Part shown: positions 1 through 64,000 of the stretch, piece by piece | Numbering within the stretch: the first letter of the stretch is position 1 | How the letters are laid out: each line of letters starts with the position of its first letter | Source of the DNA: an uncultured Gammaproteobacteria bacterium | GTDB lineage: Bacteria > Patescibacteriota > Microgenomatia > JAMCZE01 | NCBI GenBank assembly: GCA_964641255.1 | Contig: CAZXMM010000001.1 | Location: 601,984-665,983 of the forward strand | DNA length: 64,000 nt | Direction of reading: 5' to 3' | Position numbers and translations under genes: made by a program | The notes under the pieces: generated by a model | Told to the model about the DNA's origin: nothing | Seen by the model: the letters and a program-made list of their open reading frames with translations, nothing else | Databases searched by the model: none

Positions 1-438
1 TTTTCCTTCCTTTAATAAAAAGTAAACATCCACATAATCTCGCCATTTACCCCGGAAACCAATGGTTGTAGCCTTGTTGCTGGCCAGATCACGTAAGTCT
101 AGTAAATCGATTGCTTCCATAGACACAACCGGAAACCGAGGTTTGGCTGTGTCGTAGAAAAAGGTTACTAACACTTTCTCCGGAGTGATTAGGTTGATTT
201 GCTCTGGGGTATTTAGCGTTTGGACCGACTTTTGACCAAAAACACTCCTAGCTCTTTGAAGAAGGGTGTATTGGAGGGGGTCGTTTAGAAATATATCAAA
301 GTCGTAGGACCTACGGTGATTGATTTGCAGGGCAATAGCAGTTCCACCACCGAGGCTACCAATATCTCGAAAAGCTCTCAGTTTCTGAAAAACCGCCTGA
401 CGGTTATTGTCCAATATATCTTCGAAGGGTGCGAACAT
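1..438 (-). CDS. Partial CDS running off the window edge: AbiEii/AbiGii-family nucleotidyltransferase (DUF1814-like), N-terminal ~146 aa
   Basis: Minus-strand translation from ATG at 438: MFAPFEDILDNNRQAVFQKLRAFRDIGSLGGGTAIALQINHRRSYDFDIF... The GGGTA-x-L...HRxSxDxDxF pattern matches the nucleotidyltransferase core of AbiEii toxins. Absent from the ORF track because it has no stop inside the window. Confidence 0.45.
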   Translation of the reverse strand, partial: MFAPFEDILDNNRQAVFQKLRAFRDIGSLGGGTAIALQINHRRSYDFDIFLNDPLQYTLLQRARSVFGQKSVQTLNTPEQINLITPEKVLVTFFYDTAKPRFPVVSMEAIDLLDLRDLASNKATTIGFRGKWRDYVDVYFLLKEGK

Positions 439-703
439 AGTTTGTGGGATTAATGTTGACGTCTGCCAACTTTAAAAAATAATTCTTAATAAAGTTAAAC
501 GAGGCGGGAACGTAGTCTTTGGCCGGGGAGTTTATAAAAACTTTTTGGAGCTCTGCTAGCGAGTAGGTTTTTCTTAGCCAATGTAAGTGTTCGCGGGTAC
601 CATATGCCAGCACTTGATGAATGATGTAGGGCTTGTCCTTGTGCAGATCAAGCTTGTCAACATTAACGCTCCAAAGAATAGGTTGGAGACTGTCCGGAAT
701 CAT
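404..703 (-). CDS. Hypothetical protein, 99 aa, overlapping the start of the AbiEii-like gene by 35 nt. It may be its upstream partner (antitoxin-like position).
   Basis: ORF track. Position immediately upstream of and overlapping the NTase gene. No recognisable motif. Confidence 0.3.
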   Translation of the reverse strand: MIPDSLQPILWSVNVDKLDLHKDKPYIIHQVLAYGTREHLHWLRKTYSLAELQKVFINSPAKDYVPASFNFIKNYFLKLADVNINPTNYVRTLRRYIGQ

Positions 704-738
704 GGGTAAATTATAACATTTCGTGTATCATAACATCT

Positions 739-2319
739 ATGGTTTGGCATAAGACCCTGCGCACACTAATTTTGGTAGTGCTGGTTGTTCTTTTTTTCGC
801 TCTACAGCTCTTTTTTGTGCTCAAAAAGAGCCAGACGCTGAGTTTTAGTGATGAAAGCGAACATTTGACCCAAGGAGCAGCCGTGCTTAATAGTCAGCGG
901 CGGCTGTACGTTGATCTCTCTACCAATCATCAACCACTACCTATTTTGGCTGCCATTCCAATTATTAGCCTGTCTCCGCCAGCCAATCTGTTCATGACGA
1001 TTGAGCGCACGAGACAACTAATGTGGCTTTTTTCCTTGATTGGCGCAGTAGCCCTTACCCTGCGATTTAAGTGGACGGGACTACTAGCAACAATTCTTTT
1101 GGAAACGAGTAAGTTTTATCTTTTGGGTTTTTACATTTTGGCCGAGTCTCTAGTTCTTTATCCCTTAATGTACCTGATGGGGATCTTACTGGAGTTGAGC
1201 TTGAAAAAAACTAAAACAACCACGTCATTCATTAGCGATTTGGCCTGGGGACTTGCCACCTTTATAGTAGCCTTTAGCTTATTACCGGCCTGGCCGTTTC
1301 TAGTCGCTGCCACCATCTGTTATTGTTACCTTACTAGATCGTGGCGCTCTTTAGTTATTACCGCTCTAAGCTTTTTTATACTAACTGGGCTGCTGTTTTC
1401 CTTGGTGTCTCCACTGGGCTGGTTGCAAGAAACTATTCTAAACAATTTCCACTATTTTTTACCTTACGAGACAACAATGACTGTAAGTTCTCTGACCGCT
1501 CTCGTCCTTTACCCTTTGCTTCATGTTGTTACCCCCGGTTCACTAGTCTCACAACTATATATAGTGCTAGTTGTTGTAAGCGCCGTCAGCCTAGTACTAC
1601 TTTACAAGAACACGACAAACAAACACAGTTTACTAGCCCTGGTTGGCGTGGGTTACGCTTTATTAATCCTTATCAACCCGAGGGTCACTGCGACCAATAT
1701 CGCCTTTTTTACCGCCTTTCATGCCCTACCGCAGCTAGCTGTGTTGTGTCTCCTAACGGTGGGACTCAGTTGGGAAGCTTTAGAAAGAGTTCACCGCACC
1801 CATTACTTTCGGACAGTAGCGGTTTTCTACTTTTTGGCTCTGGCCCTGTTTCTATTTAGCGCCACTCACTGGTGGCGGGAGAGCCTTAAGACTGACAAAC
1901 AAAATGATCATTTTATTGCCTACGGTCAAGAAGCATCAGCGGCCTTAGTGCTTACCACTCTCAAAAATTCTTCGGATACCTTGCTCGCGGGTCCGCAAAG
2001 TTTTTTGAATTTGGCTTCAGGGATTGCCCTGGCCAGTCGGCAAACCGCTTTTTTACCTTGGGCTCACCGCTCTGCCGCCTTACGACAAGAGTTTTTGGAG
2101 GTATTAACTTTAACCCCTCCCAGCTTTATCGCTTTTTCCGACCCCGGAAGTCCCTATTACCCTGACTTATTACCCCATTTGACCCAAAATTATGTGCAGT
2201 TTTATCGCAGTTTTGGGGGTTCGACTGGCCTTTACATTCGAAGGGACAGATTAACAAGTATTACTCCTGAGCAAAAAGCCCGGCTAGATTACTTACTTTA
2301 TACTCTTAGTGGCAATTGA
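739..2319 (+). CDS. Polytopic membrane protein, possible GT-C fold glycosyltransferase (ArnT/PMT-like)
   Basis: 526 aa with more than 10 hydrophobic segments. A DE motif (SFSDESEH) sits in the first loop after TM1, as in GT-C glycosyltransferases. Confidence 0.35.
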   Translation: MVWHKTLRTLILVVLVVLFFALQLFFVLKKSQTLSFSDESEHLTQGAAVLNSQRRLYVDLSTNHQPLPILAAIPIISLSPPANLFMTIERTRQLMWLFSLIGAVALTLRFKWTGLLATILLETSKFYLLGFYILAESLVLYPLMYLMGILLELSLKKTKTTTSFISDLAWGLATFIVAFSLLPAWPFLVAATICYCYLTRSWRSLVITALSFFILTGLLFSLVSPLGWLQETILNNFHYFLPYETTMTVSSLTALVLYPLLHVVTPGSLVSQLYIVLVVVSAVSLVLLYKNTTNKHSLLALVGVGYALLILINPRVTATNIAFFTAFHALPQLAVLCLLTVGLSWEALERVHRTHYFRTVAVFYFLALALFLFSATHWWRESLKTDKQNDHFIAYGQEASAALVLTTLKNSSDTLLAGPQSFLNLASGIALASRQTAFLPWAHRSAALRQEFLEVLTLTPPSFIAFSDPGSPYYPDLLPHLTQNYVQFYRSFGGSTGLYIRRDRLTSITPEQKARLDYLLYTLSGN

Positions 2320-2346
2320 GGCGTCTTGGGAAGTATAATGGGCTAG

Positions 2347-2787
2347 ATGGAGACCTCATTAGTACTTATTGGCGCAGGAATCAGCCTAGCAGTTTTGGAG
2401 CTGGCTTTAGGAGGGGCTAGTGGTTTTGATTTACTGCTGGTAGGACTTGCTCTGGCTCTTGGGGGGTTGGTAGGTCAAATTACCGGTAACGAGCAATTGG
2501 GCCTTCTCATCGCTACTCTTCTTACCCTCCTGTACTTTTTTCTACTGCGAAAAATTGTTCGAGAGCGACTAAATGTAACTAAAGAGGTCAGCAATATTGA
2601 CTTAGTTCTGGATAAGCGGGGAATAGTGACAAAAGAAATTGGCCCAGACACTGCTGGGCAGGTAAAAGTGGGGGCTGAAGTTTGGCGCGCCGAGAGTAAA
2701 AGTAGAATTGACACCTTAAAAAAAGGTGAGACAATCAAAGTGGTCAGCGTTTCCGGGGTAACTTTAATTGTCGAGAAAACCAAATAG
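2347..2787 (+). CDS. NfeD-like membrane protein (C-terminal OB-fold), partner of the SPFH protein
   Basis: N-terminal TM helices plus a C-terminal GQVKVGAEVWRAESK...GETIKVVSVSGVTLIVEK beta-barrel motif. It abuts the SPFH gene, the classic nfeD-stomatin operon. Confidence 0.7.
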   Translation: METSLVLIGAGISLAVLELALGGASGFDLLLVGLALALGGLVGQITGNEQLGLLIATLLTLLYFFLLRKIVRERLNVTKEVSNIDLVLDKRGIVTKEIGPDTAGQVKVGAEVWRAESKSRIDTLKKGETIKVVSVSGVTLIVEKTK

Positions 2788-2789
2788 CT

Positions 2790-3638
2790 ATGACACTGGA
2801 TACTTTAATTCTCATCGTTACCGTTATTATTGGTTCCATTGTCCTACTGCGCTCGGTACGGATTGTCAATCAGTACGAAAAAGGGGTAATTTTGCGACTG
2901 GGGCGCTACCGTTCCACTGTCGACTCTGGCGTCTCCCTAGTCCTTCCATTTATTGAGAGCATCATCATGGTCGATATGCGGGAAAAGGTTATTATGGTCG
3001 AGCCGCAGCAGGTAATTACTAAAGATAACGTGACTGTGATGGTCGATGCGGTAATCTATGTTAAGGTGGTCGATCCCGTTAAGGCCGAGTTTGAAGTTCA
3101 GGATTTTGGTCTAGCGGCCACCACTCTAGCTCAAACTAATTTGCGCAATTTAATTGGGGATAAGACACTGGATGAGACTTTAATTGCTAGAGACTCAATT
3201 AACGCTAATCTGCGTGACGTTTTGGACGAGGCTACTCACGGTTGGGGTGTCAAGGTGACCAGAGTCGAGGTCCAGCGCATTGATCCGCCAGCTGATATTA
3301 CTGAGGCAATGAGTGGCCAAATGAAAGCCGAGCGGGAAAAACGGGCTTTAATTTTGGAAGCCGAAGGTATTCGTCAAAGTGAAATCAATAAAGCCGAGGG
3401 TGAGGCCCAAGCAAGGATTTTGCGGGCCGACTCTGAAGCTAAAGCGATTCAAAAAGTGGCTGAAGCCGCCGAGAAATATTTCACTGAGCGCCCCCAAATC
3501 CTCAAAAAACTTGAAGTGGCCTCCACAGTGTTAGCGGACAACACTAAGTGGGTCCTTCCCGCCGATTCTGACCTCGTTAATATTCTCAATTTAAGTGAGG
3601 AAAAAATTGTCCCCATCGAGAGGAACAAGAAAACTTAA
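2790..3638 (+). CDS. SPFH/band-7 (stomatin/prohibitin-like) protein
   Basis: N-terminal TM, VRIVNQYEKGVILRLGRY... SPFH core, and a coiled-coil E/A/K-rich C-terminus. Confidence 0.85.
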   Translation: MTLDTLILIVTVIIGSIVLLRSVRIVNQYEKGVILRLGRYRSTVDSGVSLVLPFIESIIMVDMREKVIMVEPQQVITKDNVTVMVDAVIYVKVVDPVKAEFEVQDFGLAATTLAQTNLRNLIGDKTLDETLIARDSINANLRDVLDEATHGWGVKVTRVEVQRIDPPADITEAMSGQMKAEREKRALILEAEGIRQSEINKAEGEAQARILRADSEAKAIQKVAEAAEKYFTERPQILKKLEVASTVLADNTKWVLPADSDLVNILNLSEEKIVPIERNKKT

Positions 3639-4282
3639 AGTCGGCTGCCACCAAAGATCAGGTTTGACTCCTTACCGTTTACTCCAATTCCCACATGAGA
3701 CCAATCAGAGGAGAGCTGGTTATCATCGTGTGGTTTATCGCCCGCAAACACCCATTCAATCAAATGAACTCCCGTCATCCGGTAGCCATAGGCGGAGTTT
3801 TCTCCCAACTTGGTAAATCCCAGCTTGGTAAAATTATCTTCGTTTTGTAAAAAGGTGTTAAAGCCGGCGTGACCGTCCAAACTACCCAGGATAGTAAAGT
3901 ATTTGGCACGCTCAAGAGCATAAGCAGCCAAATTATCACTCCAGGCTAAGGGCAGTCTCCCCTTGGCTGCCCGGTAACTATTTAGGGCACTAAAAATCTC
4001 CTGGGGAGTAGCCATGTGCTCATCCGGCTCCAATTTTATTGTCCAGGTGTGTTCGTCGAGTTGTTTCGCCACCCCCCAAGGGCCAGGGTCAGTGGCTAAC
4101 AGCCTTGGCATAGCCGCCTTGGTGGCTACTGGGGCCTCGTTAACTACCATAAAACTAGCGGTATTTAGGGTGGGGGCTGGGGTCGGGGGTAAAAAATTCT
4201 GGTGCCAAAAATTACTGAGGAGTAAAAAGGCGCTAAGTAAGAGGGCCGCGATACTATTTAGTAGCTCATTAACTAAGGACAT
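3635..4282 (-). CDS. Secreted CAP/SCP/PR1-like domain protein
   Basis: N-terminal TM/signal. GHAGFNTF...GENSAYGY...HLIEWVF...SDWSHVGIGV resemble CAP-domain motifs. Confidence 0.45.
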   Translation of the reverse strand: MSLVNELLNSIAALLLSAFLLLSNFWHQNFLPPTPAPTLNTASFMVVNEAPVATKAAMPRLLATDPGPWGVAKQLDEHTWTIKLEPDEHMATPQEIFSALNSYRAAKGRLPLAWSDNLAAYALERAKYFTILGSLDGHAGFNTFLQNEDNFTKLGFTKLGENSAYGYRMTGVHLIEWVFAGDKPHDDNQLSSDWSHVGIGVNGKESNLIFGGSRL

Positions 4283-4397
4283 AGCTCATTAAATTATAGC
4301 GGATAAAAGGAATAGGCAGTTTTGCAATTAGAAATAGGCTGTAGCGGCAGGTTACAAGAGGGCGGGACAGTACCACAAAAAATAGTTGACTAAAATA

Positions 4398-4982
4398 TTA
4401 AGTGCAGTTTTTACTGTCAAACACAGTAAAATCGTGGAGATCCTTGTCCCTTACGGTATGACCATCCTTATGAAATGCCTTTTTTAGTGCAATAGCTAAT
4501 TCGGGTCGCATGACGTGGACAAGATGTCCCCCCCACTTAACCAAAGTAAATTCTTCATCCCAGGTTTTCTCCCAATTATCTTTCTGTCCGGTTTCGCTAC
4601 TGTACAACGTTTTATCACTATTAACACCAATTGAATAAAAGTCCGCTGAGAAGCAGTCTAGGGGATCCTTGCCATCAAAGGTGGAGTCTGGTGAGTGAGC
4701 AATAAAAGCTTTACTGGGGTCTTTTATCTCCTCATTGGTGCCAAGGATGTAGCCTTTCTTTAGAAACCAGTCTTGCCAAAAGGGAATATCTTCTTGTAAG
4801 GGAGCAATGTCAAGGTCGTCGTGATTTCTGGTCAAAAGCTCGTCTCCCCGCTGGGCAGCTGCTGCTAGTTCTAGGGCCAAGCCGCCAACCACAGCCACTT
4901 TTTTACCGGCCTGTTGGGCGGACAGTAAAATCTCTTCGAGTAAGTCTAAAATCCTTAAGGTCTTTTGGTTGGGAGTAAACAT
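4398..4982 (-). CDS. Nucleotidyltransferase-fold protein, Lnu/ANT(2'')-like
   Basis: VAVVGGLALELAA...RNHDDLDIAP resembles the GG...D.D active-site region of lincosamide/aminoglycoside nucleotidyltransferases. Confidence 0.45.
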   Translation of the reverse strand: MFTPNQKTLRILDLLEEILLSAQQAGKKVAVVGGLALELAAAAQRGDELLTRNHDDLDIAPLQEDIPFWQDWFLKKGYILGTNEEIKDPSKAFIAHSPDSTFDGKDPLDCFSADFYSIGVNSDKTLYSSETGQKDNWEKTWDEEFTLVKWGGHLVHVMRPELAIALKKAFHKDGHTVRDKDLHDFTVFDSKNCT

Positions 4983-5060
4983 GCCTTATCTTATCAAAAG
5001 TCCAAATCAGGGCTGAGGATTATTGTTATAGAAGCTCTGCTTGTGCCTAATTTTTACTAG

Positions 5061-5131
5061 CTGCGGGACATGGATTCGAACCATGATAGAAGGCTCCAAA
5101 AACCTTCGTCCTACCGTTAGACGATCCCGCA
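5061..5131 (-). tRNA. tRNA-Gln (anticodon UUG)
   Basis: Reverse complement folds as TGCGGGA-TC-GTCT-AACGGTA-GGAC-G-AAGGT-TTTTGGA-GCCTT-CTAT-CATGG-TTCGAAT-CCATG-TCCCGCA-G. U1:A72 and G73 are typical of bacterial tRNA-Gln. CCA is not encoded. Confidence 0.8.
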
Positions 5132-5944
5132 TTGTGAACATATTCCCTTGACCCAACCCACCACCTGTCTATTTAGAGTACTACTAGCCGCCACTTTTAT
5201 CCTTAATAAGCCATTATATGTGTTTTCGCGGTTTTTTCTATTAGAATTAATATTTCCGTGCTTATAGTAGACTCTCGAGATTGTTGAAAGTGGCCTATTA
5301 ATAGCCTTTGACCAGTAAGCCCGGACAGCATTTACTCGATATGCGTGGGTGTCGTGTAAATAGATTTCGAATTTTATACGATCGGTTTCTACGTGAACAC
5401 ACTCAACTAGCCAGCGCAGAAAGAGCGCAAGCATTTTGGGATCTGAGTTTGTAAATATCATCCCCCGACCTGGTAGATAAGCCTTGTCCTTTGAACCCTC
5501 AGCCCAATAAAGAATAACTCCAATAAGCCATAGGTCACTATTATTTAGTGGCCGCACCTCTGTTGCGGCTTTGTCGATAATGGATTTTACCAGGTCTATT
5601 CGATGTTGCTTTTTTACCTGTGCCCCCTTTATAGCGGACGCTACTTGTAACTGTGCGAGTCTATGCTTGTGCGCTGGAGATAATTTAACCGAACGTAACC
5701 ATAAAGAGAGAGAAGCCTTAGATGCCTTAACCTCCCTGCTAATTTCTGAGTAAGATAAGCCCAGTGATCGCAGTCCGATGGCTTTCTGTTTTTCTTTTAC
5801 CTTAGAATTCATGTGAACATTGGTAAGTATTCCTACGATATAAGGTAGCGGTTCGAGTGTCAATGAACTAATAACATACTTTGATTTTGACTTTTTTATA
5901 TTTGTTCTGGGCAACAAAAAGTGTGGGCCAAGTCCATTTTTCAA
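5117..5944 (-). CDS. HTH domain protein with LAGLIDADG-like (homing-endonuclease-like) region. Its 3' end overlaps tRNA-Gln.
   Basis: N-terminal HTH (GLRSLGLSYSEISREVKASKASLSLWL). LWLIGVILYWAEGSK...MIFTNSDPKMLALFLRWL resembles a LAGLIDADG block plus its following helix. Confidence 0.35.
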   Translation of the reverse strand: MKNGLGPHFLLPRTNIKKSKSKYVISSLTLEPLPYIVGILTNVHMNSKVKEKQKAIGLRSLGLSYSEISREVKASKASLSLWLRSVKLSPAHKHRLAQLQVASAIKGAQVKKQHRIDLVKSIIDKAATEVRPLNNSDLWLIGVILYWAEGSKDKAYLPGRGMIFTNSDPKMLALFLRWLVECVHVETDRIKFEIYLHDTHAYRVNAVRAYWSKAINRPLSTISRVYYKHGNINSNRKNRENTYNGLLRIKVAASSTLNRQVVGWVKGICSQCGIV

Positions 5945-5991
5945 TATTCAGTCTTTGCGAAAACTGCAAATAGGTCTAGAATAATATCAGT

Positions 5992-6879
5992 ATGAAAAAA
6001 ATTACTAAAGCCGTGATTCCCGCCGCCGGCTTTGGCACCCGGTTTCTCCCTCAAACCAAGGCAATTCCCAAGGAAATGATGCCCATTATTGATAAGCCCG
6101 TCATTCAATATATTGTTGAGGAGCTAGTAGAGCAGGGGATTGAGACAATCATAATTGTTACTGGTTTTTACAAACGCGCTATTGAGGATCACTTTGATAA
6201 CGTTTTTGAATTAGAGCAAAAACTGCATGAGGCCGGCAAGCACGCTGAGCTGGAAAAGGTGCGCAAAATTGCTGATTTAGCCGAGTTCATTTACATTCGT
6301 CAAAAAGGGCTTACAGGTAACGCCACTCCGATCCTTAATGCCAAATCAGTAATTGGGGACGATCCCTTTATCTGGGCCTGGGGAGACGAACTTTTGGAGG
6401 CCAATCCTCCGCGAATTAAGCAGCTCCTCGACGCCTACGAAACTTTTGGTGCAACTATTGTGGGTGGCATTATGACTAGCGATGACGCGGCTTTTAAAAA
6501 ATATGGTTACGCCTCAGGCAAGCAGATTGACCCCAATTCCTACCGCTTGGATAAAATCATCGAAAAGCCCGGCAAGGAACTCGCTCCTTCTAACTTAGCC
6601 ATGATGGGTGGGGGAATTTACACCTCTGATATTTTCGCCGCCCTGGAAGAAAGCGCCCATTTAGTTCCACCAGGCGAGGAGTTTGTCTACACCTACGGAG
6701 TACAAAAACTGCTTGAGAAGGGCATTCCGGTTTATGCCCGGGTTATTAGTGACGCCACCCACTACGACTGTGGTAACAAACTGGAGTACTTAAAAACTGT
6801 AGTTGAGTTTGCCCTTAAAAGAGAGGATTTAGGCCAGGATTTTAAGAGTTACCTTAAAAGATACTTAAACACTCTTTAG
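5992..6879 (+). CDS. galU: UTP--glucose-1-phosphate uridylyltransferase
   Basis: KAVIPAAGFGTRFLPQTKAIPKEMMPIIDKPVIQYIVEE is the canonical GalU N-terminal signature. 295 aa. Confidence 0.85.
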   Translation: MKKITKAVIPAAGFGTRFLPQTKAIPKEMMPIIDKPVIQYIVEELVEQGIETIIIVTGFYKRAIEDHFDNVFELEQKLHEAGKHAELEKVRKIADLAEFIYIRQKGLTGNATPILNAKSVIGDDPFIWAWGDELLEANPPRIKQLLDAYETFGATIVGGIMTSDDAAFKKYGYASGKQIDPNSYRLDKIIEKPGKELAPSNLAMMGGGIYTSDIFAALEESAHLVPPGEEFVYTYGVQKLLEKGIPVYARVISDATHYDCGNKLEYLKTVVEFALKREDLGQDFKSYLKRYLNTL

Positions 6880-6888
6880 TAGAAATCC

Positions 6889-9354
6889 ATGAATAAGCGC
6901 GTTGGGTTTGGACTCTTAGCCATAATTTTATTAATAGGTTCAATCTTTGTTTTAGGACTGACGCTATTTGTTTTAGGTAAAGACGTCCGACTGTTTAATA
7001 AAGCGGCCAGCAACCAGACTAGCTCTACTGTTAATAAAAGAGTCCAACTCCTCATTATTAATCCCTATTGGCCCGACCAGGGAAAAAAACTTATTGATTA
7101 TTACCGTAGCATTGGTTGGAAGTTCTATGATCCAGTGGATTTAACAAATGGCATTATCTCACGACTTCGGACAGTCAGCGGTGATTATGTAAATTATTCT
7201 ATAGCCGAAGTTAAGGAAATTGATATACCCAGAGCCCGAGACGGACACACTTATCATCCCTCTGAAGTAGCAAATTGTCTCCGAGATAGTGCATACTGCT
7301 ATACTGGAGCAGATAATCGCACCGATTATGCTCAGATATTAATTGACAATCAGTCTTGCGAGAAAAGAAACTTAGGAGAGATAGATGAAGTTTGGATCTG
7401 GGACGATGGAGCTGGGGCACCGCACGGGTTAGAATGGCTAATAGTCGGACGTGGCGCTTGGAGTGAAAACAATCCTGGTATTCATTTTAATGACAGGATT
7501 TCCTGTACTCGACCTTTACCCATCATGAATTTTAATTATCGAGTACCGATTGCTAGCGCTTTCCACTCGTTTGGCCACAGAGTAGAACTAGCTCTTTCAA
7601 GTGTATTCGGTTATGAGTTACTTGACGGCTATTGGGGGCCATATTTTGGAATATTTTCAACTCAGGAGGGGCTAAACCTATTTTCTGACTTTGGGATAAT
7701 TGATAAGTCTCTTTCCACTAGGGCCCGTTGTGGAAATGTGCATTTCCCACCGAACGCCAATTTCGACTCTGACTACGGTAATTACACTACTGTACAATCA
7801 GCCTGTAATAGTTTTTGTAATTTCCAAAATTTAGCTAATCCTTTATTTGAATCTGTTAACCAAAGTACATGGCTCGGTGAATTTAATTCCAATCTTTTAT
7901 CTACCTCTGAACTGGGTTATCAGACCTGGTGGCTACAGCATCTCCCAAAAGCCGCGGGAAAAACCAATGGTATCTTGAATAATTGGTGGAAATATGTTGT
8001 TGACTACGAAAATGCTCTTAATGATCCTGGTTTGGAAGGAGCTCCTAACGCCTACAATAGCTGTGTTGCCCCAATTACCCACGCTTGCGGCGATTTTGTC
8101 TGTTCTAGCGATGAATCCTGTTCTAGTTGTCCAAATGATTGTGGAGCTTGCTCGAATTCACCCTCCGGCCAGGAATCTACTAGCTCATTTAGCTCGCTAT
8201 CAGAATGCAAAATTGACATTTGGAGTCCCAACCGAGAAGCGAGAGTGGGCGATTATGTCCGCTATAAAATTAACTCTTACAAAGAGGGTGGTACCTTGGT
8301 AAATTATTCCACCAATGGCTCGTGTAATACAGCCACAGCCGGACCAGGTGACGATGTTGATGGTATTCCCCTCTGTTTTCGGACGATGGATCGGCAGGCT
8401 AGTTGCGGGGGCCACGCCCAGGTCACCAGCTCCGGCACGTGTTATATTCAAGCCTATTTTTCCAATGGTGAGCGCTGCCAGGCAGATATTGCCGTTCGAC
8501 CTGACAAGCTGCAAGTTAAAGTAGTCAAAAGTTCCGGGGGCAAATATACCCGTCCTTTTACTATTAGAGAGTTTTACTCTGCCGATTGCCCCAGTGGTTG
8601 TAATCAGAGCTGCTCTAATCCGGTGTGCCAAAATCGCAACGTGTTGTACGATCCTAATGGTTGCGGAGGAGTAGGTTGTGCCCAGTTTCCCGACTACACC
8701 CCGCAAGTTGGTTACCAGATCGGACCGTGTCGCAATTGTTCTGATTCTAGCAGTGTTAACTTACCGGCTAATCAAGTAGTAGCTAGTACAACTTGCGGCG
8801 AGTCGGATCGGCTGTGGACGCCCACTAGAGGAGGTGACAGTTGTACGATTACGATCGACGATGGGACAGGAACGTCGGTGCGGGGGTTTGTCTTCAAAGA
8901 CACTAACGGTAACGCGGTCTTCAATAACGAAGGCTTGTTAGGTAATATCAATATTGTTCTTTTTAAAGTGACCAGAGCTGGTTCAGACCGTGTCAGCCAA
9001 ACCGAATCGAGTAAAACTGGCAGCAGTAGTAATTTTCAATTTGGGGTGTCAGCTGAAGGCAATTATCAACTTAATCGGCCCAAATTACCGAGCGGTCGAA
9101 CTTTTATAAATTGTGGGGCCGTAATTCCTCCCAATCGGGGAAAAATTCCCAAAGACAACCACTATTTTTACTGCCAGGGTTTAAATGACAAGGGCAATAA
9201 ATACAAGCTGTTTATTAAAAAATGGACCCCAAGCGGAGAGCAGGCCTTTGTAGACGCGGGCAATAGTTTTAAGGTCCAGCGTGGTAAAACTGCCTACATT
9301 GACATTCCCACAGTTGAACTTAGTTCAGAATTAGGCCAACTAGAGTACGAGTAG
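6889..9354 (+). CDS. Large secreted/anchored Cys-rich protein (821 aa), function unknown
   Basis: N-terminal TM (LLAIILLIGSIFVLGLTLFVL). Dense Cys clusters (CGDFVCSSDESCSSCPNDCGAC; CPSGCNQSCSNPVCQNRNV). No catalytic motif recognised. Confidence 0.4.
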   Translation: MNKRVGFGLLAIILLIGSIFVLGLTLFVLGKDVRLFNKAASNQTSSTVNKRVQLLIINPYWPDQGKKLIDYYRSIGWKFYDPVDLTNGIISRLRTVSGDYVNYSIAEVKEIDIPRARDGHTYHPSEVANCLRDSAYCYTGADNRTDYAQILIDNQSCEKRNLGEIDEVWIWDDGAGAPHGLEWLIVGRGAWSENNPGIHFNDRISCTRPLPIMNFNYRVPIASAFHSFGHRVELALSSVFGYELLDGYWGPYFGIFSTQEGLNLFSDFGIIDKSLSTRARCGNVHFPPNANFDSDYGNYTTVQSACNSFCNFQNLANPLFESVNQSTWLGEFNSNLLSTSELGYQTWWLQHLPKAAGKTNGILNNWWKYVVDYENALNDPGLEGAPNAYNSCVAPITHACGDFVCSSDESCSSCPNDCGACSNSPSGQESTSSFSSLSECKIDIWSPNREARVGDYVRYKINSYKEGGTLVNYSTNGSCNTATAGPGDDVDGIPLCFRTMDRQASCGGHAQVTSSGTCYIQAYFSNGERCQADIAVRPDKLQVKVVKSSGGKYTRPFTIREFYSADCPSGCNQSCSNPVCQNRNVLYDPNGCGGVGCAQFPDYTPQVGYQIGPCRNCSDSSSVNLPANQVVASTTCGESDRLWTPTRGGDSCTITIDDGTGTSVRGFVFKDTNGNAVFNNEGLLGNINIVLFKVTRAGSDRVSQTESSKTGSSSNFQFGVSAEGNYQLNRPKLPSGRTFINCGAVIPPNRGKIPKDNHYFYCQGLNDKGNKYKLFIKKWTPSGEQAFVDAGNSFKVQRGKTAYIDIPTVELSSELGQLEYE

Positions 9355-9364
9355 TGTTTGAGTC

Positions 9365-9438
9365 TGGTGGGCGATAAGGGAATCGAACCCCTGTGGCTGC
9401 GATGTAAACGCAGTGCTCTACCATTGAGCTAATCGCCC
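9365..9438 (-). tRNA. tRNA-Val (anticodon UAC), CCA encoded
   Basis: Reverse complement GGGCGAT-TA-GCTC-AATGGTA-GAGC-A-CTGCG-TTTACAT-CGCAG-CCAC-AGGGG-TTCGATT-CCCTT-ATCGCCC-A-CCA. Confidence 0.85.
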
Positions 9439-9455
9439 CAAGGTTTTTAATTCAG

Positions 9456-9815
9456 CTAGACAACCTGTTCACAGGTGCCATCAAGATGAAGATAGTACCC
9501 CGTAACGATTAGGTCGGGGTATTTAGCCAAGATGGTATCCTTAGCAACTCCCAGGTCGGCGGCGTGTTTCTCGGGGGTACTTTCAACTCCATAGGCGCCA
9601 CACTCTTCGTGATGAATTAACACTATTTGCTTGACATCGTGAAGCCGGACGGAAATATCCACTTGCTTTAGGACAATCTCCAGGTCTTTACTGGCGCCAG
9701 CAAAACCTACCAAATCAAAGGTTTTATCCGGCAAGTTTTTATCGGTCCAAGCGCGGATAAACTTCTGAAAACGGAAGTCAATACAACAAACTACCAAAGC
9801 GTCACAAGTGTGCAT
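9456..9815 (-). CDS. Short beta-carbonic-anhydrase-like protein (probable start at internal Met)
   Basis: C-x-D-x-R (VCCIDFRF) and H-x-x-C (HHEECGA) motifs. Probable start at MHTCD; the longer upstream extension would overlap the next gene. Confidence 0.4.
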   Translation of the reverse strand: MHTCDALVVCCIDFRFQKFIRAWTDKNLPDKTFDLVGFAGASKDLEIVLKQVDISVRLHDVKQIVLIHHEECGAYGVESTPEKHAADLGVAKDTILAKYPDLIVTGYYLHLDGTCEQVV

Positions 9816-9900
9816 GAAATAAATTATAGCACGAAAGCCTTGACAACATCCCCATTTCCGCCTAAACTCTCTTCTTGTCCCAATATTATGGGACGTTTTT

Positions 9901-10767
9901 ATGGCTAATCTAGCTGAACAACCATCACAAAGAGAATGGGGAGTCGACCCCATGAAGGGAGTAAGGATTGCTGCTCATGCAGCGGCCGGTTTGATCCTGG
10001 GGGCAGCGGTACCCGCCGCTCTCTACGGGCTCTATAGGCTAGCTGGGGGAGAAGACGGTGACATCGCTCCCATACTTCACCATGCGGCAGAAACCATTAC
10101 CAATCCGGATACGCCGTTTATTCTTGGGGTTGGAGTAGGTGTAGCTAAAAACGCTGCTCTCATGGGATTAGTTCTTCACCACCTTTCTGCACCTGGCAAA
10201 GTAGCAGAAGGGAGCCTAAAACCCAATGAAGAAAAGCCTGACGGTACCAGGGTTTTTTACCTGCAGTGTGGGGACAGAAGAAGAAAAAGTAAAGATGGGG
10301 GGGTGGTCTTTGGCGGTTACGGACCCCTAGGGGCAGGCTTTAATGGGGTCTTACTAGGTCTAGCGGCTGACCATTTGGGTCAAGATACGCCAATTGGAAG
10401 ATTTTTGACTGGTTATTTCATGGCAGGAAATGCTTTATCTTTTTTACTGGGGCAGACTACCATGATTCAACAAATACTCGCTATTGACCGGGCTAATCCT
10501 GGGGAAAAATTACAATTTGTTATGAAAATTCATCGGGACGGTTGTGGCGCTGAAACTTGGACAGGACTTCTCAACTACGCACTTAAATGGTTGGGACATC
10601 ACGATACAGCCGCTGACGCTCTTGCCCTGCCCAATGAAGCGACAGGGTATGGGTATGTTAATGCAGTGCTGGGGCCACTAGTTTCTCAGCTAGGGACAAT
10701 GCTCGGGCGAAACTGGGAGCTGTCCGCAAGTATAGAACCCTCCCAAGTAGGACCGCCGAGAAAATAG
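9901..10767 (+). CDS. Hypothetical protein (GC-rich gene, Gly/Ala-rich)
   Basis: ORF track. Local GC about 55-60 percent versus about 45 percent upstream. Confidence 0.4.
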   Translation: MANLAEQPSQREWGVDPMKGVRIAAHAAAGLILGAAVPAALYGLYRLAGGEDGDIAPILHHAAETITNPDTPFILGVGVGVAKNAALMGLVLHHLSAPGKVAEGSLKPNEEKPDGTRVFYLQCGDRRRKSKDGGVVFGGYGPLGAGFNGVLLGLAADHLGQDTPIGRFLTGYFMAGNALSFLLGQTTMIQQILAIDRANPGEKLQFVMKIHRDGCGAETWTGLLNYALKWLGHHDTAADALALPNEATGYGYVNAVLGPLVSQLGTMLGRNWELSASIEPSQVGPPRK

Positions 10768-10813
10768 ATTGCCACAAGTTTGACTATTAAACTTAGTGAG
10801 CCTATAATAAAGC

Positions 10814-11425
10814 ATGGCAAGTGAACTCCCGTATGCAAGGTATACTAACAATCTAGAACTCAGAGAGGTTGGGAACATTTACTTTGGAAAAGAATTTATT
10901 ACTTCTGACGATCTTCGACAAGATAGGGAGGCGTGGGGCGGTCTCAATGCTTTGTGCCATCTCTGGGATAAGCCCAGTTACACGCCTTTGCCTGGATATA
11001 ATTTGAGACCAGTCAAGCCGCCACTTGAGAGGCTGAGAGGACTTCTTTTGCGAAGAAGGGCGCCAGAGCACGCAACCCTTTCAGACGCAGCTGTTTTACG
11101 AATGCTTCTTTTTGGATACGTTCCAGTTACCCTTATTGGAGAAGGCGAAGATTGCTCTCTAATTGCGAGCTTGACAAAATATTCTCTCCCTAATGAGGCC
11201 AGAGAGGTTTACGGACTACACTTAAGACCCAAAAAGGGGAAGCTAACAATTGTCCCACCCCAAGTGCGAACGCAACGAACAGTAGCGGTAGATAGGTACA
11301 TAGAAGGTTCTAGTGGCATTGATATGGTAACGGGTAAAGGTACATTACGAATGCGAATAGATTTTACTCCAGGCGGACCAAGGCGAATTTTCAAGGCACC
11401 TGAGGCATACTTTCGAAGAAATTAA
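10814..11425 (+). CDS. Hypothetical protein
   Basis: ORF track. Same strand as the array and GC-rich. Confidence 0.35.
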   Translation: MASELPYARYTNNLELREVGNIYFGKEFITSDDLRQDREAWGGLNALCHLWDKPSYTPLPGYNLRPVKPPLERLRGLLLRRRAPEHATLSDAAVLRMLLFGYVPVTLIGEGEDCSLIASLTKYSLPNEAREVYGLHLRPKKGKLTIVPPQVRTQRTVAVDRYIEGSSGIDMVTGKGTLRMRIDFTPGGPRRIFKAPEAYFRRN

Positions 11426-11663
11426 CTCCACCCTTAATTTTCGGTATAAACTTTGGCTTAAAAGAAGCCCAAGCACATAAGGTAACTTAAAGTGGGTCAC
11501 ACCATAAAGATTTATGGGACTTACGGAAAGGGATATTCGAGAATTTCAGAGACGAGAGGATTCTGCATGGTGACCAAAGAGACTGGAAGCTAAATTATAT
11601 ACTGAACTACTGCATGTTTGCGACCTCGCACGTGTAGACCCACAGGGTAAAACGGCACTAGAT

Positions 11664-12137
11664 GTGGGGTGTTCAGAAGCAAACTTTTACCCCTATTGGC
11701 AAGCCATTGGTGGCGATCGCTACATTGGCATTGATGTTAGCAAGCCAGATATCAGAGTAGCGGCTACCAGGTATCCTGAGGGGCAATTTGTTAATGGTGA
11801 ATTTTTAACTTCCACTATTGGGGATTCCGTTGACTTTGTATTTCTAAGTGGCGTAGCCTGGTCAAGAGTTGAAAACTATAGTCCTAACGAATATCTTCTG
11901 CTTCTATTAGGAAAGGCCGCGTCAATTGCTAATGCAGGAATAGCGTTTAACTATTCCGTTGGAGCAGATAGTAAACGGATTCCTAGCTACAAGTCAGCGG
12001 ATGTATCTAAAATTTGTCGATTAGCTGCACCGCAGTGGAAATCAACCAAAAGAAGCCTAGGCTTTAGGACGAATATTGAAACAGCTTATCTTTTTAAGCC
12101 CACTAGGTCTCGGATTTTTACCCTGCCAGCTTTTTAA
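11664..12137 (+). CDS. Class I SAM-dependent methyltransferase. The N-terminus probably lies upstream (non-ATG start or frameshift).
   Basis: In-frame upstream translation gives ...GKTALDVGCSEANF...YIGIDVS (motif I, LDVGCG-like), which lies before the tracked GTG start. An in-frame TGA sits at 11571. Confidence 0.45.
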   Translation: MGCSEANFYPYWQAIGGDRYIGIDVSKPDIRVAATRYPEGQFVNGEFLTSTIGDSVDFVFLSGVAWSRVENYSPNEYLLLLLGKAASIANAGIAFNYSVGADSKRIPSYKSADVSKICRLAAPQWKSTKRSLGFRTNIETAYLFKPTRSRIFTLPAF

Positions 12138-12217
12138 AAAGGTCAGCCGCTGCACTTCAAAGTAGTCTGTACCAACCCCAGTTTTACTTCAACATATATC
12201 TTATAGTAGAATAACTA
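12138..12217 (+). repeat. Intergenic module copy U1 (degenerate 5' box, intact 3' box)
   Basis: 3' end TACTTCAACATATATCTTATAGTAGAATAACTAATG matches the 3' box consensus. Confidence 0.5.
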
Positions 12218-12586
12218 ATGGGCAAATTGGAGAATCCTGTCTGCCAGCCATGTCAGATCTTCGAAAGATGTAAAATCCGCAATCCAAAAGTTGCCAAGTG
12301 GGGATATGAACCTGCTATCTGGGACGACTGCGCTTATTTTACTTGTCTGCCTGCTTTGAGACACGCAGGGAAAGAATTAAATTCCGGGCGGCCCTTTAGA
12401 AGGTACAGCCTTTCCAACGGCAACACAATATTAGCCCTTAGTTTCGATACTCCCGATAAAGAAACTCGTCTCTTTTTCCAAGAAAAGTTGTTTCTCGCGA
12501 TGGAACAATTTATGGAGAAACAGGGAGGGGTTTTGAAAAAACAGGGCAGAAAACTTTTCCTCAATAAAGTGCACCCGGATCGATGA
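12218..12586 (+). CDS. Hypothetical cassette protein (122 aa)
   Basis: ORF starts directly after the 3' box. Confidence 0.4.
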   Translation: MGKLENPVCQPCQIFERCKIRNPKVAKWGYEPAIWDDCAYFTCLPALRHAGKELNSGRPFRRYSLSNGNTILALSFDTPDKETRLFFQEKLFLAMEQFMEKQGGVLKKQGRKLFLNKVHPDR

Positions 12587-12599
12587 ATCAGAGCTAGAA

Positions 12600-12896
12600 T
12601 TATTGCCTCACAGATAGAGAAAAAATTATCCTAGGATTGGGAAGTTTGCCGTGGAACTCCAAATCAGCAACCTCTCTACCTTCTCCATCTCGCACAGCAT
12701 ATAGTGGATGGCCGCCGTAGGGTTTGCCATCAGCTGTGACTTGGATTGCTGTATCTAAATGATGCTTGGCAACATTTACCACATGTTGGCTACTGGCATC
12801 GGTTACTATCTGACGAAGAGTACTAGGAACTGCTTCAAAATACGTGTTAAAAACACAGTCTCTATGGCTTTCGCATGTAATGCTGTATCTCGACAT
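12600..12896 (-). CDS. Hypothetical protein (98 aa), the only opposite-strand ORF in the array
   Basis: ORF track only. Confidence 0.25.
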   Translation of the reverse strand: MSRYSITCESHRDCVFNTYFEAVPSTLRQIVTDASSQHVVNVAKHHLDTAIQVTADGKPYGGHPLYAVRDGEGREVADLEFHGKLPNPRIIFSLSVRQ

Positions 12897-13233
12897 ATAT
12901 CCAAATTATATCTTTTTTATGAAGGAAATAAAGTATTATAGGTTGAGTTCTTTAGTTATTAGGAATTTTAGTTTTAGTAGCTTCAACGAAGAGTCAGATA
13001 AGGCTAATTTTGCGACGGAATGTACCTGTCCGGTTAAACAGAAGTTAATGAATTAAGTCTATCTCCACGTCTTGGGATCACGCTGGTTTCGTGGTCTCGT
13101 ATCTCTCCAGTCCGGATACACGCGACCGGATATAGCGCCTAACAGAAAAGTAATGACCATTCGTACAATTCTTGCCCTGACGCTTTCTTCACCCCACACC
13201 GGTAATTTGCCTTTTCTTGCCATACTCATTCAT

Positions 13234-13438
13234 TTTGCACATCTGGAGCGAGGAATCTTGAACATCTGGAACCGCTTAGTGAATCGATAATTTCACCATA
13301 GAATTTAACTAAATTCGACCAAAAGCCTTTCTGCCAAACATACGTATTATATTTTCTAGTAATTCAATTTTCCTCATTGGTCGTTCTCTGTACTTCATTA
13401 TCTTGTTATTGAACTTAACTTTCTGTTAAGCTGCTAAT
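13234..13438 (+). repeat. Intergenic module copy U2 (5' box variant with ATCTGG insertion; 3' box absent)
   Basis: TTTGCACATCTGGAGCGAGGAATCTTGAACATCTGG. Confidence 0.55.
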
Positions 13439-14227
13439 ATGGTGGATCAAGGCGACTCTTCAAAAAAAATCAATCTGGAGGGGGGAAAAGATGATGAAAC
13501 GTGGGATCAAAACATGTTTCGTGAATACCAGATTGCTTTAGCCGGCGGACGTAAGTTTCTTCTTCCTCTACGTGAATATCCAGGTTTTATTGCCCCAAGT
13601 GAAGAAGGTTATCATTCCTTTATGGATCAAATGCGAGTAGAAAGCGAAAGGGGGGAGCAACTAAATATGACTGGTGTAGATTCTCAGCAACGAAAAGCGC
13701 TTATGAGATCGATTGCCATCCCTGGGGATGTGGACCATGTCTCAGTGGATATCATTCGCAAGGCAATTCAGGAGGCTCGTGATACGGGGAATGTTGATCA
13801 AATCGTGGCAATATACCACTCCCACCCGAGACAACTTCCTTTTCTATGGAGTACTTTGCCGGAGCTTTCAGAATCACGCTCGGCTTATTCGCCGGGGGAT
13901 TTATACTCACTAGTTAATCGAGTTGATTCTTTAGCAATGGCTGGACTAGTAGAGGGAGCTGATAACCTATTGGTATTCAAATCTAGAGAAACAGTCGCAA
14001 CAGAGGTTGACCCATTAATTACGGACTTCGACGCCTTTGAGAGGCACTGGTTTGAAACATATGGCTACGAATATTTAGGATCAGCCTCCAAACTCCATTC
14101 GAAACGAGCTCGGGCCTGGTCTAAAAACGCTGATTTATGGCAAATGAACCTTGGAATCGCAGCTAGACATCGATTAGTCGTGTATAGGGGTTTCAGTAGA
14201 CAAAACCTAGAAAGAGTTTTTCCCTAA
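13439..14227 (+). CDS. Hypothetical protein with divergent JAB/MPN-like HxH...SxxD motif
   Basis: IVAIYHSHPRQLPFLWSTLPELSESRSAYSPGDL. The HSH and SPGD spacing is non-canonical. Confidence 0.4.
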   Translation: MVDQGDSSKKINLEGGKDDETWDQNMFREYQIALAGGRKFLLPLREYPGFIAPSEEGYHSFMDQMRVESERGEQLNMTGVDSQQRKALMRSIAIPGDVDHVSVDIIRKAIQEARDTGNVDQIVAIYHSHPRQLPFLWSTLPELSESRSAYSPGDLYSLVNRVDSLAMAGLVEGADNLLVFKSRETVATEVDPLITDFDAFERHWFETYGYEYLGSASKLHSKRARAWSKNADLWQMNLGIAARHRLVVYRGFSRQNLERVFP

Positions 14228-14246
14228 AGCTAACTAGAAAAAATAT

Positions 14247-14385
14247 GCAACCGGAGCAGGGAACCTTGAACTTCTGGCAGAACTCATTGTTTTAAGCACA
14301 ACTTCTTTCAAATTAGCTTCAATTAGTGAACTGGGGTTTGCTTCGAGGTGTGTCTTATAGTATTATAGCGATACTAATACATCCT
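14247..14385 (+). repeat. Intergenic module copy U3 (partial 5' box, variant 3' box)
   Basis: TGCAACCGGAGCAGGGAACCTTGAACTTCTGG ... GTGTGTCTTATAGTATTATAGCGATACTAATACATCCTATG. Confidence 0.55.
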
Positions 14386-14532
14386 ATGAAACTTTTAGAG
14401 CAATTATTGGGAAGAGCCCCAGAACAAATCGAGATAGCGGGACATATTGCTGACTCTATATCAGCCCAGCAACAATTACAAAGAATTGCGAGAGAGGATG
14501 GTGATGTCGAATTACTACTTCAATCTACTTAG
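14386..14532 (+). CDS. Small hypothetical protein (48 aa from the ATG after the 3' box; the tracked ORF begins at GTG 14326 inside the box)
   Basis: MKLLEQLLGRAPEQIEIAGHIADSISAQQQLQRIAREDGDVELLLQST. Confidence 0.3.
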   Translation: MKLLEQLLGRAPEQIEIAGHIADSISAQQQLQRIAREDGDVELLLQST

Positions 14533-14620
14533 CGTATTCAAGATTTAAAACGGCAAGCTCGGGAGGAGGGATTGGATCCAGAAGATTTTCCCGGCATTTA
14601 TAAAACATAAGCTGCCTAAT

Positions 14621-14653
14621 TGTGCACCTGGAGCGAAGAGTCTTGAACTTCTA
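14621..14653 (+). repeat. Intergenic module copy U4 (5' box only; the downstream slot has no clear ORF)
   Basis: TGTGCACCTGGAGCGAAGAGTCTTGAACTTCT. Confidence 0.6.
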
Positions 14654-15633
14654 AAACCACTACTTGAAACAATAATTCCAAGCATGGATTCGCCAAGATT
14701 CCATCTAGAAACTTTTCCAACACCAAGAATCGAGGCTATTGATTACATTTCTTGAAGACTTGTCGAGTAATCTCCCAGCAAGAGTTGTCTCCGGTTTTTA
14801 ACTTAGTAATGCTCTTACTTCTTCAATACTTTAACTCTTCTTCCCCTAATTGCGCAGGCTTGACCCAGGTTGCATCCATTCGTTCTACAAAATTCGTCGA
14901 CCGCCTCGTCCACAACACGCGCTAATTTTTGGGTAGTTTCTGGATATGCATTTAATTCAAGTACGGCGGGCTTGAGGTCGATACTAGTAGCTGCAAAAAT
15001 AAGTTTTGGCTCCGAAGAGTCCGGCTCATTGTCATTTACAAGCTCAAAATTTATTGGCGTTATTGTTAAATACTCGGTACCCGTGAGACAAAAGGCTGAA
15101 AAGGGTTCATCCGCAATTTGAATATGCTCAGTATGATAAGAACCTTCATCTTACTGTTGCAATGCTTGAGTGTCCAATTCCTTTGCCATTCCTAGTTATA
15201 CCATGGGGGCTACTCTTGGTAGTATTACGGGCGGGTTCCATACACTCGATGTTGACTTACGCAACCAAGAGATTGATTTTTTAAGTAAGGCCCAAATTGC
15301 TATAATTGCGTATGACTTGGAAAGACGGGTTGCAAATAATCGGAGAGGTGAAAGAAGTTTGCAATTATGGAGGACCACTACTTTCGCCACTAGATGAGGA
15401 GGGCAGAAAAGCCCCAAGGGACGATGCTTCTAGTACTATCTTTTGTATGCCTAAGCTATTCGCAGCGGTACAGTCACGTGACACGCGTTGCTTTCTGCTA
15501 GCTGGCGGTGTGTGCCCTCGTGGATACCTAGAAAAAAATTTTCCATTAGAACTTCGAAGCCGCCTCACGAAGGAGCGTTAATTTATGGACCCGCAGAAAA
15601 AACAAGAAGCCTGCTTTATAAAGCTAAAAACAC

Positions 15634-15758
15634 TGTGCACCTGGAGCGATGAGTCTTGAACTTCTAGTTGAGAGCATAGTGCTAAACACAATTATCTTCG
15701 ATTTACCTTCAAACAAGCAGAATTTTACTTCAAGATATATCTTATAGTATAATGAGGG
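15634..15758 (+). repeat. Intergenic module copy U5 (complete)
   Basis: TGTGCACCTGGAGCGATGAGTCTTGAACTTCT ... TTTTACTTCAAGATATATCTTATAGTATAATGAGGG followed by ATG. Confidence 0.7.
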
Positions 15759-16262
15759 ATGGGGTATTCGGACGCAGAAAGATGCAGAATTCAATTGGAG
15801 AAAAGTAGTGCCCGCTCTCGGCTCACCATATGCTCTCCATATGCTACGGATTGTATTTTGCCCTTCTCACTTACAGATGAGGCTACAAATGACTGGTACT
15901 TTGCTGCATATATGGGTTATGGCACTTTGACCCATCACATCCTGAGTGATTTAGCTCATAAAAGTCTAATTGACTATATAAGGCATAAACATCCATCAGG
16001 AGATCTTAAAAAAGTAGTAGAAACAGTCCACAGTCGAATAAATCAAGCAGAAATTGGAGTGATCTTTACAGAACAACATAGTGCTCAATATGACCATGCA
16101 TTTTCTGTGAAGAAATCGTTAAAAGGAGGCTTACTACTTTTCGATTTACATCAACCGGTACCTCAAAACGTTACTTTGAGCGATATTGTTGCCAGAGTTG
16201 TTAATAGAGGCAGCCCAAATCGGGACATGTTTGTAGTTAATAAAGGGAAAAGGCTACGCTAA
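15759..16262 (+). CDS. Hypothetical cassette protein (167 aa)
   Basis: ORF track. Start is 5 nt after the 3' box. Confidence 0.4.
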   Translation: MGYSDAERCRIQLEKSSARSRLTICSPYATDCILPFSLTDEATNDWYFAAYMGYGTLTHHILSDLAHKSLIDYIRHKHPSGDLKKVVETVHSRINQAEIGVIFTEQHSAQYDHAFSVKKSLKGGLLLFDLHQPVPQNVTLSDIVARVVNRGSPNRDMFVVNKGKRLR

Positions 16263-16284
16263 AATAAAGTAACAACTTTTTAAT

Positions 16285-16419
16285 TGTGCACCCGGAGCGA
16301 TTAGTCTTGAACTACTGAAATCGCTTGCGGAATCAGTACTTTTAAAGTGGAAAGTTCCTACGTTTAGCTTAGAATGCAGTGAGTTTGCTTCAAGATATGT
16401 CTTATAGTATAATGGGGTT
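16285..16419 (+). repeat. Intergenic module copy U6 (complete)
   Basis: TGTGCACCCGGAGCGATTAGTCTTGAACTACT ... GAGTTTGCTTCAAGATATGTCTTATAGTATAATGGGGTT followed by ATG. Contains a GTCTTGAA / TTCAAGAT inverted repeat. Confidence 0.7.
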
Positions 16420-16779
16420 ATGGATGAAACTTATAAACCATGGGTAGTCTCATTTAGCGCAGACGGAATCTGTACACGAAAGGGCATATGCAAGTTGGCT
16501 GATATAGGAAGATGTAAATTTGGTACTAGGAGAGGAGCGCCTGTTCGAGGTAGTGCAGCAGCTGAAACTGCCGAAGTAGCCAGGGTATTTGCAGACGCCG
16601 ACTTACTAATAGACATTAAAACCGCTGAAGCTGAGCAACAAGAAATGTTTCCACGCTCAATTAAAAACGGGGAAGCCATTAGATGTGATATTCGGCCTCA
16701 CAATGTTGGATCATTGATGCAAAATACTGCAACGGGTGATAGGTACGCGTTGATTAAAGGGCGCTACACTAGAATATAG
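16420..16779 (+). CDS. Hypothetical cassette protein (119 aa)
   Basis: ORF track. Confidence 0.4.
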   Translation: MDETYKPWVVSFSADGICTRKGICKLADIGRCKFGTRRGAPVRGSAAAETAEVARVFADADLLIDIKTAEAEQQEMFPRSIKNGEAIRCDIRPHNVGSLMQNTATGDRYALIKGRYTRI

Positions 16780-16797
16780 GTAGCAAAAAAGTTTGTT

Positions 16798-16924
16798 TGT
16801 GCACCTGGAGCGAGGAATCTTGAACTGCTTGCGGAGAATATAATACTAAGCACGATTTTTTTAAATTAGCTTCACCAATGAATCAGAATTTAGCCTTGCA
16901 TTATATCTTATAGTATAATGCGGC
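16798..16924 (+). repeat. Intergenic module copy U7 (complete)
   Basis: TGTGCACCTGGAGCGAGGAATCTTGAACTGCTTGCGGAG ... CCTTGCATTATATCTTATAGTATAATGCGGC followed by ATG. Confidence 0.7.
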
Positions 16925-17635
16925 ATGATAAACAGATCGCTGGAAATTGGTGTAGGAGGTTCCAATCATCTAGATATTTATGCTCAAGGAAAGGGACGTA
17001 AAGTCTTTGGAATTGATATACGTCAAGATGTAGCTGAAAGAAGAAAAAAAGATACTCCCAATGGGGTCTTCATTGTAGCTGATGCTCATAATTTACCTTT
17101 TGCTAGTGGCATATTTGATGAAGCTTTCGCAACAAACTCACTGGAGCATGTAGATAATCCTGGTCAAGTATTAAGGGAAGCACATCGAACTTTAAAGCAC
17201 AAAGGAAGAATCACTATAGACGTACCACATCCTCGCTATGATCGTGTAATGGGCTGGCTAGCAAACAAGGATGGTGCTTACCATAGAGAAACTCACAAAC
17301 AAGTTTTTAAACCACAAGAAATTTTCAATATCACACAAGAGGCTGGATTTAAAGTTACTGAGTTTTCTACCAGAATGTGGAAATCTGCTGTTAAGCTAAC
17401 TACACGGTGGCTCGTAGCACGTGCTCTTGGAAAACTTGATTATGATCCAGACACAGGAGAGCTGCTTTCCTTGCCTCCTGAAAGAAAAGGGATTGTTAGA
17501 CGAGAAGTAGACCGACTATTATGGTTATCCGAAAACAAGTCGGCTTCGCCTAAGAGGTACTATTTACTCTCACTCCTGCGATTACCAAATCTCATTTACC
17601 CTTGGGCAACTTATATTGAAGCTATTAAAGAATAG
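16925..17635 (+). CDS. Class I SAM-dependent methyltransferase (Methyltransf_11-like)
   Basis: LEIGVGGSNH (motif I-like), GIDIRQD, LPFASGIFDEAFATNSLEHVDNP, KHKGRITIDVP. Confidence 0.6.
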   Translation: MINRSLEIGVGGSNHLDIYAQGKGRKVFGIDIRQDVAERRKKDTPNGVFIVADAHNLPFASGIFDEAFATNSLEHVDNPGQVLREAHRTLKHKGRITIDVPHPRYDRVMGWLANKDGAYHRETHKQVFKPQEIFNITQEAGFKVTEFSTRMWKSAVKLTTRWLVARALGKLDYDPDTGELLSLPPERKGIVRREVDRLLWLSENKSASPKRYYLLSLLRLPNLIYPWATYIEAIKE

Positions 17636-17638
17636 TTT

Positions 17639-18118
17639 ATGAGGGCAAAAGATAAACCTACATTACTGGACCGAGAACTTGGTTTAGCAAAAAGAAGTTT
17701 AAAACGTATAAGCGCTACACCCATAGAAAAAAATGGCATTCCCTCGCTTATGTATAAAGCAGGCATTTTAATAGCGCAAAGACAAATTGAACAAGGGGGA
17801 CTGACGGCTGCCCGCATAGCTATTTCACGAAGAATTGTGAGAGAAAGAAGTTTATTAGATAATATGGCAATACAAAACCTTACTGAAGCATTAATACGAC
17901 CCATTAACAAACAGCATGCTGCCTTTTATTACGGAGTAGATGTGCTTTTATACCTAGAAGAGCTAGAACGAAAGTGGGAGAAATATGCTGACCGTCGTGA
18001 CTGGGATGAAAGGATGGAAGTAAGACGGGAGGTTGAGTTTTATTTAACAGGTGATCAAAACGCAGTGGGAAATAAAGATCCACGAGGTAGATTAGTTGAG
18101 ATGCTTGAAGAAGCCTAA
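17639..18118 (+). CDS. Hypothetical protein, co-cassette with the methyltransferase (no module between them)
   Basis: ORF track. 4-nt gap to the upstream gene. Confidence 0.45.
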   Translation: MRAKDKPTLLDRELGLAKRSLKRISATPIEKNGIPSLMYKAGILIAQRQIEQGGLTAARIAISRRIVRERSLLDNMAIQNLTEALIRPINKQHAAFYYGVDVLLYLEELERKWEKYADRRDWDERMEVRREVEFYLTGDQNAVGNKDPRGRLVEMLEEA

Positions 18119-18191
18119 GGAGAACTGTGGCCGTTTGAAAGTGGGCACAGGAAAAGTTTACTCGCTATATAAACCATCCGGAAGCTAATAT

Positions 18192-18329
18192 TGTGCACCT
18201 GGAGCGAACAGTCTTGAACTTCTCAAATCATCGGCTGAAGCAATAACTTCGAGCGCAACTTCATTTGAATTAGCTTCGGATTTTTCGAAAAGTTTTGATT
18301 TGGAGTATATCTTATAGTATAATGACCTT
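18192..18329 (+). repeat. Intergenic module copy U8 (complete)
   Basis: TGTGCACCTGGAGCGAACAGTCTTGAACTTCT ... TTGGAGTATATCTTATAGTATAATGACCTTGTG. Confidence 0.7.
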
Positions 18330-18707
18330 GTGTCTGAGCTCTCAAAATATGCCGATTTGATGCTAAGAAAGGTTCTTGTTACCTCTGAGGTTACAAAACA
18401 GACTTTTCCAGGTACTGACATGGCTCTTATCGGTTCTCTCGCTCGTTATCTCGCCGGTATAGTAATTCCAAATAAAAATGAATTTAGCTTAAGCTCTGAC
18501 GCTGACTTGGCGGTATGCTTTCCTTTCGACATATATCCTTTCACCGAATTTACGTTGGAAGACTTACTACGAGCTAAAATGAAAAACCGGAGAGTTACTA
18601 TGGGGGGCGAGAAAGGTCAAGTACAATTTGCCGCTGTGTCTGCATTAAATAAGCCAATGCCAAGATGGGCCCTAAAGGAAATAAAAATGTATGGTAAGAA
18701 AATTTAA
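18330..18707 (+). CDS. Hypothetical cassette protein (125 aa)
   Basis: ORF track. Confidence 0.4.
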   Translation: MSELSKYADLMLRKVLVTSEVTKQTFPGTDMALIGSLARYLAGIVIPNKNEFSLSSDADLAVCFPFDIYPFTEFTLEDLLRAKMKNRRVTMGGEKGQVQFAAVSALNKPMPRWALKEIKMYGKKI

Positions 18708-18741
18708 ACCTTAATAAAAGAGATTAAAACAGTATTTACGT

Positions 18742-18927
18742 TGTGCACCTGGAGCAGAAGTCTTGAACCGCTGAGAACTCTGACAGAATCGATCATTTCA
18801 AACGGGAACAAAGCTGGTTTAGACATAGGAGCTCCTCCACTCATCCCAAATACCGTACAACCCACCTACATTTACTAATACTAGCTTTGGCTTGATTTAA
18901 CAATTACTTCGCCTTATACTCACCGAA
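18742..18927 (+). repeat. Intergenic module copy U9 (5' box intact, 3' box degenerate)
   Basis: TGTGCACCTGGAGCAGAAGTCTTGAACCGCT ... CCTTATACTCACCGAAATG. Confidence 0.6.
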
Positions 18928-19992
18928 ATGCAGACAGGAGAGCTATTACAAGCAGAAGTAGCTGGCCTAATGATCTACGACGTCAAAGCTCTAGGGGGAC
19001 GTGCAGTAGAGCGGGCCAATATCACTGAGCGAGGACTCATGGATCAATCCGGCAGGCGAGATCACCAGTTTTTGGTGGTTGAAGCAGTTCCAATCGATGC
19101 TAATGGCGTTCATAAGTTTCTTCGACAAAATGACCACATAACCAGAGATACTCCGGAGGGAATGGCAGCAATGGCTAGAGTAATTCCCCAGTTGGACGGA
19201 CAGCAAATGCTTCTAACGTGGGATGGCAACAAAAAGGATGCCATTGAAATTGACAATCCTAGACAACAAGGTGGCCGAATGAAGGTCAACATATGGAAGC
19301 ATGACGTTAATGCAATTAATCAAGGAGATGGCGCCAACAAATGGCTAAGTGACCACTTAGGACATGAGGTTGTTGTCGTTAAGATGGATTCAGCAGACGC
19401 ACGCCCAGTCAGCGAAAAATACACGCCTAATGACAGTCGGGTCCTTGCTCAAGACGCCTATCCTATAAATACCGCTTTAATTGAATCCGCTAAAAGAGTT
19501 TCTGAACTAGCAGGAATGGATATTCCTTGGACTCACTATCGTCCTCAAATAGCAATTAAAGATATACCCGATAAATCGGAACATAAGATCTCTACTGTGG
19601 ATATCAGGAACAGAGCAAGTGATGAACTTATTGCAACAGCCATTCACGGTAAGCCTGGTGTCCGGTGCCGAGTGACCGGTGTTATTCCCAACTTGGGAAC
19701 TAGGCTCCCGGGTAATCAACCGTTAACGGCTTTGGGCAAAGAAAGAGCTTGGATCGATGGTGACGGAGATCTACAACTTATTTTTGCAGAAAACCTCATT
19801 GTCAAAGGCCAAGGAGAAATTGTAGTAGGGGATAAGTATATTGGGACATCGTCTCGCTATCCTCGTCTGGTTTATGGACCAATTGAAAAAATGAAAGCTG
19901 TTCAAAAAGAGGTCAAAAAAGAAATGGCCAAACGAGGCGGGAGCATATCTGCACGGGAAATGGCTTTTATAGTCCAATCTTTGGCAGCATAA
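18928..19992 (+). CDS. MOSC-domain protein (MOSC_N beta-barrel plus MOSC domain)
   Basis: N-terminus LLQAEVAGLMIYDVKALGGRAVERANITERGLMDQSGRRDHQFLVV resembles MOSC_N. A conserved Cys context (GKPGVRCRVTGV) follows. Confidence 0.45.
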   Translation: MQTGELLQAEVAGLMIYDVKALGGRAVERANITERGLMDQSGRRDHQFLVVEAVPIDANGVHKFLRQNDHITRDTPEGMAAMARVIPQLDGQQMLLTWDGNKKDAIEIDNPRQQGGRMKVNIWKHDVNAINQGDGANKWLSDHLGHEVVVVKMDSADARPVSEKYTPNDSRVLAQDAYPINTALIESAKRVSELAGMDIPWTHYRPQIAIKDIPDKSEHKISTVDIRNRASDELIATAIHGKPGVRCRVTGVIPNLGTRLPGNQPLTALGKERAWIDGDGDLQLIFAENLIVKGQGEIVVGDKYIGTSSRYPRLVYGPIEKMKAVQKEVKKEMAKRGGSISAREMAFIVQSLAA

Positions 19993-20288
19993 TCGTACTC
20001 CTCTAAAATATCCTCCTATGTCCAAATTTTTGATGTTATAAGCTAGACTTGAATAATTATTAGCTACTTTTGACTCCGTAGCTTCAGTTCAAAGGCGGAT
20101 AATGGCTAATATACGACATGGCAAAACTTCAGAGAATGTTAAAATATAGCTAACCGTTCGGAAGAACTTTATTTTATAAATTCAAAAGTTAATTCACCAA
20201 TATAGCTATTAATAAGAAATTACTAAAATTCGGGTTACTGGCGGCAACGACGACATATCTACCCACGCTTGATGCCATTCTTTCCCCT

Positions 20289-21056
20289 TTGATTTCTTCA
20301 CAACCTTTTTGGACTGTTGTTTGGGTTTCCGCCATTGGACTATACAATCTTTATCTTTATGCGGAACAAGACAAATTAAATGAAGTTACGGAGTTTATAT
20401 ACGAAAACCCAGATAAATTTACTAAATCAATTGTAAGTTCAACCTATTTCAGGAGTAACTTTTTAAAGTTTTTAGGAGAATATTTGAAACAGAGTAACAA
20501 GCGAAAAAGAGAAGCATTAAAGAAAATCCTGCTGCAATCATTATCTAAAGAGGAGGACGAAAAGTTTGAGATTGACCGGCTAAATAACGTATTAAGCCAA
20601 ATTTCGCTAGGAGCAATAAGAAATTTGCTTTTTATCAAATCTCATTTCATCCCTCAAATTGAAAAGGAAATAGAATATGAGGTACAAAGTTATGACCATA
20701 AGAACAATCCCAAAGAGATAACAAGGCTTAAAGACATTACAAAAGCTCGAAAAAATATCTCCGACTACATACAACGTTGGATTCATGATAATTTTGATCC
20801 CGATAGTCATATAGTTAAACAGAAGTATCATTATGATGATTCTTGGGATCAGGCACAAAAAATGAAATTTAATACTGACCATTCGATTAAGAAACATACG
20901 ATTGAAAAAGAAATACATTCTTACTGGCCTGAGTACGTAAGTTTAGGAATTATGAGTTCCGTAACCGATGGAGTAGGACAAATGGGAGGGGCTGGCGGTA
21001 CTGTTTATAAGCTGACGCAATTTGGAGAAAGCTTTATTGAATTCATAGAACCTTAG
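20289..21056 (+). CDS. Hypothetical protein (AT-rich, Lys/Glu-rich)
   Basis: ORF track. Confidence 0.4.
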   Translation: MISSQPFWTVVWVSAIGLYNLYLYAEQDKLNEVTEFIYENPDKFTKSIVSSTYFRSNFLKFLGEYLKQSNKRKREALKKILLQSLSKEEDEKFEIDRLNNVLSQISLGAIRNLLFIKSHFIPQIEKEIEYEVQSYDHKNNPKEITRLKDITKARKNISDYIQRWIHDNFDPDSHIVKQKYHYDDSWDQAQKMKFNTDHSIKKHTIEKEIHSYWPEYVSLGIMSSVTDGVGQMGGAGGTVYKLTQFGESFIEFIEP

Positions 21057-21063
21057 TAATGGT

Positions 21064-21175
21064 TGTGCACCATCTGGGACGATGTTCGTACCTACATAAC
21101 CTCCCAGATCGATCCTCTCGAAAAATCAACACTCATCACCGCAATTGCCTACTTCAAACAGAAGGAGGCTAAACT
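21064..21175 (+). repeat. Intergenic module copy U10 (variant 5' box with SD; GTG start)
   Basis: TGTGCACCATCTGGGACGATG ... CCTACTTCAAACAGAAGGAGGCTAAACTGTG. It starts 7 nt after the upstream stop codon. Confidence 0.5.
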
Positions 21176-21676
21176 GTGAACCCACTTAACTTCCTCAAAC
21201 TAGGCCGAAAACAGAACCTACGAGACTCTCAGGGTGCACTAGAGAGTATTTTATACGATGAAACGACCTTTTACCACCGTTTCACTAAAGACTTAGCAAC
21301 AGCCAAAAGTGAAGTTATTATCGAGAGTCCATTCATTACTGTACCGAGACTTAGAGTGCTTAAGCCTTTCTTTGAAAAATTAATAAATAGGCGGGTCAAA
21401 GTCTTCATAATTACCAAAGACCCAAGTGAGCTTGACGAGAACATGAGTATCCAAGCTGAATCTGGCATACAATTTTTTGAGGAGTTAGGTGTGCAAGTGG
21501 TACTTTGTAAAGGTCATCATAGAAAATTAGCCATCATAGATAGAAATGTACTTTGGGAAGGCAGCCTCAACATTTTGTCGCAATCTTGCAGTCGTGAATT
21601 TATGAGAAGGATAAACAGCAAACAATTGGCGGAAGAAACCTTTAAGTTTTTGAAACTCGAAAAGTGCGTCAGTTAG
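21176..21676 (+). CDS. PLD-family nuclease (Nuc-like, single HKD motif)
   Basis: VVLCKGHHRKLAIIDRNVLWEGSLNILS contains an H-x-K-x4-D motif. The size (166 aa) is similar to plasmid Nuc endonucleases. Confidence 0.6.
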   Translation: MNPLNFLKLGRKQNLRDSQGALESILYDETTFYHRFTKDLATAKSEVIIESPFITVPRLRVLKPFFEKLINRRVKVFIITKDPSELDENMSIQAESGIQFFEELGVQVVLCKGHHRKLAIIDRNVLWEGSLNILSQSCSREFMRRINSKQLAEETFKFLKLEKCVS

Positions 21677-21708
21677 TAATGTTATAATTCTGAAAGGAGG
21701 TGTGAATT

Positions 21709-21942
21709 ATGGACTCAAATAACCCAGTCACAGAAAAATCTAGATTGGTCATTCAGGCAATGATATATGCCAACGAGAACAGTCTGAATGTTAACGATCT
21801 TAAAGACGTAAACAAGATTCTTGAAGCGCTTAACGTTCAAGACGAAGATCCTCAGGAATTCATGAATCTTTTACAGCATGCCGAAGATTTTATGGATATG
21901 TCAGCACCAGACGATGGGCACAAAAAGGGCTTAGTTAATTAA
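21709..21942 (+). CDS. Small acidic hypothetical protein
   Basis: ORF with a strong SD (GAAAGGAGGTG) upstream. Confidence 0.35.
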   Translation: MDSNNPVTEKSRLVIQAMIYANENSLNVNDLKDVNKILEALNVQDEDPQEFMNLLQHAEDFMDMSAPDDGHKKGLVN

Positions 21943-23630
21943 AGTTCAATTTTATTGCCAAGAAGATCAGTAATAAAATGCTTAGGCAGCGGTTTTTTAG
22001 GGTATTTTTTAAGAAATTCTTCGTTTTCGCTAACGAGATAAACAGTTTCATAAATTGTTCCGTTTTCTCTATTTAAATCGTGACCTACCAACAAACCTTC
22101 TCGCCTGAGTTTTTTAATCTTTCCAGGATTAATGTCAAAATAATTGTCAGAAGTTAATTGCCAATCTTTTATCCATAAATCATCGTTTTTATCTATTTCA
22201 GCCGGAATAACGCCCTTTTTTATATTCCTCTGGCAGTCTGCACACCGTACACCATCTAAATTCCACCAAGTCTTACTGCTTGGAGTATTTTCTCTGCAGA
22301 TACCACATTGATACACACCATCACTTTCTTCTAAAAAGAATCCGCCAGGTTCCTTTTCTAACCTTCGTTTCCGTGCATTTTGAATTCCGGCAAATTCGCC
22401 GGAGAAATGGGCAAATTGGACAACATTATGTCCTTCATATTTCATTCTCGTGTCATAATCTATTTTTGGCTGTTCCGGTTCTTTTTTCTTGCCTACCAAC
22501 TCAAAGAAGTCTTCCTCATTTTCATAGCCTTTCAGTCGTCCTGAAATATAACCAAGTCGATAGGATAGCCCGTCACTCATCAAGCGCCAATTGGTGCCTT
22601 CCAAGGCTTCTTTTATGATTATTTCAAGTGAAGAAACACTAGCTTCTTGTTTACGCATAGAGTCGTTATCCTGAATACTAAACGGAACAATGAAGTACTT
22701 GCCAATTTCTGGATTATTTAGGGAAAGCTTGACGAAGTGTTTTTCTTTCAATAAAGGATTAAGGAGTTTTTCTAACTCCACTACGGTTAATTTTTTAAGT
22801 TGGATAATTTGTTGGTAAGCTTGGCTATCATATTTTTTGAATTCTTCGTTGTACACCACTTTAGCAACCTTTGAAGCTTCTACATAGTCAAAAGCCTCTT
22901 TCCCGTTTTCCTCCGAACAGAACTGTTCACGGTACGTGAGCAACAACTTTTTATCCTGTTCCTCTTGTTCCTTCCACTTACTCCGTCGTTTTCCTAAATC
23001 ATCAGTAGTGATTTCAGAAAAGTCACAAAACGGACAAGTCGTTTTATAAATAATTTTGTCCTTAGATTCTTTAATAACGCTCAATTTAATCTTGTGATTG
23101 CATTTGGGACACAACTGAGGCTTTGACTCGCGTTCCGATCCATCTTCGTAGATCCATTTCTTTTGCCTGCACAGAGTACATTCAAAAAGAAACATCATCC
23201 GCATAGGATCGTCGAGTGTTTCGAGATGCTTAAGTGTGCTTTGCATGGATTTATTACAATTAGTGCAAAGAATATTTTTAGGTAGAGAGGTAGTTTCATA
23301 TTTTTCCTGTTTTACACTATCATCGCTAGTCCATTTGTTGATTGTTTCCTCCTTTTGCTCATACCTGCAAGCTTTGGCAAGAAAGAGATATTGATTTGTC
23401 ATCCAATTAGTTCCCTTAGCTTTATCTGTCAACGAAAATTTCTTAGCTTCCTCCTTATTACCCATCTCAACGTAAACTTTAGTACAAAAATCAATAACCT
23501 CAAGACATTCCTTGATTGTCAAAAGATCGTAGCGATCAATATAGTGCTGTTTATCTTTTAAATAGTTCATGCTAGTTATTAATTTTATTTTCATATTCAA
23601 TTTCATTTCCTCCGTAATTAATTTCCTCAA
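21939..23630 (-). CDS. Zinc-ribbon-rich protein (six CxxC pairs), function unknown. The likely true start is 23570 (MNYLKD).
   Basis: CTNCNKS, CTLCRQKK, CPKCNHK, CPFCDFS, CGICREN, CADCQRN. AT-rich. Immediately downstream of the XRE regulator. Confidence 0.5.
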   Translation of the reverse strand: MRKLITEEMKLNMKIKLITSMNYLKDKQHYIDRYDLLTIKECLEVIDFCTKVYVEMGNKEEAKKFSLTDKAKGTNWMTNQYLFLAKACRYEQKEETINKWTSDDSVKQEKYETTSLPKNILCTNCNKSMQSTLKHLETLDDPMRMMFLFECTLCRQKKWIYEDGSERESKPQLCPKCNHKIKLSVIKESKDKIIYKTTCPFCDFSEITTDDLGKRRSKWKEQEEQDKKLLLTYREQFCSEENGKEAFDYVEASKVAKVVYNEEFKKYDSQAYQQIIQLKKLTVVELEKLLNPLLKEKHFVKLSLNNPEIGKYFIVPFSIQDNDSMRKQEASVSSLEIIIKEALEGTNWRLMSDGLSYRLGYISGRLKGYENEEDFFELVGKKKEPEQPKIDYDTRMKYEGHNVVQFAHFSGEFAGIQNARKRRLEKEPGGFFLEESDGVYQCGICRENTPSSKTWWNLDGVRCADCQRNIKKGVIPAEIDKNDDLWIKDWQLTSDNYFDINPGKIKKLRREGLLVGHDLNRENGTIYETVYLVSENEEFLKKYPKKPLPKHFITDLLGNKIEL

Positions 23631-23898
23631 GAAATGCAGCCAATTCGAGGTCTGTGTTAAATATTTCCTTCCAAGGCACCCTCAACGAGTGCCTAATCCC
23701 ACAAAGGGTGTCCATATGCATGTTTCCAGTTTTTCCGCTCTCAAGTCTGCCATAATAGTTAGGATTTAAATCAGCCCCAATTGCTACATCCAATCTTGAC
23801 CGTTCTTGCGCCATCCGAATTTCTCGGATTCTTCGACAAAGGCGATTATGCAATTTGATATCTTTAAAGTTTCTTCTATGTTGATATTTTACTGTCAT
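23572..23898 (-). CDS. XRE-family HTH transcriptional regulator
   Basis: LCRRIREIRMAQERSRLDVAIGADLNPNYYGRLESGK resembles HTH_XRE. Confidence 0.45.
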   Translation of the reverse strand: MTVKYQHRRNFKDIKLHNRLCRRIREIRMAQERSRLDVAIGADLNPNYYGRLESGKTGNMHMDTLCGIRHSLRVPWKEIFNTDLELAAFLEEINYGGNEIEYENKINN

Positions 23899-24048
23899 TT
23901 CGGGATATTACAGAAGTTTAATAAAAAATGTCGTACTTTTATGGATAGTTTATTTATCACTTTCCCTTACAGGGTTGTCCATTATTCTTAATAAATAAAA
24001 CTACTACTTTATGTAGTAGGTCTTAACTGATAAGCTAGTCTTTAGTTT

Positions 24049-24975
24049 ATGATTAGGCACCTATTTATTCCTCACAAGGCTAAAAACAAACACAAAAAAG
24101 CCCATCTTCTTTCTTTTAATGCACTGGCCTTTTACGTTGTTTTTTTCGTTTTTATGCAAATTGGTTTTTCGGCCATAAGAGTTGTGCAGCCAGGAGTTCT
24201 TGGAACCACCTCGGCAATCACTAAGCAAGAGATTATTAATTTAACAAATTCAGATAGGCAAAAAAATAATGCTCAACCATTAAAAGAAAACGAAAAATTA
24301 GATCAAGCGGCGGAATTAAAGGCAAAAAATATGTTTGAGGAAAACTATTGGGCACATGTTTCCCCATCTGGCAAAGATCCATGGTTGTGGATTCAGAAGG
24401 CTGGATATAATTACCTCTTTGCAGGTGAAAATTTGGCAAGGAGTTTTTCTTCCTCTTCGCAAGTAGAGAGTGCTTGGATGGCCTCCACAATGGGCCACCG
24501 GGAAAACATTTTAAATAATAGATACCAGGAAATTGGTGTTGCCGTTGAAGATGGTGTCATTAACGGCGAAAAAACTACACTGGTCGTTCAGTTATTTGGC
24601 ACAATGACGGGGGCAAATGTTAAACCACAAATTAGTGACGAGGGAGCAAACACTACAGTTGATAATAAGATCGCTACAAATATCCCAAGTGACCAGTCAC
24701 TTGCCATGATTCCGCAAGTAAAAAGTGCCAAAACTGTTGCATCCCCAGCACCATCTTTTCTTAGTCAATACATAAGAATCAACCCTTATTCCATTACACG
24801 AGCATTAACCTTTTCTCTTATAGCTATTCTGACAATAATAGGACTTACTGACATAATTGTTCTTTGGAAAAGAAAGGTTGCAGTAAACCTGGCGCTTAGA
24901 CACTTACCCCACTTTGGGTTAATACTAGCATCGGCATTAATTCTTTTAATTATGCGCATTGGAGTCATGATTTAA
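24049..24975 (+). CDS. CAP/SCP-domain protein with N- and C-terminal TM segments
   Basis: NYWAHVSPSGKDPWLWIQKAGYNYLFAGENLARSF...MGHRENILNNRYQEIGVAV. Confidence 0.55.
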   Translation: MIRHLFIPHKAKNKHKKAHLLSFNALAFYVVFFVFMQIGFSAIRVVQPGVLGTTSAITKQEIINLTNSDRQKNNAQPLKENEKLDQAAELKAKNMFEENYWAHVSPSGKDPWLWIQKAGYNYLFAGENLARSFSSSSQVESAWMASTMGHRENILNNRYQEIGVAVEDGVINGEKTTLVVQLFGTMTGANVKPQISDEGANTTVDNKIATNIPSDQSLAMIPQVKSAKTVASPAPSFLSQYIRINPYSITRALTFSLIAILTIIGLTDIIVLWKRKVAVNLALRHLPHFGLILASALILLIMRIGVMI

Positions 24976-24996
24976 AAATGAAAGAAGGTGAGAAAT

Positions 24997-25146
24997 ATGA
25001 AAGCTAAAGATCCAGTTTGCGGCATGGAGGTGGACTCAAGCCAGGCTAAATTTAAAAGCGTTTACAAAGACAAGGAATATTATTTCTGCTCAGAGGACTG
25101 CAAGAAAAAGTTTGACGAAAATCCACAGCAATTTGCCAAGGATTAG
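24997..25146 (+). CDS. YHS-domain small metal-binding protein (49 aa), not in the ORF track
   Basis: MKAKDPVCGMEVDSSQAKFKSVYKDKEYYFCSEDCKKKFDENPQQFAKD. DPVCGM...YYFCS...C is the YHS signature. SD AAGGTG lies 7 nt upstream. Confidence 0.5.
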   Translation: MKAKDPVCGMEVDSSQAKFKSVYKDKEYYFCSEDCKKKFDENPQQFAKD

Positions 25147-25194
25147 TGTTAAACAAGGAAAGTTAAATTTGTAGTTAGTAAACTAACGAGTGAA

Positions 25195-26358
25195 TTGATG
25201 TGGAAAAAATTGTTTTTAACCATTATTCTTTCTTTGGTTGCCGCCCTCACGCTGGCACCCTCTATTAACGCTGCCTCTTCTGAAGACTTGCAAAAACAAA
25301 TTAATGAGCTTCAGGGAAAGATTGCTGGGGCTCAAAGTCAGGAGAAAACCCTTTCTTCACAGCTATCATTGATCACGAATGAAATCACTCTAACCGAATT
25401 AAAAATAACGCAAACCGAAGATAAATTGAAGCGATTGACTGGAGACATTGATTCCGTCTCGGGGAAAATTGACGTCATAGAAAATTCCCTAAGTCGTGTT
25501 TCTTCTGTTCTTGTTAATCGCATTGCTCAAACCTACATTGCTGGCCGAACTGACCCAACTTTATATTTATTATCTTCGAACAACTTTGACGACCTTCTTC
25601 AACGTTTCGAATACCTGCGCATTGTTCAAAAACATGACAAGACTTTGATGTTCCAAATGGCGGCAACAAAGAAAAACTACAACGATCAGAAAAGTCTGCT
25701 TGAAGATAGAAAAAAACAAGTGGAAACCTTAACCGTCCAACTTAAAACCTATCAAGCACAGCTGGATAGCCAGAGCGAAGAGAAACAAACGCTTCTAGAA
25801 GTTACTAGAAATGATGAAAAGCGTTATCAACAACTTCTAGCACAGGCGCAGGCAGAACTTAATGCTATTGGTGCCTCGCAATTTTCAGGTAAACGAGAAG
25901 TCAAAAAGGGTGACGTCATCGGCCTTATGGGAAGTAGTGGTTATTCAACTGGGCCTCATCTACATTTTGGAGTTTATGATTTGAAAGAAAGTGACGCCGC
26001 AAATTTTTCCTATGCCAACGGGACGAGTGATCCGCTTAATTATTTAAGGGGGAGGGGTTTGACTGTTGATTCTGGAGCTTGCAACGACAAATCCGGAAAC
26101 TTAAATGTTGGCAATGGGGGGTGGGATTGGCCTATGGAAAATCCTAATATCTCTCAGTGTTTTGGCTCCACTCCTTATTCATTTGTTTACACTAATGGTC
26201 GCCATGATGGCCTAGACATGTATGATTCAAACAACGTTGCCGTTCGCTCTATTGATGATGGAATAGCTTATTTTTACCGTGGCAATAGCAGTTTAGGAAA
26301 CAATGTTCGGGTATTTCATTCAAACGGAAGGATGACTCTTTATTTACATCTTCAATAA
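25195..26358 (+). CDS. Secreted coiled-coil M23-family peptidase with the two catalytic motifs in reversed order
   Basis: Signal peptide and long coiled coil. The GSSGYSTGPHLHFGV motif precedes the GRHDGLDM...TLYLHLQ motif. The ORF stops after the YxHL motif. Confidence 0.5.
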   Translation: MMWKKLFLTIILSLVAALTLAPSINAASSEDLQKQINELQGKIAGAQSQEKTLSSQLSLITNEITLTELKITQTEDKLKRLTGDIDSVSGKIDVIENSLSRVSSVLVNRIAQTYIAGRTDPTLYLLSSNNFDDLLQRFEYLRIVQKHDKTLMFQMAATKKNYNDQKSLLEDRKKQVETLTVQLKTYQAQLDSQSEEKQTLLEVTRNDEKRYQQLLAQAQAELNAIGASQFSGKREVKKGDVIGLMGSSGYSTGPHLHFGVYDLKESDAANFSYANGTSDPLNYLRGRGLTVDSGACNDKSGNLNVGNGGWDWPMENPNISQCFGSTPYSFVYTNGRHDGLDMYDSNNVAVRSIDDGIAYFYRGNSSLGNNVRVFHSNGRMTLYLHLQ

Positions 26359-26392
26359 TTATCATTATTGATTTCTTTATAGGCTTTATAGT

Positions 26393-26677
26393 ATGTTATC
26401 AAAAGAGAGGGGGTGGAATTTAATGAATAGTTTAGTAAAAAAGACCGTAATAAGTATCACATCTGGGGCTCTTTTTTTAGGGGTTTTTGTGTCACCGGCT
26501 TTTGCAAATTCTACAGTGACCATCACTAGTAATGGAAACACAACAATCACTACTGGTGACTCAAAGTCAAGTGTGTCAATAAGTAATTCTGGAGGCACAA
26601 ATATTTTCAACTCAGGGAAATGCACTGGTCGCTCAGTGTCATTTAGTATTGTAAATGGAGTAGTTAGCTCACACTAA
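26393..26677 (+). CDS. Small secreted Ser/Thr-rich protein
   Basis: Signal peptide, then TVTITSNGNTTITTGDSKSSVSISNSGGTNIF. Confidence 0.3.
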   Translation: MLSKERGWNLMNSLVKKTVISITSGALFLGVFVSPAFANSTVTITSNGNTTITTGDSKSSVSISNSGGTNIFNSGKCTGRSVSFSIVNGVVSSH

Positions 26678-26684
26678 TTGTGAG

Positions 26685-28892
26685 TTAGATTTTTAACAAG
26701 CTTTTTTCGGTGCGCTTGAGGAGTACTGCGTTCACTGCGACAATAATTGATGAAGCAGACATTAAAAGTGCTGCAAACTCAGGCCGCAGGGTGATTCCAA
26801 ACTTTGGATACAAAACTCCAGCAGCAATTGGAATGGCCAGAAGATTATAAACACTAGCCCAGGCTAGATTTTCTTTCATTTTTCGCACCGTGGCTTTTGA
26901 CAAACGGATTGCACGTAAGACATCTGCCGGGTCTGATCGCATCAGAACTACTTTAGCTGTTTCAATAGCCACATCGGTCCCGGCACCAATGGCAATGCCA
27001 ATATCTGCTTGGGCGAGTGCTGGAGCATCGTTGACGCCGTCACCAACCATGTCGACAAATTTGCCTTCATCTTGGAGCTTTTTAACATATTTTTCCTTAT
27101 CCTCTGGCAGAACCTCCGCAAAAACTCTTTCGATGCCGAGGCTTTTTGCCACACCATCTGCTGTCATTTTATTATCTCCCGTGATCATTGCCACTTCCAG
27201 GCCTAACTCTTTCATTTTGGTTACTGCGTCTTTAGCGTTTTCTTTTATGGGATCTTGGGCAGCGGCTACACCCGCCACTTTTCCATCGACTGATAAAACC
27301 ATAATGGTTTTTCCTTCAGACAAAAGCCGGTCAATATCCTTACTTAGGGCTGTAGTGTCTACATTCCTATCAGCCATGAGCTTTAAAGTGCCGACCAAAA
27401 TCTTTTTACTATCAACAATGGCCTCGACCCCATGACCAGATATTGAGTTGAACTTTTCGACCTTTTCAGAAATCATTAGTTTTCTTCTTTGTGCTTCTTC
27501 CAGAACAGCTTTACTTAAAGGATGCCCTGATTTTGCTTCCACAGCAGCATCAAGTTTTATAATGTCATTTTCAGTAAATCCTGTAGCTGCCACCACGTCG
27601 GTAATTTTTGGTTTCCCCTCTGTTAGGGTCCCAGTTTTGTCCATGACAACTGCTTGAATCTTTGAAACAGCTTCAAGTGTCGGTGCGTCCTTAATAAGAA
27701 TGTTGTGTTTTGCTCCTAGGCCTGTTCCCACAGCCACGGCAGTGGGAGTTGCTAGTCCCAAAGCATCGGGACAAGCAATAACTACAGTCGAAATTGCAAA
27801 ACTTAGGGCGAGAAGGAGCGGCTGACCCAGGATAAAAAACCAGACGACAAAGGTAATTAGACCTCCGCCGACAGCGACAATTACCAGATATTTAGCAAAT
27901 CGATCGGCAATTTTTTGCCCGGGAGCCTTGGAGCTTTGAGCCAGCTCAACCATTTTGACGATTTGAGCTAGAGCGGTATCCTCTCCCACTTTTGTGGCCT
28001 TAAATTGAACTGAACCAGAAGTGTTGATTGAGCCGCCGATAACCATATCACCAACTTTTTTGGAAACCGGGAGAGACTCTCCTGTCACCAAGGATTCGTC
28101 AATTGCTGTTTCTCCTTGTACAATTTCACCATCCACGGGAACTTTGTCACCAGGTTTAAGGATTAAAATATCGCCCAGCTTTACTTCTGAAGTCGGGATT
28201 AGTTCTTCTTTCCCATTTCGTAATATTCTGGCTTGCGGTGGAACTAAATTAAAGAGCGCTTGTAAGGCATCAGTTGTTCCACGCCTGGACTTCATCTCCA
28301 TCCAATGGCCAAAGAGAACAAAGGTAATAAGAAGTGCCGCGGCTTCGTAATAGGAGTCCCCACTGCCAAGAAAGGTAAGAAGAACACTAAAGCTATAGGC
28401 AGCAGTTATTCCAACAGCAATTAAAACTGCCATGTTAAGGGTTTTTGCTTGCAGGGCTTTATAGGTAGAATAAAGGAAAATCCAGCCGGAATAAAAAAAT
28501 ACTGGCGTAGTTAAGAAAAAGAGCAGCCAAGGCACGGGGATCGGTGAGGGCAAAGAAATCTTTAAAAATTGAGTTGCCAGGGGGGAATAAAGAATTATTG
28601 GGATTGAAAAGAAGAGAGAAAAGAAGAATTTATTGCGAATATCCTCTTCCATAAGTGCGGCCATCTCTCGACCAGCCAGGCCAGTGTGCTCCATCCCCAT
28701 ACTCATTGTCATGCTCATTTTGAATTTGTCCCACCTAGACATTTCGGAAACCGCCTTCATTGTGTGTTCTTTGTGCCCATCGTGATCCATTTTCATTTCT
28801 TTGAGAATTAATTTCATGCCACACTTTGGGCAGGTTCCAGGATCACTTTGTTGGACTTCCGGATGCATCGGGCAGGTGTAGATTTGCTTCAT
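26685..28892 (-). CDS. P1B-type copper ATPase (CopB/CopA-like) with N-terminal YTCPMHPEV...CPKCGM metal-binding domain, His/Met-rich stretch, and a CPD motif in place of CPC
   Basis: DKTGTLT, TGDN, GDGVNDAP, YN and MSASS TM motifs. VIACPDALGLATP in TM6. Confidence 0.8.
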   Translation of the reverse strand: MKQIYTCPMHPEVQQSDPGTCPKCGMKLILKEMKMDHDGHKEHTMKAVSEMSRWDKFKMSMTMSMGMEHTGLAGREMAALMEEDIRNKFFFSLFFSIPIILYSPLATQFLKISLPSPIPVPWLLFFLTTPVFFYSGWIFLYSTYKALQAKTLNMAVLIAVGITAAYSFSVLLTFLGSGDSYYEAAALLITFVLFGHWMEMKSRRGTTDALQALFNLVPPQARILRNGKEELIPTSEVKLGDILILKPGDKVPVDGEIVQGETAIDESLVTGESLPVSKKVGDMVIGGSINTSGSVQFKATKVGEDTALAQIVKMVELAQSSKAPGQKIADRFAKYLVIVAVGGGLITFVVWFFILGQPLLLALSFAISTVVIACPDALGLATPTAVAVGTGLGAKHNILIKDAPTLEAVSKIQAVVMDKTGTLTEGKPKITDVVAATGFTENDIIKLDAAVEAKSGHPLSKAVLEEAQRRKLMISEKVEKFNSISGHGVEAIVDSKKILVGTLKLMADRNVDTTALSKDIDRLLSEGKTIMVLSVDGKVAGVAAAQDPIKENAKDAVTKMKELGLEVAMITGDNKMTADGVAKSLGIERVFAEVLPEDKEKYVKKLQDEGKFVDMVGDGVNDAPALAQADIGIAIGAGTDVAIETAKVVLMRSDPADVLRAIRLSKATVRKMKENLAWASVYNLLAIPIAAGVLYPKFGITLRPEFAALLMSASSIIVAVNAVLLKRTEKSLLKI

Positions 28893-28941
28893 ATTACTAA
28901 TAATATCTCACTTTTGTTAAAAGAGGGTTTTTAAAATAGCT

Positions 28942-29583
28942 TTATAGGGTAAGTCTTTCTAATTTTGGAATAAACGCCGGTGTTTTTTGGGCATATGATC
29001 TATATCGCTCACCAAATTCTTTCTCACTGTCCTTTTCTTCTCGCTTGGCCAGTTTTAAATACATAAATACGAGAATTGGAAACATGGCTAAGGTTATAAG
29101 GGTCGGCCATTGCAGTAGTAGCCCAAACATAATAGCGATGAATCCTACATATTGGGGATGGCGAACACGAGCGTATAATCCTGTTGTTGCCAGATGGTGC
29201 TGTTTTTGAGCCCGATATAATTTATCCCAGGCCTTTGAAAGGATAATAAAACCACCGCCGATGAAAATATAGCTCAAGATATGTAAAGGACTAAAGTGTG
29301 GATCTCCACTCCAGCCCAGAATCGTTTCCGGAAGGTGGCCAGCATTGTGAGAAAAAAGATTTAATCCGGGAAAACGGGAACTGAGCCATCCAGAAAGCAA
29401 ATAAATAGTGAGAGGAAAACCATACATCTCAGTAAATAGAGCCACGATGAAGCCTGAGAACATTCCTAGTGACCGCCAATCCCGTGGAGATTTGGGTTTA
29501 GTGAAGCTGAAAGCAAAGATAATGAAAATGGCTGAATTGATAGCCACAAGGGGCCATAAGCCATAGGCTGGTGCGCTATCCAT
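28942..29583 (-). CDS. ICMT/PEMT-family membrane methyltransferase (start trimmed to internal Met MDSAPAYG)
   Basis: RVRHPQYVGFIAIMFGLLLQW...EEKDSEKEFGERYRSYAQKTPAFIP. Confidence 0.45.
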   Translation of the reverse strand: MDSAPAYGLWPLVAINSAIFIIFAFSFTKPKSPRDWRSLGMFSGFIVALFTEMYGFPLTIYLLSGWLSSRFPGLNLFSHNAGHLPETILGWSGDPHFSPLHILSYIFIGGGFIILSKAWDKLYRAQKQHHLATTGLYARVRHPQYVGFIAIMFGLLLQWPTLITLAMFPILVFMYLKLAKREEKDSEKEFGERYRSYAQKTPAFIPKLERLTL

Positions 29584-29770
29584 GATGCTCCCCCTTTCCT
29601 TTTGTGTTGTCCTTGCCGTGTTCCCCATGACCTGCATGCATAAAAAGATGAGCGAGGATAAAAGCCCCCAGCAAAATATATTGCACATTACCAAAAAGAT
29701 GTGCTTGGTGTTCGGTTAGAAGATAAAAAGAGAGTGCCACTCCTGAGATAATAAGTACGGTAGTTTTCAT
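29576..29770 (-). CDS. DUF2933-like small His-rich membrane protein
   Basis: One TM region, then HLFMHAGHGEHGKDNTKGKGEHHG. Confidence 0.4.
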   Translation of the reverse strand: MKTTVLIISGVALSFYLLTEHQAHLFGNVQYILLGAFILAHLFMHAGHGEHGKDNTKGKGEHHG

Positions 29771-29863
29771 AAATTAATGATACTACATAGTGTAGTAATA
29801 TCTCTGATTATAACTTTTTGTTTATTAAGGATTTATGAAGAGGTCAAAGAAGAGCACCTAGTG

Positions 29864-30178
29864 TTAAAGAACACCTGGAGGCCCCCGGGGAGAAATTGCT
29901 GATAATAGGCCGGAGTCTTTCCAAAAGGTAGTAATTTCTGGTCGATTTCGTTTATCTTCTCGGGCACTATTATCTAAAACTAACATCACTTGGTGGGTTT
30001 TGCCGCGATCCCGCCCCAAGCTAAATTCAGAATATTTGGGAGATTGTTTCTGGCTAATGATCAGTTGCGTGTGGGCAGAACTGTCTTTTGCTCCAGTCAT
30101 GTGCATTCCAACAAAAATACTTGTCAGGACAAAGATTGCCGCTATAGTGATGTAACTCAGGCGTTTTTTGCTTTTCAT
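29864..30178 (-). CDS. Small secreted hypothetical protein
   Basis: Signal/TM at the N-terminus. Confidence 0.3.
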   Translation of the reverse strand: MKSKKRLSYITIAAIFVLTSIFVGMHMTGAKDSSAHTQLIISQKQSPKYSEFSLGRDRGKTHQVMLVLDNSAREDKRNRPEITTFWKDSGLLSAISPRGPPGVL

Positions 30179-30335
30179 CCTGTCACCTCCTTTCTTAAAG
30201 TCATCTTACAATTACGGTCATTAAGAGATAATGAAGTTGGTATGAAGAAGTTTTATGGTGGGTCAGTTTTAGAAAACAAAATATCCCCTGGGCATTTGGG
30301 ATACTTTGTTTCAGGCAGTATTTTCAGGCCGCTAT

Positions 30336-30584
30336 TTATGTTTTGTCGTCTAAATTTTCCATCATTTTGGTGCAGCCTTCTTTCCAATTTTCTCCATGAT
30401 GACTTTTCATCATATCAATCATTGAATCTTTCTGTTGTGATGTCAGACCTGTCATCATGCTTTGGTGGTAGTCTTTTACAGCTTCTTCTTGTGCAAATAC
30501 CTGCCCGCTTCCAAAAGTGTGCCAACCAACAAAAGCTGCTAACCCTATAAAAACAACTGTCACTGCTAAATAAACTTTATTCAT
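30336..30584 (-). CDS. Small secreted Met/His-rich protein (possible periplasmic metal binder)
   Basis: Signal peptide. HQSMMTGL...MIDMMKSHHGENW. Confidence 0.35.
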   Translation of the reverse strand: MNKVYLAVTVVFIGLAAFVGWHTFGSGQVFAQEEAVKDYHQSMMTGLTSQQKDSMIDMMKSHHGENWKEGCTKMMENLDDKT

Positions 30585-30601
30585 ATATTTTCACCTCCAA
30601 T

Positions 30602-30790
30602 TCAATGGTTATGCTTGCCGCCGCCCATCATCCAAAGATGCATTAGCGGGCAAAGCAGAACCGCACCAAATATAAATACGGAACTAATCGGAACTTTAAA
30701 GATAAAGATTGCTCCTAGAGCAAGTACTATTAATGCAAAACACACGCCTAGTGTTTTTGTCGAAAGGAATGATTTTTTATCCATATTCAT
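30602..30790 (-). CDS. DUF2933-like small membrane protein
   Basis: LLCPLMHLWMMGGGKHNH C-terminus. Paralogous to 29576..29770. Confidence 0.4.
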   Translation of the reverse strand: MNMDKKSFLSTKTLGVCFALIVLALGAIFIFKVPISSVFIFGAVLLCPLMHLWMMGGGKHNH

Positions 30791-30836
30791 GTCTGAAGAA
30801 TAACAAACTGCCCATTAAGAAATTGTGAAGCTAAAG

Positions 30837-32237
30837 TTAGGAATTCTTTAAAGGGAGAGTAATTTGCACTTTTGTGCCTTTTCCTAGTTCACTTGAAAGG
30901 CTAACTGTGCCTCCGTGAGCTGTTACAATTGCTTGAGTAATTGCCAGACCAAGTCCTGAGCCAAGAGTCTTGTCTGTTTTTGCACCTCGGTAGAATCGTT
31001 CAAACACATGAGATTGTTCCTCTTTGGCAATTCCCAGACCAGTGTCTGAAATTTCAAATATTGCTTCTTGCCCCACGGCTTTTAGATTAATTTGAACTTT
31101 TCTTTTTTGGGGAGTGTACTTGATGGCGTTATCCACAACATTTAAAAGCGCTCGCATTACTTTGTCTCTTCTTCCAGACACTACAATTTCTTTCTCAATG
31201 TGGCCGGAAACATTGATTTGTTTTTTTGCTGCCAATTTTTGAGCAAGGTCAAAAACTTCATTTGCCAACTCCGAAAAATTAAATGAGTCTTTCGACACTT
31301 TCGACTGATCAGCTTCGGACCAGGCCAAATCTAAAACATTTGTCAGTGTGGAAGATAGTTTATCAACGTCAATCAAAGTCTCTGCCAAGGTCTCTTTATA
31401 TTCCTCTAGGTTTCGCTGCTTTGATAAAGCAATCTCAACACTGCTTCTCATGGTGGCAAGAGGGGTTTTCATCTCATGAGCCACATCGCCAATAAATTGT
31501 CGTTCTCGCCCAAATGCCTGTGATAATCTCGCTAGTAACCCATTAAACGTTGTTGCTAGTTCTTCCACTTCATCGTGAGTTTTGGGAATTGGCACCTGGT
31601 CCTCAAGGTTCTTGCTAGAAATATTTTTAAGTTTCCCGGAAATATCAGTAATTGGTCGCATGGCAACCTTTGCTAGCAGATGAACGCCTATGATTGTTGG
31701 AATAAAAAGCAAAACATACACCGTGACTAAAATTAGCAAAAGGGAATTGAGCGAGCGGTAGATAGCCTCAACTGGGTCACCCATAAAGACATGACCAATG
31801 GTGGTGCCATTTTTGACTATTGGGAAAATGCCTATGCGCAAAATTGTTGATCCAACCGACCTTTCAACAAAAGTGGGTTTGATAAGTGCTGTTGATTTTT
31901 CAACTAGGTCTTTAATTACTTTATTTTCTTCTGCCCCTGTTTGTGAGTCAGCTACTATTTTGCCAGCGGGATTAGTTATTAAAACAAGCATTCCCGGCAT
32001 TTCTGAGAATTGCTGGGCAATAACTCCTTGGTTAAAAGCTCCAGTCATCATGGTTGATTGTTCGCTCTGGGCAATTTTTGCAATTGCTTCTCCGTGAGAA
32101 ATAATTCTACTGTCAGTGTGAGAAAGAAGCGTTTGTTTGGTAATCAGGTAGAAAGCGGCAAAAATAATGGCAGTACTGATAAAGAAAGCCAGTGAATACC
32201 AAAGTGTCAATCTGAACCGAATTCCTCGAAAGTTCAT
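30837..32237 (-). CDS. Sensor histidine kinase (CusS/CopS-like)
   Basis: Two TM segments, HAMP, H-box DVAHEMKTPLATMRSS, and HATPase_c GLGLAI. Confidence 0.8.
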   Translation of the reverse strand: MNFRGIRFRLTLWYSLAFFISTAIIFAAFYLITKQTLLSHTDSRIISHGEAIAKIAQSEQSTMMTGAFNQGVIAQQFSEMPGMLVLITNPAGKIVADSQTGAEENKVIKDLVEKSTALIKPTFVERSVGSTILRIGIFPIVKNGTTIGHVFMGDPVEAIYRSLNSLLLILVTVYVLLFIPTIIGVHLLAKVAMRPITDISGKLKNISSKNLEDQVPIPKTHDEVEELATTFNGLLARLSQAFGRERQFIGDVAHEMKTPLATMRSSVEIALSKQRNLEEYKETLAETLIDVDKLSSTLTNVLDLAWSEADQSKVSKDSFNFSELANEVFDLAQKLAAKKQINVSGHIEKEIVVSGRRDKVMRALLNVVDNAIKYTPQKRKVQINLKAVGQEAIFEISDTGLGIAKEEQSHVFERFYRGAKTDKTLGSGLGLAITQAIVTAHGGTVSLSSELGKGTKVQITLPLKNS

Positions 32238-32241
32238 AGTT

Positions 32242-32913
32242 TTATTCTACTGCCATTTTGTAGCCAACTCCATGAAGTGTGTGAAGAAGCTTAGTTTTGG
32301 AGTTTTTATCCAGTTTAGCTCGGAGAGTCGCTATGAAAACGTCAACAATATTACTCATACCGTCAAAGTTGTAGTCCCACACATGCTCAATAATCATGGT
32401 TCTTGTGACCACCTCGCCTTTATGCCGGAGAAGTAGTTCTAAAACTGCAAATTCTTTCGGCGTTAGCTTCAACTCCTTGTCAGCCCGCACCGCGGTATGC
32501 TTAATGGGATCTAGTTCCAAATCAGCAAGTTTCAAAGTTCCACTCGGATTATTGTGACTTCTTCTAATTAAAGCTTGCACTCTTGATCTAAGCTCAATAA
32601 ACGAAAACGGTTTAGCCAAGTAATCATCAGCACCAGAATCTAGACCTACCGCGATGTCTTCAACTGTGTCTTTTGCCGTCAACATCATAATTGGAGTTTT
32701 AATATCTTTTTTCCGAAGATTCTTACAGACTGTTACCCCGTCAATTTTGGGTAGCATGAGATCAAGAACAATGAGGTCGTATTGCTCGTTTTCTGCCAAG
32801 TATTGACCTTCCTCGCCGTCAAACGCTTGATCTACGGCAAAGCCTTGTTCAGTAAAACCCTTTTTAATAACGTCAGAAAGACGTTTTTCATCTTCTATTA
32901 ATAATATGCGCAT
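32242..32913 (-). CDS. OmpR-family response regulator (CusR/CopR-like)
   Basis: MRILLIEDE...DLMLPKIDG receiver domain and a winged-helix C-terminus. Confidence 0.85.
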   Translation of the reverse strand: MRILLIEDEKRLSDVIKKGFTEQGFAVDQAFDGEEGQYLAENEQYDLIVLDLMLPKIDGVTVCKNLRKKDIKTPIMMLTAKDTVEDIAVGLDSGADDYLAKPFSFIELRSRVQALIRRSHNNPSGTLKLADLELDPIKHTAVRADKELKLTPKEFAVLELLLRHKGEVVTRTMIIEHVWDYNFDGMSNIVDVFIATLRAKLDKNSKTKLLHTLHGVGYKMAVE

Positions 32914-32927
32914 GGCTGTATTCTACC

Positions 32928-33908
32928 TCAAACCCCACAACCACCGCCTGATTTTGGCGGTTCTTGAACAATTCCTGCCTCGACAAGCCATGTTTTGGCC
33001 GCTTGCCAACCAGAGGCAGAAGAGTAGTCCTTACTAAGTAATAAGCGGGGATCAATGTCTTTGAACGCCTTATTTTCTTTATTTTTGAAATAACTGGCAA
33101 GATCGTAATAATTTGTCGGAAACCAAAAAGCATTAACATATTTGGCGGCCTGGAACATTTCATCTTGACTGGCTCCGTTTGCGGTCATCAGTTCAAGAAC
33201 TCCAAGCAAAGCCATCCCGTGATTGCAATCAGGAAAAGCGGTGGAATTATTACAACAAGGTCGATAAATTTGGGACGCCACAGTTTGGATAAGGTCTTCT
33301 TGCGCTGGCGTCAAATTAATCAGGTTCTCTTTTGAGTAGTAATTCATTGCACTCCCTCGCCCAAGCGTCCATCCGCCGGTAGAGGCAAAATTACCTAAAT
33401 CTTTTTCTCCACCATATTTCACAATCTCTCCGGAGGTCAATATTTTTGAATTGTTAGCAAGTCCCACCGCCCAAAAGAAATTTAGAATGAAATATGAATT
33501 CTCGCGCGTAATTTTTATTTTTTGATTTGATCCCTTAGTTAAAATCCTTTCCTGATCAGCAGTAAGTGGCTGGCCTGACGACTGGTATACGGCTTTAAAT
33601 TTCTCCAGATCAATTACTCCTGATTGAATCATTTTTGGCCCAAGCTCTCCGTAGGAAAGATTAAGCTGATAACCTGCCGGCGGGTTTATTTCGCTATAAA
33701 TTTCGTTGCTAACAGCATTTGTAATGGTAGTGACTTTTTCAGGCGGTTTAACAGTAGATACTTGCTCAACTTTTTGAAAAGGGAAAGTAAATCCAGTTTT
33801 TGGCAAAAGTGCAACTATTAAGAAAAGATTGACTCCCAAGCTTACAATTAAAATAATGGACAAGCGTCTAATCATGTTTTGTCGATCGAAGTAATTTGTA
33901 GAAGACAA
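32928..33908 (-). CDS. Secreted hypothetical protein with CC/C-x-H motifs
   Basis: N-terminal TM. QIYRPCCNNSTAFPDCNHGMALLG. Confidence 0.4.
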   Translation of the reverse strand: MSSTNYFDRQNMIRRLSIILIVSLGVNLFLIVALLPKTGFTFPFQKVEQVSTVKPPEKVTTITNAVSNEIYSEINPPAGYQLNLSYGELGPKMIQSGVIDLEKFKAVYQSSGQPLTADQERILTKGSNQKIKITRENSYFILNFFWAVGLANNSKILTSGEIVKYGGEKDLGNFASTGGWTLGRGSAMNYYSKENLINLTPAQEDLIQTVASQIYRPCCNNSTAFPDCNHGMALLGVLELMTANGASQDEMFQAAKYVNAFWFPTNYYDLASYFKNKENKAFKDIDPRLLLSKDYSSASGWQAAKTWLVEAGIVQEPPKSGGGCGV

Positions 33909-34704
33909 AGAGAATCAATAAAAATACTCCTAAATCGGCAATCGGATTCTGGAAATATTTAGCAATATTAAAAACCACCATCCGAATTGTTTGGCTATAT
34001 GGTTCCATTTGATTCATTTGAATTTTCCCCAGATAGTTAAATATCGCAATTAAAACTCCAGTAACCAAGAAGATTCCAGCGCCGATCCACTTGAAGGTGT
34101 TATAGATTTTTTGGCGATTTGGGCCGCCAATTTTGGAAGCGGCTTTTTCGTAAAACATCGACATCAGAAAAAGTGGAAAAACAATTCCTAAGACGTAGGC
34201 AAACGACACGATGAGGGCTTGAAACAGCGTCGGTGATAATGATGTAAGTGTAATTGCAGCGAAAAGCACTGGGGCACAGCAAGCAGAAGTAAGTCCCGAC
34301 ATAAGCCCCAGTCCAAAGACAGAAACAGCGTTTATATCTTTTGTAGGACCACCAGAAACGTGGAAAAACTGCGGAATGTGGAGAATAGGCTTAATTGTCA
34401 TGATTCCCATCAAAATCATTATTGCTGCGCCCAGATAATAGATGGGAGTGTGATATGAATCCAAAAAGAAAATTGCAAATCTGAAGCCAAGAGCAATAGG
34501 AATGAGAATGAAAGCCAGTCCGATGGCAAAAAGAAGAGTATAGAACATCACCTTAGGTCGATTGCCTTTTCCATCTGATGACTTAAAGATTGTTCCCAGA
34601 TAAGAAGGAAACAGAAATGTAATGCAACATGGGGCAAATAGAGCCAATACTCCAGCTAGAAATGAGGCTGTGAGAGAAATCCCAAATAAAAAATTTGCAT
34701 CCAT
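33868..34704 (-). CDS. Polytopic membrane protein with two vicinal Cys pairs (DsbD/CcdA- or MerT-like)
   Basis: LALFAPCCITFLFP and LTSACCAPVLFAAIT lie in TM segments. Confidence 0.35.
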   Translation of the reverse strand: MDANFLFGISLTASFLAGVLALFAPCCITFLFPSYLGTIFKSSDGKGNRPKVMFYTLLFAIGLAFILIPIALGFRFAIFFLDSYHTPIYYLGAAIMILMGIMTIKPILHIPQFFHVSGGPTKDINAVSVFGLGLMSGLTSACCAPVLFAAITLTSLSPTLFQALIVSFAYVLGIVFPLFLMSMFYEKAASKIGGPNRQKIYNTFKWIGAGIFLVTGVLIAIFNYLGKIQMNQMEPYSQTIRMVVFNIAKYFQNPIADLGVFLLILFVFYKLLRSTKHD

Positions 34705-34725
34705 AACTTATTAACTTGGGCAGTC

Positions 34726-35223
34726 TTACTTAACATTTGCTTTGACAGCAAAGACTAATTTTTGGTGCTCAGGATCGTTGGTTGTTAGGTAAACTTCTCT
34801 TTCAACTGGGCCATAAACTGGCATAGTTGCAGGTCGATAAATCACTCGGACTGTTGCCGTGGTATTTGGGGCGATTTCTGTAACAAACCCACTTTGTGAA
34901 TGCATGCCAAATTCCTTACTAGTTTCTCCTTTGTAAATGATCTGGCCATTTGTGCATCCGCAGCTTGAATTAATATTCAGAATTTGTAATGGTTTATTAC
35001 CAGTGTTAGTCAAGGCGAAATCTTTTTGCTTAACGTCAGAAACCTTGATTTCTCCGAAATCAAATAATGCGTCTTTCATTTCAGCAATGGGTCGTTCTTT
35101 AGTTGTTGTTGCATATGAGGCCACCTGTGGTTCGGGTTTTTGTCCTGTGGTGAGAAGAAAGGAAACTCCAATAATTAAAACCAGGAAAACTGCAAGACTG
35201 ATGATGATTGTTTTGGTGTTCAC
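34726..35223 (-). CDS. DUF1573-like secreted protein
   Basis: FDFGEIKVSD...FALTNTGNKPLQILNINSSCGCT. Confidence 0.45.
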   Translation of the reverse strand: MNTKTIIISLAVFLVLIIGVSFLLTTGQKPEPQVASYATTTKERPIAEMKDALFDFGEIKVSDVKQKDFALTNTGNKPLQILNINSSCGCTNGQIIYKGETSKEFGMHSQSGFVTEIAPNTTATVRVIYRPATMPVYGPVEREVYLTTNDPEHQKLVFAVKANVK

Positions 35224-35480
35224 CGTTGGCTATATTTAAAAGTTTTAACTAACTCGTCTGTCATTTGTTCGGGTTTCATTTTAGGCAAACACTCTTTGAA
35301 ATGTTTTTGCACGAGGGCCTTGTCAACCATTCGGAGATTCTCAATGGCTTTATTAATTGTTAATATAATTGTAGGTACAGCAACTCCCTGCTCAAAATCT
35401 CTCATTGCCTGTTCGAGCTGAATTTTCGCCAAATTGATTTGTTTTAGAGCTTTAGCTTTTGGAGATAATCTGGTTGTCAT
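35220..35480 (-). CDS. Hypothetical small protein
   Basis: ORF track only. Confidence 0.3.
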   Translation of the reverse strand: MTTRLSPKAKALKQINLAKIQLEQAMRDFEQGVAVPTIILTINKAIENLRMVDKALVQKHFKECLPKMKPEQMTDELVKTFKYSQR

Positions 35481-35776
35481 GAAGCAATATTACTCCCTGG
35501 AAGATTAAGGAATTATGAAGAAAACAAGTTTCTGTTAAGGCCTGTTGGTAACTCTCCAAGAGAGTATAACGACTGGACAACACAACAAATAATAACAACC
35601 AGATCTAGAAGTATATGAAGCCTCGTAAAACAGTCGGCACTACTTTTTATTTAGTCCTTTCCAAAAATAAGCAATTCCCAGAATTAGAAACACAATTAAT
35701 AATAGCCAGGTTAGGCCTCCAAAAACCCCCCAACCTGACATCATGCTGCCGTAATATCCCATCATGTTTTGTCACC

Positions 35777-36034
35777 TCATTTCTTAGAAAATCTTTCCAG
35801 ATTCCAACCAAAGATATATCCACCCACCCAGGAAATTCCTGTAAATAAAAGTCCACCCATTACAGCCGAGGTCAAGTTTAAATTGAAATGCCCAATGCCA
35901 CTTCCGAAAGACAAAAGATCTGCCGCAACTTTATAAAGATCTGGGAGTAACATTGCTGTTAGAGCGCAAGCGATCCAGAGTATACCACCTGTTGTCGCTG
36001 CAGCATTTGCAAATGATAGAGCAGAAAATTTCAT
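35777..36034 (-). CDS. Small membrane protein
   Basis: Two hydrophobic segments. Confidence 0.3.
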   Translation of the reverse strand: MKFSALSFANAAATTGGILWIACALTAMLLPDLYKVAADLLSFGSGIGHFNLNLTSAVMGGLLFTGISWVGGYIFGWNLERFSKK

Positions 36035-36088
36035 TTTCTCACCTCCTCTCCATCAAGCATACTGCCTTTATACTTTAGGAATCAATAT

Positions 36089-38863
36089 CTATTTGGCCAT
36101 ACCAGAACTAACCCGAGCAAATTCAATAAACAGAAGGGTAAAGGCAACTATCATTCCAATTGGTGCATAGGTAGACAAGTAATTCTTTTTGCCTGGACTA
36201 TATTTGCGAAGCAGGAGAGAATTACCAACTACAGAAATGGAACTTAGGGCCATAGCTAGACCCGCCAGTTCCGGCTTAAGAATTAAGCCTAGTCCAATAA
36301 ACACTCGGGCTGCAACAGGAATGCCGATAACATTATAGAAAAGGGCAAAGAACATATTTTGTTTAATTTTGCCCATCGTATCTTTAGAAAGATCAATTGC
36401 ATTTACCACATCTCTTAGATCATTTTTTATAATCACAATTCCGCCAGTTTCCATTGCCACATCAGTCCCAGATCCCATCGCAATTCCCAGTTCCGCTTGC
36501 GCAAGCGCCGGGGCGTCGTTGATTCCATCTCCCACCATGGCCACCTTCTTGCCCGATTCTTGAAGTTTTTTAACCTCATTTGCCTTGTCCTGGGGAAGAA
36601 CCTCAGCCAAAATATTAGTTATCCCCACTTGCGAAGCGATGGCTTTGGCAGTTCGAGTATTGTCTCCAGTAATCATCCAGACATCAATTCCACGCTTCTT
36701 AAGCGCTTCTACAGCCTCCCGGGATGTGTCTTTAACTGTGTCTGCAACTGCCACGGCTCCTAGAATTTCTTTACTGGTAGCCAAAATCATGGCTGTTTTT
36801 CCTTGTTCCTCAAGGCGTTCAATTTTTCGTTCAATGCGATCAAGCGGAAGTTTGACTACATCAGAAATGAGTTTACGATTGCCAAAAAAGTAGGTCGTCT
36901 TGCCAATTTTCGCTTGTACTCCGTGGCCAGGAATGGCTTTAAAGTCGTCAACCTCATCAAGTTTTATGCCTTCCTCTTCGGCATATTTGCAGATGGCCTC
37001 GGCCAGGGGATGTTCAGATTTCTTATCAATACTGGCAGCAATTTTTAACACCTCGTCTTCATCAATTGGTCCAAAGTCCTCCACATCAGTTACTTCCGGC
37101 TTGCCTTTGGTCAGAGTTCCAGTTTTATCAAAAACAATTGCATTAACTTTGCAAGCAGCCTCCAGTGGCTCGCCACCCTTAACTAAAATTCCATGCTCAG
37201 CTCCTTTTCCGGTTCCCACCATAATAGCAGTGGGAGTGGCCAGTCCCAGGGCGCAAGGGCAAGCAATCACAATAACGGCAGTGAAGGCCATTAAGGCAAA
37301 GGAGAGTGGAGCACTCAACACAAAGAACCAAACAATAAAGGTCAAGGCAGCTACCCCAATTACAGCCGGAACGAAATAAGCGGAAATGCGGTCAGCAAAA
37401 GCTTGGATTGGAGCCTTAGACCCTTGGGCGTCTTCAACCAGTCTGATTATCTGTGAAAGTGTTGTTTCTGCTCCAAGTCTAGTGGGACGAAATTCAAAGC
37501 TGCCGGTTTTATTAATGGTGCCACCAATAACTGAGTCCTCTTCATGTTTTTCCACCGGCAAACTTTCGCCAGTAATCATTGATTCGTCAATTGCTGATGA
37601 GCCTTTGAGAATTATGCCGTCAACCGGAACTTTCTCACCCGGTCTAACGACCACTACATCGTCTTTTGTCACTTGATCAACCGGGATGTCAAGAGTTTGG
37701 CCATCTCTAATAACTCTGGCTGTTTTAGCCTGGAGTCCCATTAGCTTTTTAATCGCGTCTGAGGTTCTTCCTTTGGCTTTGGCTTCAAGCAGTTTTCCCA
37801 AGATGACAAAAGTAATTAGAAAGGCAGCGGTTTCGAAATATAACTCAGGAATCTTCATCCCATTTAGTCCAATAAACGAGCTGTTAATTGCAACATAACG
37901 AAGATAGCTAATCAGGCTATAGAAAAATGCCACAGAGGTGCCAATAGCAATCAATGAATCCATGTTAAACGTTCTCATTCGCAGTGCTGACCACATGCCT
38001 TTATAGAACCTGGAGCCCAGAACAAATTGAATCGGGGTGGCCAAAAGTAGAGAGACGATGCCAATGTAGGGAAGCAACAGTTTCGCTCCCGGTAGGAAGC
38101 CAAAAAAATCCAGAAGCATAAAGTAAAGCATCGGAGCTGAGAGGACAAGACCAGCTATAAAGTTGGTAAATTGTGTTTTGATTTCGGCTTGTTGTCTTTG
38201 AGTGTCAGACGCGGTATTTTTGGCGTCAACCAATTGGGCTTTGTATCCAGCCTTTACAACAGCTTGGGTTAAGTCGTCTACTTTTGCTGGACCTTCAAAA
38301 ACGACACTAGCTTTTTCCGCGGCAAAATTAACTCTCGCTTCCTTAACTCCAGCAACTTTTTTTAAGGATCTTTCGATAAGTGCCGCGCAGGAAGAACAAT
38401 GCATTCCATAAAGTGAGAGATTAACTTTTTGCACTCCTTGTGGAACAAGCATATTTTCCGGTTGTAGTGTTTCTTCTGTCGCTATTTCTTTTTCACTGCT
38501 CTGATCAGCCACTTTCAGTCTTCCTTTGAAAACAAGTTGTCCGTTATCATCTTTACCAAGCTTCCCTTCAAACTCCAGTTCTTTAGGCAGAATTAGTTGT
38601 ACTTGCTGCGGGAACGTCGCAATTTCTTCGACTCTTTTGTGGCCGCCAGTATTTAATATTTCCCCTTTGTAGCCAGCTCTTTCGATGGCAGCCAAAACTC
38701 CGGCGGTGTCCGCATTACCATTTACAAACTTCACCGTTCCTAGCCCTGATTTGTGATCGACCTGAATGTCAGAAATCCCTTGAAGTGCCAGAATTTCTTC
38801 TTTGACCAGCATTTCGCATGATTCACAGTGCATTCCAGAAACTTGAAAATCGAGTTTAGTCAT
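36089..38863 (-). CDS. copA: Cu(I)-translocating P1B-1 ATPase with two N-terminal HMA domains
   Basis: GMHCESCEM and [13 protein letters not shown] motifs. [27 protein letters not shown] and MALSS. Confidence 0.9.
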
Positions 38864-38868
38864 AGATT

Positions 38869-39093
38869 TTAGTTGATAATATTTACCACTTGGTAATTAG
38901 TCATTTCGAGCGCCTTTTTTAATTCCTCTAAGGAAATCTCTCTATCAGCAGTAACTTGTGCTTCACTTTTATCCAGATCCACTTCGACCGAAGTTACCCC
39001 ACTTATTTTTTCAATCATCATCTTGGTTAATTTCTGACACGCCTGGCAGTGCAGCCCGGAAAGTTTAACTTTGAAATTGGTTTGTTGGTTCAT
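38869..39093 (-). CDS. copZ: HMA-domain copper chaperone
   Basis: 74 aa. [10 protein letters not shown] is the MxCxxC metal-binding motif. Confidence 0.75.
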
Positions 39094-39107
39094 AAAACTA
39101 GAATTAT

Positions 39108-40934
39108 TTAATTAACTTGAATTGTTCCTCTGGGAACACCCATTGCACAGGTTATTTGATAGCTGCCAGCCTTTGGAGTGAATTCAAAAACTGTAGTTTT
39201 TCCCGCTTTTAAAATGTCAACTTTGTCGGTTAGACCGGGAATTGTAATGCTTCCCATGCACCCTTGGCCATTATCTTTGGCGAGGACTTCGAAACGGACT
39301 GGCTTACCTGCCTTAAGGGTAAAACTATTCGGACGAATGTCAGCACTTTGAGTATAGGTTGTTTTTATAACTTGGACATCTGCTTGTTGGACCTGGGTTG
39401 AAGGATCAGCGACAACTACTGGTTGTGCCTTTTTAGCTCCTCCTCCGCAACCACACCCGCCACTTTTTCCACAAGATCCACCGGCGGTTGGAGCAGTGGG
39501 GACTGAGGGTTGATTTTGAGCTAGTTCTGCTTGTGGTTGGGGAGCAGTTGCCCCAGTATCGTCAACCACATTAAATGATCCAGTGTACATTCCCATGCTG
39601 CAGGAAAATCGGATTGCCCCTGTTTGCGTCGGAGTAAATTCAATTATATTTTCACCGGCGTTGAGAGATTTTCGAATATTCAATTGCGAAGAAACAATGC
39701 TTGCTGAGCAAGTGTTAGGGTCAGTGGAGTTGATAAGCCACCTAACGGGAACATTTCTTTTAATTGTGAAGGCATTTGGTGAATAGCCGTCTCCTGATTG
39801 TGTCATTTTGATGACTTGGACTCCATTTTCTAGTTTAACATTAGGGTCGTTAACATTGGTGGCGGCAACCGAGGCGGGGCTAAATACCGTTGAAATTATT
39901 TCACCTGGATTAAAAGTGATACCAGTTAAGTTGTAGCCATTTTGAATGTTAAATATGGCCAACAAGATAACTACAATGCCCGCTGTTTTAAAAAATAATC
40001 GCGATGCGGCTCCTTTAACAACTGAGGTGAGTCCGCCCACTCCAAGAAGTCCCGGTGCAGTTCCCAGTGCAAATGTTCCCAAAGTTAAAGCTCCCGTAAC
40101 AGCATTGCCTGAGCCCATAGCAAATAGCACCATTGCTTGGGTAAAAGCACAGGGGAGGAAAAAGGTGGTTGCGCCTAAAATTGCTGCGTTCTTGTGACTA
40201 TATTCTTTCTCACTCTTTTCTTTAATACCAAAAAGCCGACTGATACTTTTAGGCAAAGTGAAATTTATCCCTTTGAGAAATGGAAAGATGTCTACCAATT
40301 GGGCTCCCAAAAGTAACATTACTGAACCTACAATTATGATTAATATTCCCAAAAGTGAGTTAGAAAGCTGGAAAAAAGATCCCAAAAAGCCAACTATCGC
40401 TCCGAAGATTGTATAAGAAACTATTCGGCCGGCGTTAAAAAACAGGTGCGGTTTGAATTTGTCTTTTGCGGATGCATTTGGGTGTTTCTCGGCAAACTTT
40501 GCTGAGGCTCCAAGAATTAAGCCGCCAATTAAAGCCATGCAAGTCGAAACTCCGGCGGTTAGGCCGATTAGGAAAACAATCGGCAGACTGTTGTAATTAC
40601 TTGAAGACACTAAATTTAAGTGGAAGAAACCCAATCCTTTGGCAACCAGAATTAGATCCAATGCCAGAAATATGGCAATGGCGAGGTCTTTGTAGTCGCG
40701 GGGATTTTTTGATAAATACGACCTGTCATCCTGCCCCAGTGAATATCCGGCATTAGTAACTGCCATTTCTACTTTTTGTGGGTCGATATTGGTTTCTGAG
40801 TATATTTCGGCAGTTCCCGCAGTCTGGCTGACAACAGCTTTTTTGACCCCGGGGATGCGTAAAAGTTCGTCTTCTACTAGAAGTTCACAACTCCTGCAGT
40901 GCATTCCTTTAATACAAATTGTGTCTTTTTTCAT
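39108..40934 (-). CDS. HMA-domain / polytopic permease / two C-terminal cupredoxin-like beta-domain repeats
   Basis: N-terminal GMHCRSCEL, central multi-TM region, Gly/Cys linker, then an internal repeat: IEFTPTQTGAIRFSCSMGMYTGSFNVV and FEFTPKAGSYQITCAMGVPRGTIQV. Confidence 0.5.
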   Translation of the reverse strand: MKKDTICIKGMHCRSCELLVEDELLRIPGVKKAVVSQTAGTAEIYSETNIDPQKVEMAVTNAGYSLGQDDRSYLSKNPRDYKDLAIAIFLALDLILVAKGLGFFHLNLVSSSNYNSLPIVFLIGLTAGVSTCMALIGGLILGASAKFAEKHPNASAKDKFKPHLFFNAGRIVSYTIFGAIVGFLGSFFQLSNSLLGILIIIVGSVMLLLGAQLVDIFPFLKGINFTLPKSISRLFGIKEKSEKEYSHKNAAILGATTFFLPCAFTQAMVLFAMGSGNAVTGALTLGTFALGTAPGLLGVGGLTSVVKGAASRLFFKTAGIVVILLAIFNIQNGYNLTGITFNPGEIISTVFSPASVAATNVNDPNVKLENGVQVIKMTQSGDGYSPNAFTIKRNVPVRWLINSTDPNTCSASIVSSQLNIRKSLNAGENIIEFTPTQTGAIRFSCSMGMYTGSFNVVDDTGATAPQPQAELAQNQPSVPTAPTAGGSCGKSGGCGCGGGAKKAQPVVVADPSTQVQQADVQVIKTTYTQSADIRPNSFTLKAGKPVRFEVLAKDNGQGCMGSITIPGLTDKVDILKAGKTTVFEFTPKAGSYQITCAMGVPRGTIQVN

Positions 40935-41018
40935 TTTTTTCTAATTAAAAACCAACTCTTGTTGAAGCGTTGGTTCTTGCTTACAAATGATTATGTTTGA
41001 AGGATACTAAAGTGAAGA

Positions 41019-41516
41019 TTAAGAAATTGTTAAGAAATGATGTGCAACTCCACCTGTCATTTGGGAAACGCACCATTTGGCGTAAAATCCTCCAAATAAT
41101 AGTCCCAGCCAGGCATTTTGTGCCGGAAGAGCATAATCAATTGACACATTTAGTAGTGACTTTTCTTCCTGGGGCGTGATTTGAACGACCATCTTATAAG
41201 GACCAACTACAAGTAATTTAGGATTATCCGCCGTTTCCCAAACCTTAATATTGGGCGGTTGATATTGGGTAACGACTTCATCCAGCCATAAGGAAAATCC
41301 CAAAGCCGTGCCCGTCATTGTAATATGAGAACCAACCTTTTTACCCTTCCCATCATCAACAGATGTAGTCATCTTTCCTCCGCCCATCATCCAGGACGAT
41401 TTTGCCATATGGGACGAAAAGAGAATAGGATCGTCAATAAAATTGAAAACTTCAGAAGGAGTAGCAGAGACTAAAACTCTTTGTTCATAGTGATATGGCA
41501 GCATTAAATTGAGCAT
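41019..41516 (-). CDS. SRPBCC (START/polyketide-cyclase-like) domain protein
   Basis: Size and general pattern only. Weak call. Confidence 0.3.
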   Translation of the reverse strand: MLNLMLPYHYEQRVLVSATPSEVFNFIDDPILFSSHMAKSSWMMGGGKMTTSVDDGKGKKVGSHITMTGTALGFSLWLDEVVTQYQPPNIKVWETADNPKLLVVGPYKMVVQITPQEEKSLLNVSIDYALPAQNAWLGLLFGGFYAKWCVSQMTGGVAHHFLTIS

Positions 41517-41521
41517 CCGAA

Positions 41522-41935
41522 CTAGTAAACATTAATCGTAAATTCCTTATTAAGGATCTCACCACCTGGCATGACCACTTTAGTTCTCACTGCCCATGGT
41601 CCGCCCATTGAAAGGCCACCAGTTGCTGCATATTGACCATTTCCTTGGGGAGTGGCTTCCCCCTGCTGTGTTCCCATATTCATGGTCGTCATATTAAGAT
41701 CAAAAGAAACTTTGGCATTGTCGACTGCTTTGCCATCTTTATCTTTGACTGAAATTACAAAAGTTGTCTTGCCAAGTTTTGGCGGGTTTGGATTTGTGGA
41801 AAGACTAATTTGTCCGTTTCCAGTTGCTGCCAAATTCCCATCCTGGGGCGAAGCAAAAATAAATTTAAAGCCCAGGATACCAACAATGACCACAATAACT
41901 AAGAGAATGATGGGTAACAAATTTTTGTTATTCAT
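41522..41935 (-). CDS. Secreted YtkA/FixH-like protein (possible Cu-binding)
   Basis: Signal anchor. VISVKDKDGKAVDNAKVSFDLNMTTMNMG. Confidence 0.3.
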   Translation of the reverse strand: MNNKNLLPIILLVIVVIVGILGFKFIFASPQDGNLAATGNGQISLSTNPNPPKLGKTTFVISVKDKDGKAVDNAKVSFDLNMTTMNMGTQQGEATPQGNGQYAATGGLSMGGPWAVRTKVVMPGGEILNKEFTINVY

Positions 41936-41951
41936 AATTTTCCTTTCTATT

Positions 41952-43022
41952 TTAAGTTACATTAATTAACATCATTAGTCCACCAGGTTCTTTGTGTTCA
42001 TTGGTCGTGTGGTGCGGGATGTGACAATGCAGCATCCACTTTCCCGGCCTGTCTGGAGTAAATTCGATATCATATCTTTCCCCAGGAGCTACCGATATAA
42101 CATCCTTTGTCCATTGTGCAGACTCTGGCACATCATTTCCATCGGTAGCAACAACTTTAAATGGAAAGCCGTGAAGATGCATTGGATGAATCATTTGTCC
42201 ACTGCCAATGAACCGCAAGCGGATCTTTTGTCCCACTTTCGCTTCAATGGTTTCTGTTTCCGGGTATGACTTGCCATTAATTGTGAAGAAGTTTCCGTCC
42301 ATTCCTGTTGCTGGCATTGCTGCATAAGTTTGGCCATCAATCACACGCCATTCGTTAAGCATTAAAACTTTATCAATATCTGGCTTTGACACAAGTCCGC
42401 CAGGAGGATCGATAATGAAGGCTCCAGAAAGACCAACTGAAATTTGTTTATCGCTGTCAAAATGGGAATGATACCAATATGTCCCAGCTGGCTTGGCAAT
42501 AAATTCATAAGTAAACGTCTCTCCCGGTTGAATTGGTTTTTGTGTCTCATCAGGAATGCCGTCCATATTGTTCGGAACTTGAATTCCATGCCAGTGGATT
42601 GTGGTTGGTTCTGGCAAATTGTTTTTAACTAGAATTCTTACTTTGTCTCCTTCTGCGACATGGATTAATGGTCCAGGGACTGTTCCGTTATATGTCCAGG
42701 CAGTTACCGTAACATCCTTGAGAATTGGCCAACGAACTGGTTCGGCAGTAAGGTTAAAAACCTTCACTCCATTTTCAAAAGTATACTTTAGCTCCTGTAG
42801 TCGCTGTTTTTCGGTTGCTTGGGCAGCTCCTTGTTGGGGAATAGCCTCCATTGCTTCTATTGCAGATTGGTTGGTTCCTGATGTTGAAAGTTGTGCTGGC
42901 GGATTTTTAAAGCTGGTCTGCCTATTATTGGATCCCAAAAAATATAACAAGGCGGCACCAATGACAACAAACACAATAATAAAAATATTTTTTCCGACAA
43001 GATAGTTTTGGAATTTATTCAT
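41952..43022 (-). CDS. Two-domain multicopper oxidase
   Basis: HWHG Cu-site motif (TIHWHGIQVP) and C-terminal HCHIPHHTTNEHKEPGGLM (HCHxxxH...M). Confidence 0.8.
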   Translation of the reverse strand: MNKFQNYLVGKNIFIIVFVVIGAALLYFLGSNNRQTSFKNPPAQLSTSGTNQSAIEAMEAIPQQGAAQATEKQRLQELKYTFENGVKVFNLTAEPVRWPILKDVTVTAWTYNGTVPGPLIHVAEGDKVRILVKNNLPEPTTIHWHGIQVPNNMDGIPDETQKPIQPGETFTYEFIAKPAGTYWYHSHFDSDKQISVGLSGAFIIDPPGGLVSKPDIDKVLMLNEWRVIDGQTYAAMPATGMDGNFFTINGKSYPETETIEAKVGQKIRLRFIGSGQMIHPMHLHGFPFKVVATDGNDVPESAQWTKDVISVAPGERYDIEFTPDRPGKWMLHCHIPHHTTNEHKEPGGLMMLINVT

Positions 43023-43488
43023 ATCGAATTTCTATATTATCACTATCCTTCATTAAGAAATTATTAAAATCCGTGTTTGGTTTCCCATTTACTGTCATTT
43101 TAACTTTTCCCCCCGCACCGTTACACTTATCAAAAACGCAAGTCTTGCTAAATTCCTTTCCCCAAACTTGAAAAAATCTCCCGAGTTTCGTTTGGTCTTT
43201 AGAAACTGTTCCGTTCATTTCCATGTGGATAACCCCATCTTTAAAGTCTGCAATATGCGTATGCATCGGCATCTCAACTCCTCCAAGACCAATATCTCGA
43301 GCCAGTTGTTGCTTTTCACCTTTAATGTAAATAGTTAGTTTTGGGTGCCAATGTAAACCATTCTCTGACACAATTAGTTCTTTGGGAATATTACTTTTTC
43401 TGGAGAACATAAATACCCCGCCAATGATAATTGCTACGGTTGTAAGCATTACTGCTCCTATTATTTTTGTCTCAGTAGTTAATTTCAT
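43015..43488 (-). CDS. Secreted His/Met-containing hypothetical protein
   Basis: Signal anchor. HWHP, MPMHTH, IHMEM. Confidence 0.35.
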   Translation of the reverse strand: MKLTTETKIIGAVMLTTVAIIIGGVFMFSRKSNIPKELIVSENGLHWHPKLTIYIKGEKQQLARDIGLGGVEMPMHTHIADFKDGVIHMEMNGTVSKDQTKLGRFFQVWGKEFSKTCVFDKCNGAGGKVKMTVNGKPNTDFNNFLMKDSDNIEIRYE

Positions 43489-43898
43489 AAAACTTCAACG
43501 TCCAACTTTTCTTTATGTTGATCATTTGCACAACCAGCAGTTATTGATCCGTTTTTTGTTGCCACAAATTGGATTGTCTTTCGTGATAGAGGAGGGATGC
43601 TCTCTGCAATATTAAACTGAACCAAATGCAGTCCGTGAAGGATATTGTCTTTATTTTCAACATTTAAAGTGACCGTGTCGTTTAGATTAACTTGAATCTT
43701 GGCTGGTTGGTATTGCTCTTTGCTGAGAGTGAGATTGAAGGCCTTAGTTTGAGCGGACACTTGTTTTGAAGGTGCAATTACTTTGAAAAATAAAACAGCC
43801 ATGACAACAATTGTGCCAAGTAATATCCCTGGCAAAAGAATATTATTGATTTTCGCAACCGGTTCCTCTTTTTCAATAATTTTAGGCTCTTTGGACAT
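43485..43898 (-). CDS. Membrane-anchored cupredoxin-like domain protein (start trimmed to MSKEPK)
   Basis: TLNVENKDNILHGLHLVQF...SITAGCANDQHKEKL gives an H...C...H pattern. Confidence 0.35.
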   Translation of the reverse strand: MSKEPKIIEKEEPVAKINNILLPGILLGTIVVMAVLFFKVIAPSKQVSAQTKAFNLTLSKEQYQPAKIQVNLNDTVTLNVENKDNILHGLHLVQFNIAESIPPLSRKTIQFVATKNGSITAGCANDQHKEKLDVEVL

Positions 43899-44388
43899 TT
43901 GAGTTAACTTTGCACTCTGCTGCTGTTTTGTTTTTAGCCAGTAGAATGAGTGAAATAATAAGCAACACAATAGACAAATATGATAGCTCCAACCCTCGAA
44001 GAGGCAGATAAAATAAACTTCCTGAGATCCCCAATAATGAAAGAATTGGCAATCCACAGGCTGCACAGCCACTAGTGGCCAGCCCAAGAAGACTGCTGCC
44101 GCCGACTACAAGATGGACATTACCCGTTTTTGAAAGTTCTCCAATTCGTTGAACCAAAATAGACAAATTAAGTCCGGTAAGTCCGGCTGTTAATAACAGA
44201 ATTGTTAAACCAAAACCACCCATTACTGACCACATCCCCAAAATCAGAGCTACGAAAAGATTCAATTTATAACTCACTGTATAATTCCCGATTAATGTAT
44301 CAAGGGCTAGGCGTGAATTCATAAAATATGTCGTTGCTAAGAAGTAGAGGACCGTAATTATCAGCGCTGGGAATAAAACCTTTCTCAT
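43882..44388 (-). CDS. Membrane protein with intramembrane CAAC motif, possible DsbB/VKOR-like partner of DsbA (start trimmed to MRKVLFP)
   Basis: LGLATSGCAACGLPILSLLG. Adjacent to the DsbA-like gene. Confidence 0.3.
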   Translation of the reverse strand: MRKVLFPALIITVLYFLATTYFMNSRLALDTLIGNYTVSYKLNLFVALILGMWSVMGGFGLTILLLTAGLTGLNLSILVQRIGELSKTGNVHLVVGGSSLLGLATSGCAACGLPILSLLGISGSLFYLPLRGLELSYLSIVLLIISLILLAKNKTAAECKVNSNVQRA

Positions 44389-44398
44389 AGTCGGATAA

Positions 44399-45139
44399 CT
44401 AAAGCGCTGAGAGTTTTTGATCGATAATTGTTTTAATTGTATTGTAAGGTTGAGCACCAATTACCGGAGTGTCACCAACAGCAGTGCTAGGGGTGCTATT
44501 AAATCCGTTTTTATTTGCTTCAGCAGTATCAGCTGTCACTTGAGCATTGTATTTTTGAGAATCTAAACACTGGTCAAACTGCGAACTATTAAGTCCAAGA
44601 TCAGCGGCTATCTTTTTCAGATTTGGGATAGAAAATGTTCCCTGATTTTCTCCACTTTGACTAGTGTAAATTTTGTCATGAAACTCCCAATATTTGTTTT
44701 GTTCCTTAGCACACATTGCCGCATTGGCAGTGTCTGTGGATTCTTTTCCAAGAAAAGCTAAGTTTTTAAAAACGAATTTGATTTTGCCCTTGTCAATATA
44801 GTCTTTCTTAAGCTGTGGCAGGACTTCCGAATGAAATTTTCCACAGAATGGACATTGGAAGTCACCAAACTCAACCACAGTTAGCTTTGCATTGGCATTC
44901 CCCAAATATGGATCGTCGCTTGTTACCTTGATATCAACTTTTGTTGGCGCTGGTGGTGCTGCATTGGGAGTGGGTTGTTGGTTAATTCCTGCAAGAGGGG
45001 CAGCAGCAAGGGCTGCGGTTCCTGCTACTCCCTTCCCCTCGAGGTATTGAATTTTAGTATACATTCCACCAACTCCGGCACCAAGAACAAAAATTACCAC
45101 GGCTACCAAAATTGAGATGATAGGATTATCGAACTTCAT
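44399..45139 (-). CDS. DsbA-family thiol:disulfide oxidoreductase (membrane-anchored)
   Basis: FGDFQCPFCGKFH thioredoxin-fold CPFC active site. Confidence 0.7.
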   Translation of the reverse strand: MKFDNPIISILVAVVIFVLGAGVGGMYTKIQYLEGKGVAGTAALAAAPLAGINQQPTPNAAPPAPTKVDIKVTSDDPYLGNANAKLTVVEFGDFQCPFCGKFHSEVLPQLKKDYIDKGKIKFVFKNLAFLGKESTDTANAAMCAKEQNKYWEFHDKIYTSQSGENQGTFSIPNLKKIAADLGLNSSQFDQCLDSQKYNAQVTADTAEANKNGFNSTPSTAVGDTPVIGAQPYNTIKTIIDQKLSAL

Positions 45140-45190
45140 TACTACACAGTGTAGTAGGTGTATTTTCTCTTGTCAAGAGGAGTTTGACAG

Positions 45191-46168
45191 TTATTTGGTG
45201 CTAAAAGGATGGGAAGAATTTTCAACTGACTGGTTTGGAGCAGACTTTTGGTTTCGTTCACACCATGACGCACAAGAATCATCATTTGGACAGACCATCA
45301 TGATATCCTTGCCGTCCTCGTGGTTTTCTATTGCGTGAACGGGCGTAATTGCAGCAAAACTAACAATCAAAATTGATATTACGGTAATAAGGATATTAAG
45401 TAGATGAAACTTTTTATAAATCACTCTTTTCTCAAGCAGTGTGTTAATCCGGACCTCAAACGTATCTGGTTCCCCAATTCCTAGTGAAAATTCAAATCTA
45501 TTTGAGTCTTCTATTAAAAGAAGTTTTCTCATTGCGGACAGCAGTGGCTGTCTTTCCCCTTGATGGTAGACGACAGATTGATCAGCGCGGACTTCTCGCT
45601 CAATGCGAAAATTTTGCACAAAATCTGCAAGCACCGGAAAATAGGGAAATAAAGCACGAGCAATCGATAATAGTGTTAAAACGAGCGGATCGTGATTGTC
45701 CAAATGACTTTTTTCGTGGAGGAGAATTGCTTCAAGCTCTTTGGTATTTACTTCTGAGACCAGGGTTGACGAAATGTATATTTTTGGACTTTTCATTCCC
45801 ATGCAGTAGGCAAAGAGTTTAGCACTTTTAACCTGTATTACCCTTTCTTTAATTTCCAGTTTTTTTGCAGTTTGCGAAAGTTTCGGATTCATATTCAGGC
45901 ATGGGATAAGACTTTTTTTATGGCGAGAAATCGTATAAAGGCTTAAAAGAAGCCTAACGATTGGAAAAATAATTGTTAGGAAGAAGAGTAAAATAAGAGC
46001 GATACCAAAAGTTTGAGGAAGTTGGAAAGATAAAGACTTGATTACGTTTTGACAGTAATAAATTGTGTGACTAATCGAAAGATGGAGGAACTTTTGAAAA
46101 ATAAAGAAAGCGGCTAAGCAGAAAATGCCAAGCAAGCCGGTAGCTACTAATAGACTTTTATTTGCCAT
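45191..46168 (-). CDS. BlaR1/MecR1-like M56 membrane metalloprotease with Cys/His-rich extracytoplasmic tail in place of a beta-lactam sensor domain
   Basis: AILLHEKSHLDNHDP (HExxH). C-terminal tail HAIENHEDGKDIMMVCPNDDSCASWCERNQ. Confidence 0.6.
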   Translation of the reverse strand: MANKSLLVATGLLGIFCLAAFFIFQKFLHLSISHTIYYCQNVIKSLSFQLPQTFGIALILLFFLTIIFPIVRLLLSLYTISRHKKSLIPCLNMNPKLSQTAKKLEIKERVIQVKSAKLFAYCMGMKSPKIYISSTLVSEVNTKELEAILLHEKSHLDNHDPLVLTLLSIARALFPYFPVLADFVQNFRIEREVRADQSVVYHQGERQPLLSAMRKLLLIEDSNRFEFSLGIGEPDTFEVRINTLLEKRVIYKKFHLLNILITVISILIVSFAAITPVHAIENHEDGKDIMMVCPNDDSCASWCERNQKSAPNQSVENSSHPFSTK

Positions 46169-46568
46169 TATCGGACAGCAATTTTAGTAACTGTTTCTTT
46201 TTCTCAGTAGGTAGCTTGTCAAGTGTTTCAGCAAACGAAGCTATTGCTGTATCACCATAAGACTTAAAAAATTTTTGGACGAATGATTGGGCAATATTTT
46301 TGCTGTAAACCTTTTTAGAAAGTTTAGGCGAGTAGTAAAAAGTTTGCCCAGACCCTTTACGGACAACCACCCCCTTATCGTTAAGTCTTTGAAGTATTGT
46401 TGCCACAGTCGTATAGGCCAATTTCTTAGATTTAGTTAATTCTTGCAGGACATCTCGTACCGAACAATTTTTCAGTTGCCAAACGATGTTCATTGCTTCT
46501 TGCTCCAGCTCACTCAGTTGCTTCGCGTTCATACTACAGATTGTAGGAAAGCATGATAGGAATTGCAA
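46158..46568 (-). CDS. BlaI/MecI/CopY-family winged-helix repressor (no C-terminal Cys motif)
   Basis: LSELEQEAMNIVWQL...VRDVLQEL...YTTVATILQRLNDKGVVVRK. Overlaps the M56 gene start. Confidence 0.7.
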   Translation of the reverse strand: MQFLSCFPTICSMNAKQLSELEQEAMNIVWQLKNCSVRDVLQELTKSKKLAYTTVATILQRLNDKGVVVRKGSGQTFYYSPKLSKKVYSKNIAQSFVQKFFKSYGDTAIASFAETLDKLPTEKKKQLLKLLSDNGK

Positions 46569-46574
46569 GATCGC

Positions 46575-47195
46575 TTAGTTAAGCAGAAATATTCTTGGAT
46601 TTACTGGAATTCCAAATACTCTTACTTCAAAATGCAAATGTGGTCCTGTGGCCCAACCTGTTTGACCTTCTAGGCCAATTACATCATTAGTAGTTACTTG
46701 TTGACCTGTAAACACATAAACCTTGTCTAAGTGACCATAAACTGACGTAATATTGTCTCCGTGGTCAATAATTATATGTTTACCGTAACCAATTGCTGTT
46801 TCTCCTGCGTAAATGACTTTGCCATTCATAAATGGGACTATCGGGTCGCCAATTTTGCCGCTGGGATTAGCAATATCAATTCCTGTATGAAGAAGTTGAT
46901 ATGGTAGATCGGATTCTCCAAACCCAAGAGTAATAACTCCTTTAACTGGCCAGACTATTTGGGCATGAATTTCTTTAACTACTGAATTGTCAGCTGGATT
47001 ACGAATTTGGATAGATTGAGTTTGAACATTAACCGTAGCTAACTTATCAGAAACAATATTAATTCCTGTGTTTGTCAAAATTATGACTGCCACAATTGGC
47101 ATGGCCAGAACAATGAGGAAAGCAGTAGCTACGTAGATAAGTTCTTTTCTAAATGACCAAGCGGCCAAAATTGTGCTTGGAGTCAAGATGGCCAT
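46575..47195 (-). CDS. M23-family peptidase (cell-wall hydrolase of the T4SS module)
   Basis: HTGIDIANPSG...GPHLHFEV. Confidence 0.7.
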   Translation of the reverse strand: MAILTPSTILAAWSFRKELIYVATAFLIVLAMPIVAVIILTNTGINIVSDKLATVNVQTQSIQIRNPADNSVVKEIHAQIVWPVKGVITLGFGESDLPYQLLHTGIDIANPSGKIGDPIVPFMNGKVIYAGETAIGYGKHIIIDHGDNITSVYGHLDKVYVFTGQQVTTNDVIGLEGQTGWATGPHLHFEVRVFGIPVNPRIFLLN

Positions 47196-49003
47196 TAAAG
47201 ATAAATCTCCTTTGGATCAGTCGTTAGAAGTGGGTGTTCTTTTTCTGAAGCCACAACTTTAAGGGCAACATGGTTTTGGTCAGCAATAATGAGAGCTTCT
47301 CCTCGGTCACATGTTAGGAGGAAATGTTCCTCATATTCACTTAAATGAAATTCCTGAGCTACTTTTTGAATGGTGGTAGTGTCTTGCTTCATCAGCACTC
47401 TAAGTGCTGATTGCGAAGCAATGGCCCGACCATATTCTTGATTTAAGAAATCATTGGCTTGTTGGGAAATGATAGTTACTCCCAAATAATATTTTCTCGC
47501 TCGTCTAACAAGTCCAGAAATGAATCTAGCACTTTCCTCATATTGGAGAAGCAACCAACCCTCATCAATAACGAGAATGCGTTTTTGAGGGTTCGTCTTC
47601 ACTTCCGAGTTCACAAAGTTAGCAATTGTTAGCATCATGATTTGTCTCAAAGACTCACCAAGATCCTTAATGTCAAAAACTACTAAGCGATTGGTTAAAT
47701 CGATGTTTGTTTGGGAATCAAATACTGAGGAGAGTGATCCTTCCACAAAACGTTCTAATCGGTTGCACAGATCAGTTTGTTTCACTGTTTTGAGGGTTTT
47801 ATAAAAATCCTTCAAAATCGGGAAGTTTTTATTCTTTGCTTTTGTACTTTTTCCATTCATTGAAAAGCCAAACTGTTTGTAAGTTTGAATCAGCGCCTTA
47901 TCTACCATCGCTCGCTCTTCAGTTGATAGTGAGCCCGCCATCAGTGAAATTATCTCTGTTAAATCTTGAATATGTTCTGAAAGACTGTTTTCTCCGTGAT
48001 AACTCGTGTTGGAAAAGTCAAAAGGGTTAATTTTCTCCTTGGAGTTGGCAGACAGTTTGATGTAACTGCCATTGACTGATTTTGCTAACTGTTCATACTC
48101 TCGTTCTGGATCGATGACAATCACTCTTGTTCCCTGCATTAGCTGCCTGAGTATTTCAACTTTAGCAGTGTAGCTCTTGCCTGAACCTGACTGAGCGAAA
48201 ATTATGCTGTTGGCATTGTTTAAACTGAATCTGTCGATGATAACGAGTGAATTGTTTGATTTGTTGATGCCATACAAAATGCCCGATTCTTGAACCAGTT
48301 CTGAAGATACAAAAGGGAAGGTTAATGCGGCTGAAGAACTATCCAAGTTGCGCTTTTGATTGAGAAGATTCTCGCCTCGAGGCAGAATTGATTGCAACCC
48401 TTCAATTTGTTGAAAATTAGCAGTTTTAATATAGAAAAGTCTGGTTGACATGACTGTTTCTAGTATTGTGGTTAATTTGTTTAGGTCACTTAAGCTATCT
48501 GCAATAAGCGTAATGTAGATTGAAAGTTGAAACAGTTTTTCTTGACCACGTTGAATCTTGTCTTTCAACTCAATTGCTGATTCAAGAGGATCAGTAATTT
48601 CCGATCCAATCACTTTACCGTCTTTAAGCATTGTTCTTTTAGTTGATTCCAGTTCTGTAATCTTTCTGGTTAATTTAGGCAAGGCCAGTTGTGGGTCAAC
48701 TTGCTCAATGTGATAGGAAATATCAACATTGTGATTAAAGTTGATCAGCATATTCAACCAACCAGTTGAAGCAACGTAAGGATAGCCAGAAATAAACAAG
48801 GTACGAACAAATTTATCTCCGACTTGGAGGTATGAGGCTTCTTCCATCATCCCGGAATAAGACAGTAGATCGACTTGATCTTGTTCCCCATGATGAAACT
48901 CCATGGAACGTTTAAATGTCTCTTTTTGAGCTTTTCTTTGTAGCCTCAGCTGGTTAATTTTATTGTCTTTGAATTTATCGATTAGATTAAGCATGGTTGT
49001 CAT
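47195..49003 (-). CDS. VirB4/TrbE-like conjugation ATPase
   Basis: Walker A AQSGSGKSYT, Walker B VIVIDEGW. 602 aa. Confidence 0.7.
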   Translation of the reverse strand: MTTMLNLIDKFKDNKINQLRLQRKAQKETFKRSMEFHHGEQDQVDLLSYSGMMEEASYLQVGDKFVRTLFISGYPYVASTGWLNMLINFNHNVDISYHIEQVDPQLALPKLTRKITELESTKRTMLKDGKVIGSEITDPLESAIELKDKIQRGQEKLFQLSIYITLIADSLSDLNKLTTILETVMSTRLFYIKTANFQQIEGLQSILPRGENLLNQKRNLDSSSAALTFPFVSSELVQESGILYGINKSNNSLVIIDRFSLNNANSIIFAQSGSGKSYTAKVEILRQLMQGTRVIVIDPEREYEQLAKSVNGSYIKLSANSKEKINPFDFSNTSYHGENSLSEHIQDLTEIISLMAGSLSTEERAMVDKALIQTYKQFGFSMNGKSTKAKNKNFPILKDFYKTLKTVKQTDLCNRLERFVEGSLSSVFDSQTNIDLTNRLVVFDIKDLGESLRQIMMLTIANFVNSEVKTNPQKRILVIDEGWLLLQYEESARFISGLVRRARKYYLGVTIISQQANDFLNQEYGRAIASQSALRVLMKQDTTTIQKVAQEFHLSEYEEHFLLTCDRGEALIIADQNHVALKVVASEKEHPLLTTDPKEIYL

Positions 49004-49607
49004 TTAGTAATGTTTGAATAGTTTGGCCTTTTAATTGCTGAGTTTTCGTTTGGTCCTTGTTATAAAAGGAATAAAATAAATCCAATAGCTCTAAACTGTC
49101 GAGTTGTCTGGCTTTCATTCCTAACTTTTCAATACCTTTCGTAACCAGATCGGCATTCAACTTAATTTGTTCTTTAATAACTTGGAAATCCTTAATCTTG
49201 GTTGTGTTGTGATAGGGAATTACAATGTAAAACCTCCGAGAAAGGATTTTGTTGCCGGAAACTACGCTTTTAATGAAGTCAGAGTAATTGGCAATTTGTT
49301 CTTTATACTGAGCTTCTTTTTCTTCCGTTTTTGATTTTGCAATTCCCTCCAAGTAGCTGTCGATGTCAACTTCTCTAACTCGAACAAGAATTTGAATTTG
49401 ACTAGGAAGTGAATTAAGGAAGTTTTGAAAACTATCAATTAGAACATCTTGTTCCTGCTCACTTTTGAGTTCAAAGTTAATTGAGGAAGTCTCAATGGCC
49501 ATGCGGTATTGTTCGCTGGGAAGAATAAGAATACCGTCTTTAACTTCTTTGATATTAATTTGTCTTCGGGAGCTAACTTTGTTGCTAGACTTGTTCAAAA
49601 GCCACAT
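48987..49607 (-). CDS. T4SS-associated hypothetical protein
   Basis: Operon position only. Confidence 0.35.
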   Translation of the reverse strand: MWLLNKSSNKVSSRRQINIKEVKDGILILPSEQYRMAIETSSINFELKSEQEQDVLIDSFQNFLNSLPSQIQILVRVREVDIDSYLEGIAKSKTEEKEAQYKEQIANYSDFIKSVVSGNKILSRRFYIVIPYHNTTKIKDFQVIKEQIKLNADLVTKGIEKLGMKARQLDSLELLDLFYSFYNKDQTKTQQLKGQTIQTLLNDNHA

Positions 49608-50094
49608 GGAGTCCTCCTTTCTTGTTTGTCTTAAAACTAAAGCTCAAATTTTTGTTTAAGACCAATTTATCCAGTTCCACTAAATCCTTGATGCCAATAT
49701 TCTTTGTTGGATTGATTACTGGTTGGAGATGTGCTTTTCTAGCAAGGTTTTTTGCCTTCATTGGAACTTCTGGTAAATAGAGAGTGCGTAAACAGTTATC
49801 GTTTTTGTTAAAGACGTAATATTTTGGCCTTAGGTTGTAGTTAGACAAAACAAGCAACCAATCAAGAATAATTTTTCCTTTGATGCGCATGGCCAAAATA
49901 GTAAAAGTGCTAATTGCAAGCAAACTAGCTGCTATCTTGATTGGGTTGAGTTTGTAAGTGGGAGGTAAAACTACATAAAGAATAGTGGCACTAAATATTG
50001 CACCTAAGAAGAGAAGGATTTGCGTCAGATTTAGGTTTCCGGCAATCTTATCCTCCACTGTAGTAATTTGTGCTGGCACAACTGTTGTTCTCAT
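49585..50094 (-). CDS. T4SS-associated membrane protein
   Basis: Two TM segments. Operon position. Confidence 0.35.
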   Translation of the reverse strand: MRTTVVPAQITTVEDKIAGNLNLTQILLFLGAIFSATILYVVLPPTYKLNPIKIAASLLAISTFTILAMRIKGKIILDWLLVLSNYNLRPKYYVFNKNDNCLRTLYLPEVPMKAKNLARKAHLQPVINPTKNIGIKDLVELDKLVLNKNLSFSFKTNKKGGLHVAFEQV

Positions 50095-51386
50095 ATTGCA
50101 ACCGCCTTTCTGGGTACTTTGATTACTGCTTCTTTAGCCGCTACTGCTGTAGCTGAACTCGATCTTTCAGTGGTCATTACATTGACAATTTGACTCCCCA
50201 TTTTTTTGAAAGTGCCATTTCTCGAAGTGTAGAAGACCATTTGCATCATCGTGCCAGGAACTTTAAGAAGGGTGAGAAAAAGTCCAATTGCAATCGCGAT
50301 TGCTAACAGTGAATTATTAGAGTTGCCAGGAATAGTTAAGAATGCAGCCGCTAGTTGAATAACTACTACATGGATAAACACAGTAAAGACAGTAGCGACG
50401 TAAGATTTAATCGCAATTTCAGCAAAGTCAGAGAATTTTGGTAAGGTCCATAGCAGAAAGATAAATGGTGACAAAACTGCACCTAAAGAAATAGTAATTA
50501 GTCGAGCAATGTACATAAGGAGGAGAACCACTGCCAAAATGAGGAATAGCACGAGGAAAATAAGTGTAATAAGTGGAGTAGTGCCAGTGGCAAAGCTCAC
50601 GGGATTAATTGCATCCATAATCCAGGCATGGCTCAGTCCTCCAGTGGAATCAAGAATAGTTTTGACTAAAGTGTTAGCTGTGGTAATCACATAGTCAGCC
50701 AGGAATAAAGAAATATTAGCTCCCAGAAATGCGGTCCCAATTCTTGGCAGCAGTTGTTTTAATTCCACTTCTTCAAACCCAAGAGTGCTGGCACTCATGA
50801 AATGAAGACCAAGCAGCGCCACCACCAAAACAAATAGTGTATCCACGATTCCCAAACTAACTAACCAAAAGTTCGTAATCACTGAATTACCCAAAAGATT
50901 GGGAGTTGTGGTTAAAAAGCCAATGATGCCGTCAACTATTGGTTTAGTGGAACTTTCCACGATGTTTTGAATGAAAGCAGATACTGCGTCAATTAAGACT
51001 TGTGATAAACCATCACTTGGCTTAATGGTCGTAATTGGTGCAATAGTTACAGCAGCAGAATTTGCAGTAGTTGAGGAAGCAGGCAGCGCACCTTTAAAGA
51101 TGGAAATGATCAGTCCCGCAGACAGAACCACAACGAGACCCATTAAACTGTTTCTAATTGTTTTCTTGGCCTCATCTAGTGCTTGTGGTTGACCCGCTGA
51201 GGTGAAATAGAGATAACCACCTTTAATTAAGAAAAGCGTTGCTGCCGCCGTTGCAATGATGGTAATGAGATTTAAAGTATCAGTGGTATAAGTTGCCAAA
51301 TCCGTTCCCGCAGCAAATGCGGGCAAAGGAAATATGAAGAAAGCTAGGATTACTCCTAAAATGGTTACAACTTTTCTCATAGGCAC
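50091..51386 (-). CDS. VirB6/TrbL-like polytopic membrane protein with N-terminal pilin-like domain
   Basis: Signal peptide. The N-terminal domain GGYLYFTSAGQPQALDEAKKTIRNSLMGLVVVLSA is homologous to the adjacent small pilin-like protein. Six or more TM helices follow. Confidence 0.4.
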   Translation of the reverse strand: MPMRKVVTILGVILAFFIFPLPAFAAGTDLATYTTDTLNLITIIATAAATLFLIKGGYLYFTSAGQPQALDEAKKTIRNSLMGLVVVLSAGLIISIFKGALPASSTTANSAAVTIAPITTIKPSDGLSQVLIDAVSAFIQNIVESSTKPIVDGIIGFLTTTPNLLGNSVITNFWLVSLGIVDTLFVLVVALLGLHFMSASTLGFEEVELKQLLPRIGTAFLGANISLFLADYVITTANTLVKTILDSTGGLSHAWIMDAINPVSFATGTTPLITLIFLVLFLILAVVLLLMYIARLITISLGAVLSPFIFLLWTLPKFSDFAEIAIKSYVATVFTVFIHVVVIQLAAAFLTIPGNSNNSLLAIAIAIGLFLTLLKVPGTMMQMVFYTSRNGTFKKMGSQIVNVMTTERSSSATAVAAKEAVIKVPRKAVAI

Positions 51387-51388
51387 TT

Positions 51389-51736
51389 TTAATTACCTGT
51401 TCCTGATCCAAAAGCACCAGTCGCCAGTTGTGTGACCATGTTAGACAGCACAAATGCTCCCAGAACGACCACTAAGCCAATGGCTGAATAGACAATGGTC
51501 TTTTTGGATTTATCCAGTGCTTCAGGATTGCCGGAACTTGTGATGTAACCAAATCCACCAACGACAAAGAACCCAGAAGCAACAAGACCAGCGAGAGTTA
51601 CCAGAATAGTAATGATGCTTTGGATAAATGTTTGAATTTTTGATACATCAGCGGAAGCGGCAAAAACTGGAGTGGTAATTGTAAGTGCTGTTAAAGCAAG
51701 AGCTTGTAAAAAAACAATTTTCTTCATATCTTCCAC
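51389..51736 (-). CDS. VirB2/TrbC-like pilin candidate
   Basis: Signal peptide plus two hydrophobic helices. GGFGYITSSGNPEALDKSKKTIVYSAIGLVVVLGA. Confidence 0.45.
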   Translation of the reverse strand: MEDMKKIVFLQALALTALTITTPVFAASADVSKIQTFIQSIITILVTLAGLVASGFFVVGGFGYITSSGNPEALDKSKKTIVYSAIGLVVVLGAFVLSNMVTQLATGAFGSGTGN

Positions 51737-51964
51737 CCCCTTTCGGAAGTTCTTTTTATGATGGGCAGAAGAAAAAAGAAACTTACTGTGTAAAACTATT
51801 TCAAATTATATCAACGAGTTGAAGAAAGTCAATTGGGACAATCTAAAATATGCTTTTTGAAGCAACTTATTACACAAGGAGATTTAATTTTTCTCCGAAA
51901 AATTCGCTTTTTTCAAAAACATTAACTCAAATTTAGTTTCTCTTGTCTTTTGTGTCATCTATGT

Positions 51965-53233
51965 TCATAGCTCTATTTCAAACCGTGGGGCAAAAGAATA
52001 ATTTGTTGGAGATACTGAACGAATTTTGTCATAAATAAACATTTTTATCCCAATTCTTCCTGATTTCCCGCCGCTTGTGTCCCAACCCCAAAAATATTCC
52101 ATTGGTCTTCCATCAGCTTTTCTCACCCTGTACTCAAAGGCATAAGGCTCTACTAATCGCTCGGCTCCGTCATACTCCATACTGACCATCTTTTGCGACC
52201 TGCCAGCAGAGATTATTGTATTGCGCTCAGCAGAGGGAAAATAACTGGCCGAAGGTGTTGCTCTAAAATACGAACTGGATCTACCGTAACCACCCATGTT
52301 CGGCGTCGAATATGCAAAAGCTGGTGCCGGTGTTGGCGGGGGAAGAAGTGAAAACAAAACATTAACCATATCCTGAAATCCAGAAACTGCTCTATCAAAA
52401 TCAAAGACACTGAAAATTGGAGCGATAATTTGTTGCCAAAACGGCCGATATTCCTCTGTCGGGACATTTAAAAGTAAATTCTTTGCAACATCTGGAGAAG
52501 ATTCATAAATGGTTTTCTTCAAGAAAGTGGTAATAACTTCCTGTCTACTTACACTGTAGTCGTTGTTCACCATAATGGAGAACACTAAATCAAATAAATC
52601 AGTTACTTTTCCTCTTTGGATTGAGGAATTTAACTTTGACGCAAGAATTTCTTCTAATTTCTGGCATTTTAAATTTGCGACACAGGATTCTGCATCCGAA
52701 TAGGGATGTATCAAAGATTTATCTTGAACAGGAAGGAGTATTTGATCAAAAGTTGTGACATCTAGCTGAACTTTTAATACAATTTCTTCTTCACCGTAAA
52801 AACTTTTAAAATAAATTCGTGCTTCATACACCTGCTTATTTTCTTTGTCAAAACCACGTTTTTCATCTACTTGAGTCTTATCCACTTCAAAATTCACACC
52901 AGTTCGATCATGAGCATATTGGCAGACTTCATTGATGGCAGCGCCGATCGTGGTGGGATCAACTTCATTGACAACGGAGAAGTCAAGATCTTTAGAGAAA
53001 CGGGTATTTTTAAGATAGGCCTTCCGCAGTGCATTCCCTCCTTTAAGGATGAATTTTTCTCCCAACTGAGATTCGTTGTAAATTCCAGCAAGTAACCACC
53101 CAAAAACATAATCCCTTTGCACATTCGCGGGATTAATTTGGAATTCCTTTGCTTTCTCTTCTATTTCACCATCCTGGATCATAAAAAAGACTTTAGGGGC
53201 TGCGCTCCTCTTTTGCAAGGGTTTCCGTTTCAC
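51965..53233 (-). CDS. AbiEii/DUF1814-family nucleotidyltransferase with ~150-aa C-terminal extension
   Basis: ILKGGNALRKAYLKNTRFSKDLDFSV matches GGTAL...RfSeDLDf. No AbiEi-like gene upstream. Confidence 0.5.
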   Translation of the reverse strand: MKRKPLQKRSAAPKVFFMIQDGEIEEKAKEFQINPANVQRDYVFGWLLAGIYNESQLGEKFILKGGNALRKAYLKNTRFSKDLDFSVVNEVDPTTIGAAINEVCQYAHDRTGVNFEVDKTQVDEKRGFDKENKQVYEARIYFKSFYGEEEIVLKVQLDVTTFDQILLPVQDKSLIHPYSDAESCVANLKCQKLEEILASKLNSSIQRGKVTDLFDLVFSIMVNNDYSVSRQEVITTFLKKTIYESSPDVAKNLLLNVPTEEYRPFWQQIIAPIFSVFDFDRAVSGFQDMVNVLFSLLPPPTPAPAFAYSTPNMGGYGRSSSYFRATPSASYFPSAERNTIISAGRSQKMVSMEYDGAERLVEPYAFEYRVRKADGRPMEYFWGWDTSGGKSGRIGIKMFIYDKIRSVSPTNYSFAPRFEIEL

Positions 53234-53359
53234 TTCAATGAACTACGCATAGCTTCGCCCTTGCAAAATTCACCTTGCTTTCTTAATAGCTCCTATCGGA
53301 AGCATGCGCATGCTTCCGATCTTTAATTTTTCGGGAGCACGAAAGGAGGTGAACAATTT

Positions 53360-53659
53360 ATGCAATTACTACCTAAATATGTTGTTTCTACAATTCCTAA
53401 GCTCTATGAAGTAGAAAATGAAGCTGATCCACTAGTCAGATGCAAGTTTTTCTTGCCAGATTCAAGTTGGACTTGGTATGTTTTGGAATTTGATGGTGAA
53501 GATAATTTTTTTGGCTATGTGGTGGGAGCGGAGCCAAAATTAGGCTATTTTTCTTTCAAAGAGTTGAAAAATGCTAGGGGAGCACTAGGTTTGCCAATTA
53601 AAAGAGACTTTCACTTCAAACCAAAACGTTTGCCTGAAGTGAGAAAACTTCACGAATAA
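53360..53659 (+). CDS. DUF2958-like protein
   Basis: KFFLPDSSWTWYVLEFDGEDNFFGYVVGAEPKLGYFSFKEL. Confidence 0.4.
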   Translation: MQLLPKYVVSTIPKLYEVENEADPLVRCKFFLPDSSWTWYVLEFDGEDNFFGYVVGAEPKLGYFSFKELKNARGALGLPIKRDFHFKPKRLPEVRKLHE

Positions 53660-53664
53660 ATTAA

Positions 53665-53689
53665 TTTGCCGCCACTGCCCGGCGGCAAA
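53665..53689. terminator. Bidirectional hairpin between convergent genes
   Basis: TTTGCCGCC-ACTGCCC-GGCGGCAAA: 9-bp perfect stem, 7-nt loop. Confidence 0.45.
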
Positions 53690-53691
53690 CT

Positions 53692-54456
53692 CTACTTTAC
53701 TGGTTCCCAAATTATTAGGTCTAATTTGTCAGTTTCCAAAATTTCCTTTGTGGAAAGAAAAAGCTTAACTTCATTGTTAAAAGATTTTTGAAGCAAAGAC
53801 TTACTATACATAAAAATGTGCTTTTTAAGTCGTTCATTGGGACAAACGAACAAGATTGAAGGAAATGGGCTATTATCTGTACTTTCTTGCCATTGTCCAT
53901 CCTGAAAATATTTCAAATAATATTTGATTCTATTTCTCAACACAAATGGTGGGATATTATAATCAAACAAATCCAAGAAATATCTCTTTGTTTGTTTTTC
54001 ATTTTTAACAGAAATATATGCATCGGGAAGAGGATCAGGAAAATATTTATAACCTTTCAGATTTTGTTTAGTAAAAAATTTAAGAACCGACCCCTTTTCC
54101 TCCTTAGATAAAAGGAGCAAATAGACCGTAGCTATAAAAAGATGATGGTTAATAAATGGTTTTTCTTTGGTTTTTTCCTTATACAACCTACTTAGAAACG
54201 TTTTTTCAAATTTATCATGATCTTTTAAGAGCTGCCCCGATTTAGTATCTAAGCAATAAATGAATGGTTGTGTTCGATCTTTGTCTTTAATTACTGCAAT
54301 ATATTTTTTATATTCTAGATCTTGTAGCCAGGTATTAATTCGATATTGAGCTTTGTGGTTGAGTAGCTTTTGGAGATGATTAGTTGTTAAGTAGCGGAAT
54401 TTATATAGTAAATGTATTATTTTTTCTTGGCCTTTGGTTGTAGGTGGAGTAGTCAT
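53692..54456 (-). CDS. Replication-relaxation (Replic_Relax) family protein
   Basis: IIHLLYKFRYLTTNHLQKL...RINTWLQDLEYKKYIAV...CLDTKSGQLL. Confidence 0.5.
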   Translation of the reverse strand: MTTPPTTKGQEKIIHLLYKFRYLTTNHLQKLLNHKAQYRINTWLQDLEYKKYIAVIKDKDRTQPFIYCLDTKSGQLLKDHDKFEKTFLSRLYKEKTKEKPFINHHLFIATVYLLLLSKEEKGSVLKFFTKQNLKGYKYFPDPLPDAYISVKNEKQTKRYFLDLFDYNIPPFVLRNRIKYYLKYFQDGQWQESTDNSPFPSILFVCPNERLKKHIFMYSKSLLQKSFNNEVKLFLSTKEILETDKLDLIIWEPVK

Positions 54457-54581
54457 GGTTAGGTTAGTCTTTAGGATTATAAATAAAGCCTCTTATATTT
54501 ATATAAGATATAAAAAGGATGTAAACAAAAGTAAATTAGGTTCAAAATTACTCAAAATCAGTGTTAACGCGCTAACACAAT

Positions 54582-57260
54582 TTATTCGTCAATATCATCT
54601 TCAGGTAGTGCCGTGTTTTTAAACTTATTGGGACTCTTTTCTTGGCCGTTTGAAACTTTCTCTTTACTCTCTACTTTTAATTTATGAATGTACTTAATTG
54701 CCCAATTCTTCCTAGAAGCTTCAACTAGTGCTTCCATCTTTCCTTTGTCTTTAATAACTGGAATAAAGAGGGTTTCACCGGAGAATGGAGCTTCGGACTC
54801 AATAGCAGAAATTTTAATATAGAAGTGATAGCGAGACAGGTTTTGAATTTCTCCTTCTTCAACATATGGCGTAAACTGAGATAGCATCAATTGTTCATCA
54901 ATTGGGTTGCCAGATTTGAAACAAATTACGGTTGTGACGTTAGATAAAATCACGTTGACAATACTTCTGTCTTGCTGCTGTGACGTTGATTGTTCGGCGA
55001 TACAAACTTCTAGTCCATACTTTCTGCCTTCGGATAACATTTTAGAGAAGGACAATGTGGCAAAGTTTTGAAACTCGTCGACATAAAGATGAAACTGTTT
55101 TCTTTCACTTTGTGGCCGGTCTGCACGTTTAAGAGCAGCTTGCTGCAGCTTGGTTAAGATAGTTGTTCCCAGAAGCTTTGCTGTGTCCTCACCTAGCTTT
55201 CCTTGGGGAAGATTACAAATTAATATCTTTCCATCTAACACTTCGTCAAAATTGATTGTGGATTTCTTTTGTTCAAGTATTCGCTTTGCAGTTGGTGAGA
55301 AAAGGAATCGGCCGATCTTAGCAGTAACTCCACTGGTCATTTTAACTACTTGATAGTCACCAGCTCGACCAAACTCGAATTTCCAAAAGTTCTTCAGATT
55401 TTCGTCTTGTAGTTTGGCTACCACTTTTTGTTGGAATGGTGGATTGTTAAGTAAATCGTAAACTGTAAAAATCGTGGGTTCTTCTGTGGTAAACGCAGTG
55501 TGAATAGTATTTCTTAAGATATATTCGATTCTGTGAGCGTTGGCATTCTCCTCCTTGGAGAACACTTTTCTAAAAAGCGAAATTACCCCTTCAGCTACGA
55601 GTTCTTTTTCTAACTCCGCTTCATCTTCGTCTAGTCCAGGAGTTAACTCTAATAGATTAATTCCAATTGGATATTTAAGATCAACTGGATTGAAATATAT
55701 AAGGTCGTCTTTTCTATCTTCTGGAACTGAGGCTAGTAAGTCTTCGGAAACATCGCCATGAGGATCGACAAAAGCCATTCCTTCACCGCTTGCAATATCG
55801 TGCCTGGCCATGCTGAACATTAGCGTTGTTTTTCCACTCCCAGTTCGTCCAATAATATACATATGAGTTTTCCGCTCATCCGCGGTTAATCCAATTGGAG
55901 TTTCCGTTCCTGCATACGTGTTTTTTCCAAACACCACGCTTAGCTCTTTTCCTTGCTTTAAGGTGAGGGGTGCTGGAAGCTCTTTTGACATGATCTTAAC
56001 TATATTTTCAGTTTGCGTTACTTTGGCAAACGGAAAATGGAAGAGATCGGCTGCTTCTGAAACTGATAGAAGAGAATTACTGCTGTTTAATATTGGCGAT
56101 AAAAGGCGTTTCTCAAAAGCTAATAGTCTAAGTCTATTAGTTAAAACTCCTGGAAAACTATTCTTTGGCTGAATTGCTTGATATTGTGGCACTCCAAAAA
56201 CGGCCAAAGAGGAAGTAAAACCATCACTTCTTTCCTGACTGGCAGTTTTATCTTTCATAACTGTCAGAACCCGAATCGAGCTTTCAAAAAGAGATTGTTT
56301 AATCTTTTCTTGAATTGTTTCAACTGTCTGCTGTTCAAAACTACTTAAAACTCTTGCCGGTTTAACATGCGCCTGCTGTATCTGTTGTTGAGATTGCATT
56401 TGGTAAGCATAGGCAGGAGAAGAGCTTGGTGAGTGAACTAACTCGGTAATTATCCATTGAGTTTCCCTGCCTAATTCACTAATTCCCTTCATAAGGATAT
56501 TTAAAGCAAAATTCAATGGGTTCAGCCATTTAGGGAATTGGAAGCTATTCAAATAATCCAAAACATTTTCATTGTGCAGAATCATGGTCGATAATTTATT
56601 AACCTCACTCACTTTTGTCGGAGTTAACACTAACTGGAAGGCGATAAGTTCTCCAGGATTCAGTTTTGTCATCATGCCAGTGATATAGGCTACGGGATCG
56701 TGCTCATCTAGTACATTCTGTTTTTGCAACGGAAAGGCAAAATGTTTGCTTAACTTATACTCAGTTATTTTCGTGTGTGAAGTATCTGAAATTTTAGATA
56801 AGTATTCTTCAACTTCTTTTACATTCGCTTGTGGAACATATGAGAATAAGTTCCTTTTGACATTATTTACTTCCCTTGGAGAAGTTCTAATTAAAAATCT
56901 TATTCCTTGATCTAAAGTCGAAACTATTTCAAAGGAAAACACAATCTTCCTCCCTAAAACTCTGTCTATAAATTTCCTTTTACTTCCCAGGGTATGGACC
57001 ACGGCAAATAGTTGAGCGGTTGTATAAGCAGTTTTTTGGCTAAAGGCTGGCGGGGTGAGCTCCAAGAGGATGCTTTCTTCCTTGAGTTCTTTCCCCATAG
57101 AAATAAGCCTTCTAAGGAGTTGGATTAACCCTACAAATAAAATCAAACTGGAAATTATATAGAAAGCTGGAGCTAATTTAATTACCACGGACAGCATGTT
57201 AATCTGCAGTAAAGCGGCTTTGAATATCTGTCCAAACCCCAATTGCTTTAAAATGGTCAT
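54582..57260 (-). CDS. Type IV coupling protein-like ATPase (VirD4/TraD/TcpA-like), 892 aa
   Basis: N-terminal TM helices. Walker A IIGRTGSGKTTLM. Walker B LYVDEF. Confidence 0.5.
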   Translation of the reverse strand: MTILKQLGFGQIFKAALLQINMLSVVIKLAPAFYIISSLILFVGLIQLLRRLISMGKELKEESILLELTPPAFSQKTAYTTAQLFAVVHTLGSKRKFIDRVLGRKIVFSFEIVSTLDQGIRFLIRTSPREVNNVKRNLFSYVPQANVKEVEEYLSKISDTSHTKITEYKLSKHFAFPLQKQNVLDEHDPVAYITGMMTKLNPGELIAFQLVLTPTKVSEVNKLSTMILHNENVLDYLNSFQFPKWLNPLNFALNILMKGISELGRETQWIITELVHSPSSSPAYAYQMQSQQQIQQAHVKPARVLSSFEQQTVETIQEKIKQSLFESSIRVLTVMKDKTASQERSDGFTSSLAVFGVPQYQAIQPKNSFPGVLTNRLRLLAFEKRLLSPILNSSNSLLSVSEAADLFHFPFAKVTQTENIVKIMSKELPAPLTLKQGKELSVVFGKNTYAGTETPIGLTADERKTHMYIIGRTGSGKTTLMFSMARHDIASGEGMAFVDPHGDVSEDLLASVPEDRKDDLIYFNPVDLKYPIGINLLELTPGLDEDEAELEKELVAEGVISLFRKVFSKEENANAHRIEYILRNTIHTAFTTEEPTIFTVYDLLNNPPFQQKVVAKLQDENLKNFWKFEFGRAGDYQVVKMTSGVTAKIGRFLFSPTAKRILEQKKSTINFDEVLDGKILICNLPQGKLGEDTAKLLGTTILTKLQQAALKRADRPQSERKQFHLYVDEFQNFATLSFSKMLSEGRKYGLEVCIAEQSTSQQQDRSIVNVILSNVTTVICFKSGNPIDEQLMLSQFTPYVEEGEIQNLSRYHFYIKISAIESEAPFSGETLFIPVIKDKGKMEALVEASRKNWAIKYIHKLKVESKEKVSNGQEKSPNKFKNTALPEDDIDE

Positions 57261-57374
57261 TTCCGTCTCATTTGTGGGCAGACAGACTTTGAAATAATAA
57301 GACTACGTGAGCAGTAAACGGAGTATAGCTTATTGTTAAGCTCCAAGCAAAAAGAAAGTCCAGTAAGTTGTGGG

Positions 57375-57617
57375 TTAAAAAGGCAAAATTTGTGAAGATC
57401 TAACGTTTAAGACTTTACAGATTTTTTCCATTACGGAGAAGGTTAAATTTTGTTCACCTCTCTCAATCCCTGCATAGTAAGTTTCAGAAATTCCCACGTT
57501 TTTAGCAACTTCCTCTTGAGTCCAACGCTTTTTGTCTCTGATCTCCCTGACTTTTCGGCCAAACTCTTCGAGTGACCGTCTATTTATGTCTACTGGCATG
57601 AAATTAGTATAGCGCAT
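57375..57617 (-). CDS. XRE-family HTH regulator
   Basis: WTQEEVAKNVGISETYYAGIERGEQNLTFSVMEKI. Confidence 0.6.
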   Translation of the reverse strand: MRYTNFMPVDINRRSLEEFGRKVREIRDKKRWTQEEVAKNVGISETYYAGIERGEQNLTFSVMEKICKVLNVRSSQILPF

Positions 57618-57674
57618 TTTAAAAAGAGCTTTTCAAGTATTTAATAGCTGGGTCTGTAAAAGCAATTCTCGTGC

Positions 57675-57719
57675 TTGACAGGTGTAACTATAGTTACTAT
57701 ACTATAAATATAGTTACAC
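57675..57719 (+). promoter_or_regulatory. Sigma70-like promoter TTGACA-N17-TATACT overlapped by an 11-bp inverted repeat (operator candidate)
   Basis: TTGACA 57675-80, TATACT 57698-703, IR GTGTAACTATA (57683-93) / TATAGTTACAC (57709-19). Confidence 0.45.
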
Positions 57720-57737
57720 CGCAATATCGAATAAAAC

Positions 57738-57923
57738 ATGTTAACGCCAGAATTATTAGAGGAATTTAAGAGACTATACCAAAAGAAATACAATATTAGT
57801 CTTTCTGATGAAGAAAACACTCGACTGGCAACAGACTTTCTAAATTTAATGAAAGTTTTATTAAGGCCGAAGCCAAAAAAAGCCGAGAGTAATGAAAGTT
57901 ATCAATCGGCAAGCCAAATATGA
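57738..57923 (+). CDS. Small protein upstream of and overlapping (ATGA) the recombinase; possible directionality factor or regulator
   Basis: ORF track. 4-nt overlap with the recombinase start. Confidence 0.25.
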   Translation: MLTPELLEEFKRLYQKKYNISLSDEENTRLATDFLNLMKVLLRPKPKKAESNESYQSASQI

Positions 57924-59662
57924 GATTAAACGAATATACAAACGTGCAATCGTCTGTTCAACAATTACCTACCGTTCCCAGATATATCATGTACTGCCGA
58001 AAAAGCAGTGAGTCTGACGAGCGACAAATCCAGTCTTTACCCGACCAAATCACAAGTTTGACAAATCTTGTCAAAGGGCAAGGAATGAACCTGGTGGGAG
58101 AAGCCTTACAAGAATCCAGAACAGCCAAAATTCCAGGCAGACCAGTATTTGAACAGCTAATCCAAATGATAGAAAACGGCAAAGCAAACAGCATCGTACT
58201 CCTTAACCCCTCACGTCTTTCTCGAAACACAGTAGATACTGGAAGAGTAATTTATATGATGGATCAGGGAAAGCTTCTTGAAGTGATGACGCCTTATCAA
58301 ACATTTAAAAACAATCCTAATGATAAATTCATGCTCAATTTGCTATGTAGTCAAGCTAAGTTAGAAAACGACAATAAAAGCGTTAACATAAAAGAATCGC
58401 TGAAGCTTAAATCAGAACGCGGCATTTTCCCTGGTAAGGCTAGACCCGGTTATAAAAATAATCACGAAAAACCTCAAGGGCTAAGAGACATTTCTGCTCA
58501 TTCAGTTTATTTTCCGTTAATGAGGAAACTCTTCGACTTAGCCTTAACTGGAAACTACAGTGTTGAAAAACTGGTTGTTGAATCTGAAAAGCTGGGAATA
58601 CGAAGTTCCAAAAGTGGAAAGACTATTTGTAAAAGTTGGATGCACCGAATTCTCAGAGACCCCTTCTACACAGGGCGGTTTATTTACAACGGAAAGATAT
58701 TTAAAGGACAGCATCCGGCCATAATTAGCGATGAAGAGTTTAACCTCTTGCAAGATATTTTAGACGGAAGGACAAAACCAAGACAATACCGACACGACTT
58801 TGCTTTAAATGGAATTATTAAATGTGGAAGCTGCGGTTATTGCGTAACAGCTGAAGAACATACCAAGAGATATAAAAATGGCAAATGTCAGGTTTTTGCC
58901 TATTATCACTGCACTAAAAAAGGCAGCGACAAATGTGACCAACCCTATGTACGTACTTCCAAGTTAGAAGTACAGTTTGCTTCTGAGTTAACTCAATTAG
59001 AGTTAGATAAAGATTCTCTTGGATGGGCATATAAAGCTTTAGATCTTGTAAAAGAGAAAGACAGCGTAGTAACCAAAGATAGTTCTGAAGCTATCAAAAT
59101 TACTTTAGACGGAGTCAATAAACGAATTGATAATTTATTAGCTCTTAAAATCTCTCCGGTCAATTCTGACGGCAGCTTACTGTCTGATAGCGAATTCTCT
59201 GATAGGAAAAGAAAACTAATGGAAGAAAAAGACCAAATAATTCAGCAACTTTCACAAGTTAATTCCAATAATAATGAATGGATTGATTTGGCAGATGGCA
59301 GTTTTGAGTTTGGTCGATTAGCTTATGACAGGTTTATAAACGGGGACTCAGAGGATAAGAAAGTCATTTTTAAGACAATCGGCTCGAACCAAATCTTAAT
59401 AGATCAAAAATTGCAATTTCAGCTTCGAAAACTATTTCTCTATTATAAAAGGGGCGCAAATGGGGGAGGAGAGAAGAAAGACCCGCTCGTACCTAAAGAC
59501 GGACTGTTAAATCAATCTAATCTCAATTTTTCTGAAAAAAGTTCTCTATGGTGCGGACGAGAGGAGTTGAACCTCCACACCCTTGCGGGCACCAGCACCT
59601 CAAGCTGGCGTGTATACCATTTCACCACGTCCGCTGATTTTTTACAGAATCTTGTGCCGTGA
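57920..59662 (+). CDS. Large serine recombinase (resolvase catalytic domain + recombinase domain + zinc ribbon)
   Basis: YCRKSSESDERQIQSLPDQ catalytic Ser region. CGSCGYC...C zinc ribbon. The 3' end reads antisense through tRNA-Leu(GAG). Confidence 0.8.
   Translation: MRLNEYTNVQSSVQQLPTVPRYIMYCRKSSESDERQIQSLPDQITSLTNLVKGQGMNLVGEALQESRTAKIPGRPVFEQLIQMIENGKANSIVLLNPSRLSRNTVDTGRVIYMMDQGKLLEVMTPYQTFKNNPNDKFMLNLLCSQAKLENDNKSVNIKESLKLKSERGIFPGKARPGYKNNHEKPQGLRDISAHSVYFPLMRKLFDLALTGNYSVEKLVVESEKLGIRSSKSGKTICKSWMHRILRDPFYTGRFIYNGKIFKGQHPAIISDEEFNLLQDILDGRTKPRQYRHDFALNGIIKCGSCGYCVTAEEHTKRYKNGKCQVFAYYHCTKKGSDKCDQPYVRTSKLEVQFASELTQLELDKDSLGWAYKALDLVKEKDSVVTKDSSEAIKITLDGVNKRIDNLLALKISPVNSDGSLLSDSEFSDRKRKLMEEKDQIIQQLSQVNSNNNEWIDLADGSFEFGRLAYDRFINGDSEDKKVIFKTIGSNQILIDQKLQFQLRKLFLYYKRGANGGGEKKDPLVPKDGLLNQSNLNFSEKSSLWCGREELNLHTLAGTSTSSWRVYHFTTSADFLQNLVP
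59549..59634 (-). tRNA. tRNA-Leu (anticodon GAG), CCA encoded
   Basis: GCGGACG...CCAGC-TTGAGGT-GCTGG, long variable arm, GGAGG-TTCAACT-CCTCT, CGTCCGC-A-CCA. Confidence 0.8.
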
Positions 59663-59741
59663 GGGAGAGTTGAACTCCCACTCCTTGTTTAAGGGAACAG
59701 GCTTCTGAGGCCTGCGTGTCTGCCAGTTCCACCATCACGGC
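59655..59741 (-). tRNA. tRNA-Leu (anticodon CAG)
   Basis: GCCGTGA...CAGGC-CTCAGAA-GCCTG, long variable arm, GGGAG-TTCAACT-CTCCC, TCACGGC-A. Confidence 0.8.
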
Positions 59742-59769
59742 ATTCTGGTTGACCAGCTTACCTATTTTG

Positions 59770-59842
59770 TGCCGAGGTACAGAATCGAACTGTAATCTGA
59801 TGCTCTTCAGGCACCCGCCGTGACCAACTTGGCTACCTCGGC
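59770..59842 (-). tRNA. tRNA-Phe (anticodon GAA)
   Basis: GCCGAGG...GGTGC-CTGAAGA-GCATC-AGAT-TACAG-TTCGATT-CTGTA-CCTCGGC-A. Confidence 0.7.
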
Positions 59843-59863
59843 TTAAATAAAAACTACTTTGGG

Positions 59864-59934
59864 AGCGGGATACCAGAATCGAACTGGTGCTCACACTTTG
59901 GAAAAGTGTTGTTCTACCATTGAACTAATCCCGC
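59864..59934 (-). tRNA. tRNA-Gly (anticodon UCC)
   Basis: GCGGGAT-TA-GTTC-AATGGTA-GAAC-A-ACACT-TTTCCAA-AGTGT-GAGC-ACCAG-TTCGATT-CTGGT-ATCCCGC-T. Confidence 0.8.
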
Positions 59935-59993
59935 TTTCGCTGCGCTTCGGCGGGCAAGCCCGCTTCATCAGCGTTGTTTATTATATATTATTG

Positions 59994-60065
59994 TCGGGGT
60001 GAGAGGAATTGAACCTCCTGCTTCTCGGTCCCAAACCGAGCGTTCTACCGATGAACTACACCCCG
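59994..60065 (-). tRNA. tRNA-Pro (anticodon UGG)
   Basis: CGGGGTG-TA-GTTC-ATCGGTA-GAAC-G-CTCGG-TTTGGGA-CCGAG-AAGCA-GGAGG-TTCAATT-CCTCT-CACCCCG-A. C1:G72 and A73 are typical of tRNA-Pro. Confidence 0.8.
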
Positions 60066-60076
60066 AAACCTCTTAG

Positions 60077-60158
60077 TGCCGAGGATGGGAGTCGAACCCA
60101 TATCCCTTGAGAGGACACGATTTTAAGTCGTGCGTGTATACCATTCCACCACCCCGGC
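60077..60158 (-). tRNA. tRNA-Leu (anticodon UAA)
   Basis: GCCGGGG...CACGA-CTTAAAA-TCGTG, long variable arm, ATGGG-TTCGACT-CCCAT, CCTCGGC-A. Confidence 0.75.
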
Positions 60159-60394
60159 TAGCTATGCTTAGTCCTTACGAATAGTGACGGCTTTTATTTC
60201 CAGTTCGTTGTCCTTATCAACCATCTCCTCGAGCATCTCAAGAAGCTTTTGAATTTTGTCTTCAGGACCAACGAACTCCATGATGAGTCGTTGCAAATCA
60301 TCGGCCATATGTAAAATTCCTTTCTCTGTAATTTTAGCATGCCTAAAGCCAAAGTACGATAAGAACTACCAAAGGGGGGGTCTTTTCTATATAA

Positions 60395-62020
60395 TTACGT
60401 CAGCTGCGGGCGTTGTATACCGGTAATACGTCTCCTTGCCAAGGAGAAGACAGAGGGTTCGATTCCCTTCGCCCGCTCCATATCGGACTGCATTTGCAAA
60501 AATGCCTTTTTAGACCGATCTATAGAGCTATTTTCAGGTTCGAGCCACTCATTTTTCCGAATTACGCTTTTTTCAGTCTCTTTTATGTACACAAATGCGT
60601 TTTTGGCGTTGATTCGGACTATTCTGTCTTTCAACTCCAGGTTCGAGCCGAGAATCCTCAGTACCATTCTTTTGGCTTCCGTGTCGTAAGAATGGAAGAT
60701 TTTAGTGACGTTGGATAGAAATGCTAACACCTCTTCCATCACCTCAGTCCAGTTAGTTAAACCGTCGCTGGCAATGTTATCCTTTGTCTGTTTTTCTTCA
60801 ACCAAAAGACGACTTTTTTCCTTTTTATACTCATCATCGCTAATTAAACCTTCAATCTTCATTCCATAAAGGTTTTTCTTCTCAACTAAAATAGCGTCAA
60901 GGCGTTTGGTCAGTTTACTTTTCTGTCCGCGCTCGAATTCAAATTCCCTCTCGTTTCTTCTTCTGAGGTTTTTCCTGACCCAGGTCACAAACGTAGGTCT
61001 TATTTCCAAACTGTTGATAAACTCAGTTACCTGTTTCTCAACTTCAATTGCATTAAGGTATGGCTGACTACATGGTCCTTTTTTCTTAACACACCTGGCA
61101 TAGATGAAAGTCTGAGAGTTGCCGTTTTTATATTCCTTAGTTTTGCGGTCACAGGTAATTGCAGAGCCGCACTCCCCGCACTTGAGTGTTTTCATGAAGT
61201 AAAAGTCATTTGTAAATTGGTGTATCTTGGCTCTGCCATCAATGGTGTCCTGAACCCGATAATATTCATCAAGTGTTACCATTGGTGTGTGTTTTCCGTT
61301 AAATCGTTCTCCTACGTAGTCAAATAATCCGGCGTAGAAGATATTTCTAAAAAACCGGAAAGCTTCGGTTCTGCTTACCGGTTTGCCTGTTCTCTTGCTT
61401 TTTAGTCCCAAGGCAGTAATTTTCTGCAGAGAACTCTCGACAGTTTCATTGCCTGTCAGCATTAACTCCCACCACGACCGACACAGGTTAAACCGTTCCG
61501 GATCAGGAAGAACTTCCTTTTGCCCCTTCGGCTTTATGGGATCGTTAACATAACCTAATGGTGCTGAACCTGGCCTCCACCCGTTTTGAACTTTTGTATT
61601 CATTCCACGCTTAACATTATCGGAAAGATCTTTGCTAAATTTAGTTGCCATGCCGAACTCAATAAATAGAAAGGTTGAGTTATTTCGGTCGTAGTCCATT
61701 GTCGGTGTAACAATCTGCATTCCGTTATAGTCGACATGATCAATGAGGGTTCCGCCTTCTTTGGCATTCCGGCATAAACGGTCAGCCTTCCAGCAAATTA
61801 TATGGTTGGCTTCACCCTGAGATATCCTGGCAAGCATCTGCTTAAACTCCGGTCTCTTGTCCGGTCGTTTGGCTGATTTGCTCTCTCTATACACGCCAAT
61901 AACAGCGAAGCCTTTGTCCGCCGCTAGTTCGCTACAAATTTTTTCCTGATCATCAAGAGAGAGAATTTGGCGGTCTTTATCCTCGGAAGATTTTCTACAG
62001 TATATAAAACAAGTATTCAT
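60395..62020 (-). CDS. Large serine recombinase, paralogue of 57920..59662. Its 3' end reads antisense through tRNA-Gly(GCC).
   Basis: FIYCRKSSEDKDRQILSLDDQ. Zinc ribbon KCGECGSAITCD. Coiled-coil C-terminus. Confidence 0.8.
   Translation of the reverse strand: MNTCFIYCRKSSEDKDRQILSLDDQEKICSELAADKGFAVIGVYRESKSAKRPDKRPEFKQMLARISQGEANHIICWKADRLCRNAKEGGTLIDHVDYNGMQIVTPTMDYDRNNSTFLFIEFGMATKFSKDLSDNVKRGMNTKVQNGWRPGSAPLGYVNDPIKPKGQKEVLPDPERFNLCRSWWELMLTGNETVESSLQKITALGLKSKRTGKPVSRTEAFRFFRNIFYAGLFDYVGERFNGKHTPMVTLDEYYRVQDTIDGRAKIHQFTNDFYFMKTLKCGECGSAITCDRKTKEYKNGNSQTFIYARCVKKKGPCSQPYLNAIEVEKQVTEFINSLEIRPTFVTWVRKNLRRRNEREFEFERGQKSKLTKRLDAILVEKKNLYGMKIEGLISDDEYKKEKSRLLVEEKQTKDNIASDGLTNWTEVMEEVLAFLSNVTKIFHSYDTEAKRMVLRILGSNLELKDRIVRINAKNAFVYIKETEKSVIRKNEWLEPENSSIDRSKKAFLQMQSDMERAKGIEPSVFSLARRRITGIQRPQLT
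60406..60480 (+). tRNA. tRNA-Gly (anticodon GCC), CCA encoded
   Basis: GCGGGCG-TT-GTAT-ACCGGTA-ATAC-G-TCTCC-TTGCCAA-GGAGA-AGACA-GAGGG-TTCGATT-CCCTT-CGCCCGC-T-CCA. Confidence 0.85.
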
Positions 62021-62049
62021 GTTATTTGGTCTTCCAAGTAAGATTATTC

Positions 62050-62307
62050 TTACTTCTGGATTGTGTTGATGTTAACTCTATTACGTTTGTTTGCAAGTGA
62101 TTTTTCGATTAAGGTATCCACCAACAGCAATAATGCAGTCGCTTGCTCAAAAGCCTGCTCGTCAGTTAACCGTACTCCATACTCTTTAAGGGCTATTTCC
62201 TTAAACTCATCGAGTTCCTCTCTGGTTACGAGAGAGTTTGTAAGTATTAGGGTGTTACCGTTATTAGTTGTTTTCTGGGCAGCAATTTCTGTCATCTTTA
62301 TAACCAA
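62050..62307 (-). CDS. Small hypothetical protein
   Basis: ORF track. Confidence 0.3.
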   Translation of the reverse strand: MVIKMTEIAAQKTTNNGNTLILTNSLVTREELDEFKEIALKEYGVRLTDEQAFEQATALLLLVDTLIEKSLANKRNRVNINTIQK

Positions 62308-62711
62308 AGGTACAGAAACTGTCGATTTACCTCAATAAACTTTATGATTGGATTTGTCCACTTGTGTAAATATTCAGATGATTTGTGTACATTACTGATC
62401 AATTAAGCAGAATTTGCTATGATAAAAATATGCCGACCTTTTTCCATCAGGAGAAAAAACAGCCTTTTATGTACTCAGCGATTGAAACCCGTAGGAGCAA
62501 ACCAAACTATTCAGGTTGGGTTATTGGAGGTGTTTTGTTGACCGGCTTATTACTCGGGGCATATCTAATTCTTACCTAGTGCGATTGACTCTGAAAGGCA
62601 TTTTTGGTATATTTACAGTACCGAATGACCTTTGTGGTGAAGGTACCTTACTTTTAGGGAACTGTTGACATTAGCAATAGTGATTCAACTTAGCCACAGA
62701 GGTCGCTTTTT

Positions 62712-63347
62712 TTAGTAGGGCTTCCACAAATCTTCTTCCCGTTTTCTGATCAGCTTATAAAACGAATCGTCCTTTTTGTTGTATTTTCTGTAAATTGCTC
62801 CGCACACCATATCAGCCAGCTGTAAGAGGTTGTTGCTTTTGGAATCCTTGTGCCGGATCTCCCCAATGAGTTTATTCATATCAGTGTTTAGTTTTCTCTT
62901 CAGGTAATGATTGAATTTCTGAATGAAGGCTTTTGACTGTGCAGTTCTGTCAACAAAAAGTGAAGCGTTTTTCACTCTGCCCTGTGCTCTGAGGAACAAC
63001 TGATCAGTAACCAGCATATATAAACTTTCTTCAGGATTATGAGGCTCGCGTTGCGCGAGTTTTTCTTTATCAATGACTATCGTCCGGTACCGGAAGTCAT
63101 ATTTTGAGAGTTTGCTCAGAAACACAGTCTTATACTTATTCGATGTTCCCGTACTAAACTTAAACTCTTTATTATCGGGAAATTTGAGTTCCTTATGTAA
63201 TTGGTTAATCGCTTCGTTTGCTTCCGCCGCACTTTCAAGATTGTCGAAGATAACGATTGTTAAAACAAAATACCTACTGGAGGCAGTCTTCAGCTTAAAT
63301 CCGGTGTCCCCGGATTCATCCATAAAAATAAGCATCGCTAGCGGCAT
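62712..63347 (-). CDS. DUF3800-family protein
   Basis: N-terminal MLIFMDESGDTG is the DUF3800 hallmark (IDESG). Confidence 0.5.
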   Translation of the reverse strand: MPLAMLIFMDESGDTGFKLKTASSRYFVLTIVIFDNLESAAEANEAINQLHKELKFPDNKEFKFSTGTSNKYKTVFLSKLSKYDFRYRTIVIDKEKLAQREPHNPEESLYMLVTDQLFLRAQGRVKNASLFVDRTAQSKAFIQKFNHYLKRKLNTDMNKLIGEIRHKDSKSNNLLQLADMVCGAIYRKYNKKDDSFYKLIRKREEDLWKPY

Positions 63348-63790
63348 AAGCCCCCCTTTAAAACAACGTTCACCCCATACTGAGTAAAATCCTCTGGTAT
63401 AAAAAAGTAGTCGGCTATTTCTGCAGCCGGAAGATGTTTAACTTTCCCGAGTTCAGACTTTGGCATAAGAAGTTCGGCAGCGAAACACTGTGCTTCATGT
63501 TCCTGCTTAAAGGCAGTGAACTGGTCCCTGCTTTCAAAATAGAAGTGATTTCCCTGATGCAGGAAGTGATGTCCTAAGGCGTGAGCAATTAGTTCGCGCT
63601 GTTTTTTGGGACATTCGTTTTTGTTAATGCCGATACAGTCACCGAGATAGACCTCTTTCACCCTTCCATGAAACGACCAACTATCAAGTATCAGCTCTTC
63701 GCCGTCAATAATTGTCTGTAAATTAATCGGGGCAGTAGTCAGGTTGTACTTGCGCAAAACCTGCCTAGCCTTTTTTTGGGCTTTTATCAT
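63338..63790 (-). CDS. ImmA/IrrE-family zinc metallopeptidase
   Basis: HEXXH in ELIAHALGHHFLH. Upstream partner is the XRE gene. Confidence 0.6.
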   Translation of the reverse strand: MIKAQKKARQVLRKYNLTTAPINLQTIIDGEELILDSWSFHGRVKEVYLGDCIGINKNECPKKQRELIAHALGHHFLHQGNHFYFESRDQFTAFKQEHEAQCFAAELLMPKSELGKVKHLPAAEIADYFFIPEDFTQYGVNVVLKGGLCR

Positions 63791-64000
63791 ATTTTTTATT
63801 CCTTCTGGACTTTACATACTCGATGTAGTCCAGAACGGTTTGTCTTTCCCGTACGGTCATATCCTGAACTTCCTTCAGCATTAACGTAAAGGTTGCATCC
63901 TCTTTAACTCTCTTACTCGTTTTGTCCAAGTAGCCTGCTTTGTTTAGTAGTAATTCATAAGGGATGTTATACGCGACAGATAACCCTTTTAACTTGAACG
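63765..64000 (-). CDS. XRE-family HTH regulator, partial (runs off the window end)
   Basis: Minus-strand translation ...LKGLSVAYNIPYELLLNKAGYLDKTSKRVKED...RQTVLDYIEYVKS. The stop overlaps the ImmA start. Confidence 0.5.
   Translation of the reverse strand, partial: FKLKGLSVAYNIPYELLLNKAGYLDKTSKRVKEDATFTLMLKEVQDMTVRERQTVLDYIEYVKSRRNKKYDKSPKKG

Follow-up and report, generated by a model that had tools for sequence, protein, structure and literature searches.

An integron-like gene array whose repeated intergenic modules may be attachment-site scars of serine-recombinase elements at a tRNA-Leu gene

The window (the whole 64,000-nt stretch of DNA that was analysed) contains an intergenic module of ~130 bp that is repeated between unrelated small genes and occupies only the 12.1-18.9 kb region. 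We suggest, with a probability of roughly 0.45, that these modules are element-side attachment-site scars, each composed of an integrase 3' tail and the promoter of the first cargo gene. This reading draws on the repeats themselves, their promoter anatomy, a frame-preserving length pattern, the synteny of a tRNA-bounded hot spot and recombinase ORFs that cross att sites into tRNA genes, from which we infer both the scar identity of the modules and a cycle of integration and decay.

That the repeats exist is beyond doubt, and their number greatly exceeds chance expectation. Eight matches to the 5' box TGTGCACCTGGAGCGA at ≤3 mismatches lie between 12568 and 18757 (0.37 expected), all of them in direct orientation on the plus strand, and six matches to the 3' box TATCTTATAGTATAATG lie between 12197 and 18324 (0.23 expected). 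The ten copies counted initially had to be revised, since only five are full modules, with both boxes present (14243, 15632, 16283, 16797 and 18190), whereas four have the 5' part only (13236, 14619, 18741 and a degenerate, previously missed box at 12568) and one consists of the 3' part alone; 21064 is a doubtful copy. In the list below, L139 denotes a relative with a corresponding locus.

12172..12217, plus strand: 3'-only copy, comprising the promoter part; -35 TTTACT, -10 TAGAAT, ATG of the 122-aa gene 5 nt on
12568..12600, plus strand: degenerate 5' box AGTGCACCCGGATCGATGAATC; at the position of the tRNA-Leu(gag) start in L139, GTGC common to both
13236..13293, plus strand: 5'-only copy, located after two minus-strand genes
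14243..14371, plus strand: full module; open frame YATGAGNLELL...ASRCVL* (asterisk, stop codon)
14619..14692, plus strand: copy with the 5' part only, followed by ~1 kb of decayed sequence without an intact ORF
15632..15757, plus strand: full module; -10 TATAAT ends 5 nt upstream of the ATG at 15759
16283..16418, plus strand: full module of the long type, with a 9-nt in-frame insertion
16797..16923, plus strand: full module upstream of the methyltransferase gene; frame broken by a 1-nt indel
18190..18327, plus strand: full module of the long type
18741..18878, plus strand: 5'-only copy; candidate attL for the conjugative element now present
21064..21090, plus strand: doubtful, highly degenerate 5'-box-like stretch TTGTGCACCATCTGGGACGATG, missed by the module profile

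The modules share a sharp left edge at GTGC, and their 33-nt 5' box is conserved at the nucleotide level in the module alignment. The hexamer GTGCAC is rare outside the array (1 observed vs 7.0 expected), yet it is found in seven boxes. The 5' boxes are spaced as cassette-sized units of 377-1394 bp and begin 7-73 nt after the upstream stop codon, a wider range than the 7-25 nt given initially. Breakpoints inside the 5'-only and 3'-only copies vary in position, and the 5', middle and 3' segments of the modules have slightly different nearest neighbours. An nhmmer profile of the module detected no further copies in 84 kb, comprising the window and the 10 kb adjoining each of its ends. The array is identical in an independent Logan assembly, as in all three array-containing assemblies, and searches of GTDB representatives, JGI metagenomes and IMG/VR for the module pattern yielded single chance matches only. 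A MITE or dispersed intergenic repeat was rejected, as the module alignment shows no inverted ends or target-site duplications and the copies lie at one locus within the 84 kb.

The cargo between the modules spans 12218..21056 and includes the following genes.

12218, plus strand: 122-aa gene (g122)
12600-13229, minus strand: two genes
13439, plus strand: 262-aa gene with an HxH..S..D motif
14386, plus strand: 48-aa gene with an in-frame TAG
15759, plus strand: 167-aa gene
16420, plus strand: 119-aa gene
16925, plus strand: SAM methyltransferase, with a partner of 159 aa at 17639
18330, plus strand: 125-aa gene
18928, plus strand: MOSC_N protein (Pfam)
20289, plus strand: 255-aa gene

The genes are unrelated and mostly lie on one strand, and the description as a cassette-like array was borne out. 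Pfam matched Methyltransf_11, MOSC_N and PLDc_2 but did not support the proposed JAB-like protein, and the cargo proteins are mutually unrelated except for the two methyltransferases, which are weakly similar. No PHROG, PADLOC or NCBIfam match was obtained for the array genes, which are ORFans, and structure predictions for the ORFans beside the array reached a pLDDT of about 30.

At the sequence level, the 3' third of the module is a near-consensus promoter, and each full module has a -35 box, a spacer of 17-18 nt and TATAAT, in agreement with the earlier proposal that every module carries its own promoter. Five copies have 5-6 nt between the -10 box and the start codon and one has 19 nt, which replaces the previous figure of 5-11 nt between the 3' box and the start. 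Given the usual spacing of 5-6 nt, the transcripts are predicted to be leaderless; a Shine-Dalgarno sequence is absent at the module-driven genes. The spacer and the -10 context (TATCTTATAGTATAAT) are conserved well beyond a generic promoter. Terminator-like sites were found in none of the modules.

Starting at the box edge (GTGC), the modules contain an open frame of 37-41 codons that has no start codon. Copies differ in length by multiples of three, and the distance from TGT to a conserved TAG is divisible by 3 (111-123 nt) in five of the six full copies (five from the window and one from L139). In the variable middle, frame 1 has no stops vs 1-3 in the other frames, the probability of a stop-free frame being 0.14-0.22 per copy, and in a protein-guided alignment pN/pS is 0.66 in frame 1 vs 0.79-1.05 in the other five frames. 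Together these values suggest a modest coding signal. The predicted peptide has the motif CAPGA..SLELL..YIL, and no carrier protein was found among 5.8e9 or 1.84e9 database sequences, an absence to be expected if only excised forms encode the module frame.

The large serine recombinases, to which the initial annotation had pointed, became the best lead. Both such genes in the window read through att sites into tRNA genes. The hot spot and the first of these genes are delimited as follows.

9365..9438, minus strand: tRNA-Val, left border of the hot spot; 100% identical to the L139 tRNA-Val
57920..59662, plus strand: large serine recombinase with Pfam domains Resolvase, Recombinase and Zn_ribbon_recom; last 38 codons antisense through tRNA-Leu(gag); candidate integrase of a T4SS-bearing element
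59549..59634, minus strand: tRNA-Leu(gag), right border and candidate target for attachment; TGGTGC at the 3' end adjoins the recombinase gene

The other gene, at 60395-62020, encodes a prophage recombinase and has the same sequence in two integration contexts as far as the ...CCGATA/TGGAGCGGG junction, past which it reads antisense through two different tRNA-Gly genes (541 vs 544 aa). When the 57920 ORF is joined at GTGC to the 18741 copy (~18742), it continues into an in-frame tail of 43 codons (CTWSRSLEPLRTLTESIIS...TYIY*) that carries the family motif SLEPL..ESII..YIY*, and joining to the 12568 copy gives an in-frame tail of 14 codons (...SELELLPHR*). The copies at 14619, 15632, 16283, 16797 and 18190 are out of phase with this recombinase and give tails of 4-6 codons only; since this applies to most modules, other recombinase variants must be assumed. 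The C-terminal tail alone (the last roughly 30-45 codons) would be exchanged, so that the enzyme probably stays active. No second copy of the tRNA-Leu end was found at ≤3 mismatches, the 5' box aligned with tRNA 3' ends at noise-level scores, and a tRNA covariance model gave no matches on the module boxes; weak tRNA-like signs in the 5' box are TGGAGCG, a T-loop-like GTTCAAGAC and 3-4 of 5 T-stem pairs only. It should be noted that long sequence identity is not required for serine-integrase sites.

Comparison with L139 shows how variable this hot spot is. The distance between tRNA-Val and tRNA-Leu(gag) is 2.46 kb in L139 vs 50 kb in the window, and no recombinase was found in 11.5 kb of the L139 locus. 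The L139 hot spot has one module only and a gene order unlike that of the window. This module is located between the gene of the methyltransferase (81% identical to that of the window) and that of the g122 homologue, rather than at a recognisable end of an element, and the g122 unit occupies a different array position. The 3' part of the module is orthologous to the 12172 copy, and its distance to each window copy is no smaller than the distances among the window copies themselves. In our reading of the alignment, its 5' box differs from the window consensus at two positions; such a near-invariant box, set against coding DNA that is 73-75% identical, fits a protein-binding half-site. The two loci differ in gene content and order at the level of cassettes, with breakpoints at or within modules, including one inside the module at 12180. 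Homology stops at GTGC after the g122 homologue, which is followed by tRNA-Leu(gag) in L139 and by the 12568 box in the window, a correspondence seen for this copy only. The L139 methyltransferase gene is preceded by a short spacer of 54 nt. In L143, a more distant contig, an unrelated repeated module of ~110 nt ending in TTATAGGGTATAAT is found upstream of a homologous methyltransferase gene.

These features can be combined in the following scenario. Elements with large serine recombinases would integrate repeatedly at the 3' end of tRNA-Leu(gag), their recombinase genes spanning their own attachment site. In the free circular element, the recombinase ORF would cross the GTGC core of the crossover and enter the opposite element end, where it would be finished by a short tail and stop codon, with a strong leaderless cargo promoter directly after; the predicted attP of the 57920 recombinase is ...AGTTCTCTATGGTGC joined to ACCTGGAGCAGAAGTC. 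Integration would strand the tail-plus-promoter piece at the distant, left-hand junction, where it would be seen as an ORF fragment without a start codon and with a sharply defined left edge. Each round would deposit a unit of half-site, tail, promoter and cargo gene, while most of the element would subsequently be lost; the newest unit would lie nearest the tRNA. The present T4SS-bearing element would extend from about 18743 to 59554, the 12568-18741 region would hold older remnants, and the 12568 box is a candidate for the oldest attL-type junction. Homologous recombination between the repeats may reshuffle units later. Partial loss of integrated elements is an assumption of this scenario, and it counts against it that site reuse by serine integrases is normally impossible after attB has been split. 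We propose more tentatively that the large serine recombinases of this lineage have attP embedded in the 3' end of the recombinase gene itself and use tRNA genes as targets, and that repeated integration and decay act as a form of gene capture building an integron-like array, in which each attC-like repeat is an integrase tail plus a half-site.

Other explanations were weighed against attachment-site scars. Integron attC sites are imperfect hairpin repeats with R''-L''/L'-R' pairing, and their cassettes are mostly promoterless and expressed from Pc. The array resembles an integron or CALIN in its overall look only (small unrelated genes on the same strand, a repeated separator and similar unit sizes), and an ordinary one with unrecognised attC sites has next to no probability: five modules fold no better than shuffles on both strands (z -1.8 to +1.45), the consensus fold reaches only -3.35 kcal/mol (RNAalifold), conservation lies in sequence rather than structure, each unit has its own promoter, and no Phage_integrase domain was found in any window ORF of at least 278 aa. 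The lack of IntI alone is not decisive, because CALINs have no intI. The non-canonical nature noted at the outset was therefore upheld by the fold and recombinase scans. We also consider improbable a dedicated new cassette system, in which the 5' box would be the site of single-cassette excision and insertion by a recombinase acting in trans, with an integron-like function. The cassette-sized units, direct orientation, sharp edge, conserved 33-nt box, avoidance of GTGCAC outside the array and the moved g122 unit all speak for it, but the modules lack a folded site, no recombinase adjoins the array, where the neighbouring ORFans could not be modelled, the three assemblies are identical and the metagenomic searches returned chance matches. 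The self-contained system proposed in the initial annotation is thus better replaced by whole-element integration scars.

Two explanations centre on regulation. Non-coding mobile regulatory cassettes, a portable strong promoter and protein-binding box spread through a hypervariable island, would resemble PeSL, the promoter-terminator cassettes of T4-type phages (PMC2839356, PMC4122927), in that a conserved sigma-70-like promoter module fills stop-to-start gaps between ORFans of a hyperplastic region, with indels and replacements between relatives (here one relative with one module). Homologous recombination between copies would then delete, insert and reorder genes, which could also act on top of scar formation. 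We regard these cassettes as rather unlikely, even though the promoters of all full modules, the ORFan neighbours, the rearranged L139 order with its breakpoint at 12180, the variable internal breakpoints, the segment-wise neighbours and the separate L143 module agree with them. They leave unexplained the start-less frame with its in-frame length changes, the common GTGC edge and the in-frame fit to the recombinase ORF, and module-module recombination cannot produce the 54-nt spacer of L139. Unlike PeSL, the modules have no stem-loop terminator, drive leaderless genes without Shine-Dalgarno sequences, reside in a bacterial chromosome or ICE instead of a phage, and carry the extra 33-nt box and a frame-preserving stretch. 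The absent fold, terminator and tyrosine recombinase thus argue against both integron and PeSL identity. A plain regulon, in which tandem copies of one promoter-operator are maintained by selection because one factor co-regulates the genes, and play no part in mobility, is as improbable as the dedicated system. It would account for the conserved spacer and -10 context, for a 5' box that could serve as operator or activator site, and for modules being old paralogues, as suggested by the comparison with the L139 copy. However, the 5'-only copies face minus-strand or decayed genes and have nothing to regulate, the frame-preserving pattern is left unexplained, the gene content of relatives differs exactly at the array, and no regulator gene was identified.

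Among known systems, attachment-site scars are closest to tandem accretion of genomic islands and ICEs at tRNA genes, which likewise involves a tRNA-bounded hot spot, an integrase gene adjoining the tRNA 3' end, direct repeats at former junctions and unrelated accessory cargo varying between relatives. Here, in contrast, the remnants have the size of cassettes and a regularity that imitates an integron, the repeats would consist of start-less ORF tails with promoters instead of copies of a tRNA end, and the enzymes are serine recombinases, which are not expected to reuse a site. An att site inside the integrase gene is known from the archaeal SSV-type 'suicidal' integrases, and self-disrupting recombinases were known only from archaea according to a 2021 review (PMC8371274). 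The shared arrangement of an att site within the integrase ORF and a tRNA target implies that integration splits off the ORF end as a start-less fragment at the far junction. The present case differs in its bacterial host and large serine instead of tyrosine recombinase, and gene splitting inactivates the SSV-type enzymes, whereas here only the C-terminal tail would be swapped. In mycobacteriophage BPs and its relatives, which have integration-dependent immunity (PMC4557955), attP also lies inside a coding gene and integration alters the C-terminus of the product, but there it is a repressor gene combined with a tyrosine integrase, and here the recombinase gene itself.

If true, the proposed scenario would represent a second route to an integron-like array, from junction scars of serine recombinases at a tRNA gene and involving neither an integron integrase nor a folded attC, and it would extend the att-inside-integrase arrangement, described for archaea only (PMC8371274), to bacteria and serine recombinases. 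The predicted attP/attB pair of the 57920 recombinase is directly testable, and the enzyme could join the genome-engineering toolbox as a tRNA-targeting integrase from an uncultivated lineage with small genomes. In addition, this locus supplies a clean set of predicted strong leaderless promoters from a lineage whose promoters are uncharacterised. A leaderless arrangement is likewise predicted at many other genes of the window.

The initial annotation had reported a repeated module in the gaps between small genes, and this repeat family proved to be real. In a scan of the window, the 5' box TGTGCACCTGGAGCGA gave eight matches at three or fewer mismatches versus 0.37 expected, and the 3' box TATCTTATAGTATAATG gave six versus 0.23; all of these matches lie on the forward strand between 12.1 and 18.9 kb. 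The initial count of ten copies stands only in part, because multiple alignment of the modules and an nhmmer profile define five full copies, the others being restricted to a 5' part, a 3' part or a degenerate box, of which the one at 21064 is doubtful.

Copies of the module by start coordinate and strand; the first nine were delimited by alignment and nhmmer profile.
14243 (+), full module
15632 (+), full module
16283 (+), full module
16797 (+), full module
18190 (+), full module
13236 (+), 5' part only
14619 (+), 5' part only
18741 (+), 5' part only
12172 (+), 3' part only
12568 (+), degenerate 5' box
21064, doubtful degenerate 5' box

The profile found no additional copies in the remaining window or in the 10 kb past either end, and an identical array is present in an independent Logan assembly. 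The genome around the window is small (950-kb NCBI contig), and most proteins are without close relatives; the contig size and the gene content suggest a CPR-like bacterium. As had been proposed, the proteins flanked by modules are unrelated to one another; most fall outside every Pfam, PHROG, PADLOC and NCBIfam family, the exceptions being the expected two class-I SAM methyltransferases, one MOSC_N and one PLDc_2 protein. The cassette proteins have no relatives in IMG/VR, BLAST against phages and plasmids matched nothing, and exact scans for the module pattern in GTDB genomes, JGI metagenomes and IMG/VR returned single chance matches only. Two neighbouring ORFans (203 and 563 aa) gave AlphaFold models with pLDDT of ~30 and an unusable fold, and the genomic contexts of distant homologues of an 821-aa flank protein were uninformative. 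The cassette methyltransferase (16925–17635) starts only about six residues ahead of the SAM-binding motif I (LEIGVGGS); since its homologues are equally short (234–243 aa), the protein is untruncated and the family simply compact. Decayed sequence is also seen in the array: at 14386–14609, a small gene with an in-frame TAG is followed by 25 more apparently coding codons, and the ~1 kb past the 14619 module (14653–15633) holds only overlapping short frames and a 111-codon minus-strand frame that lacks a start codon.

The 5' third of the module is a 33-nt box with 69–89% identity among copies, and the middle is poorly kept (38–63%). The 3' third is a promoter at the sequence level, as the initial annotation had supposed, with a –35 box TTTACT or TTGCTT, a 17–18-nt spacer and TATAAT. 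The –10 box ends 5–6 nt ahead of the ATG or GTG, and module-driven transcripts should therefore begin at the start codon, i.e., be leaderless. TATAAT-like boxes 5–10 nt ahead of the start, with no Shine-Dalgarno sequence, are found at many window genes outside the array (e.g., 2347, 10814, 26685(–), 30837(–) and 32242(–)), so that leaderless starts appear to be a habit of this genome and not specific to the array. Exceptions are the PLD-like gene (21176–21676) and the following 77-aa gene (21709–21942), whose clear AGGAGG sites suggest that they came recently from another kind of host. That the modules form a simple regulon seems improbable to us.

Folding of both strands, including the bottom strand, gave nothing better than shuffled sequence; the consensus RNA fold is negligible, every module lacks a terminator-like hairpin, and Rfam yields no match even at E <= 10. 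On these results, attC sites, ssDNA promoters and PeSL-type terminators can all be dismissed as explanations. Together with the lack of intI among the ORFs scanned, the results agree with the initial statement that there are neither canonical attC sites nor an integron integrase, and a true integron is extremely improbable. The T4SS and relaxase at 47–57 kb raised the possibility of an Frpo-like promoter of a conjugative leading region, but neither strand forms a hairpin. A known or structured RNA family was rejected on the lack of Rfam matches. A decayed minus-strand tRNA gene was suggested by T-loop-like and acceptor-like pieces, but the modules have no covariance-model match, and their alignments to tRNAs from the window and from a related Logan contig, L139, score no better than noise.

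Each module is open for 37–41 codons from the TGT of the 5' box to a conserved TAG within the 3' box, with the peptide CAPGAxSLELL..AExI.LS..F.LAS..F.SRY(I/V)L*. The TGT-to-TAG length (111–123 nt) is a multiple of three in five out of six full copies (five from the window and one from L139), and the variable middle of those five has no stops in this frame versus 1–3 in the other two forward frames, the chance of a stop-free middle being 0.14–0.22 per copy. Third codon positions are the most variable (0.49 vs. 0.35 and 0.36), and pN/pS is 0.66 versus 0.79–1.05 in the other five frames, a test biased by the protein-guided alignment. No copy contains a start codon, and an in-frame stop lies 1–6 codons upstream of every ORF. 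We conclude from these sequence patterns that the copies probably diverged under coding constraint, as the 3' portion of a gene whose complete form is never seen in assembled genomes.

Other origins of this frame were considered. Recoding of TAG or TGA as sense, raised by the four TAGs that precede open frames, is contradicted by ordinary stop usage and by tandem TAG-TAA stops. Frameshifting or read-through from the upstream gene is precluded by the in-frame stop and by the earlier end of that gene. An antisense small gene would use the in-register minus frame, which is likewise open, yet neither a start nor a promoter is conserved there. Finally, a gene ending in the module peptide was not found in the six frames of the window, in Pfam, or among 5.8e9 clustered proteins and 1.84e9 representatives.

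The genomic context was compared with L139, which carries a homologue of the cassette methyltransferase (81% identical) and shares with the window NfeD and Band_7 (84% aa) and an identical tRNA-Val. The minus-strand tRNA cluster (Gln, Val, Leu, Leu, Phe, Gly, Pro, Leu) is contiguous in L139 except for a 2.46-kb insert. In the window two inserts interrupt it, one of 4.2 kb separating Gln from Val and one of 50 kb separating tRNA-Val (9365) from tRNA-Leu(gag) (59549). The larger insert contains the array, genes for copper resistance, a T4SS with relaxase and one of the large serine recombinases.

Loci of the tRNA cluster and neighbouring elements.
5060–5131, 9365–9438 and 59549–60158 (–), tRNA cluster, window
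8650–8797 and 11260–11453 (–), tRNA cluster, L139
26685–46168, copper/heavy-metal block between the array and the T4SS genes: two P-type ATPases, multicopper oxidase, DsbD/cupredoxin/HMA protein, two-component system, BlaR1-like peptidase
47195–57260 (–), conjugation genes: VirB4-like ATPase, T4SS pilin/TrbL-like protein, coupling protein, Replic_Relax protein
51965–53233, AbiEii toxin gene within the conjugation block
60395–64000 (continued on contig L132), prophage right of the tRNA cluster, integrated at tRNA-Gly(gcc): GpA-type terminase, two DNA methylases, ECF-type sigma factor, HTH/Peptidase_M78 pair, DUF3800 protein

Between tRNA-Gln, tRNA-Val and tRNA-Leu(gag), tRNA-Leu(cag), L139 has three small genes, the methyltransferase, 67 nt, one full module and a homologue of the 122-aa window gene; its gene order is g166 – methyltransferase – module – g116 (g, gene, with protein length). 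The window order is 3' box – g122 ... g167 – module – g119 – module – methyltransferase – g159 – module, and one homology breakpoint falls inside a module, at 12180. The L139 module keeps the open frame (CAHGARNLELL...SNYIL*), and its 5' box differs from the window consensus at two positions in the module alignment, the coding DNA of the two genomes being only 73–75% identical. Since this module is no nearer to any single window copy than those are to one another, the family predates the divergence of the two genomes. A JGI metagenome contig, L143, places a 50%-identical methyltransferase among copies (2150–2281, 3039–3149, 4340–4411 and 4838–4884) of a different, unrelated module of ~110 nt, which has no open frame but, like the window family, ends in TTATAGGGTATAAT about 10 nt ahead of the gene start and occurs as 5'-only copies beside reversed genes. 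Module-punctuated arrays may be a wider habit of this lineage.

Both serine recombinases of the window read into tRNA genes. The prophage recombinase gene (60395–62020, –) runs antisense through tRNA-Gly(gcc); its copy on contig L133 shows no difference as far as ...CCGATA|TGGAGCGGG, past which it runs on through a different tRNA-Gly, indicating that the 3' end of the tRNA serves as the attachment core and that the ORF crosses it. The two integration contexts give products of 541 and 544 aa, the ORF tail being supplied by the host. The recombinase at 57920–59662 (+), with the sequence ...SSLW|CGREELNL..., likewise passes antisense through tRNA-Leu(gag). L139 and the window are homologous as far as GTGC, beyond which L139 has tRNA-Leu and the window has the 12568 box. 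Joined at GTGC to the 18742 copy, the 57920 ORF gains an in-frame 43-codon tail, CTWSRSLEPLRTLTESIIS...TYIY*, with the module motif; joined to the 12568 copy, it reads CTRIDESELELLPHR*, and other copies give tails of 4–6 codons in this phase.

Our leading interpretation, at a probability of about 0.45, is that each module joins the element-side half-site of a serine-recombinase att site to the recombinase's native 3' tail and to the promoter for the first cargo gene. In the circular element, the recombinase ORF would be completed by the element's other end, which would appear as an ORF fragment that lacks a start codon and begins abruptly at the core, and the modules look like such a fragment. 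The array would then record serial integrations at tRNA-Leu(gag), with most of the element lost after each; the present conjugative element probably spans ~18743–59554. Its predicted attP junction is ...AAAAAAGTTCTCTATGGTGC|ACCTGGAGCAGAAGTCTTGAACCGC, and the predicted restored empty site is ...GTATTTACGTTGTGC|GGACGAGAGGAGTTGAACC. Several points count against serial integration: the present recombinase is in a different phase from most copies, a serine integrase would not be expected to use a site again once it has been split, and the likeness of the boxes to tRNA ends is at noise level.

PeSLs offer the closest functional parallel to the promoter part of the module (PMC2839356, PMC4122927), and similar non-coding regulatory cassettes shuffled by homologous recombination are an unlikely alternative. 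It is partly compatible with serial integration, in which homologous recombination between repeats may later reorder units. A dedicated cassette system working on pairs of boxes is quite doubtful. The array itself has its nearest known counterparts in tandem remnants of islands at tRNA genes and in the SSV-type integrases of archaea, which carry the att site inside their own gene. The latter arrangement is described in a review as exclusive to archaea (PMC8371274). Both recombinase ORFs of this bacterial window end antisense in or through tRNA genes (Leu(gag) and Gly(gcc)).

The palindrome GTGCAC occurs nine times in the array region (12.5–21.3 kb) versus once in ~60 kb of surrounding host-like sequence, where 7.0 are expected. 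ACGCGT, GGATCC and GGGCCC are likewise avoided, which suggests restriction-site avoidance.

Follow-up and report, generated by a model that had tools for sequence, protein, structure and literature searches.

Promoter-early stem-loops (PeSLs) are mobile regulatory cassettes of T4-type phages which enclose a stem-loop terminator and carry a Shine-Dalgarno (SD) sequence and a start codon at their 3' end (PMC2839356, PMC4122927). Leaderless genes in bacteria are recognised by a Pribnow box at a distance of 6-8 nt from the start of the gene, and in the genomes assigned to group C by GeneMarkS-2 (Actinobacteria, Deinococcus) the first genes of operons have a -10 box and no SD, the SD being found inside operons (PMC6028130).

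The locus considered here, part of a window of 64 kb (the whole stretch of DNA that was analysed), is an array in which a repeat of roughly 125 nt (about 115-135 nt), hereafter the module, separates unrelated small genes. Each module comprises a 5' box, a variable centre and a promoter-like 3' box. The array matches no described system; judged by analogy, PeSLs appear to be its closest known counterpart. In common with PeSLs, the module is a short intergenic repeat with a strong sigma-70-type promoter, here predicted, it directly precedes, in a hypervariable region, unrelated genes whose products have no known function, and its shared sequence is a plausible exchange point between unrelated genes; among PeSLs, recombination between copies reshuffles genes and forms mini-circles. 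Unlike PeSLs, it has neither the stem-loop terminator nor the SD at its 3' end, it is longer, having a coding-like centre and, about 100 nt upstream, a further conserved box (the 5' box), and it resides in a bacterial chromosome rather than in a T4-like phage.

Integron arrays are likewise built of unrelated small ORFs facing one direction and a recurring element of about 60-140 nt with conserved ends and a variable centre. Unlike integrons, the present array has no attC hairpin, no complementary R''/R' boxes and no GTTRRRY, its modules ending in TGTGCAC... and ...TATAATG, and each intact module bears its own promoter-like site in place of dependence on Pc; at the level of sequence, this bears out the contrast with promoterless integron cassettes drawn in a first-pass annotation of the window. 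When five modules were folded as single-strand DNA on both strands, no hairpin stood out (z-scores of -1.8 to +1.5 relative to shuffles), and the RNAalifold consensus, at -1.73 kcal/mol and six pairs, gave no conserved structure. Among ORFs of at least 110 aa in the 64 kb, searches with Pfam and NCBIfam detected no tyrosine recombinase or IntI, the only recombinases being two large serine recombinases at 57.9-62.0 kb. With neither hairpin nor integrase, an attC or integron reading was rejected.

Several other candidates were set aside. A structured RNA, such as a TnpB-type guide scaffold or tmRNA, was rejected on the grounds that Rfam returned only tRNAs at its gathering threshold and three chance matches at E <= 10; ARAGORN found no tmRNA. 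The ends of the module are not complementary and every copy falls within the same 7 kb and on the same strand, which argues against a MITE or Correia-type element, and an invertible switch operating through the inverted repeat TCTTGAA...TTCAAGA was dismissed as the 3' arm is lost in two modules (U7 and U8). Orphan C-terminal toxin and immunity modules of the CDI and Rhs type form tandem units in which a start-less coding fragment, with a conserved 5' end and a variable remainder, is followed by a small ORF. The array resembles them in its start-less tandem fragments, each followed by an unrelated small ORF in need of its own expression. It differs in that the variable part spans only some 20-25 residues, the C-terminus SRYIL is conserved and an ordinary SAM methyltransferase is encoded by one of the downstream genes; no full-length parent gene with a shared junction was found in the window, in public data or among the proteins called in the genome.

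Copies and anatomy of the module

The 14-mer TCTTATAGTATAAT occurs exactly at 15740, 16400, 16906 and 18310 and with one mismatch at 12199 (..TAGAAT) and 14353 (..TATTAT), all remaining matches in the 64 kb having three mismatches each. The first-pass annotation had described a 3' box with tandem -10-like hexamers ahead of the cassette starts, and these six copies agree with it. Module copies are confined to 12.1-18.9 kb and to the plus strand, on which all features below are given.

The U5 module illustrates the anatomy. Its 5' box, TGTGCACCTGGAGCGATGAGTCTTGAACTTCTA (15634-15666), has the sharp 5' boundary and high conservation which make this the best conserved part of the module; a 27-mer of the 5' box, allowing up to three mismatches, is found in five modules only, with 0 matches expected. 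A start-less open frame, CAPGAMSLELLVESIVLNTIIFDLPSNKQNFTSRYIL, spans 15634-15747 and closes with TAG at 15745-15747. Towards the 3' end, a -35-like TTTACT (15724-15729) stands 18 nt upstream of TATAAT (15748-15753), the pair matching consensus at 10 of 12 positions. TATAGT (15743-15748), in which the stop of the module frame is contained, shares one base with TATAAT. The latter is followed by five nucleotides (GAGGG) and the start codon, and an ATG lies within the box at 15752-15754. TATAGT is invariant in all seven intact 3' boxes, a set which includes a copy in a related genome (L020). The second hexamer reads TATAAT in four and TAGAAT, TAAGAT and TATTAT in one each, TAnnnT being kept throughout.

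Three further modules carry TATAAT: U6 (16285-16414; TATAAT at 16408-16413), U7 (16798-16920; TATAAT at 16914-16919), in which a 1-nt change in a T run disrupts the internal frame, and U8 (18192-18324), with TTGATT, 17 nt and TATAAT at 18318-18323. In the copy at 14244-14367 the second hexamer is TATTAT (14361-14366) and the ORF begins 19 nt later, at 14386. A 3' half at 12150-12213, with TTTACT, 18 nt and TAGAAT (12207-12212), precedes the ORF at 12218-12586 and has as its counterpart the L020 module before the orthologous ORF. The copy at 14621-14755 retains the 5' box and open frame, its 3' end having diverged without a -10 and decayed sequence following; only the 5' half, with a degenerate 3' part, is present at 13236-13300; and the last copy (18740-18878) has a 1-nt deletion in the 5' box and a diverged 3' end. 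Box remnants are located at cassette ends: an isolated one at the 3' end of ORF 12218 (12568-12590), where L020 has the 3' end of tRNA-Leu, and, read directly from the sequence, the box-like TTGTGCACCATCTGGGACGATG (21063-21086) after the ORF at 20289-21056.

The start-less frame and the tRNA-Leu hotspot

The frame within the module is start-less, stop-free and in phase, reads CAPGAxSLELL...SRYIL* and ends at the TAG within TATAGT; length changes are in phase in six of seven copies. The 5' box shows no variation at four-fold degenerate sites, which implies constraint there at the DNA level. Values of dN/dS for frame 0 were 0.48-0.73 in all pairs, and since one control frame has a similar median they are not relied upon as proof of coding. 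A profile of the peptide had no match among 5.8 billion proteins (word-indexed search) or 1.84 billion representatives (exhaustive search), and the peptide was found neither among the genome's called proteins nor, outside the modules, in a six-frame translation of the window. The window profile scores the L020 copy at 58 bits, so that a parent gene, had one been annotated, ought to have surfaced.

Fusion of the module frame to the upstream ORF by readthrough or frameshifting was rejected because the last in-frame stop lies downstream of that ORF's own stop; the relative frame of module and upstream ORF is +1 in five of seven cases, which is not significant. An alternative start inside the box fails in that its 8-codon TTG frame is not conserved, and near-cognate codons at position 6, present in five of seven copies, were judged a matter of chance. 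A frame without start and without stops constitutes a concrete puzzle.

The array lies within a hotspot between tRNA-Val and tRNA-Leu(GAG), which are 50 kb apart here and 2.5 kb apart in the relative, and a conjugative element with a serine recombinase abuts tRNA-Leu. The array region differs between the two genomes. L020, reached through a methyltransferase of 81% identity, carries the same module-plus-ORF unit among neighbours different from those in the window (one cross-genome comparison). The homologous stretch shared by the window and L020 ends with ...TAA(A/T)GTGC, at the 5' edge of the box; past the GTGC of the orthologous cassette, L020 proceeds into the 3' end of tRNA-Leu and the window into the 5' box. 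Integrative elements that target tRNAs leave each inserted unit between direct repeats of the tRNA 3' end. On the minus strand of the 5' box, GTTCAAGAC matches the T-loop consensus, and its setting, with segments of 7 + 5 + 7 + 5 nt, resembles that of an acceptor strand and T arm. Over 24 nt, the 5' box shares about 62% identity with the local tRNA-Leu, a tRNA model had no match on the modules at E <= 10, and a 22-mer of tRNA-Leu was found only at the tRNA itself.

Further searches for the module returned little. The exact 5' box pattern had 0 matches in species-representative genomes, JGI metagenomes and IMG/VR, its codon-degenerate form gave 11 unrelated chance matches in metagenomes and none in viral contigs, and blastn against plasmids and phages retrieved nothing. 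The loci of other methyltransferase homologues contained no module, and a search with the flanking 821-aa protein led only to distant loci without modules.

Cassette starts and the promoter-like 3' box

The ORFs downstream of the modules have no mutual relationship and all face the same direction. Cassette proteins are singletons or lack homologues; PHROGs gave no match for the nine array proteins tested, and PADLOC offered generic domain matches only. U5, U6, U7 and U8 precede, respectively, ORFs of 167 aa (15759-16262) and 119 aa (16420-16779), the SAM methyltransferase of 236 aa (16925-17635) and an ORF of 125 aa (18330-18707). A second ORF of the methyltransferase cassette, of 159 aa (17639-18118), has no module before it and begins 3 nt past the methyltransferase stop. 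The starts that had been assigned to the four module-preceded ORFs, ATG at 15759, 16420 and 16925 and GTG at 18330, are the first start codons past the upstream stop. Starts 15759, 16925 and 12218 are fixed by homology: a full-length L020 homologue of 26% identity aligns with the first from residue 1; position 1 of the Methyltransf_11 profile aligns at residue 6 of the second, whose homologues all begin 5-7 residues before motif I; and the L020 orthologue of the third has the N-terminus MGK(S/L)ENP.

From TATAAT to these four start codons the gap is 5, 6, 5 and 6 nt, and from TATAGT 10-11 nt. With TAGAAT 5 nt before the ATG at 12218 in the copy at 12199 and TAAGAT 5 nt before ATG in L020, six of the seven intact 3' boxes (five window cassettes and L020) have a start codon at 5-6 nt, the exception being the copy at 14353, 19 nt before ATG 14386. 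Given that the downstream ORFs are unrelated, this common spacing exceeds chance. The absence of an SD between box and start, also claimed at first pass, was upheld: none lies at a usable distance before the cassette starts, the GAGGG of U5 abutting the ATG with zero spacer. In this SD-poor genome, however, a missing SD is by itself no proof of leaderless mRNA.

A promoter scan recovered TTTACT-18-TATAAT at 15724-15753, TTGATT-17-TATAAT at 18295-18323 (both with 10 of 12 consensus matches) and TTTACT-18-TAGAAT at 12183-12212. Across modules, the -35-like hexamers are TTTACT, TTGCTT or TTGATT, situated 17-18 nt from TATAAT and weak, with 3-4 of 6 matches. Since promoter-like sites are in no overall excess in the region (19 found, 15.6 expected in shuffles), the case for a promoter is built on conservation and spacing, and not on the scan.

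The first-pass annotation took TATAGT as the -10 element and derived from it mRNAs which are leaderless or nearly so. The geometry does suit such mRNAs, by way of TATAAT instead, which is the more likely working -10: it is a perfect consensus match, stands 17-18 nt from a -35-like hexamer and lies 5-6 nt from the start codon, within the 4-8 nt range of 11 other genes in the window. The conservation of TATAGT is open to a double explanation, the module frame closing there with its final sense codon and stop, TTA TAG; that of the 3' box as a whole could stem in part from the embedded frame (TAT ATC TTA TAG) or from a function in recombination. The transcription start predicted from TATAAT is the A or G of the start codon, or falls within a base of it. 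Transcription preferentially starts at a purine (+1) that follows a pyrimidine (-1), and in nine of the 12 genes with a -10 at this spacing a pyrimidine immediately precedes the start codon. Against this stand the purine at -1 in U5 and in the copy at 12199, as well as U8, which in a leaderless reading requires a GUG start.

The ATG within the box is out of frame, as first described, but does not stop within a few codons, its frames running for 18, 11, 27 and 12 codons. It is missing in three of seven copies and overlaps the -10, which places it upstream of either predicted start site, and a function for it is unlikely.

Elsewhere in the window, a -10-like hexamer lies 4-8 nt upstream of 11 of 53 non-module gene starts, relative to a background of 6.4% (p = 4.5e-4); a strict version gives nine of 53 relative to 3.2% (p = 4e-5). 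An SD at 4-12 nt is present in about seven of the 53, so the contention that leaderless expression would be unusual beside strong SDs elsewhere in the window does not hold. Two of the 11 starts, those of a response regulator (receiver domain from residue 3) and its histidine kinase, are anchored by domain alignments, and NfeD has TATAAT-7-ATG in the window and TATACT-7-ATG in the relative. The genome measures about 0.95 Mb. Like the leaderless genes of group C, the window exhibits the dual pattern of -10 boxes before gene starts and SDs inside operons; the -10 box at about 6-8 nt without SD recurs here, at 5-6 nt in five window cassettes and L020. Unlike group C, the putative promoter sits inside a repeated, transferable module.

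Readings of the array

We propose that the 3' box would act as a sigma-70-type promoter, with a -35 of TTTACT, TTGCTT or TTGATT, a spacer of 17-18 nt and TATAAT as -10, from which RNA polymerase would begin at the A or G of the start codon, 5-6 nt further on, or no more than a base away from it. Every cassette gene would be carried on its own leaderless mRNA, a ribosome-binding site being dispensable, and any ORF fused to the 3' edge would be expressed, making the module a portable expression adaptor. Many first genes of operons in this organism would be expressed by the same leaderless layout. As the shared sequence joining unrelated cassettes, the module would probably also be a recombination point, homologous or site-specific. 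Promoter activity, the exact transcription start, leaderless translation and any role in recombination are here read from the order and spacing of motifs, and on that footing we consider a leaderless promoter in a module which is a portable adaptor and also a recombination point a fairly probable account. No terminator-like site was predicted in any module; a promoter for each cassette is thus what leaderless translation would need. Against this account, the L020 homologue of ORF 15759 and the L020 methyltransferase orthologue have no modules before them.

The same absence of terminator-like sites would also allow the co-oriented cassettes to share a transcript begun at one promoter, or at a few, further upstream; within this polycistronic mRNA the 3' box, A/T-rich and unstructured, would serve as an SD-independent translation initiation region whose likeness to a -10 is incidental. 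As most genes in the window lack an SD with or without a nearby -10-like hexamer, initiation independent of an SD must take place here on mRNAs that have leaders; ORF 17639, 3 nt past the methyltransferase gene and without a module, and the L020 homologue of ORF 15759, translationally coupled through an ATGA overlap, accord with co-transcription. Such a scheme leaves unexplained, however, the strict spacing of 5-6 nt between a perfect TATAAT, itself 17-18 nt from a -35-like hexamer, and the start codons of unrelated ORFs, the retention of TAnnnT in variant copies and the enrichment of the same hexamer-to-ATG distance at other gene starts, and in a transcript reading through the module the genuine start would face competition from the out-of-frame ATG of the box. 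We regard it as unlikely. A different emphasis would make the module mainly a relic of recombination, be it an att-type site with its origin in a tRNA 3' end or a lost gene's 3' end that each insertion copied, with promoter activity secondary. The hotspot between tRNA-Val and tRNA-Leu(GAG), the serine-recombinase conjugative element at tRNA-Leu, the T-loop-like GTTCAAGAC on the minus strand and the replacement of the L020 tRNA-Leu 3' end by the box all speak for such a relic, as do the stop-free, coding-like centre, the in-phase length changes in six of seven copies and the stop in the 3' box, and the invariant four-fold sites of the 5' box add constraint on DNA. Yet the modules yielded no tRNA match even at E <= 10 and the 5' box is about 62% identical to tRNA-Leu over 24 nt, the 1.84 billion representatives contain no parent protein, the array has no adjoining integrase, and a pure relic would leave the fixed distance from hexamer to start unexplained. 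This we find improbable.

It is similarly improbable, in our estimation, that these features belong together in an undescribed cassette system of an ultra-small-genome bacterium, with [module + gene] as its mobile unit. A recombinase encoded at some other site would cross over at the TGTGCAC 5' edge, which is related to the 3' end of the tRNA-Leu bounding the hotspot; the 3' edge would be a leaderless promoter, and the hypervariable inner frame would be a functional coding segment, for example an exchangeable C-terminal piece completed by recombination with an unsampled expression locus.

To return to the leaderless promoter, transcription starts mapping to the start codons would identify the module as a natural plug-and-play expression adaptor which needs no ribosome-binding site. 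It would exemplify an immediate route of expression for newly acquired genes in a genome reliant on leaderless mRNAs, and would carry over to a bacterial chromosome the idea, known from the PeSLs of T4-type phages, that regulatory repeats double as recombination points. For annotation, the starts of first genes in this lineage may be better called with a -10-box model than with an SD model. The gene at 18928, after the last module, has a TTGATT, 17 nt, TATACT, 7 nt, ATG arrangement of its own.

The module and its start codons

Between 12.1 and 18.9 kb on the + strand, ORFs of the same direction are separated by a repeat of approximately 115-135 nt, the module, in which a variable centre is flanked by a 5' and a 3' box. 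Its 3' end, TCTTATAGTATAAT, recurs exactly at 15740, 16400, 16906 and 18310 and with one mismatch at 12199 (TAGAAT) and 14353 (TATTAT), while every further match in the 64 kb searched has three mismatches. The tandem hexamers TATAGT and TATAAT described in the first-pass annotation are exact in the former four copies. In U5, the copy preceding ORF 15759, they occupy 15743-15748 and 15748-15753 (+ strand), with a one-base overlap.

The first start codons past the upstream stop, 15759, 16420, 16925 (ATG) and 18330 (GTG), are those previously assigned, and follow TATAAT by 5, 6, 5 and 6 nt, respectively. At the 12199 copy, TAGAAT precedes the ATG at 12218 by 5 nt. Homology independently confirms three starts in the window. 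The methyltransferase domain of ORF 16925 begins at residue 6, and its homologues all start 5-7 residues ahead of motif I; the alignment of ORF 15759 with its homologue in a related genome runs from residue 1; ORF 12218 and its orthologue both open with MGK(L/S)ENP. As the proteins of these cassettes are mutually unrelated, the fixed spacing between hexamer and start was not inherited with the genes. The earlier observation that Shine-Dalgarno (SD) sequences are missing also holds, none being found at a usable distance before the cassette starts; in U5, GAGGG directly abuts the ATG with no spacer.

The first-pass choice of TATAGT as the -10 element is not supported, and on sequence grounds TATAAT fits better. 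It is spaced 17-18 nt from TTTACT, TTGCTT or TTGATT; its variants TAGAAT and TATTAT, as well as TAAGAT in the related genome, all retain TAnnnT; and its 5-6 nt to the start, against 10-11 nt for TATAGT, fall within the 4-8 nt range of other window genes. The invariance of TATAGT may have a reason other than promoter function, since this hexamer holds the stop codon of a frame running through the module. The ATG within the 3' box is out of frame, as had been reported, but its frame runs for 11-27 codons rather than stopping within a few. We assign it no role because it is missing from three of seven copies and would lie upstream of the predicted transcript whichever hexamer serves as -10.

A reading frame within the module

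Read as TGT GCA CCT GGA GCG ..., the module stays open as far as the TAG within TATAGT and encodes CAPGAxSLELL, approximately 20 variable residues and F(A/T)SRY(I/V)L. Open copies lie at 15634-15747, 16285-16407, 18192-18317, 14244-14360 and 14621-14755, and at L020:10774-10893 in the related genome (the relative). Five of the six full window copies are free of stops in this frame, against 2-4 stops in each of the other two sense frames; in the sixth, the frame is broken by a lone 1-nt change within a T run. The box-to-box lengths (114, 132, 111, 120 and 123 nt) are all multiples of three, and for each copy, shuffling the variable columns kept the frame open in just 16-26% of trials. The relative's copy is open too (114 nt) and matches the window profile with 58.5 bits. 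The frame lacks a start codon, and six of the seven copies have an in-frame stop 1-6 codons upstream. All pairwise substitution ratios fall below 1 (0.48-0.73), yet one control frame behaves alike and we do not take them as proof of coding. Four-fold degenerate sites of the 5' box do not vary, which points to constraint at the DNA level. The peptide was absent from 5.8 billion proteins, from 1.84 billion representatives and from the remainder of the window.

Several familiar identities were rejected. For five copies folded as single strands, both strands did no better than shuffled sequences, the module alignment gave no consensus structure, and an Rfam scan returned only tRNAs, ruling out a structured RNA. 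The lack of a hairpin-grade fold, together with the lack of any tyrosine recombinase gene found in the window, rules out an attC site, while a MITE is ruled out by the absence of terminal inverted repeats and the confinement of copies to one locus and one strand. The array is indeed unlike classical integron cassettes, as first proposed: the module fails every defining feature of integrons tested. The collections searched held no match to it.

The tRNA-bounded site and its neighbours

The array lies in an insertion hotspot, where several insertions have accumulated at a tRNA-bounded site: tRNA-Val and tRNA-Leu(GAG) are 2.5 kb apart in the relative (L020:8726-8797 and 11260-11346), which was reached via the methyltransferase cassette (81% identical, compared with 55-82% for other orthologues), and 50 kb apart in the window (9365-9438 and 59549-59634). 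Similarly, tRNA-Gln directly neighbours tRNA-Val in the relative, whereas 4.2 kb separate them in the window. Within the relative's 2.5 kb lie three small ORFs, the methyltransferase gene and a single module, as well as the orthologue of ORF 12218, which tRNA-Leu immediately follows. Both genomes retain the module before this orthologue, with differing neighbours.

Homology downstream of ORF 12218 ends at ...TAA(A/T)GTGC, where the relative enters the tRNA 3' end and the window a 5' box. On the minus strand, the 5' box (GTTCAAGAC; window 15645-15666 and the equivalent stretch of all other 5' boxes) fits the T-loop consensus GTTCRANNC in a layout resembling an acceptor strand and T arm, and the orthologous position of L020 holds the real 3' end of tRNA-Leu; tRNA models gave no match to the 5' box. 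Based on one genome comparison and one short motif, this tentatively suggests a recombination junction at the module's 5' edge, one that may stem from a tRNA end. Isolated 5' box remnants at the 3' ends of ORFs 12218-12586 (12568-12590) and 20289-21056 (21063-21086) show that the array was formerly longer and that 5' and 3' boxes can exist separately. Directly past tRNA-Val in the relative (L020:8850-8890), TCCTATAGTTATATAATGAGGGGCTGG resembles the U5 3' box and the first bases of ORF 15759. No ORF begins there at the module spacing, and the stretch may be what is left of a further cassette junction.

An integrative conjugative element occupies 26-59.5 kb (also given as 26000-59700), encoding a relaxase-like protein (Replic_Relax), VirD4, VirB4, T4SS pilins, PrgI and an M23 wall hydrolase, with copper resistance as cargo. 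Its large serine recombinase ORF (57920-59662) overlaps the oppositely oriented tRNA-Leu(GAG) by approximately 110 nt. A prophage to the right of the tRNA cluster (60395-63790, continuing in L028, another assembly of the same organism) has a second large serine recombinase (60395-62020, - strand) at its end and, beyond the window edge, includes a terminase, two DNA methyltransferases and a sigma factor. Within the tRNA interval, the methyltransferase-like gene 11568-12137 is probably a frameshifted pseudogene, its SD-led ATG (~11568) not being in phase with the ORF that carries the domain (11664-12137), and 14760-15630 has the appearance of decayed coding sequence.

Probable leaderless expression and competing readings

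We lean towards reading the 3' box as a promoter giving leaderless mRNA, with transcription beginning on the start codon itself. Leaderless translation needs an mRNA that begins with this codon, so each cassette would require a promoter of its own, placed at a constant distance, which is the layout observed. The whole module would then be a shared sequence joining unrelated genes, either by homologous exchange or by the action of a recombinase on the 5' box. No terminators are predicted in the modules, so read-through transcripts spanning cassettes probably exist as well. Co-transcription with SD-independent initiation could draw on these; on such transcripts, however, cassette ORFs would lack an SD and their true starts would face competition from the out-of-frame box ATG, and we regard this account as unlikely. 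Less likely again is a recombination relic whose promoter likeness is secondary, for which the putative junction at the 5' edge may speak and against which stands the constant hexamer-start spacing before unrelated genes.

By mode of action, the closest known system to this putative leaderless promoter module is the promoter-early stem-loop (PeSL) of T4-type phages (PMC2839356, PMC4122927), a plausible point of homologous exchange between unrelated genes. PeSLs possess a stem-loop and an SD, both of which the module lacks, whereas the module has additional parts and sits in a bacterial chromosome. Leaderless genes as such are well known; new here is a repeated, apparently transferable module that would supply a leaderless promoter and contains a reading frame.

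The cassettes are probably leaderless, as the predicted geometry had indicated, but this is ordinary for the genome and not, as first described, unusual. Among 53 window starts that no module precedes, a -10-like hexamer lies 4-8 nt upstream of 11 (6.4% background over all ATG trinucleotides; p = 4.5e-4) and a stricter one upstream of nine (3.2% background; p = 4e-5), while only approximately seven have an SD at 4-12 nt. Examples are 2347 (NfeD; TATAAT-7-ATG, with TATACT-7-ATG in the relative's orthologue), 10814 (TTGACT-17-TATAAT-5-ATG), 12896 (-) (TATAAT-8-ATG), 28892 (-) (TATTAT-7-ATG), and a histidine kinase and response regulator at 32237 (-) and 32913 (-) (both TAGAAT-6-ATG, their starts fixed by domain alignment). 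The layout extends to flanking DNA of the same genome and to the relative, and SD sequences occur mainly within operons. This is the bacterial leaderless signature, a Pribnow box 6-8 nt from the first-gene starts of operons and SD sequences inside them (PMC6028130). In this lineage, gene callers tuned to the SD may misplace starts. Starts that lack an SD and have a -10 box at 5-8 nt were also seen at L020:423 and 5895, L027:9965(-) and L028:1179(-).

Follow-up and report, generated by a model that had tools for sequence, protein, structure and literature searches.

A BlaI/CopY-family repressor and a sensor-less M56 protease on a Patescibacteria-like copper island: a candidate copper-triggered proteolytic switch

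The repressor–protease pair

Two overlapping genes on the minus strand of the window (the whole stretch of DNA analysed, 64 kb long) encode a winged-helix repressor of the BlaI/MecI/CopY family and an M56 zinc metalloprotease, and both open reading frames lie where a sequence-only reading had placed them. The repressor frame (46158..46568) matched Pfam Penicillinase_R (PF03965) at E 4.6e-27 with 95.1 bits, the cut-off being 22.6, and the MecI and BlaI PDB entries at 1e-10. The length of 136 aa first assigned to it had to be shortened, because the TTG at 46568 is part of the -35 box of the repressor's own promoter, because its homologues count 124–126 aa and start at the equivalent ATG, and because the identical sequence is publicly annotated as 124 aa. 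The true start is the ATG at 46532, and the gene spans 46158..46532.

The best NCBIfam match of the repressor was CopY_TcrY (TIGR02698), at 57.3 bits versus an equivalog cut-off of 121.95, and the alignment covered positions 2–99 of the 130 in the profile, so that the C-terminal Cys hook of CopY is absent. In line with what had been noted from the letters, none of the 120 repressor homologues carries a CxC motif, and likewise none carries CxCx4CxC; since the window copy also holds no His, a CopY-type direct metal site in the repressor is unlikely. The cop box of CopY (TACAnnTGTA; PMC5646241) had no match in the window, and with the missing hook and the score below the cut-off this led us to reject a CopY identity. 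The single conserved cysteine, Cys23, is present in 119 of the 120 homologues and aligns with a Val of Staphylococcus aureus BlaI inside the winged-helix domain; being so conserved, it could itself be a sensing residue.

Ser99-Phe100 is invariant (120/120 homologues) and aligns with Asn101-Phe102 of S. aureus BlaI, the experimentally mapped scissile site, whose P1' Phe is near-invariant (PMC9834060). The P1' Phe typical of BlaI/BlaR1-type proteolysis within the dimerisation domain is present in the repressor, cleavage itself being predicted.

The protease (325 aa; 45191..46168, minus strand) starts 11 nt before the end of the repressor gene. It matched Peptidase_M56 (PF05569) with 58.5 bits, against a cut-off of 31 (E 8e-16), and Peptidase_M48 at E 2e-9. 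Its HEKSH motif, already recognised in the initial reading, occupies residues H151-E152-K153-S154-H155 (45704..45718, minus strand), and the third zinc ligand is Glu192 in a REVRAD motif; the HExxH with a downstream Glu in a membrane-embedded domain is the signature of M56 gluzincins. H151, E152, H155, E192 and D196 are kept in all 125 family representatives on which our conservation counts for the protease are based. The whole family comprises at least 241 sequence clusters, all of them in Patescibacteria-like genomes.

The resemblance to BlaR1 that had been proposed was borne out by structure and by profiles. Specifically, the AlphaFold2 model (pLDDT 85.6, pTM 0.81) found its best Foldseek matches in BlaR1 (8exq/8exr, E 3e-6), an hmmsearch of the family against BlaR1 8exp gave 1.2e-13, and protease residues 54–274 aligned with BlaR1 100–324. 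The BlaR1 equivalog model (NF000326) scored 37 bits against a cut-off of 400, with the protease part alone aligning. At positions 230–231 of the family, a small and then a bulky hydrophobic residue align with the autocleavage bond Ser283-Phe284 of BlaR1, and this autocleavage-loop-like pair is suggestive, not conclusive. No penicillin-binding sensor domain (class D beta-lactamase-like, SxxK) was found in the protease, nor is there room for one, because the C-terminus lies 50 residues after the last hydrophobic helix. Beta-lactam sensing was rejected as a role for the protease, given the missing domain and the lack of a resistance gene nearby.

The domain is replaced, as had been described together with its exact sequence, by a tail of about 50 aa: residues 276–325 (PVHAIENHEDGKDIMMVC293PNDDSC299ASWC303...; 45194..45343, minus strand), predicted to form a beta-hairpin and a helix on the membrane's outer face. 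An extracytoplasmic position, suggested earlier, is also what the positive-inside rule and the alignment to the BlaR1 profile predict, since the tail is acidic while the N-terminus and the central domain of the protease are rich in K/R, and the last helix aligns with the BlaR1 helix that precedes the extracellular sensor domain. The tail is conserved in homologues as far as its cysteines are concerned: of the 125 representatives, 113 have Cys293, 102 have Cys299 and 99 have Cys303 (79–90%). The label Cys/His-rich thus held for the cysteines, whereas the histidines are only moderately to weakly kept (His278 in 32/125, His283 in 68/125), and from the alignment the tail would better be called Cys-rich.

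A further cysteine, Cys39, is invariant (125/125). It lies in the segment of residues 29–52 (YYCQ; 46013..46084, minus strand), placed by hydropathy and profile alignment, which would occupy the position of the BlaR1 extracellular loop EL1, because it directly precedes the helix aligned to BlaR1 helix alpha3. In BlaR1, EL1 before helix alpha3 communicates with the C-terminal outside part (PMC9834060). The sidedness of Cys39 is ambiguous, given that the equivalent residues 28–50 of the cyanobacterial protease PetP are a predicted membrane helix, and AlphaFold confidence is modest in both parts (57–61 in the Cys39 segment, 56–76 in the tail). Among the 125 representatives no Met is conserved at residues 25–60. 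Of the four cysteines, Cys39 and those of the tail, 122 of the 125 members have either two or four, and this even count fits structural disulfides as well as it fits a metal site, so that the outside cysteines may be a scaffold and not ligands. In the close homologue P0003, two tail cysteines are gone and the copper context is unchanged.

Operators and the copper island

A promoter scan located the promoter of the pair at 46540..46568 on the minus strand (TTGCAA, 17 nt, TACAAT), an arrangement common to all related loci. Its -10 box ends 7 nt ahead of the repressor ATG, so the repressor mRNA would be leaderless or nearly so. The putative operator O1, CCTACAatcTGTAGT in minus-strand reading (46533..46547), overlaps this -10 box and the start site, which implies autoregulation. 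Related loci, found with a 13-sequence alignment, were represented by 35 species, 33 of them assessable for gene order; an O1-equivalent stands 13–22 nt before the repressor match in 23 of 33 species loci and 47 nt before it in one more.

The second promoter (45148..45176, minus strand; TTGACA, 17 nt, TACACT) agrees with the consensus at 10 of 12 positions and is the best promoter-like site within 35000–47500. Over its -10 box, abutting the ATG of a DsbA-like gene, lies operator O2, TACTACActgTGTAGTA (45140..45156), and 28 species loci have an equivalent site in the interval from the protease gene to the DsbA gene. A third site, O3, TACTACActaTGTAGTA (29781..29797), sits just downstream of a TATAAT-like box and 11 nt upstream of a His-rich 64-aa ORF, the first of an operon (26685–29770) that continues with an ICMT-like protein and an HMBD P-type ATPase. 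In addition, a possible weaker operator with one mismatch, O4, TACTACTttaTGTAGTA (24002..24018), was seen about 30 nt ahead of a gene on the plus strand that encodes a CAP domain (24049..24975).

The inferred 17-bp dyad, TACTACA-N3-TGTAGTA, has three copies in the window. Its core TACA-N3-TGTA was observed three times in the 64 kb versus 0.8 expected, always between genes and twice on a -10 box. In the 35 species-representative loci (414 kb), half-sites at spacing 3 were found 68 times, against 2–9 times for each other spacing from 0 to 7; these dyads lie just before the repressor ATG and in the protease–DsbA intergenic interval, and some genomes also have them ahead of multicopper-oxidase or CsoR-like/CopA operons. 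The search for an operator dyad that the sequence-only reading had called for was thus successful in the window and in 35 other genomes, the putative operators coinciding with promoters that belong to the pair or to copper/metal operons. Of the three outcomes which that reading had named as refuting, none came about.

The DsbA-like gene (44399..45139, minus strand) encodes a membrane-anchored thiol-disulfide oxidoreductase with a CPFC motif (Pfam Thioredoxin_4, 4e-39). It is the third gene of a conserved core, following the protease gene in 30 of the 33 assessable species loci. The presumed regulated copper cargo extends on a single strand over 36089..44460 (minus), in the order CAAC membrane protein, cupredoxin, His/Met-rich 157-aa protein, multicopper oxidase, YtkA, SRPBCC protein, HMA-DsbD-cupredoxin fusion and CopA-type P1B-1 ATPase, the last with two CxxC, CPC and MxxSS motifs. 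No further operator with two or fewer mismatches was found in the window upstream of CopA or of the CsoR-like ORF, and CopA is probably transcribed by read-through from the DsbA promoter or is under its own control. Of the 35 loci, 27 contain copper genes (CopA, HMA-DsbD-cupredoxin, multicopper oxidase, YtkA).

The pair lies between conjugation genes and the copper cargo, with an M23 peptidase gene directly upstream; it does not simply close the copper island, as had been thought, and instead forms the promoter-proximal head of the copper operon. The outer flanking genes vary between related loci: the M23 and T4SS neighbours are common to the closest relative only, while the DsbA and copper genes are kept throughout. 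The island is carried by a mobile, conjugative element of a Patescibacteria-like host. It also carries a two-component system (30837–32913) and the CsoR-like ORF (35220–35480), and copper could in fact be sensed by one of these.

A proposed switch and its alternatives

The architecture of the pair, its family membership and conservation, the operator positions, the regulon content and the predicted topology were all computed directly. Our analysis makes it probable, on balance, that the pair is a copper-triggered proteolytic derepression switch for the copper-resistance island, similar to PetR/PetP; we infer copper to be the signal, the outside module to be the sensor, with the tail as binding site, and the cut to fall at Ser99-Phe100. 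The repressor dimer would bind the 17-bp dyads that overlap the -10 boxes of two promoters, its own and the one serving DsbA, cupredoxin, multicopper oxidase and CopA, and a further dyad ahead of the second metal-ATPase operon. The co-translated M56 zinc protease would be a membrane protein whose catalytic domain faces the cytoplasm, and its candidate outside module would be composed of the Cys39 segment, at the position of EL1, and of the 50-aa Cys-containing tail, at the position of the BlaR1 sensor domain. Extracytoplasmic copper, or copper-driven thiol chemistry on the cysteines of the module, would alter it, the change would be relayed to the protease via the transmembrane helices, and the protease would then cut the repressor in its dimerisation helix, freeing the promoters. 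Proteolysis is placed at the centre of this scheme because the catalytic residues, the overlap with the protease gene and the Ser-Phe site are strictly conserved. The earlier proposal of a non-canonical copper regulator working by BlaR1-type proteolysis accordingly keeps the support of architecture and operators, while its novelty is reduced by the precedent of PetR/PetP (10.1101/2020.07.31.226407).

A broader reading, which we hold only tentatively, is that sensor-less M56/BlaI-type pairs are widespread and largely unrecognised extracytoplasmic metal sensors in which the EL1-equivalent loop and the short tail form the ligand site, with thiolates for copper in Patescibacteria (Cys39 and CX5CX3C) and His for a Czc-like IncC system, and with the adjacent DsbA-like oxidoreductase resetting the sensor cysteines in Patescibacteria. 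If true, copper sensing and thiol redox would be linked in one self-contained circuit.

The same cysteines could serve a switch for thiol/disulfide stress, in which the paired outside cysteines report the redox state of the surface and the DsbA-like oxidoreductase both repairs and resets the sensor; mis-oxidation could then come from copper, but also from other oxidants. The even cysteine number in 122 of 125 members would suit such a switch, as would the poor conservation in the tail of His, a classical metal ligand, and the fact that the DsbA-like gene is the most constant neighbour (30/33 loci), behind an operator of its own (28 species loci). We nevertheless regard it as unlikely, since the remaining regulon is copper-specific (multicopper oxidase, cupredoxins, HMA domains, a CPC-type P1B-1 ATPase) and a general redox sensor need not sit on copper islands, as the pair does in 27 of 35 genomes. 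More improbable still is direct, CopY-like copper sensing by the repressor via Cys23 (two per dimer), which would leave the protease to clear or mature the repressor or to act on another substrate. That Cys23 is found in 119/120 homologues and that CopY/TcrY is the best NCBIfam match speak for this, but the match stays below the CopY cut-off with the C-terminal part of CopY missing, CxC or CxCx4CxC occurs in 0/120 homologues, and Cys23 lies within the winged-helix domain at a position that is Val in S. aureus BlaI. The strict conservation of the catalytic residues, the gene overlap and the Ser-Phe site likewise argues against it.

Finally, a cell-wall- or antibiotic-responsive BlaI/BlaR1-type system might stand beside the copper genes by chance and control, for example, the M23 peptidase or the conjugation module. 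Beta-lactam signalling is the best-known role of BlaI/BlaR1 and the M23 gene is immediately upstream, but the protease is devoid of a penicillin-binding domain, a scan of 39 ORFs from 18.9 to 63.3 kb revealed no beta-lactamase or PBP gene, the M23/T4SS neighbours recur in the closest relative only whereas DsbA and copper genes are conserved, and the operators face the copper operons and not the M23 gene. We therefore give this explanation hardly any credit.

A copper-triggered switch that cuts its repressor by an M56 protease has so far been known from cyanobacteria only, and PetP is the only characterised copper-responsive M56 protease. The family described here offers test material on copper perception: at least 241 sequence clusters, the candidate sensor Cys39 + CX5CX3C, a 17-bp operator, a regulon and a predicted cleavage site. 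Patescibacteria/CPR have tiny genomes and few known regulators, and with this family a candidate regulator of their copper resistance would be described for the first time; the resistance genes here travel on a conjugative element. Similar pairs near Czc-like and multicopper-oxidase genes on plasmids of Salmonella, Shewanella and Mycolicibacterium suggest that metal-resistance plasmids of clinical relevance may use the principle too.

Comparison with known systems

The closest counterpart is PetR/PetP (Slr0240/Slr0241) of Synechocystis sp. PCC 6803, a copper-dependent switch between cytochrome c6 and plastocyanin, which was also examined in E. coli and in which the sensor-less M56 protease PetP was shown experimentally to degrade the BlaI-type PetR only with copper present; purified PetR does not bind Cu(I), and Cu(I) does not affect its DNA binding in vitro (10.1101/2020.07.31.226407). 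Compared by description, both pairs combine a BlaI/CopY-type regulator that lacks the Cys motif of CopY with a sensor-less M48/M56 protease, whose gene comes second and overlaps that of the regulator, and the protease domain (about 88–256) and last membrane helix (about 256–278) of PetP fall at nearly the same positions as in the protease studied here. PetP has essentially no tail, and two Met in the loop joining helices 2 and 3 have been proposed as its ligands, in contrast to Cys39 and a 50-aa Cys tail here. The operators also differ (GACN5GTC versus TACTACA-N3-TGTAGTA), as do the targets: four copper-use genes for PetRP (petE, petJ, slr0601, slr0602), with PetR acting as repressor and activator, and copper-resistance operons on a mobile element in our case. 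PetRP is confined to cyanobacteria, where PetP is represented by 269 sequences, and the present family to Patescibacteria-like genomes.

With BlaI/BlaR1 and MecI/MecR1 of S. aureus the pair shares the fold family of the repressor and, in the protease, the M56 gluzincin type (HExxH...E). As in BlaR1, the protease domain would be cytoplasmic, with an extracellular C-terminus and an extracellular loop before alpha3, and the P1' Phe at the repressor scissile bond and the autocleavage-loop-like motif are further likenesses. Unlike in BlaR1/MecR1, there is no 250-aa penicillin-binding sensor domain and there are no beta-lactam resistance genes; the repressor gene comes first, and the half-sites of the operator are spaced by 3 nt, not by 2 as in BlaI/MecI operators. 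About 49 fewer residues precede the alpha3-equivalent helix than in BlaR1, so that one membrane helix has probably been lost.

CopY/TcrY of Enterococcus, Lactococcus and Streptococcus is similar in its winged-helix family, its TACA/TGTA-type dyad and its operon with a CopA-type ATPase, but CopY has no protease partner and binds Cu(I)/Zn(II) directly via the C-terminal CxCx4CxC that is absent here.

Sensor-less BlaI/M56 pairs exist in other phyla as well, among them Rv1846c/Rv1845c of Mycobacterium tuberculosis. In the literature searched, none of those on plasmids or in other phyla is characterised as a metal sensor, and no paper linking BlaI/M56 pairs to metals outside cyanobacteria was found in a search that scarcely covered subscription journals. 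A tblastn of plasmids with the protease returned no cyanobacterial match. On a Salmonella IncC plasmid, a repressor and a short M56 protease precede TolC-MFP-CusA/CzcA genes, and on a Mycolicibacterium plasmid repressor/M56 pairs adjoin TlpA, near a multicopper oxidase. The plasmid proteases are 25–35% identical to the protease described here, in the protease core only, with other outside motifs and other target genes; His or Cys residues are found in their loop and short tail too, the Salmonella copy being His-rich.

The repressor and protease genes

The repressor gene, on the minus strand and listed as an ORF at 46158..46568, encodes a member of the BlaI/MecI/CopY family (Pfam Penicillinase_R, E 4.6e-27). 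Its true start is the ATG at 46532, which gives a protein of 124 aa and not the 136 aa of the sequence-only reading. The TTG at 46568 was rejected as a start because it is part of a -35 box, that of the promoter-like site TTGCAA-17-TACAAT (46568..46540), because homologues are 124–126 aa long and begin MxxKxLSELEQ, and because the identical sequence is publicly called as a 124-aa gene. The top NCBIfam match was CopY/TcrY, at 57 bits versus a cut-off of 122; the alignment is limited to positions 2–99 of the 130-position profile and the Cys hook is therefore absent, as first proposed.

More than 450 repressor homologues were found at about 60% identity, in Gottesman-, Davies-, Levy- and Roizmanbacteria. 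Among the best 120, the most conserved segment apart from the DNA-binding helix is GDTAIASFAES(I/L)DKLP, and Ser99–Phe100 is invariant. This pair aligns with Asn101–Phe102 of S. aureus BlaI, the bond cut by BlaR1, in which the P1' Phe is nearly invariant (PMC9834060).

The adjacent gene (45191..46168, minus strand) encodes a 325-aa M56/M48 zinc protease with HEKSH at residues 151–155, its ATG lying within the end of the repressor gene in an 11-nt overlap (ATGGCAAATAA). Against the BlaR1 equivalog model the protease scored 37 bits, with a cut-off of 400, the protease core alone being aligned, and the protein ends 50 residues past the last hydrophobic helix, with the tail sequence originally quoted. 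The pair noted from the sequence alone is therefore borne out, apart from the length given for the repressor. A BlaR1/MecR1 sensor-transducer identity was thus rejected, the penicillin-binding domain being absent. While a word-indexed search returned 19 relatives only, an exhaustive profile search retrieved 241 representative clusters at E <= 1e-30, almost all of 290–340 aa and aligned end to end.

Topology and conserved cysteines of the protease

Hydropathy analysis showed strong helices at about 6–28, 53–78 and 253–275, and a weaker one at 161–184 that separates HExxH from Glu192. K and R residues abound in both the N-terminus and the central domain; the tail (residues 276–325) is acidic. 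The AlphaFold2 model, for which the 125-sequence alignment served as input, was of good overall confidence (pLDDT 85.6, pTM 0.81) and found its top structural matches in the cryo-EM structures of S. aureus BlaR1 (E 3e-6); the tail was modelled as a beta-hairpin (279–292) followed by a helix (298–307), with pLDDT 56–76. In the family profile, residues 54–274 align with BlaR1 100–324 (E 1.2e-13), so that the second strong helix is matched to BlaR1 helix alpha3, the one after the extracellular loop EL1, and the last helix to the one leading out to the sensor domain. By this alignment, the tail is predicted to lie external to the membrane, where BlaR1 has its sensor domain, in line with the extracytoplasmic location first suggested for it. 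By the same alignment, the segment carrying Cys39 (residues 29–52) lies at the entry of EL1 into alpha3. EL1 of BlaR1 binds the sensor domain, and alpha3 relays the displacement of this loop to the protease (PMC9834060). Since a membrane helix is predicted at residues 28–50 of PetP, a sensor-less M48/M56 protease of Synechocystis (10.1101/2020.07.31.226407), Cys39 could be intramembrane instead of lying in an exposed loop; the low hydropathy of the segment (0.1–0.9) favours exposure.

Among 125 full-length representatives, H151, E152, H155, E192, D196 and Cys39 are invariant and Pro276 is present in 121. In the tail, Cys293 is kept in 113, Cys299 in 102 and Cys303 in 99, followed by Glu281 (79), His283 (68) and Asp288 (65), with His278 in 32 only. 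The set formed by Cys39, Cys293, Cys299 and Cys303 is complete in 93 members and reduced to two residues in 29, only three members carrying an odd number. On these counts the tail is conserved, and of the Cys/His-rich character originally claimed, what is kept is a cysteine set with a partner outside the tail, not the His cluster. The extreme C-terminus of the family (residues 317–325, 45194–45220 in the window) holds another conserved motif, N-x-S-x-P-[YF]-[ST]-P, with [YF] in 83 and [ST] in 94 of the approximately 100 members reaching that position. In addition, the BlaR1 autocleavage bond, Ser283–Phe284 (PMC9834060), falls in the profile alignment on a small residue (230; A, S or G) followed by a bulky hydrophobic one (231; I, F or L) in 114/125 representatives.

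Candidate operators and the copper cargo

A search for the BlaI operator dyad upstream of the repressor and cop genes, suggested by the sequence-only reading, located candidate operators of the form TACTACA-N3-TGTAGTA on two -10 boxes. O1 (46533–46547) overlaps that of the repressor promoter, while O2 (45140–45156, TACTACActgTGTAGTA) overlaps that of TTGACA-17-TACACT, the strongest promoter-like site of the region in a promoter scan, and adjoins the DsbA ATG. A third candidate, O3 (29781–29797, TACTACActaTGTAGTA), stands 11 nt ahead of the His-rich ORF in a second ATPase operon. The core TACA-N3-TGTA occurs three times in the 64-kb window versus 0.8 expected, and the CopY cop box TACAnnTGTA has zero matches there. 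CopY identity was accordingly rejected, both the Cys hook and the cop box having been looked for and neither found. Across the two operator-bearing promoters (46532–46545 and 45139–45153) the -10 box ends 7–11 nt before the ATG, so that the repressor mRNA and, in the window, the DsbA mRNA are predicted to be leaderless or nearly so. The spacing of the -10 box ahead of the repressor gene is kept across the family (L001–L010, loci fetched via protein homologues).

In these ten loci both sites recur at the same two places. In 35 species-representative loci (414 kb), the N3 spacing was counted 68 times versus 2–9 times for each of the spacings 0–2 and 4–7; 24 sites lie directly ahead of the repressor gene, 28 between the protease and DsbA genes, and the remainder include some before multicopper-oxidase or CsoR-like/CopA operons. 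The recurrence of the operators and their N3 spacing across loci provide strong comparative evidence for autoregulation by the repressor and for its control of the copper genes. A one-mismatch copy (24002–24018) stands ahead of a gene at 24049 that encodes a CAP (cysteine-rich secretory protein) domain, and a PcsB-like M23 peptidase gene comes next, the two spanning 24049–26358 on the plus strand; the CAP-domain gene may be an extra, non-metal regulon member, or the match may be due to chance.

Downstream of the pair, on the same minus strand and with overlaps or short gaps, lie genes for a membrane-anchored DsbA-like oxidoreductase (44399..45139, CPFC motif), a membrane protein with a CAAC motif, a cupredoxin, a 157-aa His/Met-rich protein, a multicopper oxidase, YtkA, an SRPBCC protein, an HMA-DsbD-cupredoxin fusion and a 924-aa P1B-1 ATPase (two CxxC, CPC, MxxSS). 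Further along, an 86-aa CsoR-like ORF (35220–35480, minus) matches CsoR/RcnR weakly, below threshold (E 0.0025), keeping the H-x3-C pair and missing the first Cu(I)-ligand Cys; in related loci a CsoR-like gene stands ahead of CopA, and in L005 and L040 it is preceded by a BlaI-type operator. Also inside the island, the genes for an OmpR-type response regulator and for a HAMP histidine kinase (30837–32913, minus) adjoin a pair of short ORFs of 82 and 62 aa (30336–30790, minus) that encode His/Met-rich membrane or secreted proteins, and together these genes could be a second, independent metal-sensing system. The second operon follows, with a His-rich 64-aa ORF, an ICMT-like protein and an HMBD P-type ATPase.

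Upstream of the pair, a conjugation module (46575–62020) encodes an M23 hydrolase, a VirB4-like ATPase, a PrgI-like protein, a T4SS pilin/TrbL-like protein, an AbiEii toxin, a Replic_Relax protein, a TraG/TrwB-like coupling protein and two large serine recombinases. With this module on one side and copper genes on the other, the pair heads the copper cargo of an apparent integrative conjugative element. GC content is 36–43% across 20–60 kb versus 41–47% in the first 20 kb of the window. Confident matches were all in Patescibacteria/Microgenomates-type MAGs. Many third-party MAG records titled 'uncultured Gammaproteobacteria' or 'Pseudomonadales' carry the Patescibacteria-type locus on contigs from genomes of about 1 Mb (L013, L014, L017, L018, L024, L028–L031, L035, L037, L039, L040, L043–L045), and these titles look like mislabels.

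Proposed mechanism and known systems

The idea of a metal-triggered proteolytic switch survives every computational test proposed for it. The computation shows how the genes are arranged, which families they belong to, what is conserved, what topology is predicted, where the operators lie and what the regulon contains; from this we infer what the signal is, what the outside module does and that the repressor is cleaved. The repressor would sit on the dyads that cover the -10 boxes. The outside module (the Cys39 segment and the tail) would be acted on by copper, or by thiol chemistry that copper drives, and the signal would travel via the alpha3-equivalent and last helices into the cytoplasmic gluzincin domain, which would cleave the repressor at Ser99–Phe100 and thereby derepress the operons.

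The main rival explanation is that the protease cysteines report thiol oxidation and do not bind metal, the DsbA-like protein acting as both effector and reset. The BlaI–M56–DsbA order is found in 30/33 assessable loci, with homologues of 30–39% identity and differing outer flanks, and copper genes are present in 27/35 loci, the exceptions being mostly contigs shorter than 4 kb. As a lesser rival, the repressor would sense directly via Cys23, its one conserved cysteine (119/120 of the best homologues), none of the same 120 having a CxC motif.

A literature search found no description of this BlaI/M56 family, and the available portion of a 2024 review of bacterial metal sensing gives CopY for Firmicutes only and leaves BlaI/M56 metal switches unmentioned. 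On a Salmonella IncC plasmid (NZ_CP100354.1, L011 7144–14215), a distant sensor-less BlaI/M56 pair immediately precedes a TolC-MFP-CusA/CzcA-HupE operon and was also met in Shewanella, while on a Mycolicibacterium gilvum plasmid (NC_014811.1, L012) such pairs stand beside TlpA, near a multicopper oxidase. The loop and short tail of these plasmid proteases carry His clusters or single cysteines, the Salmonella clusters being HWHHIDIFSFDSWH in the outside loop and SLHHIIETFFTH in the short tail, which hints at a general loop-plus-tail metal-sensing design among sensor-less BlaI/M56 pairs.

Functionally, the nearest precedent is the PetR/PetP pair of Synechocystis, in which degradation of the regulator needs both PetP and copper (10.1101/2020.07.31.226407). 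There too, a BlaI-type regulator without CopY cysteines is paired with a sensor-less M48/M56 protease whose gene overlaps that of the regulator, and the boundaries of PetP (protease domain 88–256, last helix 256–278) are nearly alike. PetP differs in its outside module, having two Met residues in a loop of 14 residues and no tail, as opposed to Cys39 and a 50-aa tail, and PetR in its operator, GACN5GTC versus TACTACA-N3-TGTAGTA; the host groups are also distinct, and the regulon serves copper use there and copper resistance here. In conclusion, the pair is probably a variant of PetRP-like proteolytic copper signalling and not a new principle.
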